Assembly: GCA_945870865.1 (NCBI GenBank)
Contig: CAMBTO010000001.1
Coordinates: 79,487 to 143,486 of the forward strand
Length of the DNA: 64,000 nucleotides
Direction: 5' to 3'
DNA from: Klebsiella pneumoniae
GTDB lineage: Bacteria > Pseudomonadota > Gammaproteobacteria > Eutrophobiales > Eutrophobiaceae
Shown here: positions 1-64,000 of the stretch, piece by piece
How the letters are laid out: every line of letters starts with the position of its first letter
Numbering within the stretch: the stretch's first letter is position 1
Made by a program: the position numbers and the translations under genes
The notes under the pieces: model-generated
Seen by the model: only the letters and a program-made list of their open reading frames with translations
Told to the model about the DNA's origin: nothing
Database searches by the model: none

Positions 1-14
1 AGCTTGAAGGCGAA

Positions 15-1865
15 GTGGATGTGCTCATCATCGGTTGCGGCCCGGCAGGTCTGACACTCGCCGCACAACTGGCCGCCTTTCCTGATATCAGTACCGCCAT
101 CATTGAACAGAAGGACGGACCGTTAACGCTCGGACAGGCGGACGGTATCGCCTGCCGCACAATGGAGATGTTCGAGGCATTCGGTTTTGCGGATCGGATA
201 ATGAAGGAGGCCTATTGGGTCAACGAAACCGTGTTCTGGAAACCGGACCCACAACAGCGTGATCGTATCGTCCGCAGCGGACGCGTACAGGACGTGGAAG
301 ACGATTTGTCCGAGTTTCCGCATGTGATCCTCAATCAGGCCCGGGTACATGATTTTTATCTGGAGTACATGCGTAACGCACCGACGCGCATGCAACCCTA
401 TTACCAGCGCAAACTTGTCGGCCTCACTATTGATAACGACCCGTCTGTTGCCCGACCCGTCATCGTCAGACTGGAACATCTTGATCCTGCCCGTCAGGGA
501 CAATCCGAAACCCTCCGCGCGCGTTATGTGGTTGGCTGCGACGGTGCGCGAAGTGCCGTACGACAGGCTCTTGATATCCGGTTGCACGGCGACTCCGCCA
601 ACCAGGCCTGGGGGGTGATGGACGTGCTTGCCGTCACCGACTTTCCCGATGTGCGCCTGAAGGCAGCAATCCAGTCAGCCTCCGAAGGCAGCGCACTGAT
701 CATCCCGCGCGAGGGTGGTTATCTGGTGCGGATCTATATCGAGCTCGACAAACTGAATGAAAACGAACGTGTGACTGAACGCAATATAAGTATCGACAAA
801 TTGATTGCGGCAGCACAACGCATCTTTCGCCCCTACACGCTGGAGGTAAAGGAAGTCGCCTGGTGGTCCTGTTACGAAATCGGCCAGCGCCTGTGTGACA
901 AATTTGATGATGTCCCGCTGGCGGAAAGCAGCAACCGACAGCCGCGCGTCTTTATTGCCGGAGACGCCTGCCATACACACAGCCCGAAGGCGGGCCAGGG
1001 CATGAACGTGTCGATGCAGGATACATTTAACCTCGGCTGGAAACTCGCCGCCGTGTTGCGAGGGCAGGCGAAACCGTCACTGCTGTTCACTTATTCAAGC
1101 GAACGTCAGGCCATTGCTCGTGAATTGATCGAGTTTGATCGGGAGTGGGCGGCCATGTTCAGCGCACCACCGAAGGATGCAGACAACCCGGCTGCCAAAG
1201 GCGTCGATCCGGCTGAGTTTCAGCGTTACTTTGTACGTCAGGGTCGTTTTACAGCCGGGACCGCCACCCGTTACACGCAATCGATTATCCGTGGCAAGGC
1301 CACCTGGCAGCATCTCGCGACCGGATTACCCATCGGTATGCGTTTTCATTCCGCACCTGTGATCCGACTGGCCGACGCAAAACCGGTACACCTTGGGCAT
1401 ACCGTCAAGGCCGACGGTCGCTGGCGCTTGTTCCTGTTTGCCGGCAGTGAAGACACCGGCGTTATCGGGTCAGAATTACACACACTGTGCCACTATCTGG
1501 CGCGGGATCCGTCCTCGCCGATACGGCTATACACGACTGCGGGCGCCGATATCGATTCTGTAATTGATGTGCGCGCCATTTTTCAGCAGAGTCACGACCA
1601 ACTGTCAGTGGCAGACCTGCCGGGGATTTTGCTGCCAGCGAAAGGCCGTTATCACCTGCGTGATTACGAGAAGGTATTCTGTGCTGATCTGAAAAGTGGT
1701 AATGATATTTTCGAGATGCGCGGCATCAATCGACCAGCCGGTTGTGTAGTGGTGGTCAGACCCGACCAATATATCGCACACATACTCCCGCTGGATGCCG
1801 TCAGCGAACTAGGGGAATTTTTTAATGGTTTTATGCTGGTGCAGCCAACTTCATCAGCAAAGTAA
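15..1865 (+). CDS. FAD-dependent aromatic monooxygenase (phenol 2-monooxygenase family) with C-terminal thioredoxin-like domain; may be 5'-partial
   Basis: N-terminal dinucleotide-binding motif VLIIGCGPAGL, internal GD..H and DAxH FAD motifs, and a long C-terminal extension typical of PheA-type hydroxylases. The reading frame stays open back to the window edge and the ORF-track start is a GTG. Confidence 0.8.
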   Translation: MDVLIIGCGPAGLTLAAQLAAFPDISTAIIEQKDGPLTLGQADGIACRTMEMFEAFGFADRIMKEAYWVNETVFWKPDPQQRDRIVRSGRVQDVEDDLSEFPHVILNQARVHDFYLEYMRNAPTRMQPYYQRKLVGLTIDNDPSVARPVIVRLEHLDPARQGQSETLRARYVVGCDGARSAVRQALDIRLHGDSANQAWGVMDVLAVTDFPDVRLKAAIQSASEGSALIIPREGGYLVRIYIELDKLNENERVTERNISIDKLIAAAQRIFRPYTLEVKEVAWWSCYEIGQRLCDKFDDVPLAESSNRQPRVFIAGDACHTHSPKAGQGMNVSMQDTFNLGWKLAAVLRGQAKPSLLFTYSSERQAIARELIEFDREWAAMFSAPPKDADNPAAKGVDPAEFQRYFVRQGRFTAGTATRYTQSIIRGKATWQHLATGLPIGMRFHSAPVIRLADAKPVHLGHTVKADGRWRLFLFAGSEDTGVIGSELHTLCHYLARDPSSPIRLYTTAGADIDSVIDVRAIFQQSHDQLSVADLPGILLPAKGRYHLRDYEKVFCADLKSGNDIFEMRGINRPAGCVVVVRPDQYIAHILPLDAVSELGEFFNGFMLVQPTSSAK

Positions 1866-1877
1866 GTCCGGCACGAT

Positions 1878-2771
1878 TCAACTGACCAGACCCTTTTGCC
1901 TCAGCACCACCCGATTCCACCAGAGGATAAAGCCGCTGACAAAAAGGATAGTTGGTGCGAAGCTGACGATGATCCAGCCCCAGCGCACCCACGCCCCTTC
2001 ACCGATACGGGTAAAATGGACATCGCGCAAAAAGCGTAGCCAGCCGTCCGGTCGTTCATAATCATCAAGGTCAGTGTCCAGCCAGTCGACCAGCGCATTC
2101 ATATAGTCGGGAAACCCAATCTGGAAGGCGGAGATGCCCCAGGCAAACATCAAAAACAAGGACCAGAAGCCGATAAAGCTGTGCAGCTGCCAGATAAAGA
2201 TGCGCGGGCTGTGACGTTTGATCTGCAAGCCCGCCACCCAGCGTGTACGCCCCTGCCACCAGATCAGCATACCGGTCAGACTCATCAATATGAACAACAG
2301 GCCACCGACACCGTTAACCTTTTTGCCCGTACGTCCCAGCAACAACTCCTCATGTATGTCCCCCAGCCAGTCTATCGCCTGTATCGGCCAGGGATGGGCG
2401 AGACCGATATCCTCGCCGGTGTATTGATTGAAGTAATGAGGGATAAATTCACCGTCCTTGCCCAGCACGATATAAGTCGCATCATCCTGGCCGGCGGCAT
2501 TCATCGTCCAGCCCAGTTCGTAGCCGGCATACACCTCTTGCATCCTGGCGCTCAGCGCATCGCCTGTCAGTGGTGTCGCCTCGGTGGGTACCAGCTTCTT
2601 TGGTTCAAACCACTCATATACCGGCGACTCCAGCAAAAGGGCACTGCCACTCAGGCTGATGATCAGCACATAAAGACCAAAGCCAATACCCATCCATAAA
2701 TGCACCTGAAACAGCAGTTTCCTGAAACCGTGCGTTTGCGGGGCCTGTATCCAGCGTTGCCAGTTATTCAT
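1878..2771 (-). CDS. PepSY-associated TM helix protein (PiuB-like)
   Basis: 297 aa with several hydrophobic helices and the characteristic N-terminus MNNWQRWIQ...FRKLLFQVHLWMGIGFGLYVLIISLSG of PepSY_TM family proteins. Confidence 0.7.
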   Translation of the reverse strand: MNNWQRWIQAPQTHGFRKLLFQVHLWMGIGFGLYVLIISLSGSALLLESPVYEWFEPKKLVPTEATPLTGDALSARMQEVYAGYELGWTMNAAGQDDATYIVLGKDGEFIPHYFNQYTGEDIGLAHPWPIQAIDWLGDIHEELLLGRTGKKVNGVGGLLFILMSLTGMLIWWQGRTRWVAGLQIKRHSPRIFIWQLHSFIGFWSLFLMFAWGISAFQIGFPDYMNALVDWLDTDLDDYERPDGWLRFLRDVHFTRIGEGAWVRWGWIIVSFAPTILFVSGFILWWNRVVLRQKGLVS

Positions 2772-2963
2772 AAGTGTATTTGTCGTGTTTGTTATCAGTT
2801 TTTTTAGAATGACAAGATAATACGATTCAATCCCGTCCGGATCCAGTCAGTTACGAACTTGTATTAGATCAGGGTTCATTCGCCATTTTTACAGGTCTTA
2901 CCGCCAGCCCCCGTATACCAAAAGGTAGATCCCACCACCCCAGTTTAACTTGTGACTAACAGG

Positions 2964-5141
2964 TTAGATACATTTCTGGCGTGTCAGGAAATTATACAAC
3001 TCCCTCTTTTCCTGTTCATAACCGCTGATATGCTGGTACTCGTTGTACGAAGCAACGTACTCATTACAATCAAGACTATAACCCGTCTGTTCGTTTACCC
3101 TGGCCTCCTGGTAAAAACCTCTTAGCAGCAAGGCCTGCAGCATGATTGAGATCGTAAAAACTATCATGATTGACGCTGTAAACAGGCGTTGTGCAATTCC
3201 GGAGACATGCATGCCCGGCATGGACAATTTCATATACCTGAGCAACAACATGATCAGCAGCGCAACGAGCGCGATTACAATATAGTTCGTGCTGCCATTG
3301 ATCCCGTTGTAAATTACCGGAAACGCTGCAAGGGCCAACAATATCCCGATCATCTGTGTATACCTGTCCAGCTTCAACCTGCTCTGGATCAGTTGCACGC
3401 CAACAATTAGCGCCACTACACCCTGCCAGTTGCTGTCCTTGAGCAACTGCAATATACCCTTGTAATCAACTATATTCGTCTCTTCATGGCTCAGCATGAT
3501 TGCGCTGAAACCACCCAGCACCATAAACGTAACGTAGGTGAGGTTTGACACCGTTTGATGTTTGAGCAGGTCGGACTTCATAACGGCATAGGCCAGTAAT
3601 ATGGATGCCCCGGCAAACCCCCTCGCCCCATACGTACCCGTTCCCATCCACCAGATGAACCAGGAACCCTGCATCAGAACCTGCAGTGCCATGGCAGCGA
3701 GACCGGCAAAGATAACCAGAAACCTGAAGTCCCTGCGTAATTCGCGATTTGTTATCAGCGCACGTAAAAGGCCATAGACACCGAGCGCAATAGCGGGATG
3801 GTACATCAGCAGGCCATGCCATGGCGAAAACAGCACTTCAAAAAACTTTGCATTGCGCAGGGAGAACATGGAAAACTCCATGTCACCGACGTCATAAGGA
3901 CTCCTGGAAAAACTGTCGCTTACGATATGGTTGAACAACAATAAAAATGCCAGCCCGACCCCGCTGACTAAAGCCAGTATCAGGGTATGTCTTATCACAA
4001 ATACCCGGTTGTCCCTGCCAATCAACGGGGGAGTCAGATTTGATGCGACAAAAATCAGCCACAAACCCGCACACAGTACAATATTCTGGATTTTAACCAG
4101 TAACAGGAAATAGATAACCACACCGAGCAGAAAGGTGACCCGGCTTGTGCGACGGACAATACTTTTGTTGTCCCACTCCATCAGGGCCAACCCTGACAAA
4201 ACAAGAAAGACGGTCCAGCCTTCTGCCGAATATTTATTCAGGTAAAAACCGGCCGGCATAAAAAGCACAATGCCCGCCAGTACCAGAGTGGCCTTTATAT
4301 ATGACCCGGTTGTTGAACGGGCGATATAAATAATCAGCCCCAGATTGGCCAGTCCAAGCAACATGGCAACCAGTGGTGCCGGAAAGGCGCCTGCATAGGA
4401 GAAAATGACGGCCGGTATGGCAGCAAGTAACCCGGCGCCGTATGACCATTGTATTAGCGGCACACCCGTTATGCTTCTGGGAAAACCGGAAAACGTCGCC
4501 AGATCAAAAGTGGAAAAATAATGTGCCCAGGCCAGATAGGCCCCGACATCCGCAGCACCACGCGCCGTCACAATAAAACCGGCGGCCATTAATGACATGA
4601 ACAATCCTGCTGTGATTGCGGCGGGATCATAAGCCACTTTTTTGCCGGCCGCTGTTAACAAAATCATTTGAAAACAGAACGCGAATACTGCTATCAGCCA
4701 CACGTATTTGACCCAGACTGACAACGAACCGGACATTGTGACTTCATAGGCCCTGCCATTGGTACGTGGGTCAGAACAGTCTGTTGCTGAGAAATATAAG
4801 TTATCACCCCAGTGTGAGTAGTTGCCCGCGGCCTGACTGCGGATGTTTTCATGCAGGGCATGCGGCTGTCCTGCGGGCCTGCCATCTTCCAGCAACATTA
4901 ACAACGATGCTGTTGTAGCTGAAACCGAATCAGTTTCGAACCGGGTAATTGGCCAGCTATCGGGTCTTTGATCAAGTTGAATCGTGTATGCGCAGCCATT
5001 TTCATGTTTGACCGCACCACTTTTCAACAGGAAGGTTTGCTGTGTTTGTGTAAATTGTAATGCGGGGATGGTGACAATCCAGGCAAGAGTCACGATAGCT
5101 GCCAGTAATCTCCAGCCTGTCCATGAATAATCTGATGCCAA
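2964..5141 (-). CDS. large polytopic membrane protein, putative GT-C-type (polyprenyl-phosphate-sugar dependent) glycosyltransferase
   Basis: 725 aa. N-terminal TM helix, then a soluble domain of about 130 aa, then more than 10 predicted TM helices. It lies immediately downstream of, and co-oriented with, a Dpm1-like GT2 at a 57-bp gap. I recognised no catalytic motif. Confidence 0.55.
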   Translation of the reverse strand: MASDYSWTGWRLLAAIVTLAWIVTIPALQFTQTQQTFLLKSGAVKHENGCAYTIQLDQRPDSWPITRFETDSVSATTASLLMLLEDGRPAGQPHALHENIRSQAAGNYSHWGDNLYFSATDCSDPRTNGRAYEVTMSGSLSVWVKYVWLIAVFAFCFQMILLTAAGKKVAYDPAAITAGLFMSLMAAGFIVTARGAADVGAYLAWAHYFSTFDLATFSGFPRSITGVPLIQWSYGAGLLAAIPAVIFSYAGAFPAPLVAMLLGLANLGLIIYIARSTTGSYIKATLVLAGIVLFMPAGFYLNKYSAEGWTVFLVLSGLALMEWDNKSIVRRTSRVTFLLGVVIYFLLLVKIQNIVLCAGLWLIFVASNLTPPLIGRDNRVFVIRHTLILALVSGVGLAFLLLFNHIVSDSFSRSPYDVGDMEFSMFSLRNAKFFEVLFSPWHGLLMYHPAIALGVYGLLRALITNRELRRDFRFLVIFAGLAAMALQVLMQGSWFIWWMGTGTYGARGFAGASILLAYAVMKSDLLKHQTVSNLTYVTFMVLGGFSAIMLSHEETNIVDYKGILQLLKDSNWQGVVALIVGVQLIQSRLKLDRYTQMIGILLALAAFPVIYNGINGSTNYIVIALVALLIMLLLRYMKLSMPGMHVSGIAQRLFTASIMIVFTISIMLQALLLRGFYQEARVNEQTGYSLDCNEYVASYNEYQHISGYEQEKRELYNFLTRQKCI

Positions 5142-5198
5142 GACTCCCCCAGGTACATCTATATGTGTAGGTCGCAGGTGTTTTCCTGGCAGATGATT

Positions 5199-5909
5199 CT
5201 ATCTAAACAGGTTGTACTTGATAATACAAATAATCGCCCGCACACCGTCCTTCCAGCCGATCTTTTTTCCCTCGGAATAGGTGCGGCCAAAATAGGAAAT
5301 ACCCACCTCATAGATACGGCAATCCAGTTTTGAGATTTTTGCAATGATTTCAGGTTCAAACCCAAACCGGTTTTCTTCAATTTTTATACCCTGGATTATC
5401 TCCCGACGGAACGCCTTGTAGCAGCTCTCCATGTCGGTAAGATTCAGGTTGGTAAACATATTGGAGAGCAGGGTCAGAAACCCGTTGCCCACCCTGTGCC
5501 AGAAATAGACCACCCGGTGTGGCTCACTACCCATAAACCGCGAACCAATCACAACATCGGCCTTGCCACTGATAATCGGTTGCAGGATCACTGGATACTG
5601 GTTCGGGTCATATTCCAGATCGGCATCCTGGACGATAACAATGTCGCCGGTTGCCGCGGCAAACCCGGTCCGCAGGGCTGCGCCTTTACCCTGATTTATG
5701 TCGTGATACAAAACCTTGCTCACTTTCCCGGATTGCGCGATCAGGTCCCGTAACTTCTCCCTACTGCCATCATGTGAAAAATCGTCAACGATAATAATCT
5801 CCTTGTCGGGATAAGGAGAGTTGTTAACAGCGTCAACGATCTGCTCAATCGTGTTAACCTCGTTGAAACAAGGAATGATAATGCTTAAACGCATAATGCC
5901 AGGATCCAC
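5199..5909 (-). CDS. family 2 glycosyltransferase, polyprenyl-phosphate sugar synthase (Dpm1/ArnC/GtrB-like), soluble
   Basis: RLSIIIPCFNE ... DDFSHDGS ... QGKGAALRTG ... VQDADLEYDP: the GT2 DXD/ED signature of dolichyl/undecaprenyl-phosphate sugar synthases. The likely true start is the Met of MRLSIII at 5894. Confidence 0.85.
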   Translation of the reverse strand: MDPGIMRLSIIIPCFNEVNTIEQIVDAVNNSPYPDKEIIIVDDFSHDGSREKLRDLIAQSGKVSKVLYHDINQGKGAALRTGFAAATGDIVIVQDADLEYDPNQYPVILQPIISGKADVVIGSRFMGSEPHRVVYFWHRVGNGFLTLLSNMFTNLNLTDMESCYKAFRREIIQGIKIEENRFGFEPEIIAKISKLDCRIYEVGISYFGRTYSEGKKIGWKDGVRAIICIIKYNLFR

Positions 5910-6164
5910 TGTCTGGTTTAGGGGGATGGTAGGGACAAACTGTAACCTAATATTGATAGTAAGGCACTACCACCTACAAATTTGCATCACACTGAATCAA
6001 ATCGAGGGCCATGGACGGCACGATGGAACTGACCGGATCTAATCCGGGCGGGCATCCGGGAAGCTATGAGTCAAATTGAATCGGGGTGTACCCTGGGCAA
6101 GCCGTGGTATATTCTTTATTCCGCACAGTTAGTCATTGATCGTCAATTTGAGGGGGGATAAAAC

Positions 6165-6818
6165 ATGATGCGTTGCACCTGGGGTTTATTAATACTGGGT
6201 TTCTTACTGTCTACTGCCTACGCACAGGATTTTGAAGCCCTAAAACAGCAAGCCGAAAAGGGCGATGCGACCGCCCAGGTCAAACTGGGTAAAATGTTAA
6301 ACACCGGCGAAGGTGTACCCAGGAATGATGCCGAATCGCTAAAGTGGTACACACTGGCGGCGGAGCAAAACAATTCCCAGGCCCAGAATGATCTGGGAAA
6401 TATGTACCGCGAAGGCAAAGCCGTCCCTAAAAATGATGTTGAAGCGACCCGGTGGTACACGCTGTCGGCCGAACAGGGCCATCCCAGCGCGCAGAATCAC
6501 CTCGGTTACAATTACTACATCGGCGCAGGCGTCCCCAAGAATGATGCCGAGGCGGTCAAGTGGTACAAACTCGCCGTAGTACAGGACCATGCCCACTCCC
6601 AGTTTAATCTGGGTGTCATGTACGAGAAGGGTGAAGGCGTACCTGAAAATGCCGTTTCTGCTTATGTATGGTACTCGCTTGCGGCGGCGAAAGGATTCAA
6701 GCCTGCTAAAGAAAGCGTCGAGGCGATTAAAGCAAAACTGACTGAAGTGCAGATTACCGAGGCCGGGAAGCTGGCGTCGCGGTGCAAGGAGTCCGAGTAT
6801 AAGGATTGTAATTTATAA
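6165..6818 (+). CDS. Sel1-repeat (TPR-like) secreted protein
   Basis: Signal peptide MMRCTWGLLILGFLLSTAYAQD followed by five tandem Sel1-like 36-aa repeats (AxxG..KNDAEAVKWY.LAAEQG...AQ..LG.MY..G.GV). Confidence 0.85.
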   Translation: MMRCTWGLLILGFLLSTAYAQDFEALKQQAEKGDATAQVKLGKMLNTGEGVPRNDAESLKWYTLAAEQNNSQAQNDLGNMYREGKAVPKNDVEATRWYTLSAEQGHPSAQNHLGYNYYIGAGVPKNDAEAVKWYKLAVVQDHAHSQFNLGVMYEKGEGVPENAVSAYVWYSLAAAKGFKPAKESVEAIKAKLTEVQITEAGKLASRCKESEYKDCNL

Positions 6819-6898
6819 TACAGCTGCCCCGAAGCGCGACAAATACATTGATTGACCTTGATCCGCATTCGGCAACCCGTGGCTCTGCTTCGAGACAT

Positions 6899-6935
6899 TT
6901 TATGTTGCGCGATTCCACGAATCGCGCAACATAAA
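6899..6935. repeat. perfect 14-17 bp palindrome (ATGTTGCGCGATTC-cac-GAATCGCGCAACAT) in the convergent intergenic region
   Basis: Read directly from the sequence. No U-tract follows on either strand, so it is not a canonical intrinsic terminator. It could be a protein-binding palindrome or a REP-like hairpin. Confidence 0.4.
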
Positions 6936-7262
6936 CATATTTAATTGTCGCGAATCAGGATTTTGAGCTTGTCACAACGAACCAGATTGTCCAATTCACG
7001 CGCGGTCATTATCCGATCCCTAGATAAAGAGCTTGGGTTGTGAACGAATATTCACATAAAACGGATTTTTTCCTACTCGTATTGGGTATGTTCAAGTATT
7101 AACCAATCTACAGGGTGTTAGTTTGCAGCATAGTTGACCCCGGTAGTTGCAATTTACTTTGACCTTATGCATTTGCAGCATTCACGCGAAAAGCGTGAAA
7201 GAGTGGTGGCTAGTGGGTCAACTATTCAATACAAAAATCGACGGTTAGTGTGTTACCCCTGC

Positions 7263-8588
7263 TCAAGCCACCGTACGATGGCTTTTGCGTGTCGCGAAGT
7301 AGACCAACTGGATCAATACTACCACCACGCCCGCGATCTGCAATGGCCGTAAATCTCCCGACGCGCGCGAGACCAGCATCACCGCACAAATGAGCGCAGC
7401 GACAATGGGCACCGCGATGGGCAGCCGGATCGCGGCGCGAGGCTCGCCCGGACGACGCGCGAGGATCACCTGCGCGGTATTCATCAGAATGAACACACCC
7501 AGCAACAGGATCACCGTTGCCGCCGCAAGCTGGCTCACATCACCCGCGAGTATCAGCGCAGTGGCGGCGAAGAAAATCGCGACCGTCGCATAGTGGGGCG
7601 TGTTGCGCACCGGGTGAATGCTGGCGAGCAGTTTCGGCAGTAGACCCTGTCTCGCCATACCAAACACGAGGCGTGAGCCCATCACATAGTTAATAAGCGC
7701 CGTGTTGGCGACGGCAAAGATGGTGATCACCGTGTAAACCACCGGTGACAGCCAAGGGGTCGCACGCTCCATCACCGCTCCCAGCGGCGCGGATGACGTG
7801 GATAGCTCCTGCCAGGGAACCACCGAAACTGCTGTGATGGCGACGCCAAGGTATAGCGCGGTCGCGCCGAGCATGGCCGCAATCAGGCCGATCGGTACAT
7901 TGCGCTGGGGATCCCTGACTTCTTCCGACACGTTCAGGATGTCCTCGAATCCGATAAAGGCAAAAAATGTCAGCACCGCACTCTGCAGGATAAGCGCACC
8001 CGTCTCATACCATGCCTGCACCGTCGGGAATTCCAGAAGATCGGCTGAGCCCCAGAAACGTGCGCCCATGACGATCACGAATACCAGCCCGGATACCTCA
8101 ATGAAGGTGCAAAGCGCATTGAACCAGAGTGACTCTTTCAAACCCCGCCAGACCAACACACAGAGGATTGCAAGATAGACCACCGCGACTAGTGCGAGCA
8201 TTGAATCGCTCGGGGCCGGCAGACCAAAGAGCCCAAGTACGTTTGCCGCGACAATGCGCGAACCCGTGGCCATCGAGGTGAGACCCGAGGCCACCACACA
8301 TAACCCGGCGGTATAGGAGAGCACCCGCGCCCGGAACGCCCGCTCGATCACATAGGCCGTCCCACCCGCATGGGGATAACGCGCACCGAGCGCCGCATAG
8401 CTGAGCCCAGTCAGCAGGGCCGCCGCCATGGCGACGACAAAGGAGGTCCACACCGCTCCGCCCAGAAGTCCCGCTGCCCGGCCGACGAGGCCATAAATCC
8501 CCGCCCCCACCATTGAGCCGAGACCATACAAGGCGAGCATCGGTGCACCCATCTTCGGTAACAGACGTTGTTCTGCGACGGATTCCAT
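7263..8588 (-). CDS. APC-family amino acid permease
   Basis: 441 aa with 12 predicted TM helices and the N-terminus MESVAEQRLLPKMGAPMLALYGLGSMVGAGIYGLVG typical of amino-acid/polyamine/organocation transporters. Confidence 0.85.
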   Translation of the reverse strand: MESVAEQRLLPKMGAPMLALYGLGSMVGAGIYGLVGRAAGLLGGAVWTSFVVAMAAALLTGLSYAALGARYPHAGGTAYVIERAFRARVLSYTAGLCVVASGLTSMATGSRIVAANVLGLFGLPAPSDSMLALVAVVYLAILCVLVWRGLKESLWFNALCTFIEVSGLVFVIVMGARFWGSADLLEFPTVQAWYETGALILQSAVLTFFAFIGFEDILNVSEEVRDPQRNVPIGLIAAMLGATALYLGVAITAVSVVPWQELSTSSAPLGAVMERATPWLSPVVYTVITIFAVANTALINYVMGSRLVFGMARQGLLPKLLASIHPVRNTPHYATVAIFFAATALILAGDVSQLAAATVILLLGVFILMNTAQVILARRPGEPRAAIRLPIAVPIVAALICAVMLVSRASGDLRPLQIAGVVVVLIQLVYFATRKSHRTVA

Positions 8589-8840
8589 CTATGTTGTTAT
8601 GCCCTGTCTGTTGATTTGCATTTAAAACTGATCCGGCTCTGGTTGGGCAGATTATGACCTATCCGGGTTTATTCTTGCCAGGTTTTCTCTCGTTTTGATT
8701 GTGTTCGTCAGGGACAGACCACGGTTTTCACGCACCCGGTAAAGCGCCACGGACGGCGCGAGTCAGCGCACGACCACTTTTATTAATCACTTTTAATCAG
8801 GCGTGCCTGGATCGGCTAAAAGACTATCACTTCAGAAAAA

Positions 8841-8916
8841 TGGTGGGCCGTGGGCGGTTCGAACGCCCGACCACCTGATTAAAAGTCAGATGCTCTACCG
8901 GCTGAGCTAACGGCCC
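8841..8916 (-). tRNA. tRNA-Lys (anticodon UUU), CCA encoded
   Basis: The reverse complement reads GGGCCGTTAGCTCAGCCGGTAGAGCATCTGACTTTTAATCAGGTGGTCGGGCGTTCGAACCGCCCACGGCCCACCA. It has a cloverleaf with anticodon loop CTTTTAA, a T-loop GTTCGAA and a 7-bp acceptor stem, and is near-identical in architecture to E. coli tRNA-Lys. Confidence 0.9.
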
Positions 8917-9096
8917 ATACAGGATTAAATCAACCCCGGTTTGCGGAGCCGCGATGATACCGAAGTTTCCCGACAGGATAAACCGGTTCCTGCCAGATCC
9001 GGACAAATATATCGATTTTATTGCATTTAAATCTTGATTTTATCCTGTTACAACCCTATTTTCAGCGCCTCTGGATTTATTCGAGGATTGTTTACT

Positions 9097-9450
9097 GTGC
9101 CGATTTATGAATATCAATGTGAAGACTGTGGCCACAAATTTGAGGTCATCCAGAAGATTGCAGATGCACTGTTGACCGATTGTCCCTCTTGCAAGCAGCC
9201 CCGCTTGCGGAAAATGTTGACAGCGGCGGCGTTCCGGCTGAAAGGTGGCGGGTGGTACGAGACTGATTTCAAGGACAAGAAGTCGCAGAAAAACATTCAG
9301 GGCACGGATAGCAGCTCTTCAACCGCGAAAACAGAAGGCAGTGGTAGCACGGACAGCGGGTCTGCCAGTAAAGAGTCAGCACCGGCAGCCAGCCCTGTCA
9401 GCGAAACCAAATCGACCACCACCAGCACGCCCAAACCCGCCGCAGACTAG
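9097..9450 (+). CDS. FmdB-family zinc-ribbon protein with S/T/A/P-rich C-terminal tail
   Basis: GTG start giving VPIYEYQCEDCGHKFE...CPSCK, the CxxC...CxxC zinc ribbon of the FmdB family. An RBS GAGGA lies 9 nt upstream. This start is trimmed from the longer ORF-track call at 9034. Confidence 0.75.
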   Translation: MPIYEYQCEDCGHKFEVIQKIADALLTDCPSCKQPRLRKMLTAAAFRLKGGGWYETDFKDKKSQKNIQGTDSSSSTAKTEGSGSTDSGSASKESAPAASPVSETKSTTTSTPKPAAD

Positions 9451-9482
9451 GAATATCTACCGATTTGGGGCATCCTGTCCGG

Positions 9483-10139
9483 ATGATGACCACACTGCGT
9501 AAATATCTGATCGCCGGCCTTTTGGTCTGGGTACCGCTGGCGGCAACAGTGGTCATTATCAAGCTGCTCATCGACATGATGGACATGATCCTGCTGCTGT
9601 TCCCCGAGCAGTATCATCCGGACAAGGTCTGGGGTTTTACCCTGCCCGGCACCGGTCTGTTGCTGGCGCTACTTATCCTGCTGGTCACCGGGTTTCTCGC
9701 GGCCAACCTGATAGGCCGCCGACTCGTGCATCTGTGGGAACACGTGCTCGGGCGGATCCCACTGGTGCGCAACATCTATAATGCCTTCAAGCAGATAACC
9801 CGTACTGTACTCGCCTCGGACAACAAGTCGTTTCGCAAGGTGGTACTGATCGAGTTCCCCACGCCCGGCCTGTGGAGTGTGTGTTTTCTGACGAATGAAG
9901 GTATCAATCTCGATTCAAAGGCGCTACCGGCCGATATGTGCTCGGTGTTTGTGCCGACCACGCCGATACCGACGACTGGCTTTAATATCATCCTGCCGAA
10001 GGACAAGGTCATTGAGCTCGATATCACCATTGAAGAGGCGTTTCGCATGATCATGTCGATGGGAGTGGTCATGCCGGATCGGCAGATCCGCGAGATATTG
10101 GCCGCCGCGACGGTTGCGAAATCAGCGCCCGCCTCGTAA
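9483..10139 (+). CDS. DUF502-family membrane protein
   Basis: MTTLRKYLIAGLLVWVPLAATVVIIKLL...GRIPLVRNIYNAFKQI: a conserved DUF502 architecture, commonly found between fmdB and aspS in gamma-proteobacteria. Confidence 0.8.
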   Translation: MMTTLRKYLIAGLLVWVPLAATVVIIKLLIDMMDMILLLFPEQYHPDKVWGFTLPGTGLLLALLILLVTGFLAANLIGRRLVHLWEHVLGRIPLVRNIYNAFKQITRTVLASDNKSFRKVVLIEFPTPGLWSVCFLTNEGINLDSKALPADMCSVFVPTTPIPTTGFNIILPKDKVIELDITIEEAFRMIMSMGVVMPDRQIREILAAATVAKSAPAS

Positions 10140-10166
10140 TATGCAGCCTTTTTGCGGGTCTGACTT

Positions 10167-11954
<1,788 letters not shown>

Positions 11955-11971
11955 CCAGTCGCACACTTGTG

Positions 11972-12016
11972 TTAGTGTAGTAAGTACAATAATATCTGGT
12001 GTACTTACTACACTAA
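11972..12016. promoter_or_regulatory. perfect 17-bp inverted repeat TTAGTGTAGTAAGTACA-N11-TGTACTTACTACACTAA; candidate NrtR operator and/or aspS terminator hairpin
   Basis: Read directly from the sequence. It lies 8 bp upstream of the start codon of the Nudix-wHTH regulator gene and 18 bp downstream of the aspS stop. Confidence 0.5.
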
Positions 12017-12023
12017 GCAGCTT

Positions 12024-12689
12024 ATGCATACCTACGCATTCCCCCATCCTGCCGTCACCACCGATATTGTTATCTTCACATTACAGGACGGACAATTAAA
12101 GGTACTGCTGATCCAGCGTGCGCATGAGCCGTACAAGGATCACTGGAGCCTGCCGGGCGGCTTTGTCGAGATCGACGAAGATCTGGAGGCCGCCGCATTA
12201 AGGGAATTGCAGGAAGAGACCGGAGTAACCGGCGTGTATCTGGAACAACTCTATACCTTTGGACAGCCGGGTCGCGACCCGCGCGAACGGGTGATCTCGA
12301 TTGCCTACTACGCGCTGGTGCCGAACGATTCGCTACACATCCGTGCTGACAGTGATGCGAAGAATGTGGGCTGGTTTGCCTGCCACCAACTGCCGGTACT
12401 CGCCTTTGACCATGACCGGATTATCGAGCTGGCACGGAACCGGCTCGCCGCCAAGCTCGAATATTCGACCATTGCGCTGCAGTTCATGCCGGCCGAGTTC
12501 ACGCTGGGCGAACTGCAAAAGGTGTACGAAACCATCCTCGACAGTACGCTGGATAAACGCAATTTCCGTAAACGCATCCTCGCGCTCGACTGTATCGAGC
12601 AAACCGGCACCAGCCGCCGGGACGGCAAACACCGCCCGGCACGTTTGTTCAGGCGCATAGCGCCTGGAAAAGTTGAATTCATCAAATAG
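12024..12689 (+). CDS. nrtR: Nudix-related transcriptional regulator NrtR-like (Nudix domain plus C-terminal winged-helix)
   Basis: Nudix box GGFVEIDEDLEAAALRELQEETG, with a C-terminal region (...LGELQKVYETILDSTLDKRNFRKRILALDCIEQTG...HRPARLFRR) matching the NrtR wHTH domain as I recall it. It sits immediately upstream of nadA at a 9-bp gap. Confidence 0.65.
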   Translation: MHTYAFPHPAVTTDIVIFTLQDGQLKVLLIQRAHEPYKDHWSLPGGFVEIDEDLEAAALRELQEETGVTGVYLEQLYTFGQPGRDPRERVISIAYYALVPNDSLHIRADSDAKNVGWFACHQLPVLAFDHDRIIELARNRLAAKLEYSTIALQFMPAEFTLGELQKVYETILDSTLDKRNFRKRILALDCIEQTGTSRRDGKHRPARLFRRIAPGKVEFIK

Positions 12690-12698
12690 GCAGACACT

Positions 12699-13775
12699 GT
12701 GAATACCATCACACCTGTGCGCAAGGACTATCGAATGTCACCGGACACCGTACCGGAGACGGTGTCCTCCCATCTCGGACAGAAGCAACGTGACGACCTG
12801 ATCGACCGCATACGCCAATTACTGATCCGCGAGAACGCGGTCGTGGTTGCTCATTATTATACCGACCCGGATCTGCAACTGCTCGCCGATGCGACCGGTG
12901 GCTATGTATCGGATTCGCTCGATATGGCCCGGTTTGGTAATGAATCGAAGGCCGATACACTGGTCGTCTGTGGCGTACGCTTCATGGGCGAGACCGCGAA
13001 GATCCTCAACCCGGAAAAACGCGTGCTGATGCCCGATCTGGAGGCGACCTGTTCACTCGATATCGGTTGTCCACCGGATAAGTTCTCCGCCTTCTGCGAC
13101 CAGCACCCGGACCGGACCGTTGTGGTGTACGCGAACACCAGTGCAGCGGTCAAGGCGCGTGCCGACTGGATGGTCACCTCTGGCAGCGCGGTTGATGTGG
13201 TCAATCACCTGAAGGCTAAAGGGGAAAAAATCCTGTGGGCGCCCGACATGTACCTCGGTCAATATGTGCAAGATAAGACCGGCGCTGACATGGTGCTCTG
13301 GCAAGGCAGCTGTATCGTGCATGAGGAGTTCAAGGCGAAAGAGCTGCTCGAATTAATGAAATTACATCCGCAGGCGAAGGTATTAGTGCACCCGGAATCA
13401 CCGGCCGCCGTGGCCGGGCTCGCCGACGTGGTCGGTTCGACAACGACCATGATCAAGGCGGCGCAACAGATGGATGCAAAGACCTTTATCGTCGCGACCG
13501 ACAGGGGCATCTTCTACAAGATGCAGCAGGCCGCGCCGGACAAGATCTTTATCGAGGCGCCGACCGCCGGCAAAAGTGCGACCTGCAAGAGCTGCGCCCA
13601 CTGCCCGTGGATGGCGATGAATAACCTGGAAAAACTCGCGGTTACGCTGGAAACCGGCAGCAACGAGATCCGGGTGGGTAAGGCGATAATCGAACGTGCC
13701 AAACGGCCAATCCAGCGTCTGCTCGATTTTGCAAAAACGCAAAATCAGGTGTTTTACGGCAATAACGACGCCTGA
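12699..13775 (+). CDS. nadA: quinolinate synthase A
   Basis: Strong colinear similarity to E. coli NadA ([51 protein letters not shown], [13 protein letters not shown]). The start is GTG at 12699, or alternatively ATG at 12735. Confidence 0.92.
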
Positions 13776-13784
13776 CACGGACTG

Positions 13785-14420
13785 ATGAGCGGAGATACCA
13801 TTATCCTCGTCCACGGCCTGTGGATGAACGGTATCGACATGACTCTGCTGGCCAAACGACTGGAGAAGGCGGGATACGAGACCGCACAGTTCAGTTACCG
13901 CAGCATGGGCAATACGCCCCGGGAGAATGCGTCCCGGCTCGACAGTTTTGCCACAGGGCTTGATGCACCGGTTATCCATTTTGTCGGTCACAGCCTCGGC
14001 GGCATTGTCATACGCCATCTGTTTTTCGACTACCCGAACCGCAAACCGGGCCGGGTGGTAACACTTGGTACACCGCACCGGCCCAGTTACTCCGCCCATA
14101 ACCTGTCGAGTTATACACTGGGCAAGCTGATGCTGGGCCAGAGTGTGGTTGATGGCCTGCTCGGCAATATCCCGCCCTGGAGTGATGTGCATGACCTCGG
14201 CAGTATTGCCGGTACGATGGAATTCGGGCTGGGGCTGTTTTTCAACGGCCTGCCCTCCCCGAATGACGGGACTGTGACGGTCGAAGAAACCCGACTGCCC
14301 TATATGAAAGACCATGCCAGCGTTCACGCCTCGCACTTCGGTCTGCTGCTTTCACCCACCACTGCCGACTTGTGTCATAATTTCCTGCGCGACGGTTTGT
14401 TTGGCCGTGTCGCAGTTTGA
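13785..14420 (+). CDS. alpha/beta-fold hydrolase (lipase/esterase-like)
   Basis: ILVHGLW oxyanion region and GHSLGG nucleophile elbow; 211 aa. Confidence 0.75.
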   Translation: MSGDTIILVHGLWMNGIDMTLLAKRLEKAGYETAQFSYRSMGNTPRENASRLDSFATGLDAPVIHFVGHSLGGIVIRHLFFDYPNRKPGRVVTLGTPHRPSYSAHNLSSYTLGKLMLGQSVVDGLLGNIPPWSDVHDLGSIAGTMEFGLGLFFNGLPSPNDGTVTVEETRLPYMKDHASVHASHFGLLLSPTTADLCHNFLRDGLFGRVAV

Positions 14421-14474
14421 GTAAGCGGTGGCAAATGATAAACTTGTATACAACTTAACACGGGTGTCTCCGAC

Positions 14475-15221
14475 ATGGCTGGTCACAGTAAATGGGCAAA
14501 TATTCAACACCGGAAAAACAAGCAGGACGCCAAACGCGCCAAGCTGTTTACCAAACTGATCCGTGAAATCACGGTCTCTGCCCGCATGGGCGGGGGCGAT
14601 GCGGGTTCGAATCCGCGACTGCGTTCGGCGATCGATGCCGCGCTGTCAAACAACATGACCCGCGACACGATCGAGCGTGCGACCAAACGCGGTGCCGGTG
14701 GTGGCGAAGGTGAGCATGTCGAGGAAATTCGTTATGAAGGTTATGGCCCCGGTGGCACAGCCATCATCGTCGATTGCATGTCTGATAATCGCAATCGTAC
14801 CGTGGCCGAGGTGCGTCATACCTTTAATAAGTATGGTGGCAATCTGGGTACCGACGGATCAGTCGCGTATCTGTTTAATAAATGTGGCGTGATTTGCTGT
14901 CCACCCGGATGTAATGAGGACCAGGTGATGGCGGTTGCGCTGGAGGCCGGTGCGGATGATATCGTCAACAATGACGATGGTTCGATTGATGTGATCACGT
15001 CTTTCGAAGGGTTCCACGCGGTGAAGGCGGCGATGGAAAAGGCAAAGCTGCCGTTTGATTCATCCGAGATAACGATGCGTGCCGCAACCTCGAACACGCT
15101 GGATCTGGAAACAGCCCAGTCGATGATCACGCTGATAGACATGCTTGAAGACCTGGATGACGTACAACGCGTGTATTCGAACGCGGATATCCCTGAAGAC
15201 GTGCTGGCACAGCTGGGCTAG
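14475..15221 (+). CDS. yebC: YebC/PmpR-family transcriptional regulator
   Basis: [28 protein letters not shown]...: highly conserved YebC N-terminus, with the canonical position upstream of ruvC. Confidence 0.92.
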
Positions 15222-15289
15222 GACTGCATGGCCGGGTCTATTGCTCTACCCAAAGACCCGTGCCCAATAAGCCATTGGCCGGAAACAGC

Positions 15290-15808
15290 ATGACCCGTAT
15301 CCTGGGTATCGACCCCGGTTCCCGTTTTACCGGTTATGGCATTATTGATATACAGGGCAACCACGCGACCCATATCTCCCATGGCACAATACGGATCCAG
15401 GGCGACGATCTCTGCTCAAAACTGCGCTATTTATTCCGTGAACTGACCGGCATCCTGAATGAGCACAGACCTGACGAGGTCTCGATAGAAAAGATATTCA
15501 TGCACAAGAATGCTGACTCGGCGCTCAAACTGGGGCAGGCGCGCGGTTGTGCGATCACGGCCTGTGCCGAGCAGGATTTGCCCGTATTTGAATACACCGC
15601 CAACCAGGTCAAACAGGCCACCGTCGGCAAGGGCCATGCGGCCAAGGAACAAGTACAACATATGATCAAGATATTACTCTGTTTACGTGAGAGCCCGCAG
15701 GCGGATGCAGCCGATGCACTGGCGATCGCCTTGTGTCATGGCCATTCACGTGAAGGCCTGAAGCGTATGGCCGGCGTCAGCGGTATCCGCAATGGCAGGC
15801 TGCAATGA
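15290..15808 (+). CDS. ruvC: crossover junction endodeoxyribonuclease RuvC
   Basis: MTRILGIDPGSRFTGYGII... This start is trimmed from the longer ORF-track call. Confidence 0.9.
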   Translation: MTRILGIDPGSRFTGYGIIDIQGNHATHISHGTIRIQGDDLCSKLRYLFRELTGILNEHRPDEVSIEKIFMHKNADSALKLGQARGCAITACAEQDLPVFEYTANQVKQATVGKGHAAKEQVQHMIKILLCLRESPQADAADALAIALCHGHSREGLKRMAGVSGIRNGRLQ

Positions 15809-16407
15809 TAGGTTCGCTGCGCGGTAAGTTGGTCATTAAACAGGCACCACATCTGGTGGTGGATGTTGGCGGTGTCGGTTACGAAATTGAAGCCCCGATG
15901 AGTACGTTTTATAACCTGCCCCAGGCCGGTGCCGAGGTCCATATCTTTACCCACCTGGTCGTGCGCGAAGACGCACATTTATTATTCGGCTTTGCCACCG
16001 AGCAGGAACGGCGGCTATTCCGCACGCTGCTGAAGGTCAACGGCGTGGGTGCAAAGCTGGCGTTAACGATCCTGTCCGGTATTGAAACCGACGAGTTTAT
16101 CCAGTGTATCCAGACCGGTAATACTGACCGGCTGGTGCGTCTGCCGGGTATCGGCAAAAAGACGGCGGAACGGCTGGTCATTGAGATGCGTGACCGTCTG
16201 AAAGACTGGCACACGGAGCTCCCGGGCAAGCCTTTAACCGCCGGGGCAGCCAAGCCGGCATCGAGCGCGGCGGATGACGCGATCAGTGCACTGGTATCGC
16301 TCGGTTATAAACCGCAGGAGGCGAGTCGATTTGTTTATGCAGTCGCGACAGACGGGATGGACAGTGAATCGCTGATCCGGGAGGCGTTGAAGGCGTCTGT
16401 CCGGTGA
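15805..16407 (+). CDS. ruvA: Holliday junction DNA helicase RuvA
   Basis: MIGSLRGKL...VGGVGYEI...; HhH motifs LPGIGKKTAERL; overlaps the ruvC stop by 4 bp. Confidence 0.92.
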   Translation: MIGSLRGKLVIKQAPHLVVDVGGVGYEIEAPMSTFYNLPQAGAEVHIFTHLVVREDAHLLFGFATEQERRLFRTLLKVNGVGAKLALTILSGIETDEFIQCIQTGNTDRLVRLPGIGKKTAERLVIEMRDRLKDWHTELPGKPLTAGAAKPASSAADDAISALVSLGYKPQEASRFVYAVATDGMDSESLIREALKASVR

Positions 16408-16444
16408 AAGTACGTGATCATTGCTTACGTTAAAGTATGTCAGC

Positions 16445-16521
16445 CGGACCGACAGGCTCGTTCCAGACACGCTGTGAATACATCCATGCGGCACACGGTC
16501 TTGCACGAGCCTGTCGGTCCG
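16445..16521. repeat. 17-bp perfect inverted repeat (CGGACCGACAGGCTCGT ... ACGAGCCTGTCGGTCCG) with 43-nt spacer in the ruvA-ruvB intergenic region
   Basis: Read directly from the sequence; it lies within the 176-bp ruvA-ruvB spacer. Confidence 0.6.
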
Positions 16522-16655
16522 TCTGTTCATGCTGATATACCGCAAGGTTAAAATGATGAAAATTAGCAGATTCTGGCATATGAATGCGATCATTGAGGTT
16601 CTATAATGACGGACAAATCAACGCATCAATCCAGAATGCACAGACACCAGACATA

Positions 16656-17690
16656 ATGGCCGGACCCGACCCGATAATTTCACCCGCAGGCACAACTGAG
16701 GATGCCGTCGTTGACAAGGCACTGCGTCCGAAAATGCTGGCTGAATATCATGGCCAGCCCGCGGTCCGTGAGCAGATGGAGATCTTTATCAATGCAGCGC
16801 GCAAGCGTGGTGAACCGCTGGATCATGTGCTCATCTTTGGACCACCCGGCCTCGGCAAGACCACGCTGGCCCATGTGATCGCCAACGAAATGAATGTAAA
16901 CATGCGCCAGACCTCGGGTCCGGTACTTGAACGCGCGGGCGATCTGGCGGCACTGCTGACCAATCTGGAACCAAACGATGTGTTGTTTATTGATGAAATT
17001 CACCGTCTCAGCCCGGTGGTGGAAGAGATACTCTACCCGGCGATGGAAGATTACCAGATCGATATCATGATCGGTGAAGGACCGGCGGCACGGGCGATCA
17101 AGCTGGACATTCCGCCGTTTACGCTGGTCGGTGCGACCACCCGCGCCGGACTGCTGACCTCACCGTTGCGTGATCGCTTTGGTATTGTGCAAAGGCTGGA
17201 GTTTTATAATAGCGAGGACCTCTCACGCATCCTCGCCCGTTCGGCCAATATCCTGAAAGTAACGCTGGAGACCCGGGGCGCTACTGAAATTGCCTCACGT
17301 TCGCGCGGTACGCCGCGTATTGCAAACCGCCTGCTCCGACGTGTGCGTGATTTCGCCGAGGTCAGGGCAGATGGTGTGATCACTGCCGATATTGCCAACC
17401 AGGCACTGGACATGCTGAATGTCGACGAGCATGGTTTTGATATGATGGATCGCAAGCTGTTGCTGGCGATTATCCAGAAGTTTGACGGTGGACCGGTCGG
17501 GCTGGACAGTATCGCCGCGGCCATCGGTGAGGAACGCGATACGATAGAAGATGTGATTGAACCCTATCTGATCCAGCAGGGCTTCATGATGCGCACACCG
17601 CGAGGCCGGGTCGTGACCCGCCAGGCCTGGTTGCACTTCGGACTGGATCTGCCCAAAAACCTGTTGGCTGATTCGGATCTGTTTACATGA
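16656..17690 (+). CDS. ruvB: Holliday junction branch migration helicase RuvB
   Basis: Walker [12 protein letters not shown], the sensor motifs, and a C-terminal winged helix. The start could be 16584 (upstream ATG) or, more likely, 16656 (MAGPDP...). Confidence 0.92.
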
Positions 17691-18111
17691 CGGGTGAACA
17701 ATCGGTCGCTGAATCCCGGGAATTCTTCTGGCCTACCCGGGTCTATTATGAAGATACCGATGCCGCGGGCGTCGTGTATCATTCGAACTACCTGAAGTTT
17801 ATGGAACGGGCAAGGACCGAGTGGCTGCGCATGGCGGGTTACTCGCAGAAATCACTGGCAGAAGCTGACGGTATTGTTTTTGTTGTGGCGAAAATGAATA
17901 TAGAATTTACCAGTCCGACCTGTTTCGACGAACTGCTGAATGTCTGTTCGAAAGTGACCGGCACCCATGGGGCAGGATTGATGTTCGAACAGACAATCAC
18001 GGGCGAATCCGGGGTCGTCAAGTGTCGGGCTGATGTACAGATTGTCTGTGTAGACGCGAAGACATTCCGGCTCAGACGTATACCCAATTCCATCAAGGCA
18101 AAACTTAATTT

Positions 18112-18115
<4 letters not shown>
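17687..18115 (+). CDS. ybgC: Tol-Pal-associated acyl-CoA thioesterase YbgC
   Basis: Hot-dog fold 4HBT family, [19 protein letters not shown]; located upstream of tolQ. Confidence 0.85.
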
Positions 18116-18786
<671 letters not shown>

Positions 18787-18817
18787 GACCGGATGAGGAA
18801 AGAAGGATAAAAAATTC

Positions 18818-19270
18818 ATGCGCCAGAGAATAAAGAAAAGCCCCATGGCAGAGATCAACGTCGTTCCGTATATCGACGTGATGCTGGTGTTGCTGATCAT
18901 ATTCATGGTCACTGCACCGTTGCTCAGTCAGGGTGTCAGTGTGCAGCTGCCGAAGCTGTCCTCCGAGCCGATGCCACCGGAACCGGACAACCCGCCGGTC
19001 GTGATCAGTGTCGACAAGGACGGCAATTTCTATATTGCGTTCGGTGGCGAGAATGCCGAAGATCAGGACAAGCCGGTAGAGGCGCAGGCGCTGGTCAACC
19101 GGGTGGCGGCCCTGCTGAAGTATGCGACAGAACAAAACCGGCCGAAGACCCGGGTGTTCGTAAAAGGCGACACCAACGTTCCCTATGGCAAGGTCGTGGA
19201 ACTGATGGCCATGTTGCAGACGGCAGGCGTTGAAGGGGTCGGTCTGATTACCGATCCCCCTGAAGGATAG
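18818..19270 (+). CDS. tolR: Tol-Pal system protein TolR
   Basis: EINVVPYIDVMLVLLIIFMVTAP: the ExbD/TolR signature. Confidence 0.9.
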   Translation: MRQRIKKSPMAEINVVPYIDVMLVLLIIFMVTAPLLSQGVSVQLPKLSSEPMPPEPDNPPVVISVDKDGNFYIAFGGENAEDQDKPVEAQALVNRVAALLKYATEQNRPKTRVFVKGDTNVPYGKVVELMAMLQTAGVEGVGLITDPPEG

Positions 19271-19276
19271 TCAACG

Positions 19277-20095
19277 ATGACACTGCTGCTTACCCGTTCG
19301 ATCATCCTGTCTGTAATCGTGCATGCGATTGCCGTGGCCATGCTGATCTTCAGCCTGGAATTCTCGCCCGAGCCAATACAGGCGGTCATGCCTGCCGGAC
19401 AGATCATGGACGCCACTGCGGTCGACGCAAAACAGGTCGAGCAGGAAGTCGCGCAGCTGAAAAAGCTGGAACAAAAAAATGTCACCCGCGAGCGTGAACT
19501 CGAACAGAAGGTAAAGGACCTGGAAAAGAAATCGCAGACCGCCGAACAAAAGCGACGTGAAGAAGAGGTCAAACTGGTCGATATCCAGAAGAAACAGGTA
19601 AAAGAGGAAACGAAACGCAAGGAAGAAGAGAAAAAGCTGGCCGATGCAAAACAGAAGCAGGAAGAGTTGCAAAAGCAGGCCGAGGTAGAACAGAAACGCA
19701 AGGAAGAGACACAAGCCAAGGCCGAGGCAGACAAGAAAAGGAAAGCGGCCGAAGACGCGCTGAAGAAACAGCTGGCGGCGGAACAGGCGACCCAGCAGGC
19801 CGCCCAGGACAAGGCAGACATGGGCATTATCAACCAGTATGTTGCGCGTATTGCCGGTGCGATACAGGCCCAGTTTAACACGGCAGGTCTCGAACCCGGT
19901 CTGTCCTGTGTATTGCAGATTCGCATGCTCCCGGGTGGCGAGGTAACCGACGCGCGGATCACCAAATCCAGTGGCAATGCCGTGTTTGACAGCCGCGCCA
20001 TCGCCGCTGTGCAGCTGGCATCACCGTTACCGGTGCCAGAAGACGCACAGGTGTTTGGCAAGATGCGCGAGATCCGTCTGACATTCAAACCCTAG
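19277..20095 (+). CDS. tolA: Tol-Pal system protein TolA
   Basis: N-terminal TM anchor, a K/E/A/Q-rich helical domain II, and a C-terminal TonB-like domain III. Confidence 0.85.
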   Translation: MTLLLTRSIILSVIVHAIAVAMLIFSLEFSPEPIQAVMPAGQIMDATAVDAKQVEQEVAQLKKLEQKNVTRERELEQKVKDLEKKSQTAEQKRREEEVKLVDIQKKQVKEETKRKEEEKKLADAKQKQEELQKQAEVEQKRKEETQAKAEADKKRKAAEDALKKQLAAEQATQQAAQDKADMGIINQYVARIAGAIQAQFNTAGLEPGLSCVLQIRMLPGGEVTDARITKSSGNAVFDSRAIAAVQLASPLPVPEDAQVFGKMREIRLTFKP

Positions 20096-20132
20096 ACAAA
20101 ACGAACGATTTATTTAAACCAGGATATGTAAA

Positions 20133-21437
20133 ATGATGAAACAGAACTTCCTCGTACTACTGCTCGGATTGTTCTTCAGTCTGAACGCACATGCCGTCCT
20201 GGACATTACCATAACCGAAGGTGTCGAAAAAGCGGTGCCGATTGCCATCGTCCCGTTTGAATGGGCCGGCCTGCCGGATGAGTCACCTGTGGATATGCAT
20301 GTGACCATCGCGAACGACCTGTCGCGCAGTGGACGCTTCAATACGATGGACCCAGGGGATATGCCACAGCGTCCTGTTGAGTTCAGCCAGGTGTCGTTTA
20401 ACGACTGGCGCCTGCTGGGTATGGAAAACATCGTCATCGGTAATATACGTCCGCTCGCGGAAGGTAATTACGAGGTCGAGTTCCGATTGGTTAACGTGTA
20501 CTCTGGCACCCAGATTGCCGGCTTTCGTATCCCGGCAACGCGAGCGCAGCTGCGGCGCACAGCACATCGTATCAGCGATATCGTTTATGAAAAACTGACA
20601 GGGGTACGTGGTGCCTTTGATACACGTATCGCTTATGTGGTTGTCAAGAAGCTGGCCGATGGCAACAAACAATATTCGATGCAGATATCCGATGCCGACG
20701 GATTCAATCCGCAGATCCTGCTTGAATCGAAAGAGCCGCTGATGTCACCGTCGTGGTCGCCAGACGGTAAACAACTCGCTTATGTATCGTTTGAGGGCAG
20801 AAATTCGGCCATTTATATCCAGAATCTCTTTACCGGTACCCGCGAGAGAGTCGCCGCGAATCCGGGCATCAACAGCGCCCCAGCCTGGTCTCCGGATGGT
20901 ACCCGGCTGGCGATGACCCTATCGAAAGAGGGAGACCCCGAGATCTTTGTCATGCACCTTGGCAGTAAAAACCTGCTCAGGGTCACCACGAATCGCTCGA
21001 TTGATACCGAACCCTCCTGGTCACCGGATGGCAGGATGCTGGTATTTACCTCGGACCGCGGCGGTTCGCCGCAGATCTACCAGGTCAATGCGGCCGGCGG
21101 TAATCCGGAACGACTGACCTTTACCGGAAATTACAATGCGCGGGCATGTTATTCGCCGGACGGCAAGGCACTGACACTTGTTCATGGCACTGAAGGACGG
21201 TATAAAATCGCCTATATGAATCTGGTGGCAAACACGATGAGTCTTGTCACGGATGCCAGATTCGGTGACGAATCCCCCAGCTTCGCACCGAACGGCAGCA
21301 TGATAATCTATGCGACTCAGACTGGCCGCGGGACTGAGTTGGCAGCCGTGTCGGCAGATGGACGTGTACATCAACGCCTTGCATTCCAGGACGGTGAAGT
21401 CCGCGAACCCGCCTGGGGACCCTTCCCGCAGCCATAA
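20133..21437 (+). CDS. tolB: Tol-Pal system beta-propeller protein TolB
   Basis: Signal peptide, an N-terminal TolB domain and repeated SPDG...(A/V)(Y/F) WD40-like blades. Confidence 0.92.
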
Positions 21438-21515
21438 ATCTGTTTCAACTTGGACGGCAATGAATGATATGCTTTCACAATTACGATTAACACAGGACCT
21501 GAAGGAGTTACCCCC

Positions 21516-22034
21516 ATGAAAAACAGACTGATATTGATACTGGCCTTGGCCGGTTTATTGAGCGCTTGCGGTTCTTCACAAACGAAAGAAAACTCTGCTG
21601 CCGTTGATGACCGCACCGGCGCAGCCGATGAAAACGGCGCAACGGCGTTTGGCGCAAACGGTGACTCCACCTCCGGCGTCAGCGCACTGGATGATCCTGC
21701 GAGCCCACTTTCGGTACGCATACTCTATTTTGAATATGACAGCAGCGACGTATTGCCTGCCTACCGCGAGGTGCTGGAAGCACATGCAAACTATCTGGCG
21801 CAGAATCCAAATGTCACGATTGCACTTGAAGGCCATGCCGACGAGCGCGGGACACGTGAATATAATCTGGCACTCGGCGAGCGTCGTTCCCAGAGCGTAA
21901 AGAGCCAGATGATGGTGTTTGGTCCCTCCGCCTCGCAGCTACGTTCGACCAGTTATGGTGAGGAACGTCCGGTATCTGACAGCCATGACGAACAGGGATG
22001 GAGCCAGAATCGTCGCGTTGAAATCATTTATTGA
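21516..22034 (+). CDS. pal: peptidoglycan-associated lipoprotein Pal
   Basis: Lipobox LLSACGS and a C-terminal OmpA-like domain (...NLALGERRSQSVKSQM...). Confidence 0.9.
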   Translation: MKNRLILILALAGLLSACGSSQTKENSAAVDDRTGAADENGATAFGANGDSTSGVSALDDPASPLSVRILYFEYDSSDVLPAYREVLEAHANYLAQNPNVTIALEGHADERGTREYNLALGERRSQSVKSQMMVFGPSASQLRSTSYGEERPVSDSHDEQGWSQNRRVEIIY

Positions 22035-23146
22035 TAGCTGACATCATGGCAACACTGGCCCGTAAATTATCTCCTTTCATACTACTATTGGCCATGCCTG
22101 CCGGACAGGTGTTCGCGCAGGCCACGGTCAGTTCTTCTGGTCAACCGGCCGGTACACTCGAACAACGTGTTGAGCGTATGGAAAGGATGATGCAAAGCCA
22201 GGGTTTGCTTGAAATATTGCAACAGGTACAACAGTTACAGCAGGACATCAGCCAGCTCCGCGGCGAGATTGAGACACACAATTACAACCTTGACCAGCTG
22301 ACTCGTCGTCAGCGCGACCTGTATGCCGATATGGATCGCCGGCTCCAGCAGCTCGAAGGTGGAGGGGCTGTGTTACCGGGGGACGGGACAACCGGCATGG
22401 TTACTCCATCTGGCATGGACTCTCCACCGCTGGAGACATTGTCTGCAGTGGGCGGTCCTGCACAGTCAGGCGCCGGTTCAGTACCCTCAAACAACACCTT
22501 GCAGGTAGAGGTCATCTCCTCTGCTGCCACTCAACCGCCTGCAAACCCGATAGCTGCCGGCGGCGGTCAGCCATCTGCCAATATGGCGCAATTACCCGCG
22601 TCCTCCCAGATGCAAGGGGCGATAGGACAAGTTGTGCAATCGGCACCGCCTGCACAGGTGCAGGCCGATGTCGTTGGTATGAGTGGCAGTGCTGTGCCTG
22701 CAACTACACCTGCATCCGCGGGAAGTGCCGACCCTGCGCAGCTACAGGCAGAATACCAGCAAGCGTTCAACCTGCTCAGACAGTCGCTGTATGATCAGGC
22801 GATCAGGGCCTTCCAGCAGTTCCTGACCAACCACCCGAATGATCGTTACTCGGACAACGCGCAGTACTGGTTGGCCGAGGTCTACTATGTCAAACGTGAA
22901 TATCCGCTCGCGCTTGATGAATACAATAAGGTCATCACCAACTTCCCGGAAAGCCAGAAGGTCAGTGATGCGATGCTGAAGGTCGGCTTTACCATGATTG
23001 AGCTCGGCCAGATCGACAATGCCAGGGAACATCTGCAGGCATTGATCCGGCAACAACCGGATTCGACGGTTGCCCGGCTCGCTGATGAGCGACTGAAACA
23101 GCTTGGCTCGACAACACAACAGGCTGTTCCGGAACCGGCTAACTAG
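22031..23146 (+). CDS. cpoB: cell division coordinator CpoB/YbgF (coiled coil plus TPR)
   Basis: N-terminal coiled coil (QVQQLQQDISQLRGEIETHNYNLDQLT), a Gln/Ala/Pro-rich linker and a C-terminal TPR domain. It occupies the position following pal. Confidence 0.85.
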   Translation: MIADIMATLARKLSPFILLLAMPAGQVFAQATVSSSGQPAGTLEQRVERMERMMQSQGLLEILQQVQQLQQDISQLRGEIETHNYNLDQLTRRQRDLYADMDRRLQQLEGGGAVLPGDGTTGMVTPSGMDSPPLETLSAVGGPAQSGAGSVPSNNTLQVEVISSAATQPPANPIAAGGGQPSANMAQLPASSQMQGAIGQVVQSAPPAQVQADVVGMSGSAVPATTPASAGSADPAQLQAEYQQAFNLLRQSLYDQAIRAFQQFLTNHPNDRYSDNAQYWLAEVYYVKREYPLALDEYNKVITNFPESQKVSDAMLKVGFTMIELGQIDNAREHLQALIRQQPDSTVARLADERLKQLGSTTQQAVPEPAN

Positions 23147-23155
23147 CCAGAGACG

Positions 23156-23842
23156 ATGTCACCTTTCCCGGTAACGGAGCTGGCCGGGTCAGACCTGCTG
23201 GCCAGGACTCTGCGTATCAATGAAATCTTCCTGTCACTACAGGGAGAATCAATAAAAACCGGCCTGCCTACTACCTTTATTCGTCTGACCGGTTGTCCAC
23301 TACGTTGCCATTACTGCGACACCGAATATGCGTTCCATACCGGTAAGCGGCTGACGATCACCAGCATCATGCAAACGATCGCGGAATTTCGCACCCGGCA
23401 TATCTGCGTCACCGGCGGCGAACCACTGGCACAAAAGACCTGCCTCGACCTGCTACTACATTTGTGTGATGAAGGGTACGAGGTGTCGCTGGAGACCAGC
23501 GGCGCAATAGATGTTTCAAAAGTAGACCCGCGGGTTATGAAGATTATGGATCTGAAAACCCCGGCCTCCGGCGAGTCCGGCAAAAACCGGTATGACAACC
23601 TGGTCTGGTTGCGACATCCTGACCAGATTAAACTGGTTATTTGTAACCGAGACGATTACGAGTGGTCACGTAAGCTGTTACAGGATCGCCATCTGCACGA
23701 GGTCTGCGAGGTACTGTTTTCACCGGCATACGATCAACTTGATGCCGCACTGTTGGCCGGATGGATACTGGAAGATCACTTACCGGTCAGGTTCCAGATC
23801 CAGTTACACAAATACCTCTGGGGCAATACGCGCGGAACATGA
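23156..23842 (+). CDS. queE: 7-carboxy-7-deazaguanine synthase (radical SAM)
   Basis: LQGES...G.PTTFIRLTGCPLRCHYCDTEYAF: the QueE CxxxCxxC-variant motif. Confidence 0.88.
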   Translation: MSPFPVTELAGSDLLARTLRINEIFLSLQGESIKTGLPTTFIRLTGCPLRCHYCDTEYAFHTGKRLTITSIMQTIAEFRTRHICVTGGEPLAQKTCLDLLLHLCDEGYEVSLETSGAIDVSKVDPRVMKIMDLKTPASGESGKNRYDNLVWLRHPDQIKLVICNRDDYEWSRKLLQDRHLHEVCEVLFSPAYDQLDAALLAGWILEDHLPVRFQIQLHKYLWGNTRGT

Positions 23843-23883
23843 TACGGACTTGCCCCTGTTACCTGCTGAAATCCTGACGATTC

Positions 23884-24570
23884 ATGTCTGAAAATAACCC
23901 ACTGAAAAAAGCCGTCGTGCTGTTATCCGGCGGCCTGGATTCGGCCACCGTGCTGGCGATTGCCAGACAACAGCGATATGAATGCCATGCACTCAGTTTT
24001 GATTATGGACAGCGCCATCGCGTAGAACTGCTCGCAGCGGAACGGATTGCAAAGTCTCTGCATGCTGCACACCATCGTACACTCGTCGTCGACCTGACCC
24101 AAATCGGCGGGTCGGCGCTGACTGACAATAATATCGAAGTGCCGCAATCACCGAAGACAGGCATTCCGGTCACCTATGTGCCCGCCCGCAATATTATCTT
24201 TCTGTCATTTGCACTGGCCTATGCCGAGACGATACAGGCGTCGGATATCTTTATTGGCGTGAATGTACTGGATTATTCCGGTTATCCGGACTGTAGACCT
24301 GAATTTATCGAATCGTACACACGCATGGCCAACCTGGGCACACGGACCGGGGTGGAAGGATATCCTGTCCGCATACACACGCCGCTTATTAAAATGAACA
24401 AGGCAGAGATAATCGCGGCAGGTTCAGCATTGGGTATTGACTACGCACAAACGATATCCTGTTACCAGGCAGATGCGGATGGACGCGCCTGTGGTCTATG
24501 TGATTCCTGCCGCTTCCGCAAAAAAGGCTTTGCCGAGGCAGGGGTTACCGACCCGACCCTTTATCAATAA
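23884..24570 (+). CDS. queC: 7-cyano-7-deazaguanine synthase
   Basis: [20 protein letters not shown]-loop and a C-terminal CxxC...C zinc site ([10 protein letters not shown]). Confidence 0.9.
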
Positions 24571-24671
24571 GGACTAAATAACTGTTCCGAAATCCTGTTC
24601 AGATTGGGCGCGGGAATATTACCGTGCCCAATCTGAACTGTCGTGGATTTCGGAACAGTTATTTAGTGTCC
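24571..24671. terminator. ~100-bp near-perfect inverted repeat filling the entire queC/RND convergent intergenic gap (probable bidirectional terminator or structured element)
   Basis: GGACTAAATAACTGTTCCGAAATCC..TTCAGATTGGGCGCGG-loop-CCGTGCCCAATCTGAA..GGATTTCGGAACAGTTATTTAGTGTCC gives about 45 paired positions with two small bulges. Confidence 0.5.
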
Positions 24672-24672
24672 G

Positions 24673-27600
24673 TCAGGGTTTTGACTTCATCGATTCGGCA
24701 TACTCCAGCTCGGACACCAGCTGTTCCGTCTCCGCTGCGCGCGCTTTGGAAAAACGTGCCAGCAACAGATACAGCACCGGGGTCAGATACAAGGTAAACA
24801 TCGCCGCCATACCCAGCCCACCAAACACCACCCAGCCGATGGACGCAGCCGCCTCGGCACCAGCCCCACTCTCGAGTATCAACGGCAATCCACCCAACAC
24901 AGTGCATAAAATCGTCATCGTTACCGGCCGCAAGCGGATCACAGCACCTGTTTCTATCGCCTTGCGTATATCATATCCGCGGTCGCGCAACTGGTCGGCA
25001 AACTCCACGACCAATACACCATTCTTGGCCATCAGGCCTATCAGCATGACCAGACCAATCTGGGAATAGATATTCAGCGAGGTACCGGTCAGGAACAAGG
25101 CAAAAATGGCGGCAGCGATGCCGAACGGTACCAGCAGCATGACAACGATCGCGCTGGTGAACCCTTCGAATTGGGCACACAACACGAGAAACACCACCAG
25201 CAAGGCAATAATGTAGGTAATTATTACATCACGAGAGGTCTCCTCAAGCGTGGCTGCATCGCCGAGCAGGATCATCGAGACATTCGCCGGCAAAACATCA
25301 GAGGCAATCACATTTAACTGCTCTATCGCGGTCTGTAAGGGAAACCCGGGCGTAATATCAAAATCCACCTCAATGGCCCGTCGCTGTGCCTCGCGCGGGA
25401 GCTCCGAGGCGATACCCTCTTCCCGCAGTTTAACCACACTCGACAACGGTAACAGCCCGCCTGACTCAGTATCGACATACAGGTTGACCAGGTCGGATGG
25501 GTCATTAATCTCTTCTGTGGAGGCCTCCAGCAGGATGGGCACGGACTCGTCCTGGATATTCAGATCGACCACCTCGTCGCCATCTATCATGACGCGCAAC
25601 GTCTCGGCGAGGTTGTCCAGATTGATACCCAGATCCGATGCGCGTCGTCTGTCTATTTCCAGCAGCAGTTGCGGCTGGGTCGGTTCGTAGGAGATCTCTG
25701 GACTGGACAGGTCGTCCGACGTCTGTTCAACCGTGGCTGCAAATTTTTTCGCGGCGTCATAAATCTCCGCATATTCATTGCCAATCAGCGCAACGCTGAG
25801 CCGGTTACCGCCACCGCGACCCATGCCGAGACTGTTTGAGCCGGACACGGAAATCTGTAAGCCCGAGATTTGTTCAAACGCGCTGTCTAATGAGCGCATA
25901 ATCTGCTGCTGGCTACGATCACGTTCACTCCAGTCTGCCAGAGGGACGATTATCGACCCGCGATTCGGATCGTAGGTCCCGACGATTGTAAAAATGGATC
26001 GGACTTCACCACTATCGACCATCGGTGCCAGAACCTGCTCCACTTTGCGGGTCTGCTGATCCATGTATCCGATACCGACCCCGTCCGGTGCGCTCATATT
26101 GACCCTGAACATACCTCGGTCTTCGGTTGGTACAAGCTCCTGATCCAGCTGTTTGTAGACTGAGAAGGCACCTGCGGCCAGGCCCAGTGCAACCAGTATT
26201 GCAATAAACGGATGATCCAGCGTCTTGCCCAGACTGCGGGTATACAGTTGTATCAACAGGTTGCCGAGTCGGCCCATAAGACCTGACGGACGTTTCTCAC
26301 TATCGGTATCGGGCAGACGTGAGGCCATCGCCGGGACCAACGTCAGCGAGACAAAACTGGATATCGCTACAGCCAGGGCGAGTACAAACCCGAACTCACG
26401 AAACAATCTGCCAGCCGTGCCTGGCAGGAAGGCGATAGGGACAAAAACTGAAATTAGCACAACGGTTGTCGTAACGACCGCAAAGAAAACCTGCCGGGTA
26501 CCCAGTACAGCAGCCGCGCGACCACCCACATGCTGTTTGCGCCGTCGCAGGATATTTTCCAGTACCACAATTGCATCATCCACAACCAGTCCGGTGGCGA
26601 GCACCAGTGCAAACAGCGTCAGGATATTGATTGAGAAGCCGAACAACCAGATTCCGGCAATCGTACCTATCAAGGAGATCGGGATGGCGATACTGGGAAT
26701 CAGGGTGGCCCGCAACGAACCCATAAACATCCAGATCGTGGCGATAACAATCAATACGGTAATCAACATGGTAAACAACACTTCCTTGACCGAACTACGG
26801 ATAAATTCGGCATCATCATTGGTGATTACCAGCTCAATATTGTCAAAGCGTTCGTTCAGCTGATCCACTGTATTGCGGACATTGTTGGATATTTCTATAG
26901 CGTTTGATTTGGCCTTACGTATCACACCCATCGCGATGACACTGCGGCCATTCAGCCGGGTATAACGCTGGGCATCCTCAGGGCCAAAATAGACCCTGGC
27001 CACATCACCTACCCGGGTATTATCTCGGATGATGATATTGGCCACCTGCTCAGCGGTGTAGACAGAGGCATCCGCGCGGACAACAAGCTCCTGGCTCTCG
27101 GATCGGAAGCTACCCGCCGGCACATCGAACGGGGCGCGTTGCAAAGTATCGACCACGTCCGAAACGGACAGGCCGAGACTGGTTAGCCGCAACGGATCCA
27201 CTACTACGCGCAAAACGCGGTTACGTTCACCAAATAGCGAGATATCGGCCACGCCCTCTATGGAGATCAGTTCCGGCATGATGTCTTTTTCGAGGATACG
27301 GGTGATGTCTTCTTCTATCAGCGTATCGCTATAGACAGACAGATTCATGATCGGCTGCGAGTCTGAATCCGCCTTGATGATGTTGATCTCTTCAACCCGG
27401 TCCGGCAGTCGTCTTTGTACACGGCTGACGGCCTCGCGCACATCGGACGCGGCATAATCAAGGTCAGATCCAGGCTGGAACTCGATCCGGATACGCGACA
27501 CATTTTCCTCTGAGCTCGAGCTGATATTCTTGACCCCGGACACGCGGGCCACCGCCCCTTCGATGACGCTCGTCACTTCCGTATCTATCGTCTCCGGGGA

Positions 27601-27783
27601 TGCCCCGGGATAGACGACAAACACACTGACAACAGGAAAGTCGACATCGGGCAATTCGCGGACTTCCACCAGGTTCATCGCCGCCAGTCCTGCCAACGCA
27701 ATCAGCAGGTTTGCCACCATCACCAGTACAGGACGACGTATACTCAGGCCGGGCAAGTCATTGATATCAAATGACATGATCAA
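24673..27783 (-). CDS. RND-family efflux transporter permease (AcrB/HAE-like)
   Basis: 1036 aa with 12-TM RND topology and two large periplasmic loops; the N-terminus MIMSFDI...FIRRPVLV... matches the AcrB family. Confidence 0.9.
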   Translation of the reverse strand: MIMSFDINDLPGLSIRRPVLVMVANLLIALAGLAAMNLVEVRELPDVDFPVVSVFVVYPGASPETIDTEVTSVIEGAVARVSGVKNISSSSEENVSRIRIEFQPGSDLDYAASDVREAVSRVQRRLPDRVEEINIIKADSDSQPIMNLSVYSDTLIEEDITRILEKDIMPELISIEGVADISLFGERNRVLRVVVDPLRLTSLGLSVSDVVDTLQRAPFDVPAGSFRSESQELVVRADASVYTAEQVANIIIRDNTRVGDVARVYFGPEDAQRYTRLNGRSVIAMGVIRKAKSNAIEISNNVRNTVDQLNERFDNIELVITNDDAEFIRSSVKEVLFTMLITVLIVIATIWMFMGSLRATLIPSIAIPISLIGTIAGIWLFGFSINILTLFALVLATGLVVDDAIVVLENILRRRKQHVGGRAAAVLGTRQVFFAVVTTTVVLISVFVPIAFLPGTAGRLFREFGFVLALAVAISSFVSLTLVPAMASRLPDTDSEKRPSGLMGRLGNLLIQLYTRSLGKTLDHPFIAILVALGLAAGAFSVYKQLDQELVPTEDRGMFRVNMSAPDGVGIGYMDQQTRKVEQVLAPMVDSGEVRSIFTIVGTYDPNRGSIIVPLADWSERDRSQQQIMRSLDSAFEQISGLQISVSGSNSLGMGRGGGNRLSVALIGNEYAEIYDAAKKFAATVEQTSDDLSSPEISYEPTQPQLLLEIDRRRASDLGINLDNLAETLRVMIDGDEVVDLNIQDESVPILLEASTEEINDPSDLVNLYVDTESGGLLPLSSVVKLREEGIASELPREAQRRAIEVDFDITPGFPLQTAIEQLNVIASDVLPANVSMILLGDAATLEETSRDVIITYIIALLVVFLVLCAQFEGFTSAIVVMLLVPFGIAAAIFALFLTGTSLNIYSQIGLVMLIGLMAKNGVLVVEFADQLRDRGYDIRKAIETGAVIRLRPVTMTILCTVLGGLPLILESGAGAEAAASIGWVVFGGLGMAAMFTLYLTPVLYLLLARFSKARAAETEQLVSELEYAESMKSKP

Positions 27784-28862
27784 CTCTCGATTTTTACGGT
27801 CCGGTCCATCTGTTCGTATTTCCCCTGCTCACGCATGGTATGTTCAACCTTGATACCTTCATACATACGCTGTACACCCTCAACCACTACCAGATCGGCT
27901 TCCGTCAGGCTCGCATCGACGAGTACCTGGCCCTGCTGACGCTGGATGATACGCACCGGGACCCGGCTGGCCTGGCCTGCACTGACCCGCCACACGTGTG
28001 AACCATCGGCACCCCACTGCACCGCTATTTCGGGCAGGACCGGAAACGACTTGCCCCGGATATCCAGACGGACCCTGAAACTCATGCCCGGCCTGAGTCT
28101 GTCGTCCTGGTTATCCACGCTCGCTCGCACAGTGAACGTTCTTGTCAGCGGATCGATACGGCTGCCGATATCTACGACCACACCCTCGGCCGCGGTGACT
28201 TCATCATTCCATGGATTGATGGCTATCTGTTCACCTGCCTTCAGCGTACCTACCATGATCTCAGGCACTTCAAAACTGATCAGCAACGCATCACGGTTAT
28301 CTATCGTAGTAATTACCGTTGACTGATCGACACGGTCACCCGGGTCAATCTCGGCTATGCCGACGTAGCCGGCAAATGGCGCTCGAATTATCCTGTCATC
28401 CAGTGCAATCTGTGCCTGCTGCAGTTCTACCTCGGCTGTTTCAAGTGCGGTCCCGGCCGCATCCAGCACAGTCGGTAATATTGCACCACTGCCTGCGGTA
28501 CGCTCATATCGCTCATATAATTTTTTGGCGTCTTCACGCCTTATTCGGGCGAGTTCGATCGCAAGCTTCTCATTACGTGCATCAAGCTGGACCAGCACGT
28601 CTCCCTTGCTGACACTCAGTCCCGGCCCGAAATTCACGGCAACCACTTCGCCAGACGCAAGCGGAGTAATAGTGACAGACTGGATGGCACGCGAGGTTCC
28701 GACCGCCTCTATACGGGTCAACTCATCGGAAAATCTGACCTGCTCAACTAGGACGGCAACTGTTTTATCAGCACCCCGTCCCCGGGCAGTCTCTGATGGT
28801 TCATTCGTGCATCCGGCCAGGACAAACAAGCCTACGAGGGCGATACCTGCAACTCTTAACAT
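27780..28862 (-). CDS. RND efflux periplasmic adaptor (membrane fusion protein), lipoprotein
   Basis: Lipobox LAGC; HlyD/MFP coiled-coil hairpin and beta-barrel domains; overlaps the permease start by 4 bp. The probable start is the Met at 28862. No outer-membrane factor gene is adjacent. Confidence 0.85.
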   Translation of the reverse strand: MLRVAGIALVGLFVLAGCTNEPSETARGRGADKTVAVLVEQVRFSDELTRIEAVGTSRAIQSVTITPLASGEVVAVNFGPGLSVSKGDVLVQLDARNEKLAIELARIRREDAKKLYERYERTAGSGAILPTVLDAAGTALETAEVELQQAQIALDDRIIRAPFAGYVGIAEIDPGDRVDQSTVITTIDNRDALLISFEVPEIMVGTLKAGEQIAINPWNDEVTAAEGVVVDIGSRIDPLTRTFTVRASVDNQDDRLRPGMSFRVRLDIRGKSFPVLPEIAVQWGADGSHVWRVSAGQASRVPVRIIQRQQGQVLVDASLTEADLVVVEGVQRMYEGIKVEHTMREQGKYEQMDRTVKIES

Positions 28863-29305
28863 ATTTTCTATCTTCTGTAGTAGTACTGTGAGATGGCATA
28901 TCATCAACACGCCTGACGACATGCATGCATATTAACCGCTGCAGGCCACAGGAAATATCGAATACGACCCTGACAGACCAATATTCACAATAAATCCACT
29001 ATTGCAGTTATTTATGTCACATAATATGCAGAATTAAATCGTAATGTACCCTGCGTGAAATTGCTGTGAAATTAGTGGCAGAGTAACAACGCGTTTATGA
29101 AACATACTAAATACTTTTTGACCCGACCCAGGCCTGACCACAGAAACCGGCATTAACTTCTATACTGGCCTGCACCAAAATAGATCCCCTGCCCTTAACG
29201 TATAACTTCCACGAGCGGATAGCACTGTTTCTGGGCAGCGTAGCCGTGCCTCTGCCCTGATTTATATACTGGCCACCACCTGCCGCTGATTTCCGTGCTG
29301 TTGTT

Positions 29306-29761
29306 TTGTTTCTCATGTCGAGGGTGCCGAACCGCTTTTTGTTATCAAAATTGAAGATTCTGAATGAATTCCGTCATATACAGCCCGGATGGAAACAAGT
29401 GTTGATAGCCATTGCCCTGAAAATGATCGGCCGGATCGGCACGTTTCTGGAATTGTTCCTGATACTCATCGTGCTTGATATCGATCCAGACTTTGTCGAT
29501 GTCGTGCTGGTCGAAGCGCTAGTTATGGTCAACGTCTGCCTGTTTTTCTTTATCCTACTGGAACTGGGTGTAAATGAGGCCGGCATCCTGGCCGATTTTT
29601 CCATCGCCGGACTTGCCGCAGCAAGTGGCATAGCGTTTGGTCTGCTGCGTCGAGCAAGAATGATTACCTATACGCTGACAGGCCTGTGCGTTTATGTGCT
29701 GGGTACGACTACCCGGTTTGGCAGCCAACCTTACCGTAATCAGGACCAGTCTTTACCCTGA
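29306..29761 (+). CDS. hypothetical small membrane protein (weak PsiE-like pattern)
   Basis: 151-aa ORF with hydrophobic segments and a faint resemblance to PsiE (ELVE.LVV..L.F..I.L). There is no strong RBS and it is uncertain. Confidence 0.3.
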   Translation: MFLMSRVPNRFLLSKLKILNEFRHIQPGWKQVLIAIALKMIGRIGTFLELFLILIVLDIDPDFVDVVLVEALVMVNVCLFFFILLELGVNEAGILADFSIAGLAAASGIAFGLLRRARMITYTLTGLCVYVLGTTTRFGSQPYRNQDQSLP

Positions 29762-29765
29762 AGGG

Positions 29766-30950
29766 TCAGCGGGACAGACCGACCAGCTCGGTAAATGCAC
29801 TGCACAGTCTCTCTATCTGTTCCGGTGTATGTGCTGCACTGAGGCTGCAACGTATCAACGGTCTCCCGTCCGGTGCGGCCGGAGGGAAGATCAGGTTCAC
29901 GTAAACCCCGCGTTCCATCAGCGCACTCCACAAGGTCACGGCCTGTGGTGGCGTATCCAGTTGGGCGGCTATTACCGGGCCGGCCACTGGCCCGACCCGA
30001 TATCCCTGTTCTTTCAAACAGGAATATAGCCGGTTTGCATTTATCCAGAGGCGTTCACGTAAATGGTTACCGTCACGCAGCAGTATCAATGCCGCCCGTG
30101 CAGAGGCAATATTCGATGGCGACGGGGATGCGGTAAAAATATAGGGCCGACTCAGATAACGCATCAAATCGAGTTGTTCATGGTTACTGACGCAATAGCC
30201 GCCGATACTGCCGAGACTCTTGCTGAATGTGCCGGTGATAAAGTCGACCTGATCGGTCACGCCGGTCTCTTCAACCAGACCCTGCCCGGTCCTGCCGAGC
30301 ACACCCAGTGAGTGCGCTTCATCTATCAGCATGTAACTTCCATGTGCCTTTGTGACATTGACCATTTCCGGCAACGGCGCCTTGTCACCGAGCATGCTGT
30401 AAATACCTTCAACAATGACCAGTGTTGACCGTGCTCGATCACCCAGACGGGCGAGCCTCTTGTCGAGGTCAGCGGCATCGTTGTGGCGGAACCGGATCAC
30501 TTCGGCGCCACTCAAACGACACCCGTCATAGATGCTGGCATGGCAGTGTGCATCTATCATTAATACATCACCCTGCCCTGCCAATCCGGAAATCGTGCCC
30601 AGGTTGCCCTGATACCCGGTTGAAAAGACCACGGCATGTTTGCAGTTGTAAAATTCTGCAAACTCCCGTTCCAGTGCGCGGTGGCCTTCATAATTTCCAT
30701 TGGCCATACGGGAGCCGGTCGTGCCGGTACCTTCTTCATCAATCGCCTTGTGTGCAGCAGCGATACATTCCGGCGCAAACGTCAGTCCGAGATAATTGTT
30801 CGTACCTGCCAGTAATACGCGTTTGCCAGCTATACTGGCCTCGGTTGCTGAATACATTTTTTCTATCGGTGTACCGAAGATCGATGGACGGATCTCAAGC
30901 AACGCCTTGCGGTCATCACCAAACACGGAAAATTTATCAAACAGATCCAT
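29766..30950 (-). CDS. spt: serine palmitoyltransferase-like alpha-oxoamine synthase (PLP-dependent)
   Basis: About 50% identity along its length to Sphingomonas SPT as I recall it (GTNNYLG, GSRM.NG, VVFSTGY.NLG, EVIRFRHND..DLDKRL, EGIYSMLGD.APL, IDEAHS.G, TFSKS PLP-lysine motif, RPYIFTAS, ERLW, GVYVN, IRCSLSAAHTPEQI). Confidence 0.85.
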   Translation of the reverse strand: MDLFDKFSVFGDDRKALLEIRPSIFGTPIEKMYSATEASIAGKRVLLAGTNNYLGLTFAPECIAAAHKAIDEEGTGTTGSRMANGNYEGHRALEREFAEFYNCKHAVVFSTGYQGNLGTISGLAGQGDVLMIDAHCHASIYDGCRLSGAEVIRFRHNDAADLDKRLARLGDRARSTLVIVEGIYSMLGDKAPLPEMVNVTKAHGSYMLIDEAHSLGVLGRTGQGLVEETGVTDQVDFITGTFSKSLGSIGGYCVSNHEQLDLMRYLSRPYIFTASPSPSNIASARAALILLRDGNHLRERLWINANRLYSCLKEQGYRVGPVAGPVIAAQLDTPPQAVTLWSALMERGVYVNLIFPPAAPDGRPLIRCSLSAAHTPEQIERLCSAFTELVGLSR

Positions 30951-31201
30951 TATTTTTCTGACTCTATACGTTCAATCATACGGGCAAGATCACTGACCAG
31001 TTGCACTTCGGCCATCAGGTTAAGTGGAATGGAGATATCAAACTCATCCTCGATTTCCATAATCAAATCCAGAATCTTCACTGAATCGAGCGCAAACTGA
31101 TCCACCAGATTTGTATCGGGTCGGATCTCGGCCCCTGACCCGGCAATGCGCTCGAGATGTTTGCTTATCCTTTGCAGTGTATTTTCATAATTGTCTGTCA
31201 T
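30950..31201 (-). CDS. dedicated acyl carrier protein
   Basis: 83 aa with the phosphopantetheine attachment context LDSV within a helical acidic protein. It is translationally coupled to the downstream SPT gene, sharing one nucleotide between stop and start. Confidence 0.8.
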   Translation of the reverse strand: MTDNYENTLQRISKHLERIAGSGAEIRPDTNLVDQFALDSVKILDLIMEIEDEFDISIPLNLMAEVQLVSDLARMIERIESEK

Positions 31202-31211
31202 ATCAATCCCG

Positions 31212-32138
31212 TCACTGTAGATTCAAAGGCAATACTGCCTCGTGTAACGCATCCTGTAATTGTCTCTTTGGCCGCCAGCCTGTCGCTCGCGTCAGCTTGT
31301 CTGAATCGCACACCCAGTCGGTATGCTGTAATTCACGTACCTTGCCTGGCGTCAACATCGGTGAATAACGGAACAAACGCGCCAGCGCAAGGTTCGCTCT
31401 GGCGACTGCGCTGATGATGCTGGCAGGGACAGGCAGACTGTGTACCGGTCGTGTCCAGACCTGACTTGCAATTTGTTTTACGGCGTCGTGATCATATCCC
31501 CCGGGCGTCCCATCATCAAGCTCATAGATTCCGGCAATCGGTTCGTCTGCATTCAACCAGGACAGAATTGCCTCGACCAGATCATTAACATACAGCAGGC
31601 CGAACCTTGAGGATTTCGCTCCGGTCAGTGGTAACAAGCCAAGGCGTGTCGCACGAAATATCGGTGCCATCTCGCGATCGCCTGGACCATAAACGGCAGT
31701 TGGTCGAAATATGGTCCACTGGTTCATTCCAGCGTGTCTTATCAGGTATTGTTCTGCCTGGAACTTGCTATCTGCGTACCATGACAGTTGTGGTTCGCGC
31801 GCTGCCAGCGAGGACATCAGCAGAAACCGTGCATGAGGAACCCTGCTTGATACCGAATCAAGCAGATTGGCGGTACCATCAAGATTGGTCTTCAGGAAGT
31901 CTGCTGATGAACTGCCACGGACGCGGCCGGCGCAGTGAATTACGTAATCTGTTTCAGCCACAAGTTGATACAGCGCATCTTTATCTTCAAGTGTGCCGGT
32001 AATCCAGTGCAGGTTTTTACTGTCGGCTTGTGGCTTTCGCGTTAGCGCACGGACTGCCCAGCCCGCGGAGGTCAATTTGTGTATCAGGTTTTTGCCGATG
32101 AAACCGGTGGCGCCGGTGACCGCCACGCGTCCTGACAT
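31212..32138 (-). CDS. NAD(P)-dependent epimerase/dehydratase-family reductase (candidate 3-ketosphinganine / ceramide reductase)
   Basis: Rossmann motif VAVTGATGFIGKNL and the extended-SDR catalytic Y..xK context (YADSK). Confidence 0.8.
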   Translation of the reverse strand: MSGRVAVTGATGFIGKNLIHKLTSAGWAVRALTRKPQADSKNLHWITGTLEDKDALYQLVAETDYVIHCAGRVRGSSSADFLKTNLDGTANLLDSVSSRVPHARFLLMSSLAAREPQLSWYADSKFQAEQYLIRHAGMNQWTIFRPTAVYGPGDREMAPIFRATRLGLLPLTGAKSSRFGLLYVNDLVEAILSWLNADEPIAGIYELDDGTPGGYDHDAVKQIASQVWTRPVHSLPVPASIISAVARANLALARLFRYSPMLTPGKVRELQHTDWVCDSDKLTRATGWRPKRQLQDALHEAVLPLNLQ

Positions 32139-32141
32139 GTA

Positions 32142-33899
32142 TCAGTAACGGGCGTCCGGCTGGGCTGATTGCTGGCTGCTGGGGAATCCGGTCCTTTTCA
32201 TGAAGCCCTGACATGCGGCTGCGCGTGACAGTTTTCCTGAAGAGGTGCGCGGAAGTGTATGTGGAGGCACTAGCTCAACCAGACAATGTACGCCGAATGC
32301 AGTGTATACCAGTCTCTGTAATCGGCTCATCAGGGCCTGACGTTCCTGAACAGCTGTCAGGCGGCATTCTATGACAAGCACAACAGTTGAAACATCGTTT
32401 GCATCAACAACAGCAAACGCCGAGGTCTCGCGCATCCTGATCTCCGGCTGTTGCTCCGCGATTTCTTCAATGTCCTGGGCGCGAATATTACGGCCATTGA
32501 TTATGATAATGTCCTTGTGACGACCGGTCAGATACAGATTGCCCTCAGATACAAAACCGAGATCACCGGTGTCCATCCAGTTGTCAGGCTTCATCACCCG
32601 GCTGGTTGTCTCCGGGTCATTGATATACCCGGACATGATACTGGGCCCTTTCAGCATGACGCGACCCACACGCAGATCCGGTAAAGCCTGGCCCTGACCA
32701 TCGACAATCGAAACAAAGTGACCCGGTAAGGGTCTGCCACAATTGACAAATTCGTTATGTTTTCTACCCTCTGCCTGTACACGCACAGCAACCCCACGTT
32801 CAGCCAGCGCCTCTGTATCTACCTTCATCACGTCCAGGCCTGTTCCCACCCTAGAGAAGGTCACTGCGAGAGAGGCTTCAGCAAGTCCGTAACATGGCAG
32901 GAAAGCCAACGGGTTGAATCCGACTGATTCAAATTTACTGGCGAAATTTTTCAGTACATCAGGCCGGATCATCTCGGCACCAATACCAGCAGCACGCCAG
33001 CTGCTCAGATCCAGACCTTCCAGATCCGCGCTACGCACCCTGAGGGCACACAGTTGCAGACCAAAAGGCGGACAAAATGCGATCGTGCAACGGTTACGAC
33101 TGATTAATCTGAGCCACTGGATCGGACGAACAGCGAAATCGCGGGTACGCAGGAAATCTACTGACAACTGCGAGACCAGTGGGGACAGGACCAGGCCAAT
33201 CAATCCCATATCATGGTAAAACGGCAACCAGGATGCACAGCGATCACTCGGGTATATGGCAAGCCCGTCACGGACGATACCTTGCAGGTTACTCATGATG
33301 GCCAATTCGGTGATGATGACGCCCTGCGGTGCGCGGGTACTACCGGAGGTAAACTGCAGATAGGCTATCTCGTCCCGCCGACTTTTCTGCATCGGCAGAT
33401 CCGATTCGGGAAGCTGCGCCAGCTGTCCCGGCGTACCGGTCCAGCGCACACTGCCTACCTCCCGGCTGGCCTCTTCAAGAAAAGATATAAAGTCCTTGTT
33501 TGCAATTGCCATGCTGGCATTGCTAATGTTGAGCATGGCACCTAACTGCCGAACATATATGTCGTGGCTACCCAGATTGACAGGTATAGGCATGGCAAAT
33601 GGAACCAGACCCGCATAGCGACAGGCAAAAAACAGGATAATAAACTCGGGGGATGTGTCTGCAATAATCGCGATAGTTTCTCCGCGTTTCAGGCCGAGAC
33701 CCAGCAAACGTCTTGCTGTAGAAATCGCGTCCTGGCGCAGTTGCTTGTAGGTAAGCACTTGCCTGAGCACGCCCCGTGCATCATAGAAGTTGTAGCCGGT
33801 CGACCCTGTTGCAGCATAGTCGAGCGCATCCGTCAGTGTCTCGAAGTCCGCCAGTCGCTGTGACAAAAGGTTCAGCGTTCCGGTTGGTTCAAGAACCAC
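32142..33899 (-). CDS. fatty acyl-AMP ligase / acyl-ACP synthetase (adenylate-forming enzyme)
   Basis: AMP-binding core motifs (FTSGSTRAPQGV, ...YGLAE..., TGD.G); 585 aa; first gene of a tight four-gene operon with 3-10 bp gaps. Confidence 0.85.
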   Translation of the reverse strand: MVLEPTGTLNLLSQRLADFETLTDALDYAATGSTGYNFYDARGVLRQVLTYKQLRQDAISTARRLLGLGLKRGETIAIIADTSPEFIILFFACRYAGLVPFAMPIPVNLGSHDIYVRQLGAMLNISNASMAIANKDFISFLEEASREVGSVRWTGTPGQLAQLPESDLPMQKSRRDEIAYLQFTSGSTRAPQGVIITELAIMSNLQGIVRDGLAIYPSDRCASWLPFYHDMGLIGLVLSPLVSQLSVDFLRTRDFAVRPIQWLRLISRNRCTIAFCPPFGLQLCALRVRSADLEGLDLSSWRAAGIGAEMIRPDVLKNFASKFESVGFNPLAFLPCYGLAEASLAVTFSRVGTGLDVMKVDTEALAERGVAVRVQAEGRKHNEFVNCGRPLPGHFVSIVDGQGQALPDLRVGRVMLKGPSIMSGYINDPETTSRVMKPDNWMDTGDLGFVSEGNLYLTGRHKDIIIINGRNIRAQDIEEIAEQQPEIRMRETSAFAVVDANDVSTVVLVIECRLTAVQERQALMSRLQRLVYTAFGVHCLVELVPPHTLPRTSSGKLSRAAACQGFMKRTGFPSSQQSAQPDARY

Positions 33900-34247
33900 A
33901 GATGTTTCGCTTAAAAGCTGACCACCTTCAGTATCTGCTGAAAGCGTCTCTAATTTACTTATTTCTGATATCAGAGTTAATACTCCTCATAGAAATGCGT
34001 TCTATCCCGCTGATAATATAAAGGATTTATATACAAATTTCCAGTATTTCTTCGTTTAGCCTCTCATCCACGCAACAAAGAGACATTTTGAGTACAACGC
34101 CATTTTTTCAAAAAGGCGGAGTTTAAAGTATTCTGCATATCTGATGCTAGTATTATTTAACAGCTAGATTACAACCCACGGCAATTTGCGGGCTACTGGC
34201 TACCACACCTGCTGATATCACCAACTGGCAATTGTCTTGTATCTAGC

Positions 34248-35492
34248 GTGTTATCCCCCCTGTTTTCGCGGGTTGATATGAATAATTATGTTACTCTTGA
34301 CGTCATTTTTCATCCTCTGGACTGCATCTTGAATATGGGTCTGACAGCTAGAAAACAAACAACCTCGACGTCAGTAGACGTCAGGCCAGTGCTGACGGGA
34401 AGAGACTGGCGGACTTTCATCAATTTACCCTGGTATATCTATCAGGACGACGCCAACTGGGTACCACCACTACGACTTGAACGTCGCCTGCATTTTTCGA
34501 GGATGAACCCATACTTCAGAAATGCTGAGTGGCAAGCCTGGATAGCCTACAAGGACAACAGGCCGGTCGGCAGGATCAGCGCCCAGGTTGATAGGGTTAA
34601 CCGTCAATATCATGGAGAACATACCGGTCATTTTGGTCTGCTAGAGGGCATTAATGACCCTGCCGTGTTCGCCGCCTTGACCCAAACCAGTGAAGAATGG
34701 CTGTCTCAGCGTCAGACTCACCATATTTCCGGCCCATTCAGCTTTTCCATTAACCAGGAGTGCGGGGTGCTGGTTGACGGTTTTGATACTCCGCCGGTCA
34801 TACTTATGCCCCACTCGCGCCAGTGGTACGGGCTGATGCTGGAACAACAGGGTTACACACCGGCAATGGACATGCTCGCCTACTGGATTGAAACCGGATT
34901 TGAAGCATCTCGCGTTATGAAAACACTGGTGGCAAGGTTTGACAAACGTATACATCTGCGTCATTTGCGCCGCAAACAGTACTCAGAGGAGATGGAAATC
35001 CTGCGTGATATTTTTAACGACGCCTGGTCAGGTAACTGGGGATTTATCCCGTTCAGCAAGGAGGAGTTTGCTGATCTTGGTAACAGTCTGCGATTTTTTA
35101 TTGCGGACGACTTTGTGCAGATAGCTGAACTCGATGGCAATCCGGTCGCGTTTGTCGTGGTACTGCCCAACCTTAACGAGATGCTCACCCGGCTGGACGG
35201 CAGCTTGTTTCCATTGGGATGGTACCGCTTGTACCGCGCGATGAGACAGAAAAGCTTCCGTACCGGCCGCGTACCGCTGATGGGAGTACGTAAACAGTAC
35301 CAGAACAGCTCGCTGGGGCTGACCCTGGCACTGATGGTCTGTAATGCTGCACGGGTCTGTGCACGGGCGACAGGAATTGAAGCGGTTGAAATGTCGTGGA
35401 TACTCGAAAACAACCGGGGCATGCGCAGCATACTCGATAATATTGGCAGCAAGGAGTACAAACGTTTCCGCATTTATGAAAAGTCTCTGTAA
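34248..35492 (+). CDS. GNAT-fold-like acyltransferase of unknown specificity; candidate bacterial ceramide synthase
   Basis: 414-aa ORF, divergently transcribed from the SPT operon. Its C-terminal half has acyl-CoA N-acyltransferase-like segments (FVVVLPNLNEM...RQKSFRTGRVPLMGV...). The assignment is by context, not by a recognised motif. Confidence 0.5.
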   Translation: MLSPLFSRVDMNNYVTLDVIFHPLDCILNMGLTARKQTTSTSVDVRPVLTGRDWRTFINLPWYIYQDDANWVPPLRLERRLHFSRMNPYFRNAEWQAWIAYKDNRPVGRISAQVDRVNRQYHGEHTGHFGLLEGINDPAVFAALTQTSEEWLSQRQTHHISGPFSFSINQECGVLVDGFDTPPVILMPHSRQWYGLMLEQQGYTPAMDMLAYWIETGFEASRVMKTLVARFDKRIHLRHLRRKQYSEEMEILRDIFNDAWSGNWGFIPFSKEEFADLGNSLRFFIADDFVQIAELDGNPVAFVVVLPNLNEMLTRLDGSLFPLGWYRLYRAMRQKSFRTGRVPLMGVRKQYQNSSLGLTLALMVCNAARVCARATGIEAVEMSWILENNRGMRSILDNIGSKEYKRFRIYEKSL

Positions 35493-35570
35493 CTCTACTG
35501 GCCCTGAGTTCGACAGGCTTGTGTCAGTCAACAATGATGTTCAAGTCTGTCACCTGGAAATCTGTCTGCC

Positions 35571-36653
35571 GTGAAAACACTGGGGCGATACATTAGTATA
35601 GAGATCTTCCGACCATTTGTGGTTATCAGCCTGATTCTTGCCGGATTGTTTTCCAGCTTTAATGCCGCGCGTTATCTTGAGACGGCCGTAACAGAATCAC
35701 TGGGAATGTCTCTGATCTTCAAACTGATAATGCTTAAAACCGTCATTGCCATGGAGGTACTGTTTCCGATCGCGTTCTACGCAGCCATTATCGTGGCACT
35801 TGGCCGTATGCATAGGGACCAGGAAATTATCGTAATGAAGTCGGCCGGTATAAATGAAACCTTCCTCATTAAAACTGTTATCACACTGGGTATACCAGTC
35901 GCAATCATGACAGGCATGTTGTCAATGTACGGCAGGCCATTGGCATACGACACTATCTACAGAATGGACAATAACGCCAGTAACGAGCTGGATGTGGATC
36001 GTTACCAGGCAGGACGGTTCTACGGTATCGAAAACAGTGGTCGTATCATCTATATCAACAGCAGAAACAACCGTGACCACATGCTTGAAGGCGTATTTCA
36101 CTACATCCGTCAGGACAACCGTAGTGATATTATCCTTGCCCGACAGGGCTACCAGGTCCGGAAAGGGCAATATCAACCACCGGAACTGCACCTGCTTGAT
36201 GGCAGCCTGTACCGTATCGTTCCTGGCGGCTCACGTGAATCAATAATCCATTTTTCCAGGTTTGTTTTCATTCCGGATGCAGACATAGCGATTGACTATC
36301 AGCGCAAGGCGGCACCAACACTGGACCTCGGGGACTCTGTCGACAGCCGCGACATTGCTGAATTCCAGTGGCGAATCTCCAGACCGTTCGCCACGATGTT
36401 ACTGGCGCTGGTAGCGATACCGCTAAGCCGAACCGCCCCGCGACAGGGCAAGGGAGAAAAGGCGGTCTCTGCTGCTGTAATTTTTGCCCTCTACTACAAC
36501 CTGAGTGGTCTGGCCCAGACCTGGGTCGAGCAGGGTACTGTTGGCAGCGTGCCCGGTGTATGGTGGCTGCATATGAGCATGCTTGTTTTTGTGATATGGG
36601 TACTTGCACCCGGATTTTCCAGAAAACCTGCCGGTGCACATGTACATACTTGA
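35571..36653 (+). CDS. lptF: LPS export ABC transporter permease LptF
   Basis: YjgP/YjgQ family with a GTG start; MKTLGRYISIEIFRPFVVISLILAGLF... and a periplasmic beta-jellyroll between TM3 and TM4. Confidence 0.85.
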   Translation: MKTLGRYISIEIFRPFVVISLILAGLFSSFNAARYLETAVTESLGMSLIFKLIMLKTVIAMEVLFPIAFYAAIIVALGRMHRDQEIIVMKSAGINETFLIKTVITLGIPVAIMTGMLSMYGRPLAYDTIYRMDNNASNELDVDRYQAGRFYGIENSGRIIYINSRNNRDHMLEGVFHYIRQDNRSDIILARQGYQVRKGQYQPPELHLLDGSLYRIVPGGSRESIIHFSRFVFIPDADIAIDYQRKAAPTLDLGDSVDSRDIAEFQWRISRPFATMLLALVAIPLSRTAPRQGKGEKAVSAAVIFALYYNLSGLAQTWVEQGTVGSVPGVWWLHMSMLVFVIWVLAPGFSRKPAGAHVHT

Positions 36654-37704
36654 TCGATATCTGATGAAGCAGGTTGCGCAAGGGATTGTTATCTCTACGC
36701 TGGTATTACTGCCCCTGTTCAGCTTTCTGGATCTGGTCGACCAGCTGGATGATGTGGGCACCGGCTTTTACCGCACCAGTGATGCATTCCTGTATGTTGT
36801 CATGACTCTGCCGCGCAGGTTTATCCAGCTGACCCCGTTTATTGCATTGCTTGGAAATGTGACGGCACTCGGCAGACTTGCGATTAACCATGAGCTGATC
36901 TCCCTGCGTTCAGCCGGATATTCTCCGGTACAGATCAGCATGGCATCTTTGAAGGTGGGACTCGTGCTGCTGGCGCTGATTTTTACACTTGAAATATATA
37001 TTGCGCCCCCGCTGCAACAAAAGGCCATTGCCCATCGTGCGGCGGCGATGGAACAAAGCGCCGAACTTGGAAAAAATCTGGGTATCTGGACCCGGAATGA
37101 CCGGCAGATCCTGCGCATAGGCAATTTGCAGCATGATACCAGACAGGCAAGTGTTGAAATTATCAATCTTGATGAACAGGGAAACATGTCTGAATATTTA
37201 CATGCTGAAGGTTTCGAGATCGCCAGCAATGAAGAATGGATATTGCACCAGGTAACGCGCAAGATATATACTGAGGACAACATCCGGTCGACCACGATGG
37301 ATCGATTGCCCTGGAATACCTTTCTGAATCCCGCCCAGATATCAACACTGACCAAACCACAGGAAAGCCTGTCTCCGGTCGAACTTTTCCGCTATGTCCA
37401 GCATTTACAGTCAACCGGGCAGGAAGTCGATGTATACCAGCTGTCGCTGTGGAAAAAACTGGGCGGACCACTAACGATGCTGGGGATGTTGTTGTTATCG
37501 GTACCGTTCGTGTTTGGTTCGGTTCGTACAGGTTTTGCGAACCGGCTGGTAATGGCGGGCGTTACCGGAATAACCGTCTATCTGCTCGACCAGATCTTTT
37601 CCAACACCGGGCTGATATTGAATCTGAATCCTTCGTTTATCGCGTTGACGCCTGGCATACTTTTGATCTGGATAGCACGGGTCTGGTTACGGCGTGTCCC
37701 CTGA
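36640..37704 (+). CDS. lptG: LPS export ABC transporter permease LptG
   Basis: MYILDRYLMKQVAQGIVISTLVLLPLFSFLDLVDQLDDVG: the canonical LptG N-terminus. It overlaps lptF by 14 bp. Confidence 0.85.
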   Translation: MYILDRYLMKQVAQGIVISTLVLLPLFSFLDLVDQLDDVGTGFYRTSDAFLYVVMTLPRRFIQLTPFIALLGNVTALGRLAINHELISLRSAGYSPVQISMASLKVGLVLLALIFTLEIYIAPPLQQKAIAHRAAAMEQSAELGKNLGIWTRNDRQILRIGNLQHDTRQASVEIINLDEQGNMSEYLHAEGFEIASNEEWILHQVTRKIYTEDNIRSTTMDRLPWNTFLNPAQISTLTKPQESLSPVELFRYVQHLQSTGQEVDVYQLSLWKKLGGPLTMLGMLLLSVPFVFGSVRTGFANRLVMAGVTGITVYLLDQIFSNTGLILNLNPSFIALTPGILLIWIARVWLRRVP

Positions 37705-37736
37705 TTATTTTCATGTCTGAATAACTGAACCCTTTT

Positions 37737-38720
37737 ATGTACATATCAGCTGCTGACAAGTTATACCCACAAAATACGGCCATTTTACTGAACCCGCATG
37801 GCGGCAGGATACGCAAACGCCTGGGTCGCATACGCGAGCTCGCAGCGGCAATACCCGGTGCAATCGTGTGCGAAACAGACAATCTCGCAGACATGAACAG
37901 GACCCTTGATGAGCTGGCAGAACGCGGCGTGGGTCATCTGGTGATCGCCGGTGGTGATGGAACGGTGCAGGCCGTGCTGAACCGCCTGTTCACCGGCAAA
38001 CTCTGGTCCCGCCTGCCACTGGTCAGTATAGTCCCTGGTGGAACAACGAATATGACAGCATCTGATCTTGGTACATCCAGCAACCCTGAAAAGTGTCTGC
38101 AACAACTGGGCAGATGCCTGCAGAACGCAATGGATGTCAGGCTGGTAACGCGATCTGTTTTGAAAATCCGGCAGAATCAACAGCCGGATATTCATGGCAT
38201 GTTTTTCGGTGCCGGTTTGATAGCGCACGGTTCTGCATATTTTCACAAGCATATAAAAAAGTCCGGGCTAACCGGTGAGTCCGGTTCTGCTTTTGTGATG
38301 CTGCGTATGCTGTCAGGACTGCTGACTGGCCGCAATGCAGACGAGCGTGCCCAAATCCGGATCCAGATAACGGATGACACCGGTCACACCAGGGTATGCA
38401 ACTCTATGTTGCTGTTTACCAGCACGCTGGATCGCTTGCTGCTCGGGCTACGTCCGTATTGGGGTGGTGGTAATGGAGCTATCCATACTACCTGCCTGCG
38501 CGAGCATCCTCTCCGGTTGTGGCGATCGTTACTGACCATCGTTTGTGGTCGTGGCAACTCCCTGGACGAAAATAACGGTTATTACAGCAGAAATAACAGT
38601 GCAATTGAGCTGCTTATGGACGCCAGCTTTATTGTTGATGGTGAGTTTTTTGTTTGCGAAAGCAGGCATGGTCCGCTCAGGATTAGCCAGGCTGGCCCGG
38701 TCCGCTTTTTACTCCCCTGA
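37737..38720 (+). CDS. diacylglycerol-kinase-catalytic-domain lipid kinase (YegS / sphingosine-ceramide-kinase-like)
   Basis: DAGK_cat signature HLVIAGGDGTVQAVLNRL and a preceding NP.GG motif (LLNPHGGR). Confidence 0.8.
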   Translation: MYISAADKLYPQNTAILLNPHGGRIRKRLGRIRELAAAIPGAIVCETDNLADMNRTLDELAERGVGHLVIAGGDGTVQAVLNRLFTGKLWSRLPLVSIVPGGTTNMTASDLGTSSNPEKCLQQLGRCLQNAMDVRLVTRSVLKIRQNQQPDIHGMFFGAGLIAHGSAYFHKHIKKSGLTGESGSAFVMLRMLSGLLTGRNADERAQIRIQITDDTGHTRVCNSMLLFTSTLDRLLLGLRPYWGGGNGAIHTTCLREHPLRLWRSLLTIVCGRGNSLDENNGYYSRNNSAIELLMDASFIVDGEFFVCESRHGPLRISQAGPVRFLLP

Positions 38721-38746
38721 AATCCTCATGAGTATCATTCCGTAAC

Positions 38747-39706
38747 ATGCCCACTACTGACACCCGGTTACCACTAGGACTGATTAACGCGATTGCCCTC
38801 CAGTGTGAGCGTCCAGCAGGCATTGAAGCCGCGCTGCTTGCAAACAACATCCGGCAACGATTTGGGGATTCACTGCTTGCCGTCATTCTCTATGGTTCCT
38901 GCCTGCGTACGCATCTTTATACCGAGGGTGTGGTTGATTTATATGTGGTCGTTAACAGTTATCAGCAGGCCTACAGCGGTCATACGCTGCGTTATTTGAA
39001 TGCGGCCTTACCTCCGAATGTTTTTTATATCGAGATTAACAACAATGAAACTATCATCCGCGCAAAATACGCTGTCATTTCAGCACGTGACCTGGAGCGG
39101 GGCTGTGGCCAATGGTTCCACTCCTATATCTGGTCACGCTTTGCCCAGCCCGTCGTCCTGTTGTATGTACGCGATCCACTGACGCGTGAGCATATTTATA
39201 AAAATCTGGCCTGCGCGGTATTGACCTTACTCAGCACCACGCTACCTGCGCTCGGACCAGGCAAGGTGGACCATGCTGCAATCTGGCAGAACGGATTGGC
39301 CCTGACCTATGCAGCGGAATTGCGCCCTGAACGCCACACAAGGGCACGTGATATCACAGCGCAAAATCTGGATGACTTTGGCATCCTGATCAGAAAGGCG
39401 GCACCAGCGCTTGTTACACTGATGTTTACTGATGAAGACGACCTTTATGAAAGGCTTAGCGGGCAGACCGAAAGATCGCGGGCGACCAGATTATGGCGGA
39501 TTCGACGCTGGCAAGGATTTTTACTTTCAGTATTACGCTTGTCAAAAGCGGCCTATACCTTTCGTGACTGCGTGGATTATGCCGCCTGGAAGATCGAACG
39601 TCATACGGGTATACGCATCCACGTGACCCCGACCCTGCAACGACACCCTATCCTGTTCGGCTTTAGTGTATTATGGCAACTGATTAAAAGGGACGTACTA
39701 CACTAG
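38747..39706 (+). CDS. Tam41/Mmp37-like CTP-dependent nucleotidyltransferase (phosphatidate cytidylyltransferase-like)
   Basis: NTase-fold G-S...D.Y.VV (ILYGSCLR...DLYVVV), followed by a block VFYIEINNNETIIRAKYAVISARDLERGC..WFHSYIWSRFAQPVVLL. This block parallels the yeast Tam41 region VYFNPF..I....VKYGVVS..LL.D...W..LYLAGRLQKPVKIL as I recall it. Confidence 0.6.
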   Translation: MPTTDTRLPLGLINAIALQCERPAGIEAALLANNIRQRFGDSLLAVILYGSCLRTHLYTEGVVDLYVVVNSYQQAYSGHTLRYLNAALPPNVFYIEINNNETIIRAKYAVISARDLERGCGQWFHSYIWSRFAQPVVLLYVRDPLTREHIYKNLACAVLTLLSTTLPALGPGKVDHAAIWQNGLALTYAAELRPERHTRARDITAQNLDDFGILIRKAAPALVTLMFTDEDDLYERLSGQTERSRATRLWRIRRWQGFLLSVLRLSKAAYTFRDCVDYAAWKIERHTGIRIHVTPTLQRHPILFGFSVLWQLIKRDVLH

Positions 39707-39746
39707 ATCCCGGCGCTTAGTTGAACACAGGAAACGCGAGCAGACC

Positions 39747-40517
39747 ATGTCGGAAACAGAGTTGAAACAATCAGACCTAACACAGCCCCCGCGTCGTAGA
39801 CGCAACCGACCCAGTGTGGCCATCGGCAAGTGGGTACTCCAGCATATCGAACGTGCGTTGATCCGTTATTCCATTGTCGCTGACGTTCCAATATTTGATG
39901 CGCACCAGTTTGCCTGGACAGCCCCGCTGGAAGCAGACTGGAAAAAAGTACGCCAGGAACTTGATATGATCCTGAAAAGCCAGGTCAAACTGCCAAACTT
40001 TCAGGACATTTCAAAAGACCAGACCAACATTACCCAGGATGACCGCTGGAAAACCTTTTTCCTGTACGGCTATGGCTACAAGATGCCGAGCAATTGCGAT
40101 CTGTGTCCGGAGACAACCCGTATTATCGAGTCTGTCCCCGGCATGTTGACCGGTTTTTTTTCGGTACTGGCGCCGGGCAAACACATACCTCCACATCGCG
40201 GGCCCTATAAAGGTCTGTTACGCTGCCATCTTGCCTTGCAGGTACCGGAGCCAGCGGATCAGTGCTGGATTAAGGTAGGTGATATGTCTGCCAACTGGCA
40301 AGAAGGGCACTGTCTAGTATTTGATGATACCTATGTACATCAGGTCCAGAATAATACGGAGGGTACTCGTGTTGTTCTGTTTCTGGATATAATCCGGCCT
40401 ATGCGTTTCCCCGGGTCCTTACTGAACAGGATCGTTATCTGTTTGATACGTATGTCTCCGTTTATACAGGACGCGATCCGCAACCAGCGAGCCTGGGAAT
40501 ACAGGATTGGTACCTGA
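39747..40517 (+). CDS. aspartyl/asparaginyl beta-hydroxylase-family Fe(II)/2-OG dioxygenase (LpxO/OlsC-like lipid acyl-chain 2-hydroxylase candidate)
   Basis: ...LAPGKHIPPHRGPYKGLLRCHLALQVP...CWIKVGD....W.EG.CLVFDD.Y.H.V.N....RVVLFLDI: the conserved AspH-family core. Confidence 0.8.
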   Translation: MSETELKQSDLTQPPRRRRNRPSVAIGKWVLQHIERALIRYSIVADVPIFDAHQFAWTAPLEADWKKVRQELDMILKSQVKLPNFQDISKDQTNITQDDRWKTFFLYGYGYKMPSNCDLCPETTRIIESVPGMLTGFFSVLAPGKHIPPHRGPYKGLLRCHLALQVPEPADQCWIKVGDMSANWQEGHCLVFDDTYVHQVQNNTEGTRVVLFLDIIRPMRFPGSLLNRIVICLIRMSPFIQDAIRNQRAWEYRIGT

Positions 40518-40590
40518 ATGTGTTACCCGAATCAGGTGGTAGCTTCTGAACCAGCAGTAGATTCCTGGAAACGATTTTAAATAACGGGAT

Positions 40591-42720
40591 TCAACTTTTT
40601 TCACCCGGTAATGGCGTCTCGGCGGCAGCCTTTACTGAACGCGTCAACCTGAGATAGTTATTGTAAAGTGTGCTTATCTCGCGCACATAAGCAACAGTCT
40701 GCCCACATTGACAATCGCGCACAGTTTCCCCCTTGTTCTTGTAGGGTCTGGACATCTTCAACATGGCGAGCTCGACATTATTAAACCAGCGGTTTTTGTC
40801 CAGATTCATCTTTTCTGCCAGTCTTCTTGCCCGCTGCACGCGGTTATAGCCTGTATTATACGCGGCTAGTGCAAACCACAACCGATCTGACAGCGGCAAC
40901 TTCTCTTCAAACTGGCTGCGTAGGCGGTCCAGATACAGTACGCCTGCATGGATACTGTTGTCCGGGTTGTTCAGGTCACCCACACCAATAGTTTTCGCCG
41001 TTGCCGGCAGCACCTGCATCAGGCCAGACGCTCCGGAGGACGAAACCGCACGTGGATTAAACTGGCTCTCCTGGTACATCAAGGCTACGATCAAACGCCA
41101 GTCAAAACTGAAATGGTCCGCATACTTGTGCACGATATCATCATAGGGAGAGAGCTGATCTATACTGGCAAACAGACTGGAATCGGTATTTCTCAAATCG
41201 GGTTTTTCGATATATCTTGAATAGATAACGTTATAAAAACCCTTGCGGTATTCGGTTTCGATAAATTTATTCAACTCGGTCAGCAATTGTGAATCGGCCT
41301 GACGCACCAGCCATACCAGTGGATCGGACTCACCCAGCGAGAGTAACGTCTTCAGGTTCCTCTGACGCGAAAATTCCGCATTGACCTCATGACTACCTAT
41401 GACGGTCAGGTCATAGATTCCACGGGCAATACCAAATAACAAGGCCTCTGAGGTAACACCGGAATTTGCTACCTGTATTGTAACGTTGATGCCCTGATCC
41501 CGGATCCGTTCCAGCATGGGCAAATAGGGGCTGGATGCTGACAGGTGGATAACGCGGCCTGCCAGATCATGCACATCAGTCAGGCTCACATCCTCGCGCC
41601 CGACTATGACGGCAGAGGCATGATTATAGGGTATCGTTGCTGCAGTATGGGCCATGGTCGGCGTCAGAATGGCAGGCACAGAGGCCGCAATTACATCACC
41701 ATTACCCTCATTCAGATACTGATGCATTTCTGCCGTGGTGTCAGCAATGACCACATCAAGGCGCATGCCGTGGCGATCGGCAAACTTTTTGATCAGATCA
41801 TACTCGAATCCACGTAACCGCCCTCGGTCAAGGTAATAATTGACCGGTCCCCGAGAGGTCACCAGACGCAACATCTTGCGTGTCTTCAGGTCAGTGAAGT
41901 CCTCCCGATAACTTTTTGCCGTCTCCAGCTCAAGGTGCTTTTTATTCAGGAACCGGTTAAGCGATGACTGCAACTGAACAGCATCTCCCCGCACGGCCCA
42001 GTTCAAAAACATGTCCTCGGACAGGTCCATCAACACAGCCAGGTTATAGCTGAAATCCAGATCAGAGGGTATTTGCAGACTATCCACCACGGCCAGGTCA
42101 TAGCGACCGATCCTGACTCGATCAAATACTGTATAGACATCCTCATTGTCAGCGATGCTGACCAGCTGCATACCCGGGTGTTTATGGTCCAGCGAGGACA
42201 ATAATGGCCAGACCGGTGAGGTCGGACGAACGGCGATTTGCCTTTCTGTCAGGTCTGAGAGCGACTTCAGCGGCTGACTGCCCGACCTGCCTATGACCTG
42301 GCGCCGTGAAACTGCCCAGGGTAGTGTATAGAGGATCTCCCCTTCGGCGCCGCCAACTACCGGGGCACGCAAGGCAGCGACCATATCAGCCTCACCGTCC
42401 TCCAGCTTTTCACTCAGGCTGTTAATGTCTGCAACCGGGATCCAGCGTTGGGTCAGACCCTCGCCCAGGGCAAACTGATCCAGCAGGGCTGTTTCTTGTG
42501 CGCTGATTTCCGGCGCTCCCGGCCAGACCGGGATCAGGATGCGCAGTTGAGGCAGCGCGTCTGTTCCAGGTTTTACAGGAACCTGATTTGGGACTGATGC
42601 TAGCTTGGTTGTCTCCAGTACAGCATCCCGCCTTTTGGTCGGAAAACTGGAGAACGCGAAAACCAGCAGGACAACGGGGACTACTAAACGAAACAAAATG
42701 GGTATGGCTCGATTATACAA
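40591..42720 (-). CDS. mltF: membrane-bound lytic murein transglycosylase F-like (tandem periplasmic solute-binding domains plus C-terminal SLT domain)
   Basis: N-terminal signal/anchor, two SBP_bac_3-like domains, and an SLT catalytic region (...ESQFNPRAVSSSGASGLMQVLPATA...AYNTG). Confidence 0.8.
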   Translation of the reverse strand: MYNRAIPILFRLVVPVVLLVFAFSSFPTKRRDAVLETTKLASVPNQVPVKPGTDALPQLRILIPVWPGAPEISAQETALLDQFALGEGLTQRWIPVADINSLSEKLEDGEADMVAALRAPVVGGAEGEILYTLPWAVSRRQVIGRSGSQPLKSLSDLTERQIAVRPTSPVWPLLSSLDHKHPGMQLVSIADNEDVYTVFDRVRIGRYDLAVVDSLQIPSDLDFSYNLAVLMDLSEDMFLNWAVRGDAVQLQSSLNRFLNKKHLELETAKSYREDFTDLKTRKMLRLVTSRGPVNYYLDRGRLRGFEYDLIKKFADRHGMRLDVVIADTTAEMHQYLNEGNGDVIAASVPAILTPTMAHTAATIPYNHASAVIVGREDVSLTDVHDLAGRVIHLSASSPYLPMLERIRDQGINVTIQVANSGVTSEALLFGIARGIYDLTVIGSHEVNAEFSRQRNLKTLLSLGESDPLVWLVRQADSQLLTELNKFIETEYRKGFYNVIYSRYIEKPDLRNTDSSLFASIDQLSPYDDIVHKYADHFSFDWRLIVALMYQESQFNPRAVSSSGASGLMQVLPATAKTIGVGDLNNPDNSIHAGVLYLDRLRSQFEEKLPLSDRLWFALAAYNTGYNRVQRARRLAEKMNLDKNRWFNNVELAMLKMSRPYKNKGETVRDCQCGQTVAYVREISTLYNNYLRLTRSVKAAAETPLPGEKS

Positions 42721-42933
42721 GCGACTCCCCCCTTATTGATGTGCCAGCACTATACGATGATTTGAGGACTAATTCCTATATATAGCTACCATCTTCAAGT
42801 GGTATACAAAATATTGTATTCCCTTTTGTGTCCTGTTTATCACTGAATTGCAACAGCAAATAATCCGAACCTGACCTGACTGATGAATTAAATCTGTCTT
42901 TATTCAATGACTTATAAAAACTGTGAACACACA

Positions 42934-43602
42934 CTAACTTCTTGTGGCAAGCAGGCTGTCAAGCTGTATAAGCCGCTCCGGTGTCCCGATGTCGAACCAT
43001 CTACCCTTGAAATATTGACCGCTGACTTGCTGGTTCAACATCGCCTGTTTTAATAACGGAACCAGTGAAAAGAGCTGGGGATCGGTCCCGGAAAAAATCT
43101 GAGGGTCATAAACCCCTATGCCACTATAGGTCTGTAAGGTCTGCCCGGTTGTCGATAACAGGCCGTCCGTCAAGGCAAAATCACCGCCAGAGTTATGCGG
43201 TGGGTTATCCACCATAATCAGATGGGCCAGTCCTCCCGGGTAGGCAGGCAGGCTGCGGTAATCAAACTCGGTCCAAATATCACCGTTGACCAGAATAAAC
43301 GGCGCGTCCCCCAGCAGTGGCAAGGCCTTGCGGATACCCCCACCGGTTCCCAATGGCTCATCGCCTTCGTGGGAATAGTGGATATGGACCCCGAAACTGT
43401 CACCCTCGCGAAACCAGGCCTGTATCATCTCACCCAGCCTGCCGGTGTTTATTACAATCTTATCTACCGAGGCAGCCACAAGCGACTCTATATGATACTG
43501 CAATAAGGGTTTACCGCCGACCTGCAACAGGGGTTTGGGCGTATGCAAACTCAACGGCATCATCCGCGCTCCCTTGCCTGCAGCCAGTATCATCGCTTGC
43601 AT
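42934..43602 (-). CDS. murU: N-acetylmuramate alpha-1-phosphate uridylyltransferase-like nucleotidyltransferase
   Basis: MQAMILAAGKGARMMPLSLHTPKPLL.VGGKPLLQYHIESL...HYSHEGDEPLGTGGGIRKALPLLGDAPFILVNGDIWTEFD: near-colinear with Pseudomonas MurU as I recall it; 222 aa. Confidence 0.75.
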   Translation of the reverse strand: MQAMILAAGKGARMMPLSLHTPKPLLQVGGKPLLQYHIESLVAASVDKIVINTGRLGEMIQAWFREGDSFGVHIHYSHEGDEPLGTGGGIRKALPLLGDAPFILVNGDIWTEFDYRSLPAYPGGLAHLIMVDNPPHNSGGDFALTDGLLSTTGQTLQTYSGIGVYDPQIFSGTDPQLFSLVPLLKQAMLNQQVSGQYFKGRWFDIGTPERLIQLDSLLATRS

Positions 43603-43790
43603 GGGGTGTTATTCCTGTGAGCCAATGGCAACATTGACTGAATTATTCTGTTTAAGGTATACATTTCAGATTGGGTGACCTTCCAGTATTGATTTATGGC
43701 ATCATTACAGTAATAACATCAACCGAACCGTCGAATCAGACGACCCGTCAGGCAGCATAATTATGAAAGACAGCACAGGCAACAATAGAT

Positions 43791-44765
43791 ATGGGTGACA
43801 GGGAAAAACTGCGACAACTTGGCCGGGCTGTTATCGAGACCGAGGCAAACGCTGTTGCCGACCTGCTCGGGCGCATAGATGATAACTTTGTGGATGCGTG
43901 CAAATTGATACTGGCAAGCAAGGGCAGGACCGTTGTCATAGGCATGGGTAAATCGGGCCACATTGCGAGCAAGATTGCCGCCACACTGGCCAGCACCGGC
44001 ACGCCGGCGTTTTTTGTACATCCAGGTGAGGCCAGCCACGGCGATCTCGGCATGATTACCCCGGACGATGTTGTCATCATGCTATCCAATTCCGGTGAAA
44101 CTGACGAAATAATAACCCTGTTGCCGGTAATTAAACGATTGGGAATCCCGTTGATTGCCCTGACCGGCAATCCGGAGTCCACGCTGGCCAAAATTGCCAC
44201 CACACATATCGACGTCAGCGTGACCAGAGAGGCCTGTCCGCTCGGGCTGGCACCGACCGCCAGCACCACTGCCGCTCTGGTGATGGGTGATGCAATTGCG
44301 GTGGCATTGCTGGAGGCCAAGGGTTTCAGCAAGGAAGATTTTGCCCTGTCACATCCGGGAGGCATCCTTGGAAGAAAACTGCTGCTTCGCGTCAATGATA
44401 TAATGCATACCGGCAGCCGTATACCGAAGGTCTCACAACATACGCTTCTGCGTGATGCACTGATGGAAATGACACGCAAGGGATTCGGCACCACCGCTAT
44501 CATTGATGACAACGATAGAGTGGCTGGCATATTCACCGACGGCGATGTCAGGCGGATGCTTGATATCGGCATTGACTTGCATGCCAACAACATCGGCAAT
44601 TTCATGACTGCCGGATGCAAAACTATTCAGGCAACTGCACTGGCCGCAGAGGCCGTTAAAATGATGGAAGATTACAAAATCAATGTATTACTGGTCGTGG
44701 ATCATGATAACAAGCTCGCCGGCATCCTCAATATGCATGATCTACTGAGGGCGCGTGTTGTTTGA
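43791..44765 (+). CDS. kdsD: arabinose-5-phosphate isomerase (SIS plus tandem CBS)
   Basis: SIS motif GMGKSGHIASKIAATLASTGTPAFFVHPGEASHGDLGMI and C-terminal CBS pair. Confidence 0.9.
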   Translation: MGDREKLRQLGRAVIETEANAVADLLGRIDDNFVDACKLILASKGRTVVIGMGKSGHIASKIAATLASTGTPAFFVHPGEASHGDLGMITPDDVVIMLSNSGETDEIITLLPVIKRLGIPLIALTGNPESTLAKIATTHIDVSVTREACPLGLAPTASTTAALVMGDAIAVALLEAKGFSKEDFALSHPGGILGRKLLLRVNDIMHTGSRIPKVSQHTLLRDALMEMTRKGFGTTAIIDDNDRVAGIFTDGDVRRMLDIGIDLHANNIGNFMTAGCKTIQATALAAEAVKMMEDYKINVLLVVDHDNKLAGILNMHDLLRARVV

Positions 44766-45291
44766 TCTGCCCACAGTTCTGAAAAAAGCCGCTTTGATAC
44801 GGCTCGCCGTATTTGATGTTGATGGCGTATTGACCAGTGGTGACATTATCTATACCAGCAATAATCTGGAACAGAAAGTGTTCCATGTCCATGACGGGCT
44901 GGGACTGAAAATGCTGATGCGCAGTGGCTGTGAGGTTGCCATTATCACTTCGCGTAACTCTGCGATAGTGTCAACAAGAATGGCTGAACTGGGTATTGTC
45001 CACGTGCTGCAAGGCCAGGAGGATAAGCGCACAGCCATGATGTCGCTGATGCAAGCGCTGGGAGTCGACCCGGCCGGGGCGGCCTATACCGGGGATGATC
45101 TGATTGATCTCCCGGCCATGAAACTGTGCGGCCTGTCCTTCGCCGTTGCCAATGCACATCCTCTGGTAAAGTCGAACACGGACTGGACGACAGAAAAGCC
45201 GGGGGGTTCGGGCGCAGTCCGGGAAATATGCGAACTGTTACTCAAGGCACAGGGCAAACTGGACGCCATCTATGCTGAATACCTGCGCTAG
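44755..45291 (+). CDS. kdsC: 3-deoxy-D-manno-octulosonate 8-phosphate phosphatase
   Basis: HAD motif I FDVDGVLTSG and a conserved KdsC core (DGLG.K.L...G). Confidence 0.88.
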   Translation: MLFDLPTVLKKAALIRLAVFDVDGVLTSGDIIYTSNNLEQKVFHVHDGLGLKMLMRSGCEVAIITSRNSAIVSTRMAELGIVHVLQGQEDKRTAMMSLMQALGVDPAGAAYTGDDLIDLPAMKLCGLSFAVANAHPLVKSNTDWTTEKPGGSGAVREICELLLKAQGKLDAIYAEYLR

Positions 45292-45315
45292 AACAAAACC
45301 CTTCCGGAGATAATC

Positions 45316-45885
45316 TTGTCACGACGCCTGATCCTGTTCCTGATTCTTGCCGTCGCCGCGGTTGGCAGCGGCTGGCTGATGAAAAGGATTAGCGGGACTG
45401 AACCTGTCCCCTCCGTAAGTGACCGGATTGATCCGGATTATTATATGGAAGATTTTACAACAATCTCCATGGATGAAAATGGCCTGCCAGCAAGCAAACT
45501 ATACGCGGTATATATGGAACATAACCCGGCGGATGACACGCTGGAGTTGTATGAGCCGAACCTGGAAGTCTACCGGGGAGAATCAGACCCGCTGAGGATT
45601 ACAGCCGACACGGGCTGGGTGACAAATAATAACGAGGTGATCCTGTTACGCGGCAAGGTACGTATGTGGATCGAAGATGCGGCCGGCCAGGTAACATTGA
45701 ATGTAGATACGACCGAAGTACGGGTATTGTTGCTTGAAGAATATGCAGAGACGGACCAGAATGCGACTATTGTTGCCAAACGAACCACAGTTAAAGGACG
45801 GGGAATCCGGGCACATTTCGATGATAACCGACTGGAAATACTGGATCATGAACAGACTACAATTGCGCCGCCTAATCGGATTTAA
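45316..45885 (+). CDS. lptC: LPS export protein LptC
   Basis: N-terminal TM anchor and a periplasmic beta-jellyroll; sits between kdsC and lptA. Confidence 0.8.
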   Translation: MSRRLILFLILAVAAVGSGWLMKRISGTEPVPSVSDRIDPDYYMEDFTTISMDENGLPASKLYAVYMEHNPADDTLELYEPNLEVYRGESDPLRITADTGWVTNNNEVILLRGKVRMWIEDAAGQVTLNVDTTEVRVLLLEEYAETDQNATIVAKRTTVKGRGIRAHFDDNRLEILDHEQTTIAPPNRI

Positions 45886-46402
45886 CCTTGGCCTGCTAAT
45901 GTGCGTCAGTTCAGCCATGCTGTACGCCTTGTCGGCCGACAAAAATAAGGACATCGAAATTGAATCGAACTCTGCCTATCTCGATGATACAAAAAACGTC
46001 AGCGTCTATACAGGTAACGTAGTTGTCATCCAGGGCAGCATGCGGATCACCGGCGACAAGATGACAATTCTCTATAATGAAAACAATGAGTTGGACAAGA
46101 TTATTATGGAGGGTCAGCCCGCAACATTCAGGCAGATGCCAGATAACAGCATGGTCTACGATGAGGCCGAGGCACTGGTAATGGAATATTATGAAAGTAG
46201 GAGCCTGATCGTTCTGACGGACAAGGCCCGAGTTAAACAGGGTGACCGTCGACTGATAGCCGACCATGTGGAATACGATACCAACCTGAGCCAGGTCCGT
46301 GCCAACAGTAATGAAGCCACTACCAAAACCGATCCGGCGACGGACGCCCGGGTCAAACTGATTATCCCGGCAAGAAAAACAGGCACGGCCACCGGCAACT
46401 GA
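45848..46402 (+). CDS. lptA: LPS transport periplasmic protein LptA
   Basis: Signal peptide MNRLQLRRLIGFNLGLLMCVSSAMLYALSA and an OstA-like N-terminal domain (IESNSAYLDD...VYTGNVVVIQGSMRITGDKM). This start is chosen within the longer ORF-track call and overlaps the lptC 3' end. Confidence 0.8.
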   Translation: MNRLQLRRLIGFNLGLLMCVSSAMLYALSADKNKDIEIESNSAYLDDTKNVSVYTGNVVVIQGSMRITGDKMTILYNENNELDKIIMEGQPATFRQMPDNSMVYDEAEALVMEYYESRSLIVLTDKARVKQGDRRLIADHVEYDTNLSQVRANSNEATTKTDPATDARVKLIIPARKTGTATGN

Positions 46403-46446
46403 ACTTCCCTTTTATCGCTCACTGAAATACGACTGCTACTAAGATT

Positions 46447-47172
46447 ATGGGAATACTGTCCGCCAGAAACCTGTCCAAGAAATATCGTCGGCGCGAGGTA
46501 GTTCGTGATGTCAGCCTGACTGTAAACGAAGGCGAGATCGTCGGCCTGCTTGGTCCAAACGGTGCGGGGAAAACCACCAGTTTCCACATGCTGGTCGGAC
46601 TGATACCCTGTGACACCGGCAATATATTGCTCAACGAGCAGGATATAAGTCATTTGCCGATGGATAAACGTGCCCGGCTGGGCGTTGGTTACCTGCCCCA
46701 GGAATCTTCGATCTTCCGTAAACTGTCGGTGGAAGACAATATCATGGCCATTCTTGAAACACGTCCGGATATCAGCACGGAAGACGCCAAGGCCCAGCTT
46801 GAAGAGTTATTGCAGGAGTTTCACATCGTGCACCTGCGGGGTAGCCTCGGCATGAGTTTGTCCGGCGGGGAGCGCAGGCGCGTTGAAATCGCGCGTGCAC
46901 TTGCAGTTAACCCCAAATTCCTGCTGCTGGACGAGCCGTTTGCCGGAATCGACCCGATATCAATCGCCGATATCCAGCGTATCGTCAAATATCTGAGTGA
47001 GCGTGGCCTGGGCATCCTGATTACCGACCATAATGTCCGCGAAACACTGGGATCATGTGATCGGGCCTATATTGTCAATGATGGACGCATAATCGCGGAA
47101 GGGACGCCCGAACAGATTCTCGCCAATGAACACGTCAGGAATATTTACCTCGGCAACCAGTTCAGAATGTAG
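46447..47172 (+). CDS. lptB: LPS export ABC transporter ATPase LptB
   Basis: Walker [10 protein letters not shown], signature [15 protein letters not shown] and Walker [13 protein letters not shown]. Confidence 0.93.
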
Positions 47173-47226
47173 ATATTTTTACAGTAAATGACAAATATTG
47201 CGCGGTTTTTGCATTAAACTAATCTT

Positions 47227-48696
47227 ATGAAGCCGTCACTTCAGTTAAAAATCAGCCAGAGTCTAACCATGACCCCGCAGTTGCAGCAGGCGATACGTCT
47301 GTTACAACTGTCAACACTTGAGCTGCAAACCGAGATCCAGGACGCGCTGGATTCAAATATGATGCTGGAACTGGATGACGGTGGCGATGAGGCGCCGGAC
47401 TTTCCGGCAGAAATGCCAACAGAAACGCGCGAGGATATGCCTGAGCTGGAGCTCAAAAATGATATCAACAGCCTCGAACTGTCAGCGGATCTGACCGGTG
47501 ACCTGCCGGTAGATACAGCCTGGGACGATGTATTTGATGAAAATATTTCCTACAGCAGTAGTACGTCGACAGGCAATACGGATTACTTCGAAAACCAGAA
47601 ACCACGCGAAACTACACTCAGCAAACATTTGCTCTGGCAACTGAACCTGATTCCTGTCAGTGAAGCTGACAAGGCAATAGCAATGATCATCATCGATGAG
47701 CTTGATCAGGATGGTTATCTGCAAATAACCGTAGAGGACATCGTACCGCTCCTGGACGAGGAAATCGGAGCCGGTCCTGAGGAGGTTGCGGCGGTACTGC
47801 GGCTGGTACAAATGATGGAACCTGCGGGCATAGGCGCGCGCGATTTGCGGGAATGTCTGTTACTACAACTCGCGCAATGTGACCAGAACACGCCCTGGCT
47901 AGCCAAGGCATGTGAGGTGGGAAACCATCATATGCACCTGCTCGCAGCACACGATTATAACCAGCTGATGAAAAAACTAGGCCTGGATCGTAACCAGTTG
48001 TCTGAAACTATTGCACTTATCCAGTCGTTAAACCCCCGCCCGGCCAGACAAATACAGGATGACGCGATCGAATACATTGTTCCGGATATCTACGTTAAAA
48101 AACAAAACGGTCACTGGCTGGTCGAACTTAACGGTGATGCTACTCCTCGACTCAGAATCAATGCCGGATATGCAAACATGATAAAGCGTGCGGACGGCAG
48201 CGCTGACAACACCTCGCTCCGGGAACACCTACAGAAGGCGCGCTGGTTGATTAAAAGTCTGCAAAGTCGTTGCGAAACGCTGCTGAAGGTCTCGACCTGT
48301 ATTGTGGAAAGACAACAACCCTTTCTGGAGCACGGTGAACAGGCCATGCGGCCACTGGTGTTGCATGACATCGCCGAACAGCTTGGTATGCATGAGTCCA
48401 CTATTTCTAGGGTGACTACGAGAAAATATATGCACACTCCTCGTGGCATTTTCGAGCTGAAGTATTTTTTTTCCAGTCATGTCAGTACCGACGATGGTGG
48501 TGCGGCATCGTCGACCGCCATACGCGCCTTTATCAAAAAACTGGTAGCAGAAGAAGATACACAGAAACCACTGAGCGACAGCAGGATAGCCAAGGTACTT
48601 GGCGAACAAGGTATACAGGTTGCACGTCGGACCGTGGCCAAATATCGCGAGGCCATGGCAATACCACCATCCAATGAAAGAAAGCAGTTGATTTAA
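47227..48696 (+). CDS. rpoN: RNA polymerase sigma-54 factor
   Basis: Region I (LQLKISQSLTMTPQLQQAIRLLQLSTLEL), an acidic region II, and a C-terminal RpoN box (ARRTVAKYRE). Confidence 0.93.
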   Translation: MKPSLQLKISQSLTMTPQLQQAIRLLQLSTLELQTEIQDALDSNMMLELDDGGDEAPDFPAEMPTETREDMPELELKNDINSLELSADLTGDLPVDTAWDDVFDENISYSSSTSTGNTDYFENQKPRETTLSKHLLWQLNLIPVSEADKAIAMIIIDELDQDGYLQITVEDIVPLLDEEIGAGPEEVAAVLRLVQMMEPAGIGARDLRECLLLQLAQCDQNTPWLAKACEVGNHHMHLLAAHDYNQLMKKLGLDRNQLSETIALIQSLNPRPARQIQDDAIEYIVPDIYVKKQNGHWLVELNGDATPRLRINAGYANMIKRADGSADNTSLREHLQKARWLIKSLQSRCETLLKVSTCIVERQQPFLEHGEQAMRPLVLHDIAEQLGMHESTISRVTTRKYMHTPRGIFELKYFFSSHVSTDDGGAASSTAIRAFIKKLVAEEDTQKPLSDSRIAKVLGEQGIQVARRTVAKYREAMAIPPSNERKQLI

Positions 48697-48720
48697 CCCA
48701 ACTTTAAAACGGAGACTAAA

Positions 48721-49047
48721 ATGCAGACAAATATTACCGGTCGCCATCTGGACATCACGCCCGCGCTACGATCCTATGTGCATGAGAAGTTTGAGCGTCT
48801 GCAACGTCATTTTGATCATATCACCAACAGCCATGTCATACTGTCCATTGAAAAGGAACGGCAGAAAGCCGAGGCGAGCGTTCATGTCAATCGCGGCAAC
48901 CTGTTTGCCGAAGTCGAACACGAAGACATGTATGCTGCCATTGATATGCTGATAGACAAACTGGACCGGCAGCTGAAAAAGCACAAGGAAAAACTGACTG
49001 ACCATCACAAGGGCAATGGTGGTAATAAGGGTCAGGAACCACTCTAA
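48721..49047 (+). CDS. hpf: ribosome hibernation promoting factor
   Basis: MQTNITGRHLDITPALRSYVHEKFERL...: YfiA/HPF family. Confidence 0.9.
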   Translation: MQTNITGRHLDITPALRSYVHEKFERLQRHFDHITNSHVILSIEKERQKAEASVHVNRGNLFAEVEHEDMYAAIDMLIDKLDRQLKKHKEKLTDHHKGNGGNKGQEPL

Positions 49048-49082
49048 ACGAATCCATCATTCCCTTTTAACAAGGCATATTC

Positions 49083-49529
49083 ATGGAAATTTCTGAAATA
49101 CTGGCACCAGACCGGGTGGTCTGTAATATAAGTATCAACAGCAAGAAGGCGGCGCTGGAGACACTAGCAGGCATGATCGCCGCCGCTGACCCGGAGGTAA
49201 GTCAATCCGAAATATATGAAAGCCTTATTGCGCGAGAACGCCTCGGCAGCGCAGGTCTGGGGCAAGGCATTGCACTTCCCCATGGACGGAGAAAAGGCGG
49301 AACACACACACTGGCGGCATTCATGCGACTGCAAACACCCAAACAGTATGACGCCATTGATCACAAACCGGTCGACCTGCTTTTTGCGTTACTGGTCCCG
49401 GAAGCCTCTACCGAAGAGCACCTTAATATCCTGTCCAGGCTGGCAACGATGTTTAGCGAACCGGCTATCGTAAACAGTATACGCACCGGTGAAACCACCG
49501 AGGCCGTGTACATGATACTCACCCGATAG
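49083..49529 (+). CDS. ptsN: PTS IIA-like nitrogen regulatory protein EIIA-Ntr
   Basis: EIIA-2 fold with active-site His context GIALPHGR. Confidence 0.9.
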   Translation: MEISEILAPDRVVCNISINSKKAALETLAGMIAAADPEVSQSEIYESLIARERLGSAGLGQGIALPHGRRKGGTHTLAAFMRLQTPKQYDAIDHKPVDLLFALLVPEASTEEHLNILSRLATMFSEPAIVNSIRTGETTEAVYMILTR

Positions 49530-49534
49530 TATGT

Positions 49535-50539
49535 ATGACTGATCGCACGCATTCGATTGATATCAATTCGTTGTTTGAGCGCTACGGTGAAAAGTTAAAC
49601 CTGAGCTGGATAGGTGGTAAACGGGGGGAGAAGCGCTTTATCGTACCGGAGGAACCGCATGGACAGGGCGGGTTATACAGGCATCAGCAAACCAGACGAA
49701 ATGATACAACCGGTCTGCGATCGCTGGTTGGCTGTCTCAACCTGATCCACCCTCACCAAGTGCAGATCCTGGGCGCATTGGAACTCGACTATCTGGATTC
49801 ACTCCATGACCTCAGTCTGGATGAGTCGCTTAACCAGTTATTCCAGCACCACCCCGCCTGCATCATGCTGGCCGAAGATCAAAAACCTTCCGCGCGATTG
49901 TCCATGCGCTGTAACGAACTTCATGTGCCGCTGTTCAGTTCACCCCTGCCGAGCTATCGGCTGGCGTCCAGGCTACGCTATTACCTGGCGGATATGCTTG
50001 CCGAAACGATCATTCTGAATGGTGTATACATGGAAGTGATGGATGCCGGCGTCCTGATAACAGGTCCAAGCGGGGTAGGTAAAAGTGAGTTGGCACTGGA
50101 ACTGATCGCCCGTGGGCACCGGCTGATAGCCGATGATGCCACCAAGTTTTCACGCATCGGACCGGAACAGATATCCGGGACCTGTCCTGAAATTCTGCAA
50201 GATTTTCTTGAAGTTCGCGGGCTTGGCATCATCAATGTGAGGAACACGTACGGGGACAGTAGTATAAAGGACGAAAAGCTGCTGCGGCTGATTGTACGAC
50301 TGGAAGCGATGGAACGTTCGAGGCTGCTGCAACTGGATCGCCTGGACGGTGGCTCAACTATCCAGAACATTCTGGAAGTCGAGATTCCGGAAATTACCCT
50401 GCCGGTCGCACCCGGACGTAACCTCGCCGTATTACTTGAGTGCGCAGTGCGTAACCAGATACTCAAAATTCGCGGCTATAATGCCCCGGCAGAATTTATC
50501 AACAAACAACAGCAACTGATAGACCAGAATGATGACTGA
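49535..50539 (+). CDS. hprK: HPr kinase/phosphorylase
   Basis: P-loop GPSGVGKSELALELI and signature EVRGLGIINV. Confidence 0.85.
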   Translation: MTDRTHSIDINSLFERYGEKLNLSWIGGKRGEKRFIVPEEPHGQGGLYRHQQTRRNDTTGLRSLVGCLNLIHPHQVQILGALELDYLDSLHDLSLDESLNQLFQHHPACIMLAEDQKPSARLSMRCNELHVPLFSSPLPSYRLASRLRYYLADMLAETIILNGVYMEVMDAGVLITGPSGVGKSELALELIARGHRLIADDATKFSRIGPEQISGTCPEILQDFLEVRGLGIINVRNTYGDSSIKDEKLLRLIVRLEAMERSRLLQLDRLDGGSTIQNILEVEIPEITLPVAPGRNLAVLLECAVRNQILKIRGYNAPAEFINKQQQLIDQNDD

Positions 50540-51392
50540 TACCGAAAAACACAGGGTGGTTTTTGTCAGCGGACTCTCCGGGGCGGGAAAATCCGTCGTG
50601 TTACACACCCTGGAAGATCTGGATTTTTACTGTGTCGATAATTTCCCCATCAGTTTGCTGGACAAGCTGTCCGAACAAATCGACCAGTACCCCCGATCGA
50701 TCGCCATCGGTATCAACGTACGCTGTCAGGAACATCGGATTCAGGAACTGCCCCACACTATCAACCGGCTCAAGCTGAAGAGAATAGATGCCGAGCTTAT
50801 CTATCTGGAGGCGGATGACGAGGTCCTGACCAAACGGTTTTGCGAAACCCGGAGAAAACATCCGTTTTCAACAACGTTACAATCATTAGCGGATGCGATA
50901 GAAACCGAAAAGGAACTGCTTAGACCGCTGGCTATTATTGCCGACCTGAAAATTGACTCCAGTCATACTTCTGTCCACGATTTGCGTAAAATCATCAACG
51001 AGCGGGTAATGGGCAGGGGAGCCACCTCACTGTCGATCCAGTTGATGTCCTTTGGTTTCAAACACGGTACTCCGCGCGATGCTGATTTCATGTTTGATGT
51101 GCGCTGTCTGCCAAATCCCTACTGGACCAAAGATCTTCGGGCCTTTTCCGGCAAAGATGAACCGGTCAGGGAATACCTGCAACGCCAGCCGCTGGTAATG
51201 AAAATGTCTGAGCAACTGAACCAGTTTGTGTCAGAATGGATACCAAGTTTCGAGACGGAAAATCGCAGTTACCTGACAATTGCCATCGGCTGTACCGGTG
51301 GGCGTCACCGTTCTGTATTCCTGATTAACCAGATGGCAGAAAAAATCCAGGCCGAAGGCAGACAGGTGCTGGTCAGGCACCGGGACATGTAG
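50529..51392 (+). CDS. rapZ: RNase adapter protein RapZ (YhbJ)
   Basis: N-terminal Walker A VSGLSGAGKS and a conserved C-terminal GCTGGRHRSV motif. Confidence 0.9.
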   Translation: MMTDTEKHRVVFVSGLSGAGKSVVLHTLEDLDFYCVDNFPISLLDKLSEQIDQYPRSIAIGINVRCQEHRIQELPHTINRLKLKRIDAELIYLEADDEVLTKRFCETRRKHPFSTTLQSLADAIETEKELLRPLAIIADLKIDSSHTSVHDLRKIINERVMGRGATSLSIQLMSFGFKHGTPRDADFMFDVRCLPNPYWTKDLRAFSGKDEPVREYLQRQPLVMKMSEQLNQFVSEWIPSFETENRSYLTIAIGCTGGRHRSVFLINQMAEKIQAEGRQVLVRHRDM

Positions 51393-51404
51393 CAGGAGAA
51401 TAGC

Positions 51405-51674
51405 GTGCAGCACAAGGAAATCACCATCATCAACAAGCTGGGTTTGCATGCACGTGCTGCGGCAAAACTGGTACAAACTGCGTCCGCTTTTTCCAGCGAG
51501 ATATCCGTGGCGCATAATAGCAAGAAGGTAGGCGGTAAAAGTATCATGGGCATCATGATGCTTGCAGCCTCCCGTGGGACAACCCTGGAAATCATTACCG
51601 CCGGCACGGATGAACACGAAGCGATGCAGGCACTGGAAACCCTGATACTCGACCGGTTTGGCGAGGGCGAATGA
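51405..51674 (+). CDS. ptsO: phosphocarrier protein NPr (HPr-like)
   Basis: GTG start with an AGGAG RBS; active-site His15 context NKLGLHARAAAKLV. Confidence 0.85.
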   Translation: MQHKEITIINKLGLHARAAAKLVQTASAFSSEISVAHNSKKVGGKSIMGIMMLAASRGTTLEIITAGTDEHEAMQALETLILDRFGEGE

Positions 51675-51748
51675 TGTCCGGCCCGTCACAATCTTGCGAC
51701 AAATAATCTGGTCGTTTGACAAGTAACAACGCTAACCGGCAGTTCAGG

Positions 51749-52096
51749 CTACCATTCGAATAGTACCCACTGCGGCACCACGACATCATCACCCAACTTG
51801 CTGGTCCGAAACTCCATCATCCCGTCACCATCCCGATCCATCAGATAATAGGGCACGCCGGCGGATGGTGTAATCTTGACCATATACAACCTCCCGTTCA
51901 CCCTGTACTCCTCTACGGTCGAGTTCTCTTTCTGCAGAATAGTGACCTCGGGTTCTATCGGCTCTCCACTCTGCAACGGCTCGGGTATATCCGGCGGTGG
52001 AGGGACGGCATCGAGCGGGGCTTCGGTATTGTCCTGGGCAGACGCCATATTTGCGAGCACCAGAACCATAAACAGCGATAAGGCGAGTTTTTTCAT
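51749..52096 (-). CDS. DUF2782-family secreted protein
   Basis: Signal peptide MKKLALSLFMVLVLANMASA and a conserved C-terminal region (YRVNGRLYMVKITPS.G.PYYL.D.DGDG). Confidence 0.7.
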   Translation of the reverse strand: MKKLALSLFMVLVLANMASAQDNTEAPLDAVPPPPDIPEPLQSGEPIEPEVTILQKENSTVEEYRVNGRLYMVKITPSAGVPYYLMDRDGDGMMEFRTSKLGDDVVVPQWVLFEW

Positions 52097-52234
52097 TTCT
52101 TGTCCCTCTGTCCAAACTTTCGGTTAACCATCTATTTTTACAGCACTGGCCGCTTCAGTTCCGCCTTCATAATAGGTCAATATAGCGCTGACGACTTGAT
52201 GTGGATCATCTATCACTGTGATCAACCGCAGATC

Positions 52235-52828
52235 CTACGCTGTGAGCATATTTCCCGCCAGCATCCGGGTTCTGATCCAGCCGAGCAAGCATTGCCAGCG
52301 CTCACTGTTCATCAGGATTATCGGTATCCGCCTACTCTTCCCGGTTTGGGTGAGTGTAAGAATTTCCGCCAACTCGTCCAGTGTGCCAAAACCACCCGGA
52401 AACACTACGTAGGCACAGGCATATTTGACAAACATGACCTTGCGACTGAAAAAATGTCGAAAATTGAGCGACAGGTCCTGATATTTATTCGAAACTTGCT
52501 CGTGCGGCAAGGTGATATTCAGACCTACACTCTTCGACTTGCCGGCGTAAGCACCCTTGTTAAACGCCTCCATCATGCCGAGACCGCCCCCGGTGACCAC
52601 ACTGAATCCGGCATCGGACAACAATCTCGCCAGCCCTTATCCCTGTTTGTAATTATCATAATCGGGTGAGGTCCGCGTCGACCCAAACATACTGACAGAC
52701 GGCTGGATTCCGGCGAGTTTCTCATAGCCCTCGAGAAACTCTGCCATAATCTGGAAGACCTTCCAGGATTCGGCCGAGAGGTCAGCGCCGGTCACCGGAA
52801 GATGGGCAGAATCATGTTTCTCATTCAT
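52235..52828 (-). pseudogene. LOG-family (cytokinin riboside 5'-monophosphate phosphoribohydrolase / PpnN-like) gene interrupted by an in-frame TAA
   Basis: Two same-frame ORFs (52637..52828 and 52235..52624) are separated only by a TAA (plus-strand tta at 52637-52639). Read through it, the product is ...SPDYDNYKQG*GLARLLSDAGFSVVTGGGLGMMEA...PGGFGTLDE..., a complete LOG family fold. Confidence 0.7.
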
Positions 52829-52869
52829 AATAGGACTCCCATCCTGCTAATTTGATCTTTCAATAACTG

Positions 52870-55572
52870 ATGACACAACAAACTCTGGTCCTCGTTGACG
52901 GCTCCTACTATCTGTTCCGGGCCTATCATGCCATGCCGGCATTCACGAATTCGGCCGGGGAACCCACTGGCGCAATTTATGGTGTGCTCAATATGCTCCA
53001 TAAACTGCGTAATGATTACAACCCGGACTACTTTGCCGTGGTATTCGATGCGAAGGGAAAGAACTTTCGCAATGACTGGTATCCCGAATACAAGGCACAC
53101 CGACCTCCGGTACCGGAGGAGCTGACGGGCCAGATAGCCCCGCTGCATGAGATTATACACGCCGAAGGATATCCCCTGCTTGTCATTGATGATGTAGAGG
53201 CTGACGATGTGATTGCGACACTTGCCACCCGTGCGGCCGCCCACGGTATACGCACGATCATCTCGACCGGGGACAAGGATCTTGCCCAGATTGTGGATGA
53301 CAACATCAATCTGATCAACACAATGACCAACAAGCTGCTTGATCGTGCGGGTGTGATAGAAAAGTTCGGTGTACCGCCCGAGCGGATAGTGGACTATCTT
53401 ACCCTGGTCGGTGATACCGCAGATAACGTTCCGGGCGTTCCCAACGTTGGTCCGAAAACAGCGGCAAAATGGTTGGGGCTCTATGGCTCGCTTGATGATG
53501 TGATTCACAATGCCGGGCAAATCAGCGGCAAGGTCGGTGAAAACCTGCGTGCCAGCATCGACCAACTTGACCTCGGCAGGCGGCTGGTGACATTAAAACT
53601 GGATGTGGTGCTGGATCGGGAATTTGACAGCCTGCAGGTTTCGACTCCTGATTACGAGACGCTGGCCAGATGTTACAAACGTTGGGAGTTCCGGACCTGG
53701 CTCGCACAACTTCCGGGCAATAACGATAGTCCGACCAGACCGGTTTCGCCCGTCACCACGACCAGCGCCTGCTATGAAACCATCAATACGACCTCGGCGC
53801 TGGATAACTGGATAACCCGGCTGCAACAGGCGCCATTGTTTGCCTTCGACACCGAAACCACCAGCCTGAACTATATGAATGCCGAAATCGTCGGCCTCTC
53901 GTTTGCTATTGCGCCTGGCCATGCGGCCTATGTGCCCGTTGCGCATGATTACGCAGGGGCGCCGACCCAACTGCCCCGGCAGGTTGTGCTCGAAAAGCTG
54001 CGCCCGCTCCTGTGTTCGGCAGACCACCACAAGCTTGGCCATAACCTCAAATACGACCGGAATGTGCTGGGCAATTACGGAATTGACCTGGCCGGGATTC
54101 GCCATGATTCAATGTTACAGTCATATGTGCTGGACAGCACGGCCAGCCGTCATGATATGGACTCACTCGCCCTGAAATTGCTCGACTACAAGACCATTCA
54201 TTACGAGGACGTGGCAGGTAAGGGGGCCAAACAGGTGTGTTTTGATCAGGTCCCGGTAGAGACGGCGGCAACCTATGCTGCTGAGGACGCTGACATTACG
54301 CTGCAATTACATAACAAACAATGGCCGGTTTTGAGTGCGCAGGATAGCCAGAGACAGCTATATGAGCAAATAGAAATACCGCTGATCACCATCCTCTCCA
54401 ACATGGAACGGGCCGGTGTTCTGATTGATTCAAACATGCTTGCAAGCCAGGGCGCAGTGTTGTCGCTGCGCATGGAACAGATTGATGCCGAGGCACAACA
54501 GCTGGCCGGTGAGCCCTTCAATATCAGCTCACCGCGCCAGATCCAGACTATATTGTACGAAAAGATGGGGCTGCCGGTGCTGGAAAAAACACCGACCGGC
54601 CAGCCATCCACAGCCGAATCCGTACTGCAGGAGCTGGCGGCAGAACATGCCCTGCCGCAACTTATACTTGAGTATCGCGGCATGAGTAAACTGAAGTCCA
54701 CCTATACCGACCGCCTCCCCGAACAGATAAATGCCAGCACTGGCAGGGTGCATACGTCCTATCACCAGGCCGTCGCATCCACCGGGCGCCTCTCCTCATC
54801 AGACCCCAACCTGCAAAACATTCCGGTCCGTTCTGCAGAAGGCAGGAAAATCCGGCAGGCGTTCATCGCCCCGCCTGGCTGGGTACTGGTCGCTGCAGAC
54901 TATTCACAGATCGAACTGCGTATCATGGCGCACCTGTCAGGTGACCCGGCGCTGCTCGCCGCTTTTTCGCGAAACGAGGACATCCACAAGGCCACTGCGG
55001 CGGAAATTTTTGGTCTCGATCCGTTTGCAGTGAACAACGAGCAACGCCGGTCGGCCAAGGCCATCAATTTCGGCCTAATCTACGGCATGTCTGCCTTTGG
55101 GCTGGCACGCCAGCTGTGCATAGAACGGGACAAGGCGCGGATCTGGGTCGATCGATATTTCGAACGTTACCCCGCCGTAAAAAACTATATGGACCGGACC
55201 CGGACCCAGGCAAAACAGGACGGTTTTGTGGAGACGGTATTCAAGCGCAGACTGTATTTACCTGAAATCAATTCCCGCAATGCAGCACGTCGCCAGTATG
55301 CAGAGCGAACAGCTATCAATGCGCCCATGCAAGGTACAGCCGCTGACATTATCAAGCGAGCAATGATCGACATAGACCGTCATATCTTGTCGGTTTCTGA
55401 CCATATCCGCATGATTATGCAGGTTCATGACGAGCTGGTTTTCGAGATAAAACAGGAGCATGTTGAAGTGCTGGTCCCTGAGATCAGGAAAATTATGTCT
55501 ACGGTTCCCGAGCTGGATGTACCGGTACTGGTTGAAATCGGCATGGGCCAAAACTGGGATGAAGCACATTAA
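52870..55572 (+). CDS. polA: DNA polymerase I
   Basis: 900 aa; 5'-3' exonuclease N-terminus (LVDGSYYLFRAYHA), 3'-5' exonuclease motifs, and polymerase motifs A, B and C (DYSQIELR; RRSAKAINFGLIYG; VHDE). Confidence 0.95.
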   Translation: MTQQTLVLVDGSYYLFRAYHAMPAFTNSAGEPTGAIYGVLNMLHKLRNDYNPDYFAVVFDAKGKNFRNDWYPEYKAHRPPVPEELTGQIAPLHEIIHAEGYPLLVIDDVEADDVIATLATRAAAHGIRTIISTGDKDLAQIVDDNINLINTMTNKLLDRAGVIEKFGVPPERIVDYLTLVGDTADNVPGVPNVGPKTAAKWLGLYGSLDDVIHNAGQISGKVGENLRASIDQLDLGRRLVTLKLDVVLDREFDSLQVSTPDYETLARCYKRWEFRTWLAQLPGNNDSPTRPVSPVTTTSACYETINTTSALDNWITRLQQAPLFAFDTETTSLNYMNAEIVGLSFAIAPGHAAYVPVAHDYAGAPTQLPRQVVLEKLRPLLCSADHHKLGHNLKYDRNVLGNYGIDLAGIRHDSMLQSYVLDSTASRHDMDSLALKLLDYKTIHYEDVAGKGAKQVCFDQVPVETAATYAAEDADITLQLHNKQWPVLSAQDSQRQLYEQIEIPLITILSNMERAGVLIDSNMLASQGAVLSLRMEQIDAEAQQLAGEPFNISSPRQIQTILYEKMGLPVLEKTPTGQPSTAESVLQELAAEHALPQLILEYRGMSKLKSTYTDRLPEQINASTGRVHTSYHQAVASTGRLSSSDPNLQNIPVRSAEGRKIRQAFIAPPGWVLVAADYSQIELRIMAHLSGDPALLAAFSRNEDIHKATAAEIFGLDPFAVNNEQRRSAKAINFGLIYGMSAFGLARQLCIERDKARIWVDRYFERYPAVKNYMDRTRTQAKQDGFVETVFKRRLYLPEINSRNAARRQYAERTAINAPMQGTAADIIKRAMIDIDRHILSVSDHIRMIMQVHDELVFEIKQEHVEVLVPEIRKIMSTVPELDVPVLVEIGMGQNWDEAH

Positions 55573-55713
55573 AATGTGCCGGAATCTATCTATTAAAAAA
55601 ATTTTCAGGCTTAGCTGTTACTATGCTAACATTTAGAAAAGTACACCCGTAATCTGGGGCTTATAAATCTTTAACACTATCTGAAAACTGTTCAAGATCA
55701 TCAGGAATCACCC

Positions 55714-56457
55714 GTGTTGTTAATACCCGCAATCGATATCAAGGACGGAAAATGTGTCCGTCTTCGTCAAGGACGCATGGACGATGAAACCGTCTATGGC
55801 AATAGCCCGCTGGACGTGGCCGCAAGATGGGTACAGGAAGGCGCCAGACGTTTGCATATAGTGGACCTGAACGGTGCGGTCTCCGGTAAACCCGGTAATG
55901 CGGACATCATCCATAACATTGCCGAGACCTTCCCGGACATTATCCTGCAAGTCGGTGGCGGCATACGCCATGAGGATACTATCCAGACCTATCTGGATGC
56001 AGGCGTAAATTACGTTATTATCGGCACCCGCGCTGTAACCACACCGCATTTTGTTTCAGATGTATGCCTGGAATTCCCTGGACATGTAATCGTCGGCTTG
56101 GATGCGCGTGACGGCAAACTGGCAACAGAAGGCTGGTCCAAGCTGTCAAACCATGATGTGGTAGATCTGGGGCGCCGGTTTGAAGACGACGGCGTAGTCT
56201 CAATCATTTTTACCGATATCGGACGTGACGGTATGATGAACGCTGTCAATATTGAAGCCACACTGAACCTGTGTCGCCAGATAACCATTCCGGTAATTGC
56301 CTCAGGCGGTATCGGTAGCATGGAGGATATCAAGGCGCTTTGCGCCATTGCCTCCGAAGGGATAGAAGGAGCGATAACGGGGCGGGCCATATATGAAGGT
56401 GCTCTCGACTTTGCTGAAGCACAAAAATACATAAATGCACATTACAAAAAAACCTGA
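55714..56457 (+). CDS. hisA: 1-(5-phosphoribosyl)-5-[(5-phosphoribosylamino)methylideneamino]imidazole-4-carboxamide isomerase
   Basis: GTG start; [15 protein letters not shown]...VDLNGA...GGGIR... Confidence 0.92.
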
Positions 56458-56466
56458 TTTGGCCAC

Positions 56467-57240
56467 ATGAGTCTGGCAAAACGGGTTATTCCCTGCCTGG
56501 ATGTAGATGCCGGCAGGGTAGTCAAAGGGGTTCGATTTGTTGATATATGCGATGCCGGCGACCCCGTTGAAATAGCCCGACGCTACGACGAACAGGGTGC
56601 CGATGAAATTACCTTCCTTGATATAACCGCCAGTAGTGATAATCGCTCCACCATGGTTCAACTAGTTGAGGCCGTCGCTGGTCAGGTATTTATCCCGCTG
56701 ACCGTCGGTGGCGGTATCCGTACCATTGAAGATATCCGCCGGATGCTTATTGCCGGCGCGGACAAGGTCAGTATCAACTCCGCCGCGATACAGACCCCGG
56801 AGTTTGTCCGGCAGGCATCTCGTGAGTTTGGCGCACAGTGTATAGTCGTGGCCATTGATGCAAAACAGACCGGTTCCAATCCGACGCAGCCATACTGGGA
56901 AGTATTCACCCACGGTGGCAGACGTAATACCGGCATCAATGCGATTGAATGGGCCATCCAGGCTGAACAACTGGGCGCAGGTGAAATCCTGCTAACCAGC
57001 ATGGACCGCGACGGTACCCGTAATGGCTTTGATCTGGCGCTGACCAGCGCGGTCAGCCGTGCTGTTTCCATACCGGTAATCGCCTCGGGAGGTGTCGGCA
57101 ATCTGCAGCATCTGGTCGACGGAATTCTTGAGGGCCAGGCGGATGCCGTACTCGCGGCCAGTATCTTTCATTTCGGTGAACACACGATAAAAGAGGCGAA
57201 AACGCTGATGGCTAGACATTCCATCGCGGTGCGATTGTAA
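56467..57240 (+). CDS. hisF: imidazole glycerol phosphate synthase cyclase subunit
   Basis: [17 protein letters not shown]...GDP...A..Y...GADE..FLDI.AS... Confidence 0.93.
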
Positions 57241-57242
57241 AC

Positions 57243-57641
57243 ATGAATTATCCGGAATGGATTAACGCTATAAAATGGGGCGGTGACGGCCTGGTACCTG
57301 CGGTTGCCCAGGATTACCAGACCGGCACCTTGCTAACCCAGGCCTGGATGAACCGTGAGGCCCTGGAAAAAACCTTGCAGCTGAGTCGTGCCGTATACTG
57401 GTCGCGTTCACGGAAGCAGCTCTGGATCAAGGGCGAGGTCTCCGGTCACGTTCAGGAAGTCAGCGAGATCCGGACCGACTGCGACAGGGATACCATCCTG
57501 TTGCTGGTGAAACAGGTCGGCGGTATTGCCTGTCATACTGGTCGCTACAGCTGTTTTTTTAATCGGCTGGAAAACGGGCGCTGGGTAGAGGTTGAGCCGG
57601 TCATTCGTGAGCCGGAGCAGATTTACGGCCAGCACGAATAA
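57243..57641 (+). CDS. hisI: phosphoribosyl-AMP cyclohydrolase
   Basis: GLVPAVAQD...G.LLT.AWMN.EAL..T...YWSRSR..LW.KGE.SGH.Q.V..I..DCD.D. Confidence 0.9.
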
Positions 57642-57663
57642 TACTGACTGGAAGCGAATAGCT

Positions 57664-57990
57664 ATGACAACGACACTCGACAAAATCAGTGCTGTACTGG
57701 AACAAAGGAAACAGGGCGATCCTGAATCCTCCTATGTTTCCAGTCTGTATCATCGCGGAACCGACGCAATCCTGAAAAAAATAGGTGAGGAGGCGACCGA
57801 GGTCATTATTGCCGCAAAAAACCCTGATAAACAGGCAGTTATTCATGAAATGGCAGACCTCTGGTTTCACTCGTTGATCCTGTTAAGTGCGCTGGATCTG
57901 AAACCGTCAGACATACTGGCAGAGCTGGATCGAAGGTCTGGTGTTTCCGGTCTGAAAGAAAAGCAGAATCGCCAAAAGAAACAGGTATAA
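57664..57990 (+). CDS. hisE: phosphoribosyl-ATP pyrophosphatase
   Basis: MTTTLDKISAVLEQRKQGDPESSYVSSLYH.G.D.ILKKIGEEATEVIIAAKN: the MazG-like HisE family. This start is chosen within the longer ORF-track call. Confidence 0.9.
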   Translation: MTTTLDKISAVLEQRKQGDPESSYVSSLYHRGTDAILKKIGEEATEVIIAAKNPDKQAVIHEMADLWFHSLILLSALDLKPSDILAELDRRSGVSGLKEKQNRQKKQV

Positions 57991-58029
57991 TCTGATACTT
58001 GCCATTCTGGAGTGATTTGGAGGAAATTT

Positions 58030-58266
58030 ATGGGAATCAGCATTCCACAACTACTGATAATTCTGTTGATCACAGCCCTGTTGTTCGGCACAAAAAAGCT
58101 GAAAAATATAGGCAGCGATCTGGGTTCCGCACTGAAAGGATTCAAGAAGGCCATGCTTGATGATGAGCACGTATCCGCCGATACTGAAACCGGCAAGTTG
58201 CAGGACAAGGTGAACGACACCGCTCAAGAAACAAGTCAGACCCGTAAAAACGAGGAACAGGTTTGA
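58030..58266 (+). CDS. tatA: twin-arginine translocase subunit TatA
   Basis: [32 protein letters not shown]; a GGAGG RBS lies 8 nt upstream. Confidence 0.9.
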
Positions 58267-58347
58267 TCGCAGTGTCTGCTTTTTCCTTGCCTGTAAAACC
58301 CGCATTACCCTGCAGACAGCGTCTTATAGCCTGACGGATCATCGCCA

Positions 58348-58647
58348 TTGTTTGATATCAGTTTCTGGGAGCTTGCCGTAGTCGGTGTCATTGCCTTGCT
58401 TGTTGTCGGGCCTGAAAAGCTTCCTGTGCTGGTGCGTGATGTCAGTAAATGGGCGCGGAAAATCCGTCGCATCGTCACTGAAACACGCTATGAACTTGAG
58501 CGTGAGTTTGATTTTGAGGAAGAGCGTCGCAAACTGAACAGCCAGAAACGAAACCTGCGCGGCGCAATCGACGAACTGGACGAGCTGATGGAGATCGCCC
58601 CTGACAAGGACCCTGACAATAAAAAAAAGCAGGACCTGCCAGGATAA
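58348..58647 (+). CDS. tatB: twin-arginine translocase subunit TatB
   Basis: MFDISFWELAVVGVIALLVVGPEKLP..VR. Confidence 0.85.
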   Translation: MFDISFWELAVVGVIALLVVGPEKLPVLVRDVSKWARKIRRIVTETRYELEREFDFEEERRKLNSQKRNLRGAIDELDELMEIAPDKDPDNKKKQDLPG

Positions 58648-58660
58648 GTGAACCAGTTCC

Positions 58661-59425
58661 ATGAGCCAGGACGACCAAACCACGCAGCCGGAGTCAGACC
58701 ATGAACAGCCTTTAATATCCCATCTGGCTGAGCTGAGGACCCGGCTGATAAACGCCTTGCTGGGTGTTACCGTGGTTTTCCTGTGTCTGGCACCCTTCTC
58801 CACTGAAATCTATCACTTCATTGCTACACCGTTGATCAGCAAACTACCGGCGGGTACCAACATGATTGCAACCGAGGTAGCCTCCCCGTTTCTGGTCCCG
58901 TTCAAACTGACCATGTATGCCGCTGTATTTATCACGATGCCATACCTGCTCTACCAGATATGGTCATTTATTGCCCCCGGGCTGTATAAAACCGAAAAGC
59001 GTTTCGCCATCCCGTTGCTGGCATCCAGCATACTCCTGTTCTATGCAGGAACAGCCTTTGCCTACTTCGTCGTATTTCCGCTGGTTTTTGCCTTTTTTGC
59101 CTCGGTTACACCGGAAGGCGTAGCCATGATGACCGACATTAGTCATTATCTCGATTTTATCCTGAAGATGTTTTTTTCTTTCGGTCTGGCATTTGAGGTC
59201 CCGATTGCCACCATCTTACTGGTAGCAACGGGCATGGCCACGGTTGAAGGTATGAAGGAAAAACGTCCCTATATCATCATCGGCGCCTTTGTTATAGGCA
59301 TGATACTGACCCCGCCGGACGTGTTGTCCCAGTTTTTACTCGCTACACCGATGCTGGTGCTGTTTGAACTGGGGCTATATTTCAGCCGTTATTTTGTCAC
59401 GGACAAAAAACAGGAAGACAACTGA
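58661..59425 (+). CDS. tatC: twin-arginine translocase subunit TatC
   Basis: PLISHLAELRTRLI...; six TM helices. Confidence 0.9.
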   Translation: MSQDDQTTQPESDHEQPLISHLAELRTRLINALLGVTVVFLCLAPFSTEIYHFIATPLISKLPAGTNMIATEVASPFLVPFKLTMYAAVFITMPYLLYQIWSFIAPGLYKTEKRFAIPLLASSILLFYAGTAFAYFVVFPLVFAFFASVTPEGVAMMTDISHYLDFILKMFFSFGLAFEVPIATILLVATGMATVEGMKEKRPYIIIGAFVIGMILTPPDVLSQFLLATPMLVLFELGLYFSRYFVTDKKQEDN

Positions 59426-59441
59426 GCGCCCGCGTGTCGGC

Positions 59442-59870
59442 CTATCCCTGTCTCCATGGTAGACAATGATATCGCCAGCCGTTCAGGTTTCCCCGCGGCC
59501 CACTCGCATCCAGATCACCCTCAACTCCCCCGGCAAGATTAATCACCGAGACAAATCCGTTTTCTGCCAGGCAGATTGCGGCCGCCAGAGAACGTTTACC
59601 ACTCCGGCACATGGCCAGGATCGTCATCTGCTCCGGCGGAACAACACGGCCAGGCATGGCCTCAAGGGTCTGGCGTACCTTGCTGACAAACCCGGGGTCT
59701 ATCTTCCATTCAGGAAGTTCCTGCCAGGCTATATTAATAGCCGATACGGGATGGCCCACATATTCAAATTCGAATCGCGAACGCACATCGAGTAAAACAG
59801 CTGATTTGTCCACGTGTAGCCGTTCGAACGCCTGCGGCGGGTTAATTTCATTTATCTGGTTGCTGGGCAT
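59442..59870 (-). CDS. single-domain rhodanese-like sulfurtransferase
   Basis: Rhodanese fold with active-site loop CRSGKRS and an upstream LLDVRS.FEF..GH motif. Confidence 0.8.
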   Translation of the reverse strand: MPSNQINEINPPQAFERLHVDKSAVLLDVRSRFEFEYVGHPVSAINIAWQELPEWKIDPGFVSKVRQTLEAMPGRVVPPEQMTILAMCRSGKRSLAAAICLAENGFVSVINLAGGVEGDLDASGPRGNLNGWRYHCLPWRQG

Positions 59871-60057
59871 ATGATTGCGGTTTGTATCCGGCCTTATCTG
59901 CTGGCAATTTCTGCATTATGCCAGTCATGCTGGCAAATAAAAACTGCCGCTACCGGCAATACTCCGTATCAAACATGTTAATCACAATGGCAGAATCCGG
60001 CCAAATGTGGTGCAATAAGCGTTTTCAGATTAATGACAGACCACAGGAGATTAAACG

Positions 60058-60978
60058 ATGTCGATGGATGACCGTGATGGTGTCATCTGGCTGGACGGCA
60101 AATTATTGCCCTGGCGTGATGCAAAGGTCCATGTACTGACCCACACTCTGCATTATGGCATGGGAGTATTTGAAGGCATCCGTGCCTACAGGAGCGCCAA
60201 CGGAACAGCGGTGTTCCGATTGGGCGAGCATTTGGACCGTTTATTTAATTCTGCGCACATCATGCGCATGCCGATGCCGTTCCCGAAACCGGAGGTTCGT
60301 CAGGCAATCCTGGATGTGTTGCGGGACAACAAACTCGCCTCGGCCTATATCAGACCCGTCTGTTTTTATGGCTCTGAAGGCATGGGGCTGCGCGCTGATA
60401 ATCTGAAAACCCATGTTGCAGTTGCTGCGTGGGAATGGGGCGCGTATCTGGGCCCCGAGGCCCTTGAGAAAGGTATCCGTATCAAGACATCTTCCTACAC
60501 GCGTCATCATGTAAATATATCAATGTGCAAGGCCAAGGCCAACGGTCACTACATCAACTCCATGCTGGCATTCCAGGAAGCGCATGAAAATGGTTACGAT
60601 GAGGCCATGTTGCTCGATAGCGACGGTTATGTTGCGGAAGGCAGCGCGGAAAATATCTTCATCGTCCGAAATGGCATCCTCTATACGCCTGATCTTACCT
60701 CCGCGCTCGAAGGCATCACCCGTGACAGTATTGTTGAGCTGGCCGGCAAATGTGGCTATACGGTCAGGGAAAAACGTATAACCCGTGATGAAGTCTATAT
60801 CGCAGATGAGGCATTTTTCACCGGAACCGCTGCCGAGGTAACGCCGATACGAGAGGTCGACAACCGTACGATAGGGGCCGGGACCCGCGGCCCGGTTACG
60901 ACCAGATTGCAGTCCCTCTACCTTGACTGTGTGAACGGCCGCAGCAAGGAACACATGGGCTGGTTGACTTTTGTATAA
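60058..60978 (+). CDS. ilvE: branched-chain amino acid aminotransferase
   Basis: PLP fold type IV: IWLDGKLLPWRDAKVHVLTHTLHYGMGVFEGIRAY..., with catalytic Lys context and an E..GSAENIF motif. Confidence 0.9.
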   Translation: MSMDDRDGVIWLDGKLLPWRDAKVHVLTHTLHYGMGVFEGIRAYRSANGTAVFRLGEHLDRLFNSAHIMRMPMPFPKPEVRQAILDVLRDNKLASAYIRPVCFYGSEGMGLRADNLKTHVAVAAWEWGAYLGPEALEKGIRIKTSSYTRHHVNISMCKAKANGHYINSMLAFQEAHENGYDEAMLLDSDGYVAEGSAENIFIVRNGILYTPDLTSALEGITRDSIVELAGKCGYTVREKRITRDEVYIADEAFFTGTAAEVTPIREVDNRTIGAGTRGPVTTRLQSLYLDCVNGRSKEHMGWLTFV

Positions 60979-60999
60979 TCAATTCGGGTAATTACTGAT

Positions 61000-61197
61000 A
61001 TGGCTACCAGCTTGAAGGGCGAGAAAACGCCTAATGACAGGAGCACCTACGAAATCCGGCGCGGGGATCTCCCCCTGCATTGCCCGTTGCCGGAAATGAG
61101 CCTGTGGGACTCTCATCCCCGGGTTTACCTGCCGATTGAAAATACCGGCAAGGCGAAGTGTCCCTATTGCGGTACGGATTTTGTCCTGAAGGAATAA
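61000..61197 (+). CDS. small zinc-finger (zf-CHCC-like) protein
   Basis: 65 aa; ...LHCPLPEMSLWDSHPRVYLPI...AKCPYCGTDFVL: a C/H...CxxC pattern. Confidence 0.5.
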   Translation: MATSLKGEKTPNDRSTYEIRRGDLPLHCPLPEMSLWDSHPRVYLPIENTGKAKCPYCGTDFVLKE

Positions 61198-61209
61198 TCG
61201 GTTCCCGGT

Positions 61210-62151
61210 TTGAGCGTCCATCACAAGCCCATTAGCCTCTGGCGTATCTCCGATGGCAAGGCCGGACACGATGCCCAGAGCCTCGGGCTGACAACCGCGC
61301 TTGCCCGAATCGTAGGCTGTGAAATTTACGACATCCGTGTCGCACCACAAGCCGGGTACTGGTCTACCCTTTTGGGCCCGGTGCCAGACGCTACGCGCGA
61401 GCTGCCTGACCCGGACCTAATTATCGGCGCGGGACACAGGACGCATCTGCCGATGTTGAGGGCAAGACGTGCTCGCGGCGGACATATTATCATTATTATG
61501 AAACCTACGCTGCCCACCCGCTGGTTCGATCTCTGTTTTATCCCTGAACACGACCATCCACCTGACCAGACGAATATTAAAACAACAAAGGGAGCCATTA
61601 ACACTATCGTTCCGTCCCCTGTCTGTGATCCGGACAAAGGCCTGATTCTGATAGGCGGTCCGTCACGACATTACCGGTGGGATGAAAACAGGCTACTTTT
61701 GCAACTGCTGCATATTGCAGAGAGGTCCTCCATACGCTGGGAGGTGACCGATTCCCCGCGGACGCCGGACTCTACCCGAGTGCGACTGTCAAAAACTGTC
61801 AGCAATAATCTGGTTTTTACCCCGTATCACAAGACTCCACGCGACTGGGTTGGCGCACATCTACATACCTGCGGACAGGTCTGGGTGACAGAAGACAGTG
61901 TTTCCATGCTGTATGAAGCGCTGTCTTCCGGTAGTGCCGTCGGGCTGCTGGATGTGCCTGCCAGAAAAAACACTGGTCGTGTTACAATAGCCACGCGTCA
62001 CCTGGCAGATGAAGGCCTGATTACTACCTATGATCAATGGGCCTCAACTGGTTCGCTGAAACCTCCGGCAGCACCTTTGTATGAAGCCGACCGCTGTGCC
62101 CGAATTGTGGCAGAAAAATTTGTGCTACCTCTGCAGCAGTCTTTCGCATGA
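61210..62151 (+). CDS. ELM1/DUF1022-like protein (GT-B-like, LPS-core associated)
   Basis: 313 aa with an N-terminal ISDGKAGH.(Q)..GL motif. It is co-transcribed (4-bp overlap) with a GT4 glycosyltransferase and followed by an O-antigen-ligase-like gene. Confidence 0.6.
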   Translation: MSVHHKPISLWRISDGKAGHDAQSLGLTTALARIVGCEIYDIRVAPQAGYWSTLLGPVPDATRELPDPDLIIGAGHRTHLPMLRARRARGGHIIIIMKPTLPTRWFDLCFIPEHDHPPDQTNIKTTKGAINTIVPSPVCDPDKGLILIGGPSRHYRWDENRLLLQLLHIAERSSIRWEVTDSPRTPDSTRVRLSKTVSNNLVFTPYHKTPRDWVGAHLHTCGQVWVTEDSVSMLYEALSSGSAVGLLDVPARKNTGRVTIATRHLADEGLITTYDQWASTGSLKPPAAPLYEADRCARIVAEKFVLPLQQSFA

Positions 62152-63263
62152 ACAGATTGACGGTCATCCAGGCCCTGCCTGCCCTGAATACCGGTGGTGT
62201 CGAGCGCGGTACTGTGGAAGTCGCCGCCGAGTTGGTCAGGCGCGGGCATCGTTCAATCGTTGTGTCTGCCGGTGGGGAGTTACTGGATGAATTGCGATCC
62301 TGCGGCAGTGAGCACATCGCATTACCAATCGGAAAAAAATCGCTGACGACACTGAAATATATATCGCAACTGAGACAGATCTGCAGCGCAAATACAGCAT
62401 CTGTTCTCCATGCGCGATCCCGCTTGCCAGCATGGATCAGTTATCTGGCATGGAAAGGGATGGCCCCGTCTGTACGACCTCGTTTTGTCACCAGTGTGCA
62501 TGGCCCGTACAGTGTAAATTATTACAGCAAGATTATGACGTCCGGAGAACGCGTCATCGCGGTCTCAGCGTTTATACGATCCTATATTGAAGAAAACTAC
62601 CCTGATGTTGATCGGAAACGGATCACGGTTATTCCGCGCGGCGTCAGCAAATCAGACTATCCGTATGGTTACCGGCCGGATACGGCCTGGATGCAACAGT
62701 GGAGCAGTCAGCATCCCGAATTGCAAGGCAAGATATTGATTACACTGCCCGGCAGACTAACGCGCTGGAAAGGACAGGAAGATTTTTTGAGTATATTCTC
62801 TGGCCTGCCGGATAATATTCCGCTGCACGGACTGATTGTCGGCGGACCACATCCAAGGAAATTACGTTACCTGGATGAACTGAAAACCAGGGCCCGTGAG
62901 CTGGGCGTGGAACATCGCGTCACCTTTGCCGGTCACAGAACAGATTTGAAAAAAATCATGAGTATATCCACTATCGTCGTGTCATTGTCTGGCGAGCCCG
63001 AAGCCTTTGGCAGAACGGTCCTTGAGGCTTTGTGCCTCGGCATACCCGTGATCGCCTATGCGCACGGTGGTGCCGGTGAAATACTTGAGCGGGTCTTTCC
63101 GGATGGCATGGTGTCCTGTCATGACACCAGCGCGGTTAAAGATCGGATACTACAGTTTCTGCAACAACGGCCCGTGGTGCCCGATCAAAATCCATTCACC
63201 CTGCAATCCATGCTGGATAGCACGATGAATGTATATGAGGCACTGGCCAGGACATCCTCATGA
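62148..63263 (+). CDS. family 4 glycosyltransferase (GT-B)
   Basis: N-terminal LNTGGVERGTVEVAAELVRRGH and a C-terminal E...E GT4 motif (GEPEAFGRTVLEALCLGIPVIAYAHGG). Confidence 0.85.
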   Translation: MNRLTVIQALPALNTGGVERGTVEVAAELVRRGHRSIVVSAGGELLDELRSCGSEHIALPIGKKSLTTLKYISQLRQICSANTASVLHARSRLPAWISYLAWKGMAPSVRPRFVTSVHGPYSVNYYSKIMTSGERVIAVSAFIRSYIEENYPDVDRKRITVIPRGVSKSDYPYGYRPDTAWMQQWSSQHPELQGKILITLPGRLTRWKGQEDFLSIFSGLPDNIPLHGLIVGGPHPRKLRYLDELKTRARELGVEHRVTFAGHRTDLKKIMSISTIVVSLSGEPEAFGRTVLEALCLGIPVIAYAHGGAGEILERVFPDGMVSCHDTSAVKDRILQFLQQRPVVPDQNPFTLQSMLDSTMNVYEALARTSS

Positions 63264-64000
63264 GTACAGACGCCCTGCCGCTACAACAAAGACCGGCATT
63301 GGTTATGGCATGGTTAAAGTCTAATCTCGCACTGATTTTGTTGCTGCTGACATTGCTGCTTTTTACCAGCAAGTCTCTTTATAACCTTCCGGTTGCCATC
63401 ATGGCGCTGCTAGGCCTGTGGCGCAGCATAAGCAGAAGTCACGCTGTTTTTGCAGACCCGGCTATTCGAACTTACGCTGTTTTGTTCATGTCCTTATGGC
63501 TGCCCCTGCTTTTTTCCTTACCGGATGCTGTTAATGTCAGCCATTCAGCAAGAACTGTATTTCCCTATCTACGCTTTCTGTTTATGGGTATCTATGTGTT
63601 GAATGAACGTCATCGCATAAAAAATTTCCCACTATTGCAACTTTTTGCATTCTGGATCGCCGTATTCTGGTCGCTGGATGCTGTTGTCCAGTATCTCGCC
63701 GGATACAACCTGTTTGGTTACCCCTATGAACAGGGCCATATTACCGGCATGTTTTATCCGGACAATACCATTACCCATATCCTCGCCGCCCTGTCGCCCC
63801 TGTACTTTGATTCTGTACGGCGCTATGCCAGCAAATATCCTGTTGCCTGGTTACTGATCCTGCCCGTGTTTGCGGTGGTGCTGCTTGGTGGCAGACGGGC
63901 GGCCTGGATCATGCTGACAATAAGTGTGGGTGGATATCTTTTTTTCCTGCTGCGTTACACCGACACGTGGCAGACTACCCGAAACTATCTGCTGCTGACG
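63260..64000 (+). CDS. O-antigen ligase-like (Wzy_C family) polytopic membrane protein, 3'-partial at window end
   Basis: Open frame from ATG 63260, overlapping the GT4 stop by ATGA. It has multiple TM helices and a GGRRAAW segment, and there is no stop before the window end. Confidence 0.5.
   Translation, partial: MSTDALPLQQRPALVMAWLKSNLALILLLLTLLLFTSKSLYNLPVAIMALLGLWRSISRSHAVFADPAIRTYAVLFMSLWLPLLFSLPDAVNVSHSARTVFPYLRFLFMGIYVLNERHRIKNFPLLQLFAFWIAVFWSLDAVVQYLAGYNLFGYPYEQGHITGMFYPDNTITHILAALSPLYFDSVRRYASKYPVAWLLILPVFAVVLLGGRRAAWIMLTISVGGYLFFLLRYTDTWQTTRNYLLLT

Follow-up and report, generated by a model that had tools for sequence, protein, structure and literature searches.

A conserved LptF/LptG pair assigned to the sphingolipid-cluster kind in an uncultured relative of ammonia-oxidising bacteria

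Introduction

The transport of bacterial sphingolipids to the outer membrane has begun to be understood only very recently. In 2024 the LptF2, LptG2 and LptC2 proteins of Caulobacter, encoded in its sphingolipid locus, were proposed to be sphingolipid exporters (PMC11324152), and a 2026 preprint reports that all three become essential in cells that produce anionic sphingolipid, and that they bind LptB (10.64898/2026.04.12.717747; Uchendu, Isom & Klein). The 2024 study (Geiger lab, PLoS Pathog) had already drawn the corresponding cluster of Nitrosomonas eutropha, Neut_1100-1106 (Fig 7 and Table S2D of PMC11324152). The published BLAST comparisons, which concern N. eutropha proteins and not the pair described here, place N. 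eutropha LptF at 24% identity to Caulobacter LptF2 (E 1e-09), against E values of 1e-37 to 1e-44 for alphaproteobacterial orthologues, and the other N. eutropha homologue of the Caulobacter pair at 33% (E 6e-15) (PMC11324152). At an identity of about 24%, function is transferred from Caulobacter by analogy and not by clear orthology.

Here we analyse an lptFG pair in a 64-kb stretch of DNA (the window). Its host, an uncultured freshwater bacterium related to the ammonia oxidisers, joins the carriers of an Lpt-type pair in a sphingolipid cluster. A preliminary description had suggested that such a pair might extend the Lpt machinery to a new class of substrate. That part of the proposal was anticipated by the 2024 and 2026 work on Caulobacter LptF2/LptG2; the idea of sphingolipid export is thus already published and the window pair adds another example.

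Results

The adjacent genes, lptF followed by lptG, were confirmed as a real LptF/LptG lipid-exporter pair (Table 1); the span singled out in the preliminary description, 35571-37704, extends from the first base of lptF to the last of lptG. Residues 5-339 of the window LptF align end to end with the solved LptF chain 5X5Y_F, and because such alignments with solved LptF chains span the whole protein, the pair is likely to have six transmembrane helices and a periplasmic beta-jellyroll. In the alignment the coupling-helix glutamate is retained at the LptF and LptG positions (RDQEII and INHELI), equivalent to E84 of E. coli LptF and E88 of LptG, the residues that engage LptB. For lptG the ATG at 36640 (MYILDRYL...) is a more likely start than the TTG at 36604, since it was chosen by gene callers on identical public contigs and the exact 354-residue product is on record; with this start the two reading frames share 14 nt. 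A tblastn search revealed no further LptF/LptG-family gene within the 64-kb window. Apparent pseudogenisation of lptFG in two related loci (L036 and L023) was rejected, as several neighbouring genes in these metagenome-assembled genome (MAG) loci are frameshifted too, indicating assembly errors.

Table 1. The lptFG pair, the sphingolipid cluster and the lptCAB genes in the window.
Feature	Coordinates	Strand	Evidence
spt, serine palmitoyltransferase (sphingolipid synthesis step 1)	29766..30950	-	NF047599 SerpalmtaseBetaP equivalog 600.3 bits, cutoff 500; PF00155
Dedicated acyl carrier protein (acpR-like)	30950..31201	-	83-aa PP-binding gene called on identical contigs; DSV/DS motif region in translation
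NAD-dependent epimerase/dehydratase-family reductase (cerR-like; SDR)	31212..32138	-	PF01370 E 6e-28; position as CC_1164/Neut_0459 in published clusters
Fatty acyl-AMP ligase / acyl-ACP synthetase (aasR-like)	32142..33899	-	NF006624 826 bits, cutoff 600
Putative bacterial ceramide synthase (bCerS-like GNAT)	34248..35492, start perhaps 34278	+	Weak GNAT match only, PF00583 E 4e-4
lptF, assigned to the sphingolipid-cluster type	35571..36653	+	360 aa; PF03739 matched end to end, E 4e-65; TIGR04407 (LptF) 318.9 bits, cutoff 230; groups with sphingolipid-cluster LptFs; without canonical R212/G215/[FY][RK]222-223
lptG, assigned to the sphingolipid-cluster type	36640..37704	+	354-aa product on record; PF03739 E 1e-62; TIGR04408 (LptG) 308.4 bits, cutoff 240
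DAGK-family lipid kinase (candidate ceramide kinase, CpgB-like)	37737..38720	+	PF00781 E 2e-18; downstream of lptG in relatives too
Tam41/Mmp37-like protein (CC_1161-like head-group enzyme)	38747..39706	+	PF09139 E 4e-5, just under cutoff
OlsC/LpxO-like lipid acyl hydroxylase	39747..40517	+	PF05118 E 2e-54; NF052565 OlsC 261 bits, below cutoff 450
lptC	45316..45885	+	PF06835; only lptC seen; likely shared partner; coordinates mapped from identical contig L001, offset 25570
lptA	45848..46402	+	TIGR03002 126.5 bits, cutoff 71.7; PF03968
lptB, ATPase expected to power the pair	46447..47172	+	TIGR04406 391.6 bits, cutoff 240

The pair lies within a tightly packed operon, cerS-lptF-lptG-lipid kinase-Tam41-like-hydroxylase, in which the genes are separated by 78, -14, 32, 26 and 40 nt, and from which the spt-acp-cerR-acyl ligase genes are transcribed divergently. 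The cerS-like gene, a putative ceramide synthase gene, shares 55-62% identity with its positional counterparts in the loci of Nitrosomonas and Nitrosospira. Neut_1100, in the cerS position of N. eutropha, is the reported orthologue of the CC_1154 bCerS, and Neut_1105, the kinase equivalent, that of CC_1160 (PMC11324152). The Tam41-like gene adjoins the kinase in all relatives, and adjoins lptFG even in Methylomarinovum. Other clusters carry a flippase-like ABC gene and several genes for head-group enzymes that are missing from that of the window, which makes the identity of the lipid it would export uncertain. The cluster also contains no ABC ATPase and no lptB of its own, and no second lptB was detected within the window.

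Core genes flank the cluster, tol-pal/queEC on one side and mltF-murU-kdsDC-lptCAB-rpoN on the other, and synteny of the layout extends to Nitrosomonas, Nitrosospira and uncultured relatives. The GC content is ordinary (0.51 vs 0.53 for the whole window), and neither an integrase nor a flanking tRNA is present at the cluster. The sphingolipid genes of what had been called an island are real, but the cluster is ancient and vertically conserved and not a mobile island here.

Related loci were collected by scanning a genome collection with exact query peptides, an approach that detects near relatives only and is silent on a distant paralogue. Among the 28 closest genome loci, in which LptF identity ranges from 44 to 91%, the cerS-lptF-lptG-kinase-Tam41-like context is kept wherever the locus is long enough; Nitrosomonas MAG loci share 48-50% identity with the window pair in LptF and 53-55% in LptG. 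At 32-34% identity, sphingolipid genes still lie beside the pair in five of six gammaproteobacterial loci. The nearest LptFs outside the window clade are all sphingolipid-linked, three of them fully (P0155, P0307 and P0313) and two partly (P0164 and P0334). No pepA (M17 peptidase) gene was found in the window or in any fetched locus of the clade. The layout pepA-lptF-lptG occurs in E. coli, in two gammaproteobacterial MAG contigs (P0202 and P0286) and in Ralstonia; the window pair is not pepA-linked.

Against pepA-linked LptFs the window LptF scores 192 bits (P0202), 160 (P0286), 123 (P. aeruginosa), 103 (Ralstonia) and 67-87 (E. coli), compared with 154-175 against the E. coli island LptF and up to 252 against sphingolipid-linked outgroups. 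Canonical pepA-linked LptFs score 367-396 bits with TIGR04407 and the sphingolipid type 206-331, and the window LptF/LptG scores with TIGR04407/TIGR04408, 319/308 bits, equal those of the accessory island pair of E. coli. In a neighbour-joining tree with reciprocal LptF/LptG rooting the sphingolipid-linked LptFs formed a clade in 148 of 200 bootstraps (74%); the pepA-linked LptGs did so in 131 of 200 (65%) and the pepA-linked LptFs in 52%, while the sphingolipid-linked LptGs were a single clade in only 42 of 200 replicates. Bootstrap backing for a split into two types of LptFG is thus moderate. The Ralstonia pair, the sole betaproteobacterial canonical reference in the tree, fell among the canonical pairs. 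A first, large neighbour-joining tree, built from 150 representatives, was star-shaped and could not be used to separate groups. At 13 alignment columns that discriminate the two types, the betaproteobacterial clade of the window has the sphingolipid state in 10 and the canonical state in two. The motif LLPLF..F.DL..QLDDV in the first transmembrane segment of the window LptG is common to the LptGs of the E. coli island and Pseudomonas plasmid. The peptide RDIAEFQW, considered as a subfamily signature, proved weak, being one variant of a general xDxAE[LF]QWR motif.

The two kinds of LptF also differ in the periplasmic jellyroll, where canonical proteins carry R212-[YF]-E-G215 and [FY]222-[RK]223 and the window LptF has L-Y-R-I and E-S. 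Arginine 212 is present in 116 of 117 P0202-like LptFs and in all five pepA-linked references, and in none of the 116 LptFs of the window clade. This residue is the site of LptC bypass and lies beside the LPS site R223/Y230 (PMC9972910). The changes map to the site at which LptF hands LPS over to LptC. They suggest a different substrate or a different hand-over, which might pass directly to LptA. The LptG lysines K34, K40 and K41 were rejected as a marker of LPS contact, as they are unconserved even among pepA-linked LptGs.

Together, context, phylogeny, HMM score range and the altered jellyroll motif support assignment of the pair to a specialised, sphingolipid-cluster kind of LptFG, distinct from the ordinary pepA-linked pair. 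The preliminary description had raised the possibility of a specialised paralogue and named two comparisons, both of which agree with a sphingolipid-associated kind: in overall divergence the pair is 24-28% identical to the pepA-linked LptFG of E. coli and groups with sphingolipid-cluster pairs, and at the jellyroll residues it differs at R212, G215 and 222-223. These data yield a practical way to distinguish the two kinds of LptF, namely pepA linkage with R-Y-E-G...[FY][RK] as opposed to linkage to sphingolipid genes with a hydrophobic residue at 212/215.

Discussion

We lean towards the view that the pair are permeases of the LptB2FG type, from the sphingolipid-cluster lineage, which export the cluster's lipid while a canonical pair is encoded elsewhere in the genome. 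LptF and LptG would be the two membrane permeases of an ABC lipid extractor, and are transcribed in one operon with the putative ceramide synthase, lipid kinase, Tam41-like enzyme and hydroxylase. The pair may dock on LptB, the ATPase whose gene lies 9 kb downstream, and pull a candidate anionic (phospho)ceramide from the inner membrane, which would then travel along the LptC/LptA bridge and through LptDE to the cell surface. The precedent for an export role is Caulobacter LptF2/LptG2, which bind the single LptB and are essential only in cells that produce anionic sphingolipid.

It could be argued that this is an ordinary LPS-exporting LptFG that lies beside sphingolipid genes by chance and has no role in sphingolipid export. 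Both proteins pass the NCBI equivalog cutoffs, and public annotation calls those of relatives plain LptF. The accessory island pair of E. coli and the plasmid pair, however, pass the same TIGR04407 and TIGR04408 cutoffs, and we therefore rejected passing them as evidence for a core copy. The window pair also lacks the pepA linkage seen in E. coli, the two gammaproteobacterial MAG contigs and Ralstonia, groups away from the pepA-linked pairs and is missing a near-invariant canonical jellyroll motif. Chance adjacency is difficult to reconcile with linkage to cerS, kinase and Tam41-like genes that is kept down to 32% identity and across classes, and we consider this explanation very improbable.

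A more serious possibility is that the pair is the only LptFG of the organism and of its betaproteobacterial lineage, to which the ammonia oxidisers belong, the pepA-linked pair having been lost or replaced, and that it exports both LPS and an anionic sphingolipid with a single LptB, LptC and LptA. The window organism is expected to make LPS, as Kdo genes and lptCAB are present. The preliminary description had held a single pair, syntenic with relatives, to be at odds with a specialised paralogue; the synteny was indeed found, the pair being kept in place across Nitrosomonas, Nitrosospira and the uncultured relatives of the window clade, and its location, flanked by core genes of the envelope and 6 kb away from kdsDC-lptCAB, is one that a housekeeping pair could equally occupy. 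No genome was matched twice in the genome scan, but a single match per genome carries no weight because the scan is limited to near relatives. Protein searches seeded with canonical LptFs (P0202 and a profile of four canonical-like representatives) gave matches that were either unnamed or gammaproteobacterial, with no Nitrosomonadaceae protein appearing, and are uninformative as to absence from that family; a second pair thus came to light neither for this organism nor for any Nitrosomonadaceae genome, in searches whose reach was too short to reveal one; we found no statement in the literature on LptFG copy number in Nitrosomonas or other ammonia oxidisers. Sphingomonas wittichii does have a locus-type pair only, yet this sole reported single-copy case has no LPS. 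The absence of R212 does not rule out LPS export, since E. coli LptF in which this residue is replaced still moves LPS. Conversely, the window pair displays no shift towards canonical states at the discriminating columns (10 vs 2 of 13), its HMM scores being those of the E. coli accessory pair, and a canonical pair accompanies the cluster type in E. coli, the hosts of plasmid-borne clusters and Caulobacter, that is, in all LPS producers that could be checked or are reported. The idea of a sole pair is thus unlikely in our judgement, if far from negligible.

Judging from all LPS producers whose pairs can be counted, we predict that the genome probably contains a second, canonical lptFG pair, linked to pepA and serving LPS. 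E. coli illustrates the arrangement: the canonical pair is found in 5426/5426 genomes and the cluster type in 4132/5426. The latter is missing from 24% of the complete genomes and is verifiably an additional, accessory pair that can be dispensed with. The same kind of LptFG is found as an extra copy on plasmids of Pseudomonas (IncP), Klebsiella and Rahnella. Were two pairs to be present, the window would simply be one more instance of the Caulobacter model; were there only one, nature would here offer an example of two lipid classes handled by a single Lpt machine, whose LptF lacks R212.

Comparison with known systems

The closest functional parallel is C. crescentus LptF2/LptG2 (CCNA_01214/CCNA_01213), which, like the window pair, lies inside a sphingolipid locus beside genes for ceramide synthase and ceramide kinase. 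Neither locus has its own lptB, extraction of anionic sphingolipid in Caulobacter being proposed to proceed via the single LptB. Unlike the Caulobacter locus, the window cluster lacks an LptC2 and a flippase-like gene, and for Caulobacter a separate canonical pair has been shown. The pair of N. eutropha C91 (Neut_1102/Neut_1103) shares the order cerS-(nucleotidyltransferase)-lptF-lptG-...-kinase-CC_1161-like. In Nitrosomonas and Nitrosospira, however, the spt-acp-cerR-ligase genes are located elsewhere and there are an extra nucleotidyltransferase and CDP-alcohol transferase, whereas in the window lineage all is contiguous and next to lptCAB.

The lptF/lptG genes of the E. coli yghO locus (for example strain E62 CEJ55_RS06560/06565; UTI89-type sphingolipid operon) belong by tree to the same lineage, have likewise lost the R212/G215 motif and adjoin spt-acp-reductase-acyl ligase genes as in the window, but they are only 32-34% identical, differ in gene order and have no kinase or Tam41-like gene beside them. 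In S. wittichii the locus-type pair Swit_3905/3906 also lies beside sphingolipid genes; it is the reported sole LptFG of an organism without LPS, whereas Kdo genes and lptCAB lead one to expect LPS in the window organism. Finally, canonical E. coli LptF/LptG (b4261/b4262; PDB 6MHU, 6MIT, 5X5Y) have in common with the window pair the PF03739 domain, the F-then-G order and the coupling glutamates, and are set apart from it by the low identity, the pepA linkage and the jellyroll motif that the window LptF has replaced.

Features discussed in the text (window coordinates unless another sequence is named)
Feature	Position	Strand	Description
lptF	35571-36653	+	PF03739 end to end; NCBI LptF equivalog model, 318.9 bits
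lptG	36640-37704	+	PF03739 end to end; NCBI LptG equivalog model, 308.4 bits
Tam41/Mmp37-like gene	38747-39706
RND efflux pump	24673-28922	-	Permease and adaptor, between queC and spt
ORF beside the pump	29306-29761		151 aa
Two ORFs adjoining a GT2 glycosyltransferase gene	1878-5141	-	297 and 725 aa; no NCBIfam match
Gene in related locus L044 (4.3-Mb contig, ERZ19489113)	9478-9810	opposite to lptF	110 aa; weak LptD_N (LptA/LptC-type jellyroll) match
Sphingolipid island of E. coli E62 (locus L046)	1278529-1284795		Chromosomal; own lptF-lptG; between yghS and yghO

Results

Organization and conservation of the locus

The lptF and lptG genes of the window are the second and third of an operon that runs, with successive gaps of 78, -14, 32, 26 and 40 nt, from a GNAT-like gene in the ceramide synthase position through the permease pair to genes for a DAGK-family lipid kinase, a Tam41-like protein and an OlsC/LpxO-like hydroxylase. 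For lptG the start at 36640 is most likely correct rather than the longest-ORF start at 36604, as it is the choice of the gene caller on identical public contigs and the exact product is already on record. Within the 64-kb window there is no further member of the LptF/LptG family. The spt, ACP, SDR reductase and fatty acyl-AMP ligase genes are divergent from the operon, and the cluster genes correspond to the Caulobacter ceramide and ceramide-phosphoglycerate genes and their counterparts in N. eutropha (PMC11324152). The window cluster is a reduced version, lacking the CDP-alcohol transferase, CobY-like nucleotidyltransferase, metallophosphoesterase and MsbA-like ABC genes, all of which occur in other sphingolipid clusters.

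The preliminary description placed the pair on an island. The sphingolipid gene cluster is real, but it does not resemble a mobile element. It is flanked upstream by aspS, nadA, yebC, ruvB, tolQ-tolB-pal-cpoB and queE-queC, then the RND pump, and downstream by mltF, murU, kdsD, kdsC, lptC, lptA, lptB, rpoN, hpf, ptsN, hprK, rapZ and polA; its GC content is unremarkable and the sole tRNA in the window lies 21 kb away. Synteny with relatives was also found: the full arrangement, including the adjoining kdsDC-lptC genes, recurs in uncultured relatives (LptF identity 63-91%), and Nitrosospira, Nitrosovibrio and Nitrosomonas share, at 48-52%, the core module cerS-(nucleotidyltransferase)-lptF-lptG-kinase-Tam41-like. 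The window organism is an uncultured freshwater Nitrosomonadaceae relative. The closest species-level genome, a lake MAG (CAMDWI010000003.1; LptF 91%, cluster fully syntenic), bears the title 'MAG: Klebsiella pneumoniae isolate MH-09jul19-253', clearly a wrong taxonomic label for a freshwater betaproteobacterial MAG.

At the site of the RND pump two 63%-identity relatives carry, without a pump, an intact 552-aa LPG_synthase_TM gene, and on an identical contig the position of the adjacent ORF is occupied by a 148-aa gene matching PF03706 (LPG_synthase_TM); the pump looks like an insertion that truncated this gene. In two MFD MAGs lptG and the kinase gene are split across frames, as is the Tam41-like gene in one (L023), while the other (L036) has a truncated lptF ORF; that several genes are hit at once suggests assembly indel errors, not gene decay. 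The Tam41/Mmp37-like gene is the most constant companion of cluster-type lptFG, even where spt is not nearby. It is related to the mitochondrial CDP-diacylglycerol synthase and may have a biochemical role in making the head groups of bacterial sphingolipids. Some clusters, such as those of Methylomarinovum caldicuralii (AP024714.1) and locus L045, have a sulfotransferase and an ELM1-like glycosyltransferase adjoining lptFG, a hint that their sphingolipid head groups may be sulfated or glycosylated. The Methylomarinovum locus has adjacent Tam41-like and hydroxylase genes but lacks spt within 10 kb.

The window pair is of the sphingolipid-linked kind

The strong equivalog scores and core setting could be read as those of a housekeeping pair, a reading overturned by the relatives, second copies in E. 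coli, the Ralstonia pair and tree, and the range of model scores. The LptFs scoring nearest to that of the window outside its own clade are all encoded among sphingolipid genes: three (P0155, P0307 and P0313) in full spt-acp-reductase-ligase/cerS-lptF-lptG clusters, and two from Methylomarinovum (P0164 and P0334) in partial ones. Of six gammaproteobacterial MAG loci, five are likewise sphingolipid-linked, the sixth contig being too short to tell. The first pepA-linked LptFs come further down the ranking, at 192 and 160 bits. The pair of the betaproteobacterium Ralstonia syzygii, which has the classical pepA<->lptF-lptG layout, is nearer to canonical gammaproteobacterial pairs than to the window pair (LptF 25%, 103 bits; LptG 24%, 89 bits). 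In a neighbour-joining tree, a simple distance method, with reciprocal LptF/LptG rooting and 200 bootstrap replicates, Ralstonia groups with E. coli, Pseudomonas and the P0202 and P0286 pairs, whereas the window pair and all other sphingolipid-linked pairs fall together. Support is moderate (sphingolipid LptF clade, 148/200; pepA-type LptG clade, 131/200); an earlier run recovered the window's clade of Nitrosomonadaceae-like relatives in 199/200 and 192/200 replicates. TIGR04407 scores range from 367 to 396 for four pepA-linked LptFs and from 206 to 331 for sphingolipid-linked ones, the window and E. coli island pairs scoring identically (319 for LptF and 308 for LptG).

In complete E. coli genomes the island pair is found in 4132 of 5426 and the pepA-linked pair in all 5426, making the former a dispensable second copy. 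RefSeq labels the island permeases plain LptF and LptG, as it does the essential pair, and annotation thereby hides the paralogy. Clusters with their own lptF-lptG also reside on plasmids of Pseudomonas, Klebsiella, Rahnella and E. coli. The Pseudomonas sp. JS425 plasmid pPNP1 (IncP, 125 kb) carries a full one, comprising ABC exporter, spt, acp, reductase, ligase, nucleotidyltransferase, lptF, lptG, kinase, Tam41-like, metallophosphoesterase, ELM1, hydroxylase and CDP-alcohol transferase genes, with an IS5 transposase at the expected place of cerS; plasmids of Rahnella, Klebsiella and E. coli give similar lptF hits.

An altered jellyroll motif

The solved structures closest to the window pair are LptF chains of Pseudomonas, Vibrio, Acinetobacter and enterobacteria. 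The canonical LptF periplasmic jellyroll carries R212-[YF]-E-G215 and [FY]222-[RK]223 (E. coli numbering), with Arg212 in 5/5 pepA-linked references and 116/117 relatives of P0202, a canonical LptF, and Gly215 in 108/117. By contrast, none of the 116 members of the window clade has Gly at 215, and all have I, M, L, V, S or A at 212; the window LptF itself reads L-Y-R-I and E-S. Comparison of the periplasmic jellyroll, as the preliminary description proposed, separates the window protein from canonical LptF at 212, 215 and 222-223. Across the 150 nearest representatives, presence of the motif follows gene context: nearly all of the first 50 lack it, and it is common lower down. R212 is the site of E. 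coli suppressors that allow LPS transport without LptC, and adjoins the site at the LptF-LptC junction where R223 and Y230 bind LPS (PMC4986956, PMC9972910); sphingolipid-type LptF is therefore altered at the hand-over site. Judged from sequence, this would fit a different substrate or direct transfer to LptA, and most cluster-type loci have no LptC2 gene, which fits such an alteration. In locus L044 the 110-aa gene lies divergently, just upstream of a sphingolipid-type lptF; its product is a possible partner of the LptC2 kind in an organism other than Caulobacter.

Discussion

The nearest relatives, grouping away from pepA-linked pairs, score range and jellyroll change bear out the proposal that this is a specialised LptFG. 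Whether it is the only one is a separate matter. The organism is presumably an LPS producer, as it has Kdo genes and lptCAB; in every LPS-producing host open to checking, a canonical pair accompanies the cluster-type one, and the residues of the window pair have not shifted toward the canonical state. We therefore predict that the genome probably encodes a pepA-linked pair elsewhere. The one reported sole-copy case, Sphingomonas, is without LPS (10.64898/2026.04.12.717747), which also counts against the alternative that the window pair is the sole LptFG and serves both substrates. That alternative is rather unlikely; in its favour, the pair is old, present throughout its lineage and central on the chromosome there, and LptF with R212 substituted can still move LPS (PMC4986956, PMC9972910). 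The pair would gain interest if it proved to be the only LptFG in a lineage that makes LPS. Protein searches seeded with canonical LptFs gave unnamed or gammaproteobacterial hits and none from Nitrosomonadaceae, and the genome scan covered close relatives only. The published literature searched on cluster-type LptFG and Nitrosomonas yielded no statement of lptFG copy number.

The coupling-helix glutamates, which engage LptB, are conserved in the aligned LptF and LptG of the window, and their retention is consistent with use of the single LptB. For Caulobacter LptF2/G2 such use has been shown biochemically, and a 2026 preprint found LptF2/LptG2/LptC2 to be conditionally essential and to bind LptB (10.64898/2026.04.12.717747). 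A new substrate class for the Lpt machinery, as had been suggested for the window pair, is already a published concept: a 2024 paper, which also draws the N. eutropha cluster with its LptF and LptG genes, put forward LptF2, LptG2 and LptC2 of the Caulobacter locus as sphingolipid exporters (PMC11324152). This study adds a new lineage, uncultured, whose cluster is compact, contiguous and next to lptCAB, and a jellyroll motif that separates cluster-type from canonical LptF. It also suggests, with moderate confidence from sequence relationships, that the beta- and gammaproteobacterial cluster-type pairs, whose relation to alphaproteobacterial LptF2 is tentative at a published identity of only about 24%, form a single lineage that includes plasmid-borne pairs and the pair carried by three in four complete E. 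coli genomes.

Follow-up and report, generated by a model that had tools for sequence, protein, structure and literature searches.

The gene cluster considered here occupies positions 29766 to 40517 of the window, by which we mean the whole 64-kb stretch of DNA that was analyzed. It contains genes for ceramide synthesis, two lptFG-type permease genes, a lipid kinase gene, a gene for a Tam41-fold nucleotidyltransferase, and a hydroxylase gene. The features are summarized in Table 1.

Table 1. Features of the sphingolipid gene cluster and the neighboring murU gene, in window coordinates.
Feature	Position	Strand	Evidence
spt, serine palmitoyltransferase	29766..30950	-	NCBIfam SerpalmtaseBetaP 600.3 bits (cutoff 500; betaproteobacterial Spt model); Pfam Aminotran_1_2 E 2.7e-53
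acpR-type dedicated acyl carrier protein, 83 aa	30950..31201	-	ACP family matches, E ~4e-10; between spt and cerR, cf. Caulobacter CC_1163
cerR-type NAD(P)-dependent reductase (SDR/epimerase family)	31212..32138	-	Pfam Epimerase E 6.2e-28; position corresponds to CC_1164 / Neut_0459
aasR-type fatty acyl-AMP/ACP ligase (FAAL)	32142..33899	-	NCBIfam fatty acyl-AMP ligase 826 bits (cutoff 600); position corresponds to CC_1165
bCerS-type ceramide synthase (GNAT-like N-acyltransferase)	34248..35492	+	weak GNAT match, E 4.3e-4; locus position
lptF permease within sphingolipid cluster	35571..36653	+	NCBIfam LptF 318.9 bits (cutoff 230)
lptG permease	36604..37704	+	NCBIfam LptG 308.4 bits (cutoff 240)
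cpgB-type lipid (putative ceramide) kinase, 327 aa	37737..38720	+	Pfam DAGK_cat E 1.7e-18, 66.9 bits; homology to cpgB-position kinases
cpgC-type Tam41-fold nucleotidyltransferase, 319 aa	38747..39706	+	Tam41_Mmp37 profile, fold, synteny
OlsC/LpxO-type Fe(II)/2-oxoglutarate lipid-acyl hydroxylase	39747..40517	+	Pfam Asp_Arg_Hydrox E 1.6e-53; NCBIfam OlsC 260.7 (cutoff 450), LpxO 144 (cutoff 500)
murU, NTP_transferase family	42934-43602		272.8 bits (cutoff 250)

The cpgC-type gene is embedded in a ceramide-synthesis cluster comprising spt, acpR, cerR, aasR, and cerS, and the neighboring ceramide genes to which an earlier note had referred from the sequence alone are indeed present, as spt together with acyl carrier protein, SDR, and FAAL genes. 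The real start of the bCerS-type open reading frame may lie downstream of the listed GTG. Its product shares 53-63% identity with that of the lead gene of cerS-cc1153-lptF-lptG-cpgA-cpgB-cpgC loci in Nitrosomonas and Nitrosospira, and the head position of the cerS locus in N. eutropha is held by Neut_1100, the published ortholog of CC_1154. The listed TTG start of lptG overlaps lptF, and the real start is probably an ATG a few codons further in. The kinase and nucleotidyltransferase open reading frames are separated by 26 nt, rather than the 27 bp given previously. The hydroxylase gene follows cpgC after 40 nt and is probably co-transcribed with it; a scan for promoters and terminators between the genes gave nothing above background, with no convincing terminator between cpgC and the hydroxylase gene.

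The product of the cpgB-type gene had been described in the earlier note as a YegS/ceramide-kinase-like protein with a DAGK domain, and the Pfam search agrees with this (Table 1). Its translation contains the motifs AGGDGT and PGGTTN, and the nearest solved structures in the PDB are the lipid kinases BmrU, DgkB, and YegS. Kinases at the cpgB position of related loci share 34-55% identity with it (87% in locus L003), including 36% for the N. eutropha gene at the Neut_1105 position, 34% for the kinase of the alphaproteobacterial locus L084 (E 1e-48), and 39% for the kinase half of a natural fusion protein, P0124 (E 8e-75). [quoted passage not shown]

The CpgC-type protein is predicted to consist of a nucleotidyltransferase domain (residues ~25-143), a helical/winged-helix domain (~144-236), and basic C-terminal helices (237-319), the combination of nucleotidyltransferase and winged-helix domains being that of Tam41. 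Searched with Pfam Tam41_Mmp37 (PF09139), as the earlier note had suggested, the protein gave a match with an E-value of 4.1e-5, although its 23.5 bits fall 0.5 bit short of the gathering score of 24.0; relatives do exceed this score, among them P0138 (34.3 bits) and several matches with precomputed PF09139 assignments. The Tam41-like block noticed at the outset is borne out by a gap-free alignment of residues 103-158 (KYAVISARDLERGCGQWFHSYIWSRFAQPVVLL...) to S. pombe Tam41 KYGVTSKKDVYEDLKNWNTMYLAGRFQKPVVIL, by a comparison of the CpgC family profile with Tam41 (E 1.4e-5 over positions 91-221), and by the fold, at an overall identity to Tam41 of ~14-18%. A search of the protein collection with a 68-aa fragment of S. 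pombe Tam41 returned a single 92-aa fragment, P0121, covering the IDFIF and KYGV region. Structures of the Tam41 CDP-DAG synthase are available from S. pombe (6IG2/6IG4), and the Firmicutes Tam41 (7ECD) has been both solved and assayed, and makes CDP-DAG.

Over its C-terminal 83 residues (237-319) the CpgC-type protein has a net charge of +10, and its strongest amphipathic helix spans residues 252-269 (muH 0.51, charge +4). No transmembrane segment was found in the protein, the highest Kyte-Doolittle value over 19 residues being 1.47. Tam41/Mmp37 likewise has a basic amphipathic C-terminal helix, which is membrane-binding in Tam41, and no transmembrane segment, and also shares the hG[GS] motif and single Asp described below. 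CdsA, in contrast, spans the membrane with nine helices and contains an Asp-Asp dyad; its fold is unrelated to that of CpgC, and the two would catalyze analogous reactions on lipid phosphates if the CDP-ceramide hypothesis holds.

The earlier note had let its proposal depend on the presence of the Tam41 catalytic residues, and these are kept in part. The hG[GS] motif is found as Y49-G50-S51 (GYGS in S. pombe). Tam41 keeps one of the three canonical nucleotidyltransferase carboxylates, and this lone Asp, in DFI of Tam41 (S. pombe IDFIF), corresponds to D64 in DLY (D64-L-Y66); both G50 and D64 are conserved in 56 of 56 family members. With CTP-site residues taken from the TAMM41 variant paper, the invariant K107 aligns to the CTP-binding Lys of KY.V (human K109, S. 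pombe K156) and the invariant R131 to human R133, the Arg of RF..P. In addition, P135 and Y188/E191/R193/E195 match S. pombe Y231/D234/R236/E242, beside F240, in the motif SY..[DE].R....E. The second CTP-binding Lys of Tam41 (human K136, S. pombe K183) is replaced by Gln134, which is Gln throughout the 56 members. G119 occupies the column that we take to be that of yeast D220, a numbering cross-checked only by the published equivalences of Y209 and P236, and among the 49 of 56 members listed this column holds no acidic residue (26 Gly, 13 Ala, 5 Leu, 3 Gln, and 2 Tyr). S. pombe Tam41 carries an Asp at the equivalent position, and the D220A substitution abolishes the activity of yeast Tam41. 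Moreover, a C-terminal motif of invariant residues (W250, R253, K267, F272, Y278, K282, R285, H286, and G288) is specific to the CpgC family and has no aligned counterpart in Tam41.

With Gln134 in place of Lys and the D220-equivalent carboxylate lost, the nucleotide pocket differs from that of Tam41, and Olea-Ozuna et al. (2024) deliberately wrote their scheme for this step with generic NTP and NDP. CpgC might thus activate ceramide-1-phosphate with ATP, GTP, or UTP and form ADP-, GDP-, or UDP-ceramide instead of CDP-ceramide. We regard this as distinctly improbable, as both solved close structural relatives found by fold comparison are CTP enzymes and CDP chemistry is used elsewhere in the pathway, by CpgD and CpgA.

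Bacterial Tam41 homologues had been thought rare and uncharacterized in the earlier note, a view at odds with the size of the CpgC family, which comprises 1378 clusters at the 50% identity level and is encoded in at least 568 species genomes, with the solved and assayed Firmicutes enzyme, and with the published genetics of CpgC. Among 80 related loci, a set seeded with alignment A1 and skewed to Nitrosomonadaceae, a kinase gene lies immediately 5' of the Tam41-like gene in all 75 species loci with sufficient upstream DNA, at a median of ~51 nt between the aligned ends; this conservation rules out chance adjacency. The pair is also found in the distant alphaproteobacterial loci L083 and L084, of which L083 has the published Caulobacter order (lptG2-lptF2-x-Metallophos-cpgA-cpgB-cpgC, with spt-acp-cerR-aasR alongside), and an N. 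eutropha locus (L052) matches the published order of Neut_1101-1106. Natural fusions join CpgB to CpgC (P0124) and a CC_1153-like protein to CpgC (P0265), and fusions and synteny together speak for the kinase and CpgC acting as one unit.

The CpgC-type protein shares 50% identity with the N. eutropha protein at the position of Neut_1106, the published ortholog of CC_1161 (E 2e-38), and 37% identity over 308 residues (E 5e-49) with P0240, which holds the CC_1161 position in a cluster of Caulobacter order. The matches in a search with P0240 belong to Rhodospirillales (Azospirillum, Rhodocista, and Arenibaculum), and Caulobacter is not among them. The window pair is assigned as orthologous to Caulobacter cpgB-cpgC by way of the orthologs tabulated in the literature for N. 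eutropha and of synteny.

In Caulobacter, a ΔcpgC mutant retains ceramide-1-phosphate and loses both CPG and CPG2, while CpgA is required only for the second phosphoglycerate and CpgD, which supplies CDP-glycerate, only for CPG2. The Tam41 InterPro domain of CC_1161 was recognized by Olea-Ozuna et al. (2024), who suggested that ceramide becomes NDP-activated and pointed out that it would be unfavorable in energy to condense a phosphomonoester directly with an alcohol. The idea of CDP-ceramide, which the earlier note re-derived, is thus already published, and we find it reasonable. Reports from the Klein lab in 2025-2026 (latest May 2026) still call the CpgC mechanism unidentified, and the literature contains no report of CDP-ceramide, of cytidylyl transfer by CpgC, or of any CpgC activity.

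Our preferred reading, to which we give an even chance, is that the two genes form the cpgB-cpgC head-group module of a sphingolipid pathway like that of Caulobacter, in an uncultured beta/gamma-proteobacterium, acting via CDP-ceramide. The DAGK-family kinase would first use ATP to convert ceramide, made by the spt, acpR, cerR, aasR, and cerS products, to ceramide-1-phosphate, a step that the Caulobacter ortholog has been shown to catalyze in vitro and that is presumed here for the window kinase. CpgC, as a peripheral membrane protein held at the bilayer by its basic amphipathic C-terminal helix, would then bind an NTP, most likely CTP, and transfer the nucleotidyl group to the phosphate of ceramide-1-phosphate. 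The products would be CDP-ceramide and pyrophosphate, as Tam41 makes CDP-DAG from phosphatidate; the order of this step derives from Caulobacter genetics and its chemistry from the likeness to Tam41. Finally, the hydroxyl group of glycerate or another small alcohol would displace CMP and yield ceramide phosphoglycerate, in a reaction that could be catalyzed either by CpgC or by a transferase whose gene lies beyond the window. The resulting CPG-like lipid may be 2-hydroxylated by the adjoining OlsC/LpxO-type hydroxylase and exported by the in-cluster LptFG.

That the two enzymes would phosphorylate a lipid and then cytidylylate it had been proposed in the earlier note, with ceramide or DAG as substrate. 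The order and the choice of ceramide rather than DAG are supported by Caulobacter CpgB and ΔcpgC, whereas the replaced K136- and D220-equivalents, and a window devoid of a CDP-alcohol phosphotransferase, speak against the cytidylylation. Caulobacter CpgB also phosphorylates DAG in vitro, the Firmicutes Tam41 is a CDP-DAG synthase, and some members of the CpgC family are named phosphatidate cytidylyltransferase in UniRef, all of which would fit a glycerolipid salvage pair, a DAG kinase forming phosphatidate and a bacterial Tam41 forming CDP-DAG, unrelated to the surrounding sphingolipid genes. This is very improbable in our view: phosphatidate levels are unchanged in ΔcpgB, the ΔcpgC phenotype is specific for CPG, the pair sits among ceramide-synthesis genes in loci of beta-, gamma-, and alphaproteobacteria, and the CpgC family forms a separate group with invariant residues unlike those of Tam41.

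Fewer head-group genes were identified in the window than in Caulobacter. With N. eutropha CpgA and CC_1153 as tblastn queries, no match at E <= 1e-5 was obtained in the 64 kb, the CDP-alcohol phosphotransferase motif DG..AR...G...D...D is absent from all frames of the same 64 kb, and Pfam searches of most other long open reading frames of the window revealed neither PF01066 nor a CpgD/CC_1153-type nucleotidyltransferase. The CDP-alcohol phosphatidyltransferase partners that the earlier note had proposed to look for in the genome are hence not found in the window by motif, tblastn, or Pfam. The sole NTP_transferase near the cluster was considered as CpgD and rejected, as it is MurU (Table 1). 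Since the cluster has no cpgA, CC_1153-type, or cpgD-type gene, its predicted product is a CPG-like lipid with a single phosphoglycerate and not CPG2.

Minimal clusters in which cpgB and cpgC are recognizably the sole head-group genes, with no separate transferase recognized, bear on who performs the last step. In the original scheme of Zik et al., CpgC was proposed to add glycerate onto ceramide phosphate, and the protein could accordingly transfer glycerate or phosphoglycerate directly to ceramide-1-phosphate, its Tam41-like fold serving as a scaffold for the lipid phosphate or activating the small-molecule partner. The minimal clusters, the replaced Tam41 residues, the family-specific motif W250...G288, and the cofitness of CpgC mutants with the gluconeogenic PEP and FBP enzymes are in line with this, but the energetics put forward by Olea-Ozuna et al. 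weigh against it. So do the invariance of hG[GS], of the metal-binding Asp, and of two CTP-pocket residues, which points to the use of an NTP, and the fact that the CDP-glycerate already supplied by CpgD is required just for CPG2. On balance we consider direct transfer unlikely. A bifunctional CpgC, whose Tam41-like core would make CDP-ceramide and whose invariant C-terminal module would move ceramide-phosphate onto glycerate, would explain lineages whose clusters contain cpgB and cpgC alone and lack a CDP-alcohol phosphotransferase gene; we entertain it tentatively, with little confidence.

Compared with Caulobacter crescentus, where the pair is CpgB (CCNA_01218/CC_1160) and CpgC (CCNA_01219/CC_1161), the window has both families, their adjacency, and their order in common, as well as the surrounding spt, acpR, cerR, aasR, cerS, and lptFG genes. 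Unlike Caulobacter, the window cluster is without cpgA, CC_1153, cpgD, the Metallophos and HIT genes, lptC2, and the flippase gene, and has the OlsC/LpxO-type hydroxylase gene in addition; its lptF and lptG score as canonical, whereas those of Caulobacter are divergent paralogs. CDP-activated head-group chemistry is known from TagD/TagF and, in the same pathway as CpgC, from CpgD/CpgA. However, these systems activate the soluble partner, as CDP-glycerate, whereas CpgC is proposed to activate the lipid, which by Caulobacter genetics is ceramide-1-phosphate, as opposed to phosphatidate in Tam41. CpgA is a CDP-alcohol phosphotransferase, and CpgD, a CTP:phosphoglycerate cytidylyltransferase, is a nucleotidyltransferase of the GlmU/IspD type and not of the Tam41 type.

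Anionic sphingolipids allow Caulobacter to survive without lipid A and are the target of polymyxin in this organism. The CpgC step bears on how bacteria join phosphoglycerate to ceramide on the way to the first anionic lipid, CPG, a question of chemistry that predates the present window and was not first raised here. What the window adds is a residue map that shows where CpgC retains and where it leaves the Tam41 pocket, and a compact minimal cluster of ceramide genes, lptFG, cpgB, cpgC, and a hydroxylase gene, convenient for heterologous reconstitution. If CDP-ceramide is indeed the product, it would be the first nucleotide-activated sphingolipid and a new class of activated lipid, and would carry the chemistry of Tam41, which serves cardiolipin synthesis in mitochondria, over to sphingolipids.

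A sphingolipid cluster of the Caulobacter type is present in full (see the table below), and its tail is formed by the kinase gene and the Tam41-like gene, which lie on the same strand, 26 nt apart. The kinase ORF matches DAGK_cat (Pfam, E 1.7e-18), contains the GGDGT and PGGTTN motifs in its translation, and is among solved structures nearest to the soluble lipid kinases BmrU, DgkB, and YegS. The second ORF matches Pfam Tam41_Mmp37 with an E-value of 4.1e-5 and 23.5 bits, half a bit below the gathering score. The Tam41-like block noticed there was borne out by a gapless alignment of residues 103-158 to S. pombe Tam41 (6IG2; KYGV...W...GRFQKPVVIL). An AlphaFold model of the protein, computed from a 34-sequence alignment (pLDDT 81.9, pTM 0.81), retrieved Tam41 chains at ranks 1-5 in Foldseek, and a profile of 56 diverse CpgC-family members matched 6IG2 over family positions 91-221 (E 1.4e-5).

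Features of the sphingolipid cluster and its surroundings (positions within the window)
Feature	Position	Strand	Remarks
RND efflux pair	24673-28922	-	AcrB-family pump (1036 aa), HlyD-family adaptor
ORF adjoining spt	29306-29761	+	151 aa
Minus-strand arm		-	spt, dedicated ACP, SDR reductase, fatty acyl-AMP ligase
Plus-strand arm		+	GNAT-like ceramide synthase, lptF, lptG, kinase, Tam41-like gene, OlsC/LpxO-type hydroxylase
In-cluster lptF, lptG	35571-37704	+	score/NCBIfam equivalog cutoff 318.9/230, 308.4/240
Lipid (ceramide) kinase ORF, cpgB-type	37737-38720	+	327 aa, DAGK_cat
Tam41-like ORF, cpgC-type	38747-39706	+	319 aa, Tam41_Mmp37
OlsC/LpxO-type Fe(II)/2-oxoglutarate lipid-acyl hydroxylase	39747-40517	+	starts 40 nt past cpgC
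mltF, murU			further downstream
kdsD-kdsC-lptC-lptA-lptB-rpoN-hprK-rapZ	43791-51392	+	canonical block, further downstream

Residues were mapped onto Tam41 by means of an S. pombe fragment (P0121), the CTP-site residues of the TAMM41 variant paper, and column counts in the 56-member alignment. Invariant residues are D64 in DLY, corresponding to the single NTase carboxylate of Tam41 (IDFIF), K107 (human K109, CTP-binding), and R131 (human R133); Y49-G50-S51 (Tam41 GYGS, hG[GS]), P135 (human P137), and Y188/E191/R193/E195 (S. pombe Y231/D234/R236/E242, which flank F240) are conserved. Two Tam41 positions are altered. Q134, a Gln in 56 of 56 members, replaces the CTP-binding Lys (human K136, S. 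pombe K183), and position 119 is Gly, Ala, Leu, Gln, or Tyr in 49 of 56. We take G119 to be the counterpart of yeast D220; this numbering agrees with the published equivalences of Y209 and P236 but serves as a lead, not as a test. The D220A substitution abolishes the activity of yeast Tam41. It seems quite unlikely that CpgC uses a nucleotide other than CTP.

The last 83 residues of window CpgC carry a net charge of +10, helix 252-269 is its strongest amphipathic helix, and hydropathy-type analysis of the whole protein gave no transmembrane segment. This basic amphipathic region parallels the membrane-binding C-terminus of Tam41. The family-invariant residues between 250 and 301 (W250, R253, G257, R264, K267, T271, F272, Y278, W281, K282, R285, H286, G288, and P301) gave no alignment to S. 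pombe Tam41 in a sequence-profile search, and their conservation far exceeds the need of a simple membrane anchor.

In Caulobacter, the ceramide kinase CpgB (CC_1160/CCNA_01218) has been purified and characterised. Deletion of CpgC (ΔCCNA_01219) leaves ceramide phosphate in place and abolishes ceramide phosphoglycerate (CPG) and CPG2, and CpgA (CDP-alcohol phosphotransferase) and CpgD (CTP:phosphoglycerate cytidylyltransferase) are required only for the second phosphoglycerate. The window genes are very probably cpgB and cpgC orthologs acting in that order on ceramide. CpgB takes DAG too in vitro, and phosphatidate levels in vivo are unaffected by it; a role of the pair in DAG/CDP-DAG salvage is highly improbable. 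In the next step, the Tam41-fold CpgC would use an NTP, probably CTP, to make NDP-ceramide. We consider this complete scheme evenly poised. In its favor are the fold, the energetics, and an NTP-binding core that is conserved; caution is due because two Tam41 positions are altered, a downstream transferase is missing, and the chemistry is purely predicted. Direct transfer of the head group by CpgC would need no such transferase, and given the same NTP-binding core we judge it unlikely. Of the CDP-lipid route put forward in the earlier note, the order of kinase and CpgC on ceramide is supported (Caulobacter CpgB assay, ΔcpgC lipids); the proposed CDP-ceramide coincides with a published hypothesis of an NDP-activated ceramide (Olea-Ozuna et al. 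2024). These authors also recorded the Tam41 InterPro domain in CC_1161 homologs and gave Neut_1100-1106 as the N. eutropha orthologs, and the Klein lab still termed the CpgC step 'unidentified' in 2025 and May 2026. The added value is modest: the cluster is a minimal one that could serve for reconstitution, and the residue map could guide mutagenesis.

A scan using one genome per species gave relatives in at least 568 species, and 80 loci were kept. The CpgC family comprises 1378 clusters at 50% identity and is therefore not rare, contrary to what had been supposed for bacterial Tam41 homologs. In all 75 loci with enough upstream DNA, the gene just before the Tam41-like one encodes the kinase, cpgA precedes the kinase in 53 of 72, and the order cerS-(cc1153)-lptF-lptG-(cpgA)-cpgB-cpgC is kept in about 70 Nitrosomonadaceae species. 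The N. eutropha locus has the published order (CC_1153-like, lptF, lptG, cpgA [PF01066], cpgB [DAGK_cat], cpgC-like), its CpgC-like protein being 50% identical to that of the window. A distant alphaproteobacterial member (P0240; 37% identity, E 5e-49) lies in the exact Caulobacter order, lptG2-lptF2-x-Metallophos-cpgA-cpgB-cpgC | spt-acp-cerR-aasR, and at another locus (L084) the kinase and CpgC genes overlap by 4 nt and are adjoined by a lipid desaturase and a glycosyltransferase. Two candidate natural fusions were found in the representative search: P0124 (662 aa) joins full CpgB and CpgC by a short linker, past which the CpgC start 'MTHSIS' is still visible, and P0265 (594 aa) joins a CC_1153-like nucleotidyltransferase (NTP_transf_3) to CpgC. 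In Nitrosospira lacus (L001), a locus without cpgA, cpgC is immediately followed by a block (11041-15123, minus strand) with genes for a HAD hydrolase, an epimerase, a 2-hydroxyacid dehydrogenase, an HpcH/HpaI aldolase, and a CTP_transf_3 cytidylyltransferase. The block might provide or activate a hydroxy acid for the head group, or it might belong to the unrelated biosynthesis of sugar acids.

The window shares a compact layout, spt-acp-cerR-aasR | cerS-lptF-lptG-cpgB-cpgC, lacking both cpgA and CC_1153, with its closest relatives L003 (86%), L004 (61%), and L013 (53%). The closest genome record, L003 (CAMDWI010000003.1), is syntenic with the window, the 86% referring to CpgC; its gene content and the named organisms most closely related to it suggest a freshwater beta/gamma-proteobacterium close to Nitrosomonadaceae. 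A tblastn search with N. eutropha CpgA and CC_1153 gave no match anywhere in the 64-kb window, a CDP-alcohol phosphotransferase signature was found in none of its frames, and Pfam searches of most other long ORFs outside 13.8-18.8 kb and 52-64 kb gave nothing relevant. The sole nearby NTP_transferase is MurU and was rejected as a cpgD-type gene. As with Zymomonas in a published comparison, the gene set of this lineage thus seems to suffice for only the first head-group step.

Against the betaproteobacterial Spt model, the spt product reaches 600 bits, and a terminator scan between the plus-strand cluster genes gave none that was convincing. The ORF adjoining spt has a match to the TM region of lysyl-phosphatidylglycerol synthase (E 2.9e-8) that is confined to the last third of the model, at its C-terminal end, and it may belong to a membrane protein whose gene is truncated or was called with the wrong start. 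The RND efflux pair lies directly upstream of the sphingolipid genes; MmpL/RND-type transporters have been reported beside spt in Myxococcus. The hydroxylase may be a non-orthologous ceramide 2-hydroxylase, since it reaches neither NCBIfam equivalog cutoff (OlsC 260.7 vs 450, LpxO 144 vs 500), is found after cpgC at just 3 of 74 related loci (L003, L004, and L053), and in Caulobacter the acyl chain of ceramide is hydroxylated by an enzyme of the DesA family. The in-cluster lptF and lptG score above their cutoffs and thus look canonical, whereas Caulobacter LptF2 and LptG2 are divergent, and the kdsD-rapZ block lies just 6 kb away. This pattern raises the question of whether LPS and sphingolipid share a single LptFG pair for their transport in Nitrosomonadaceae.
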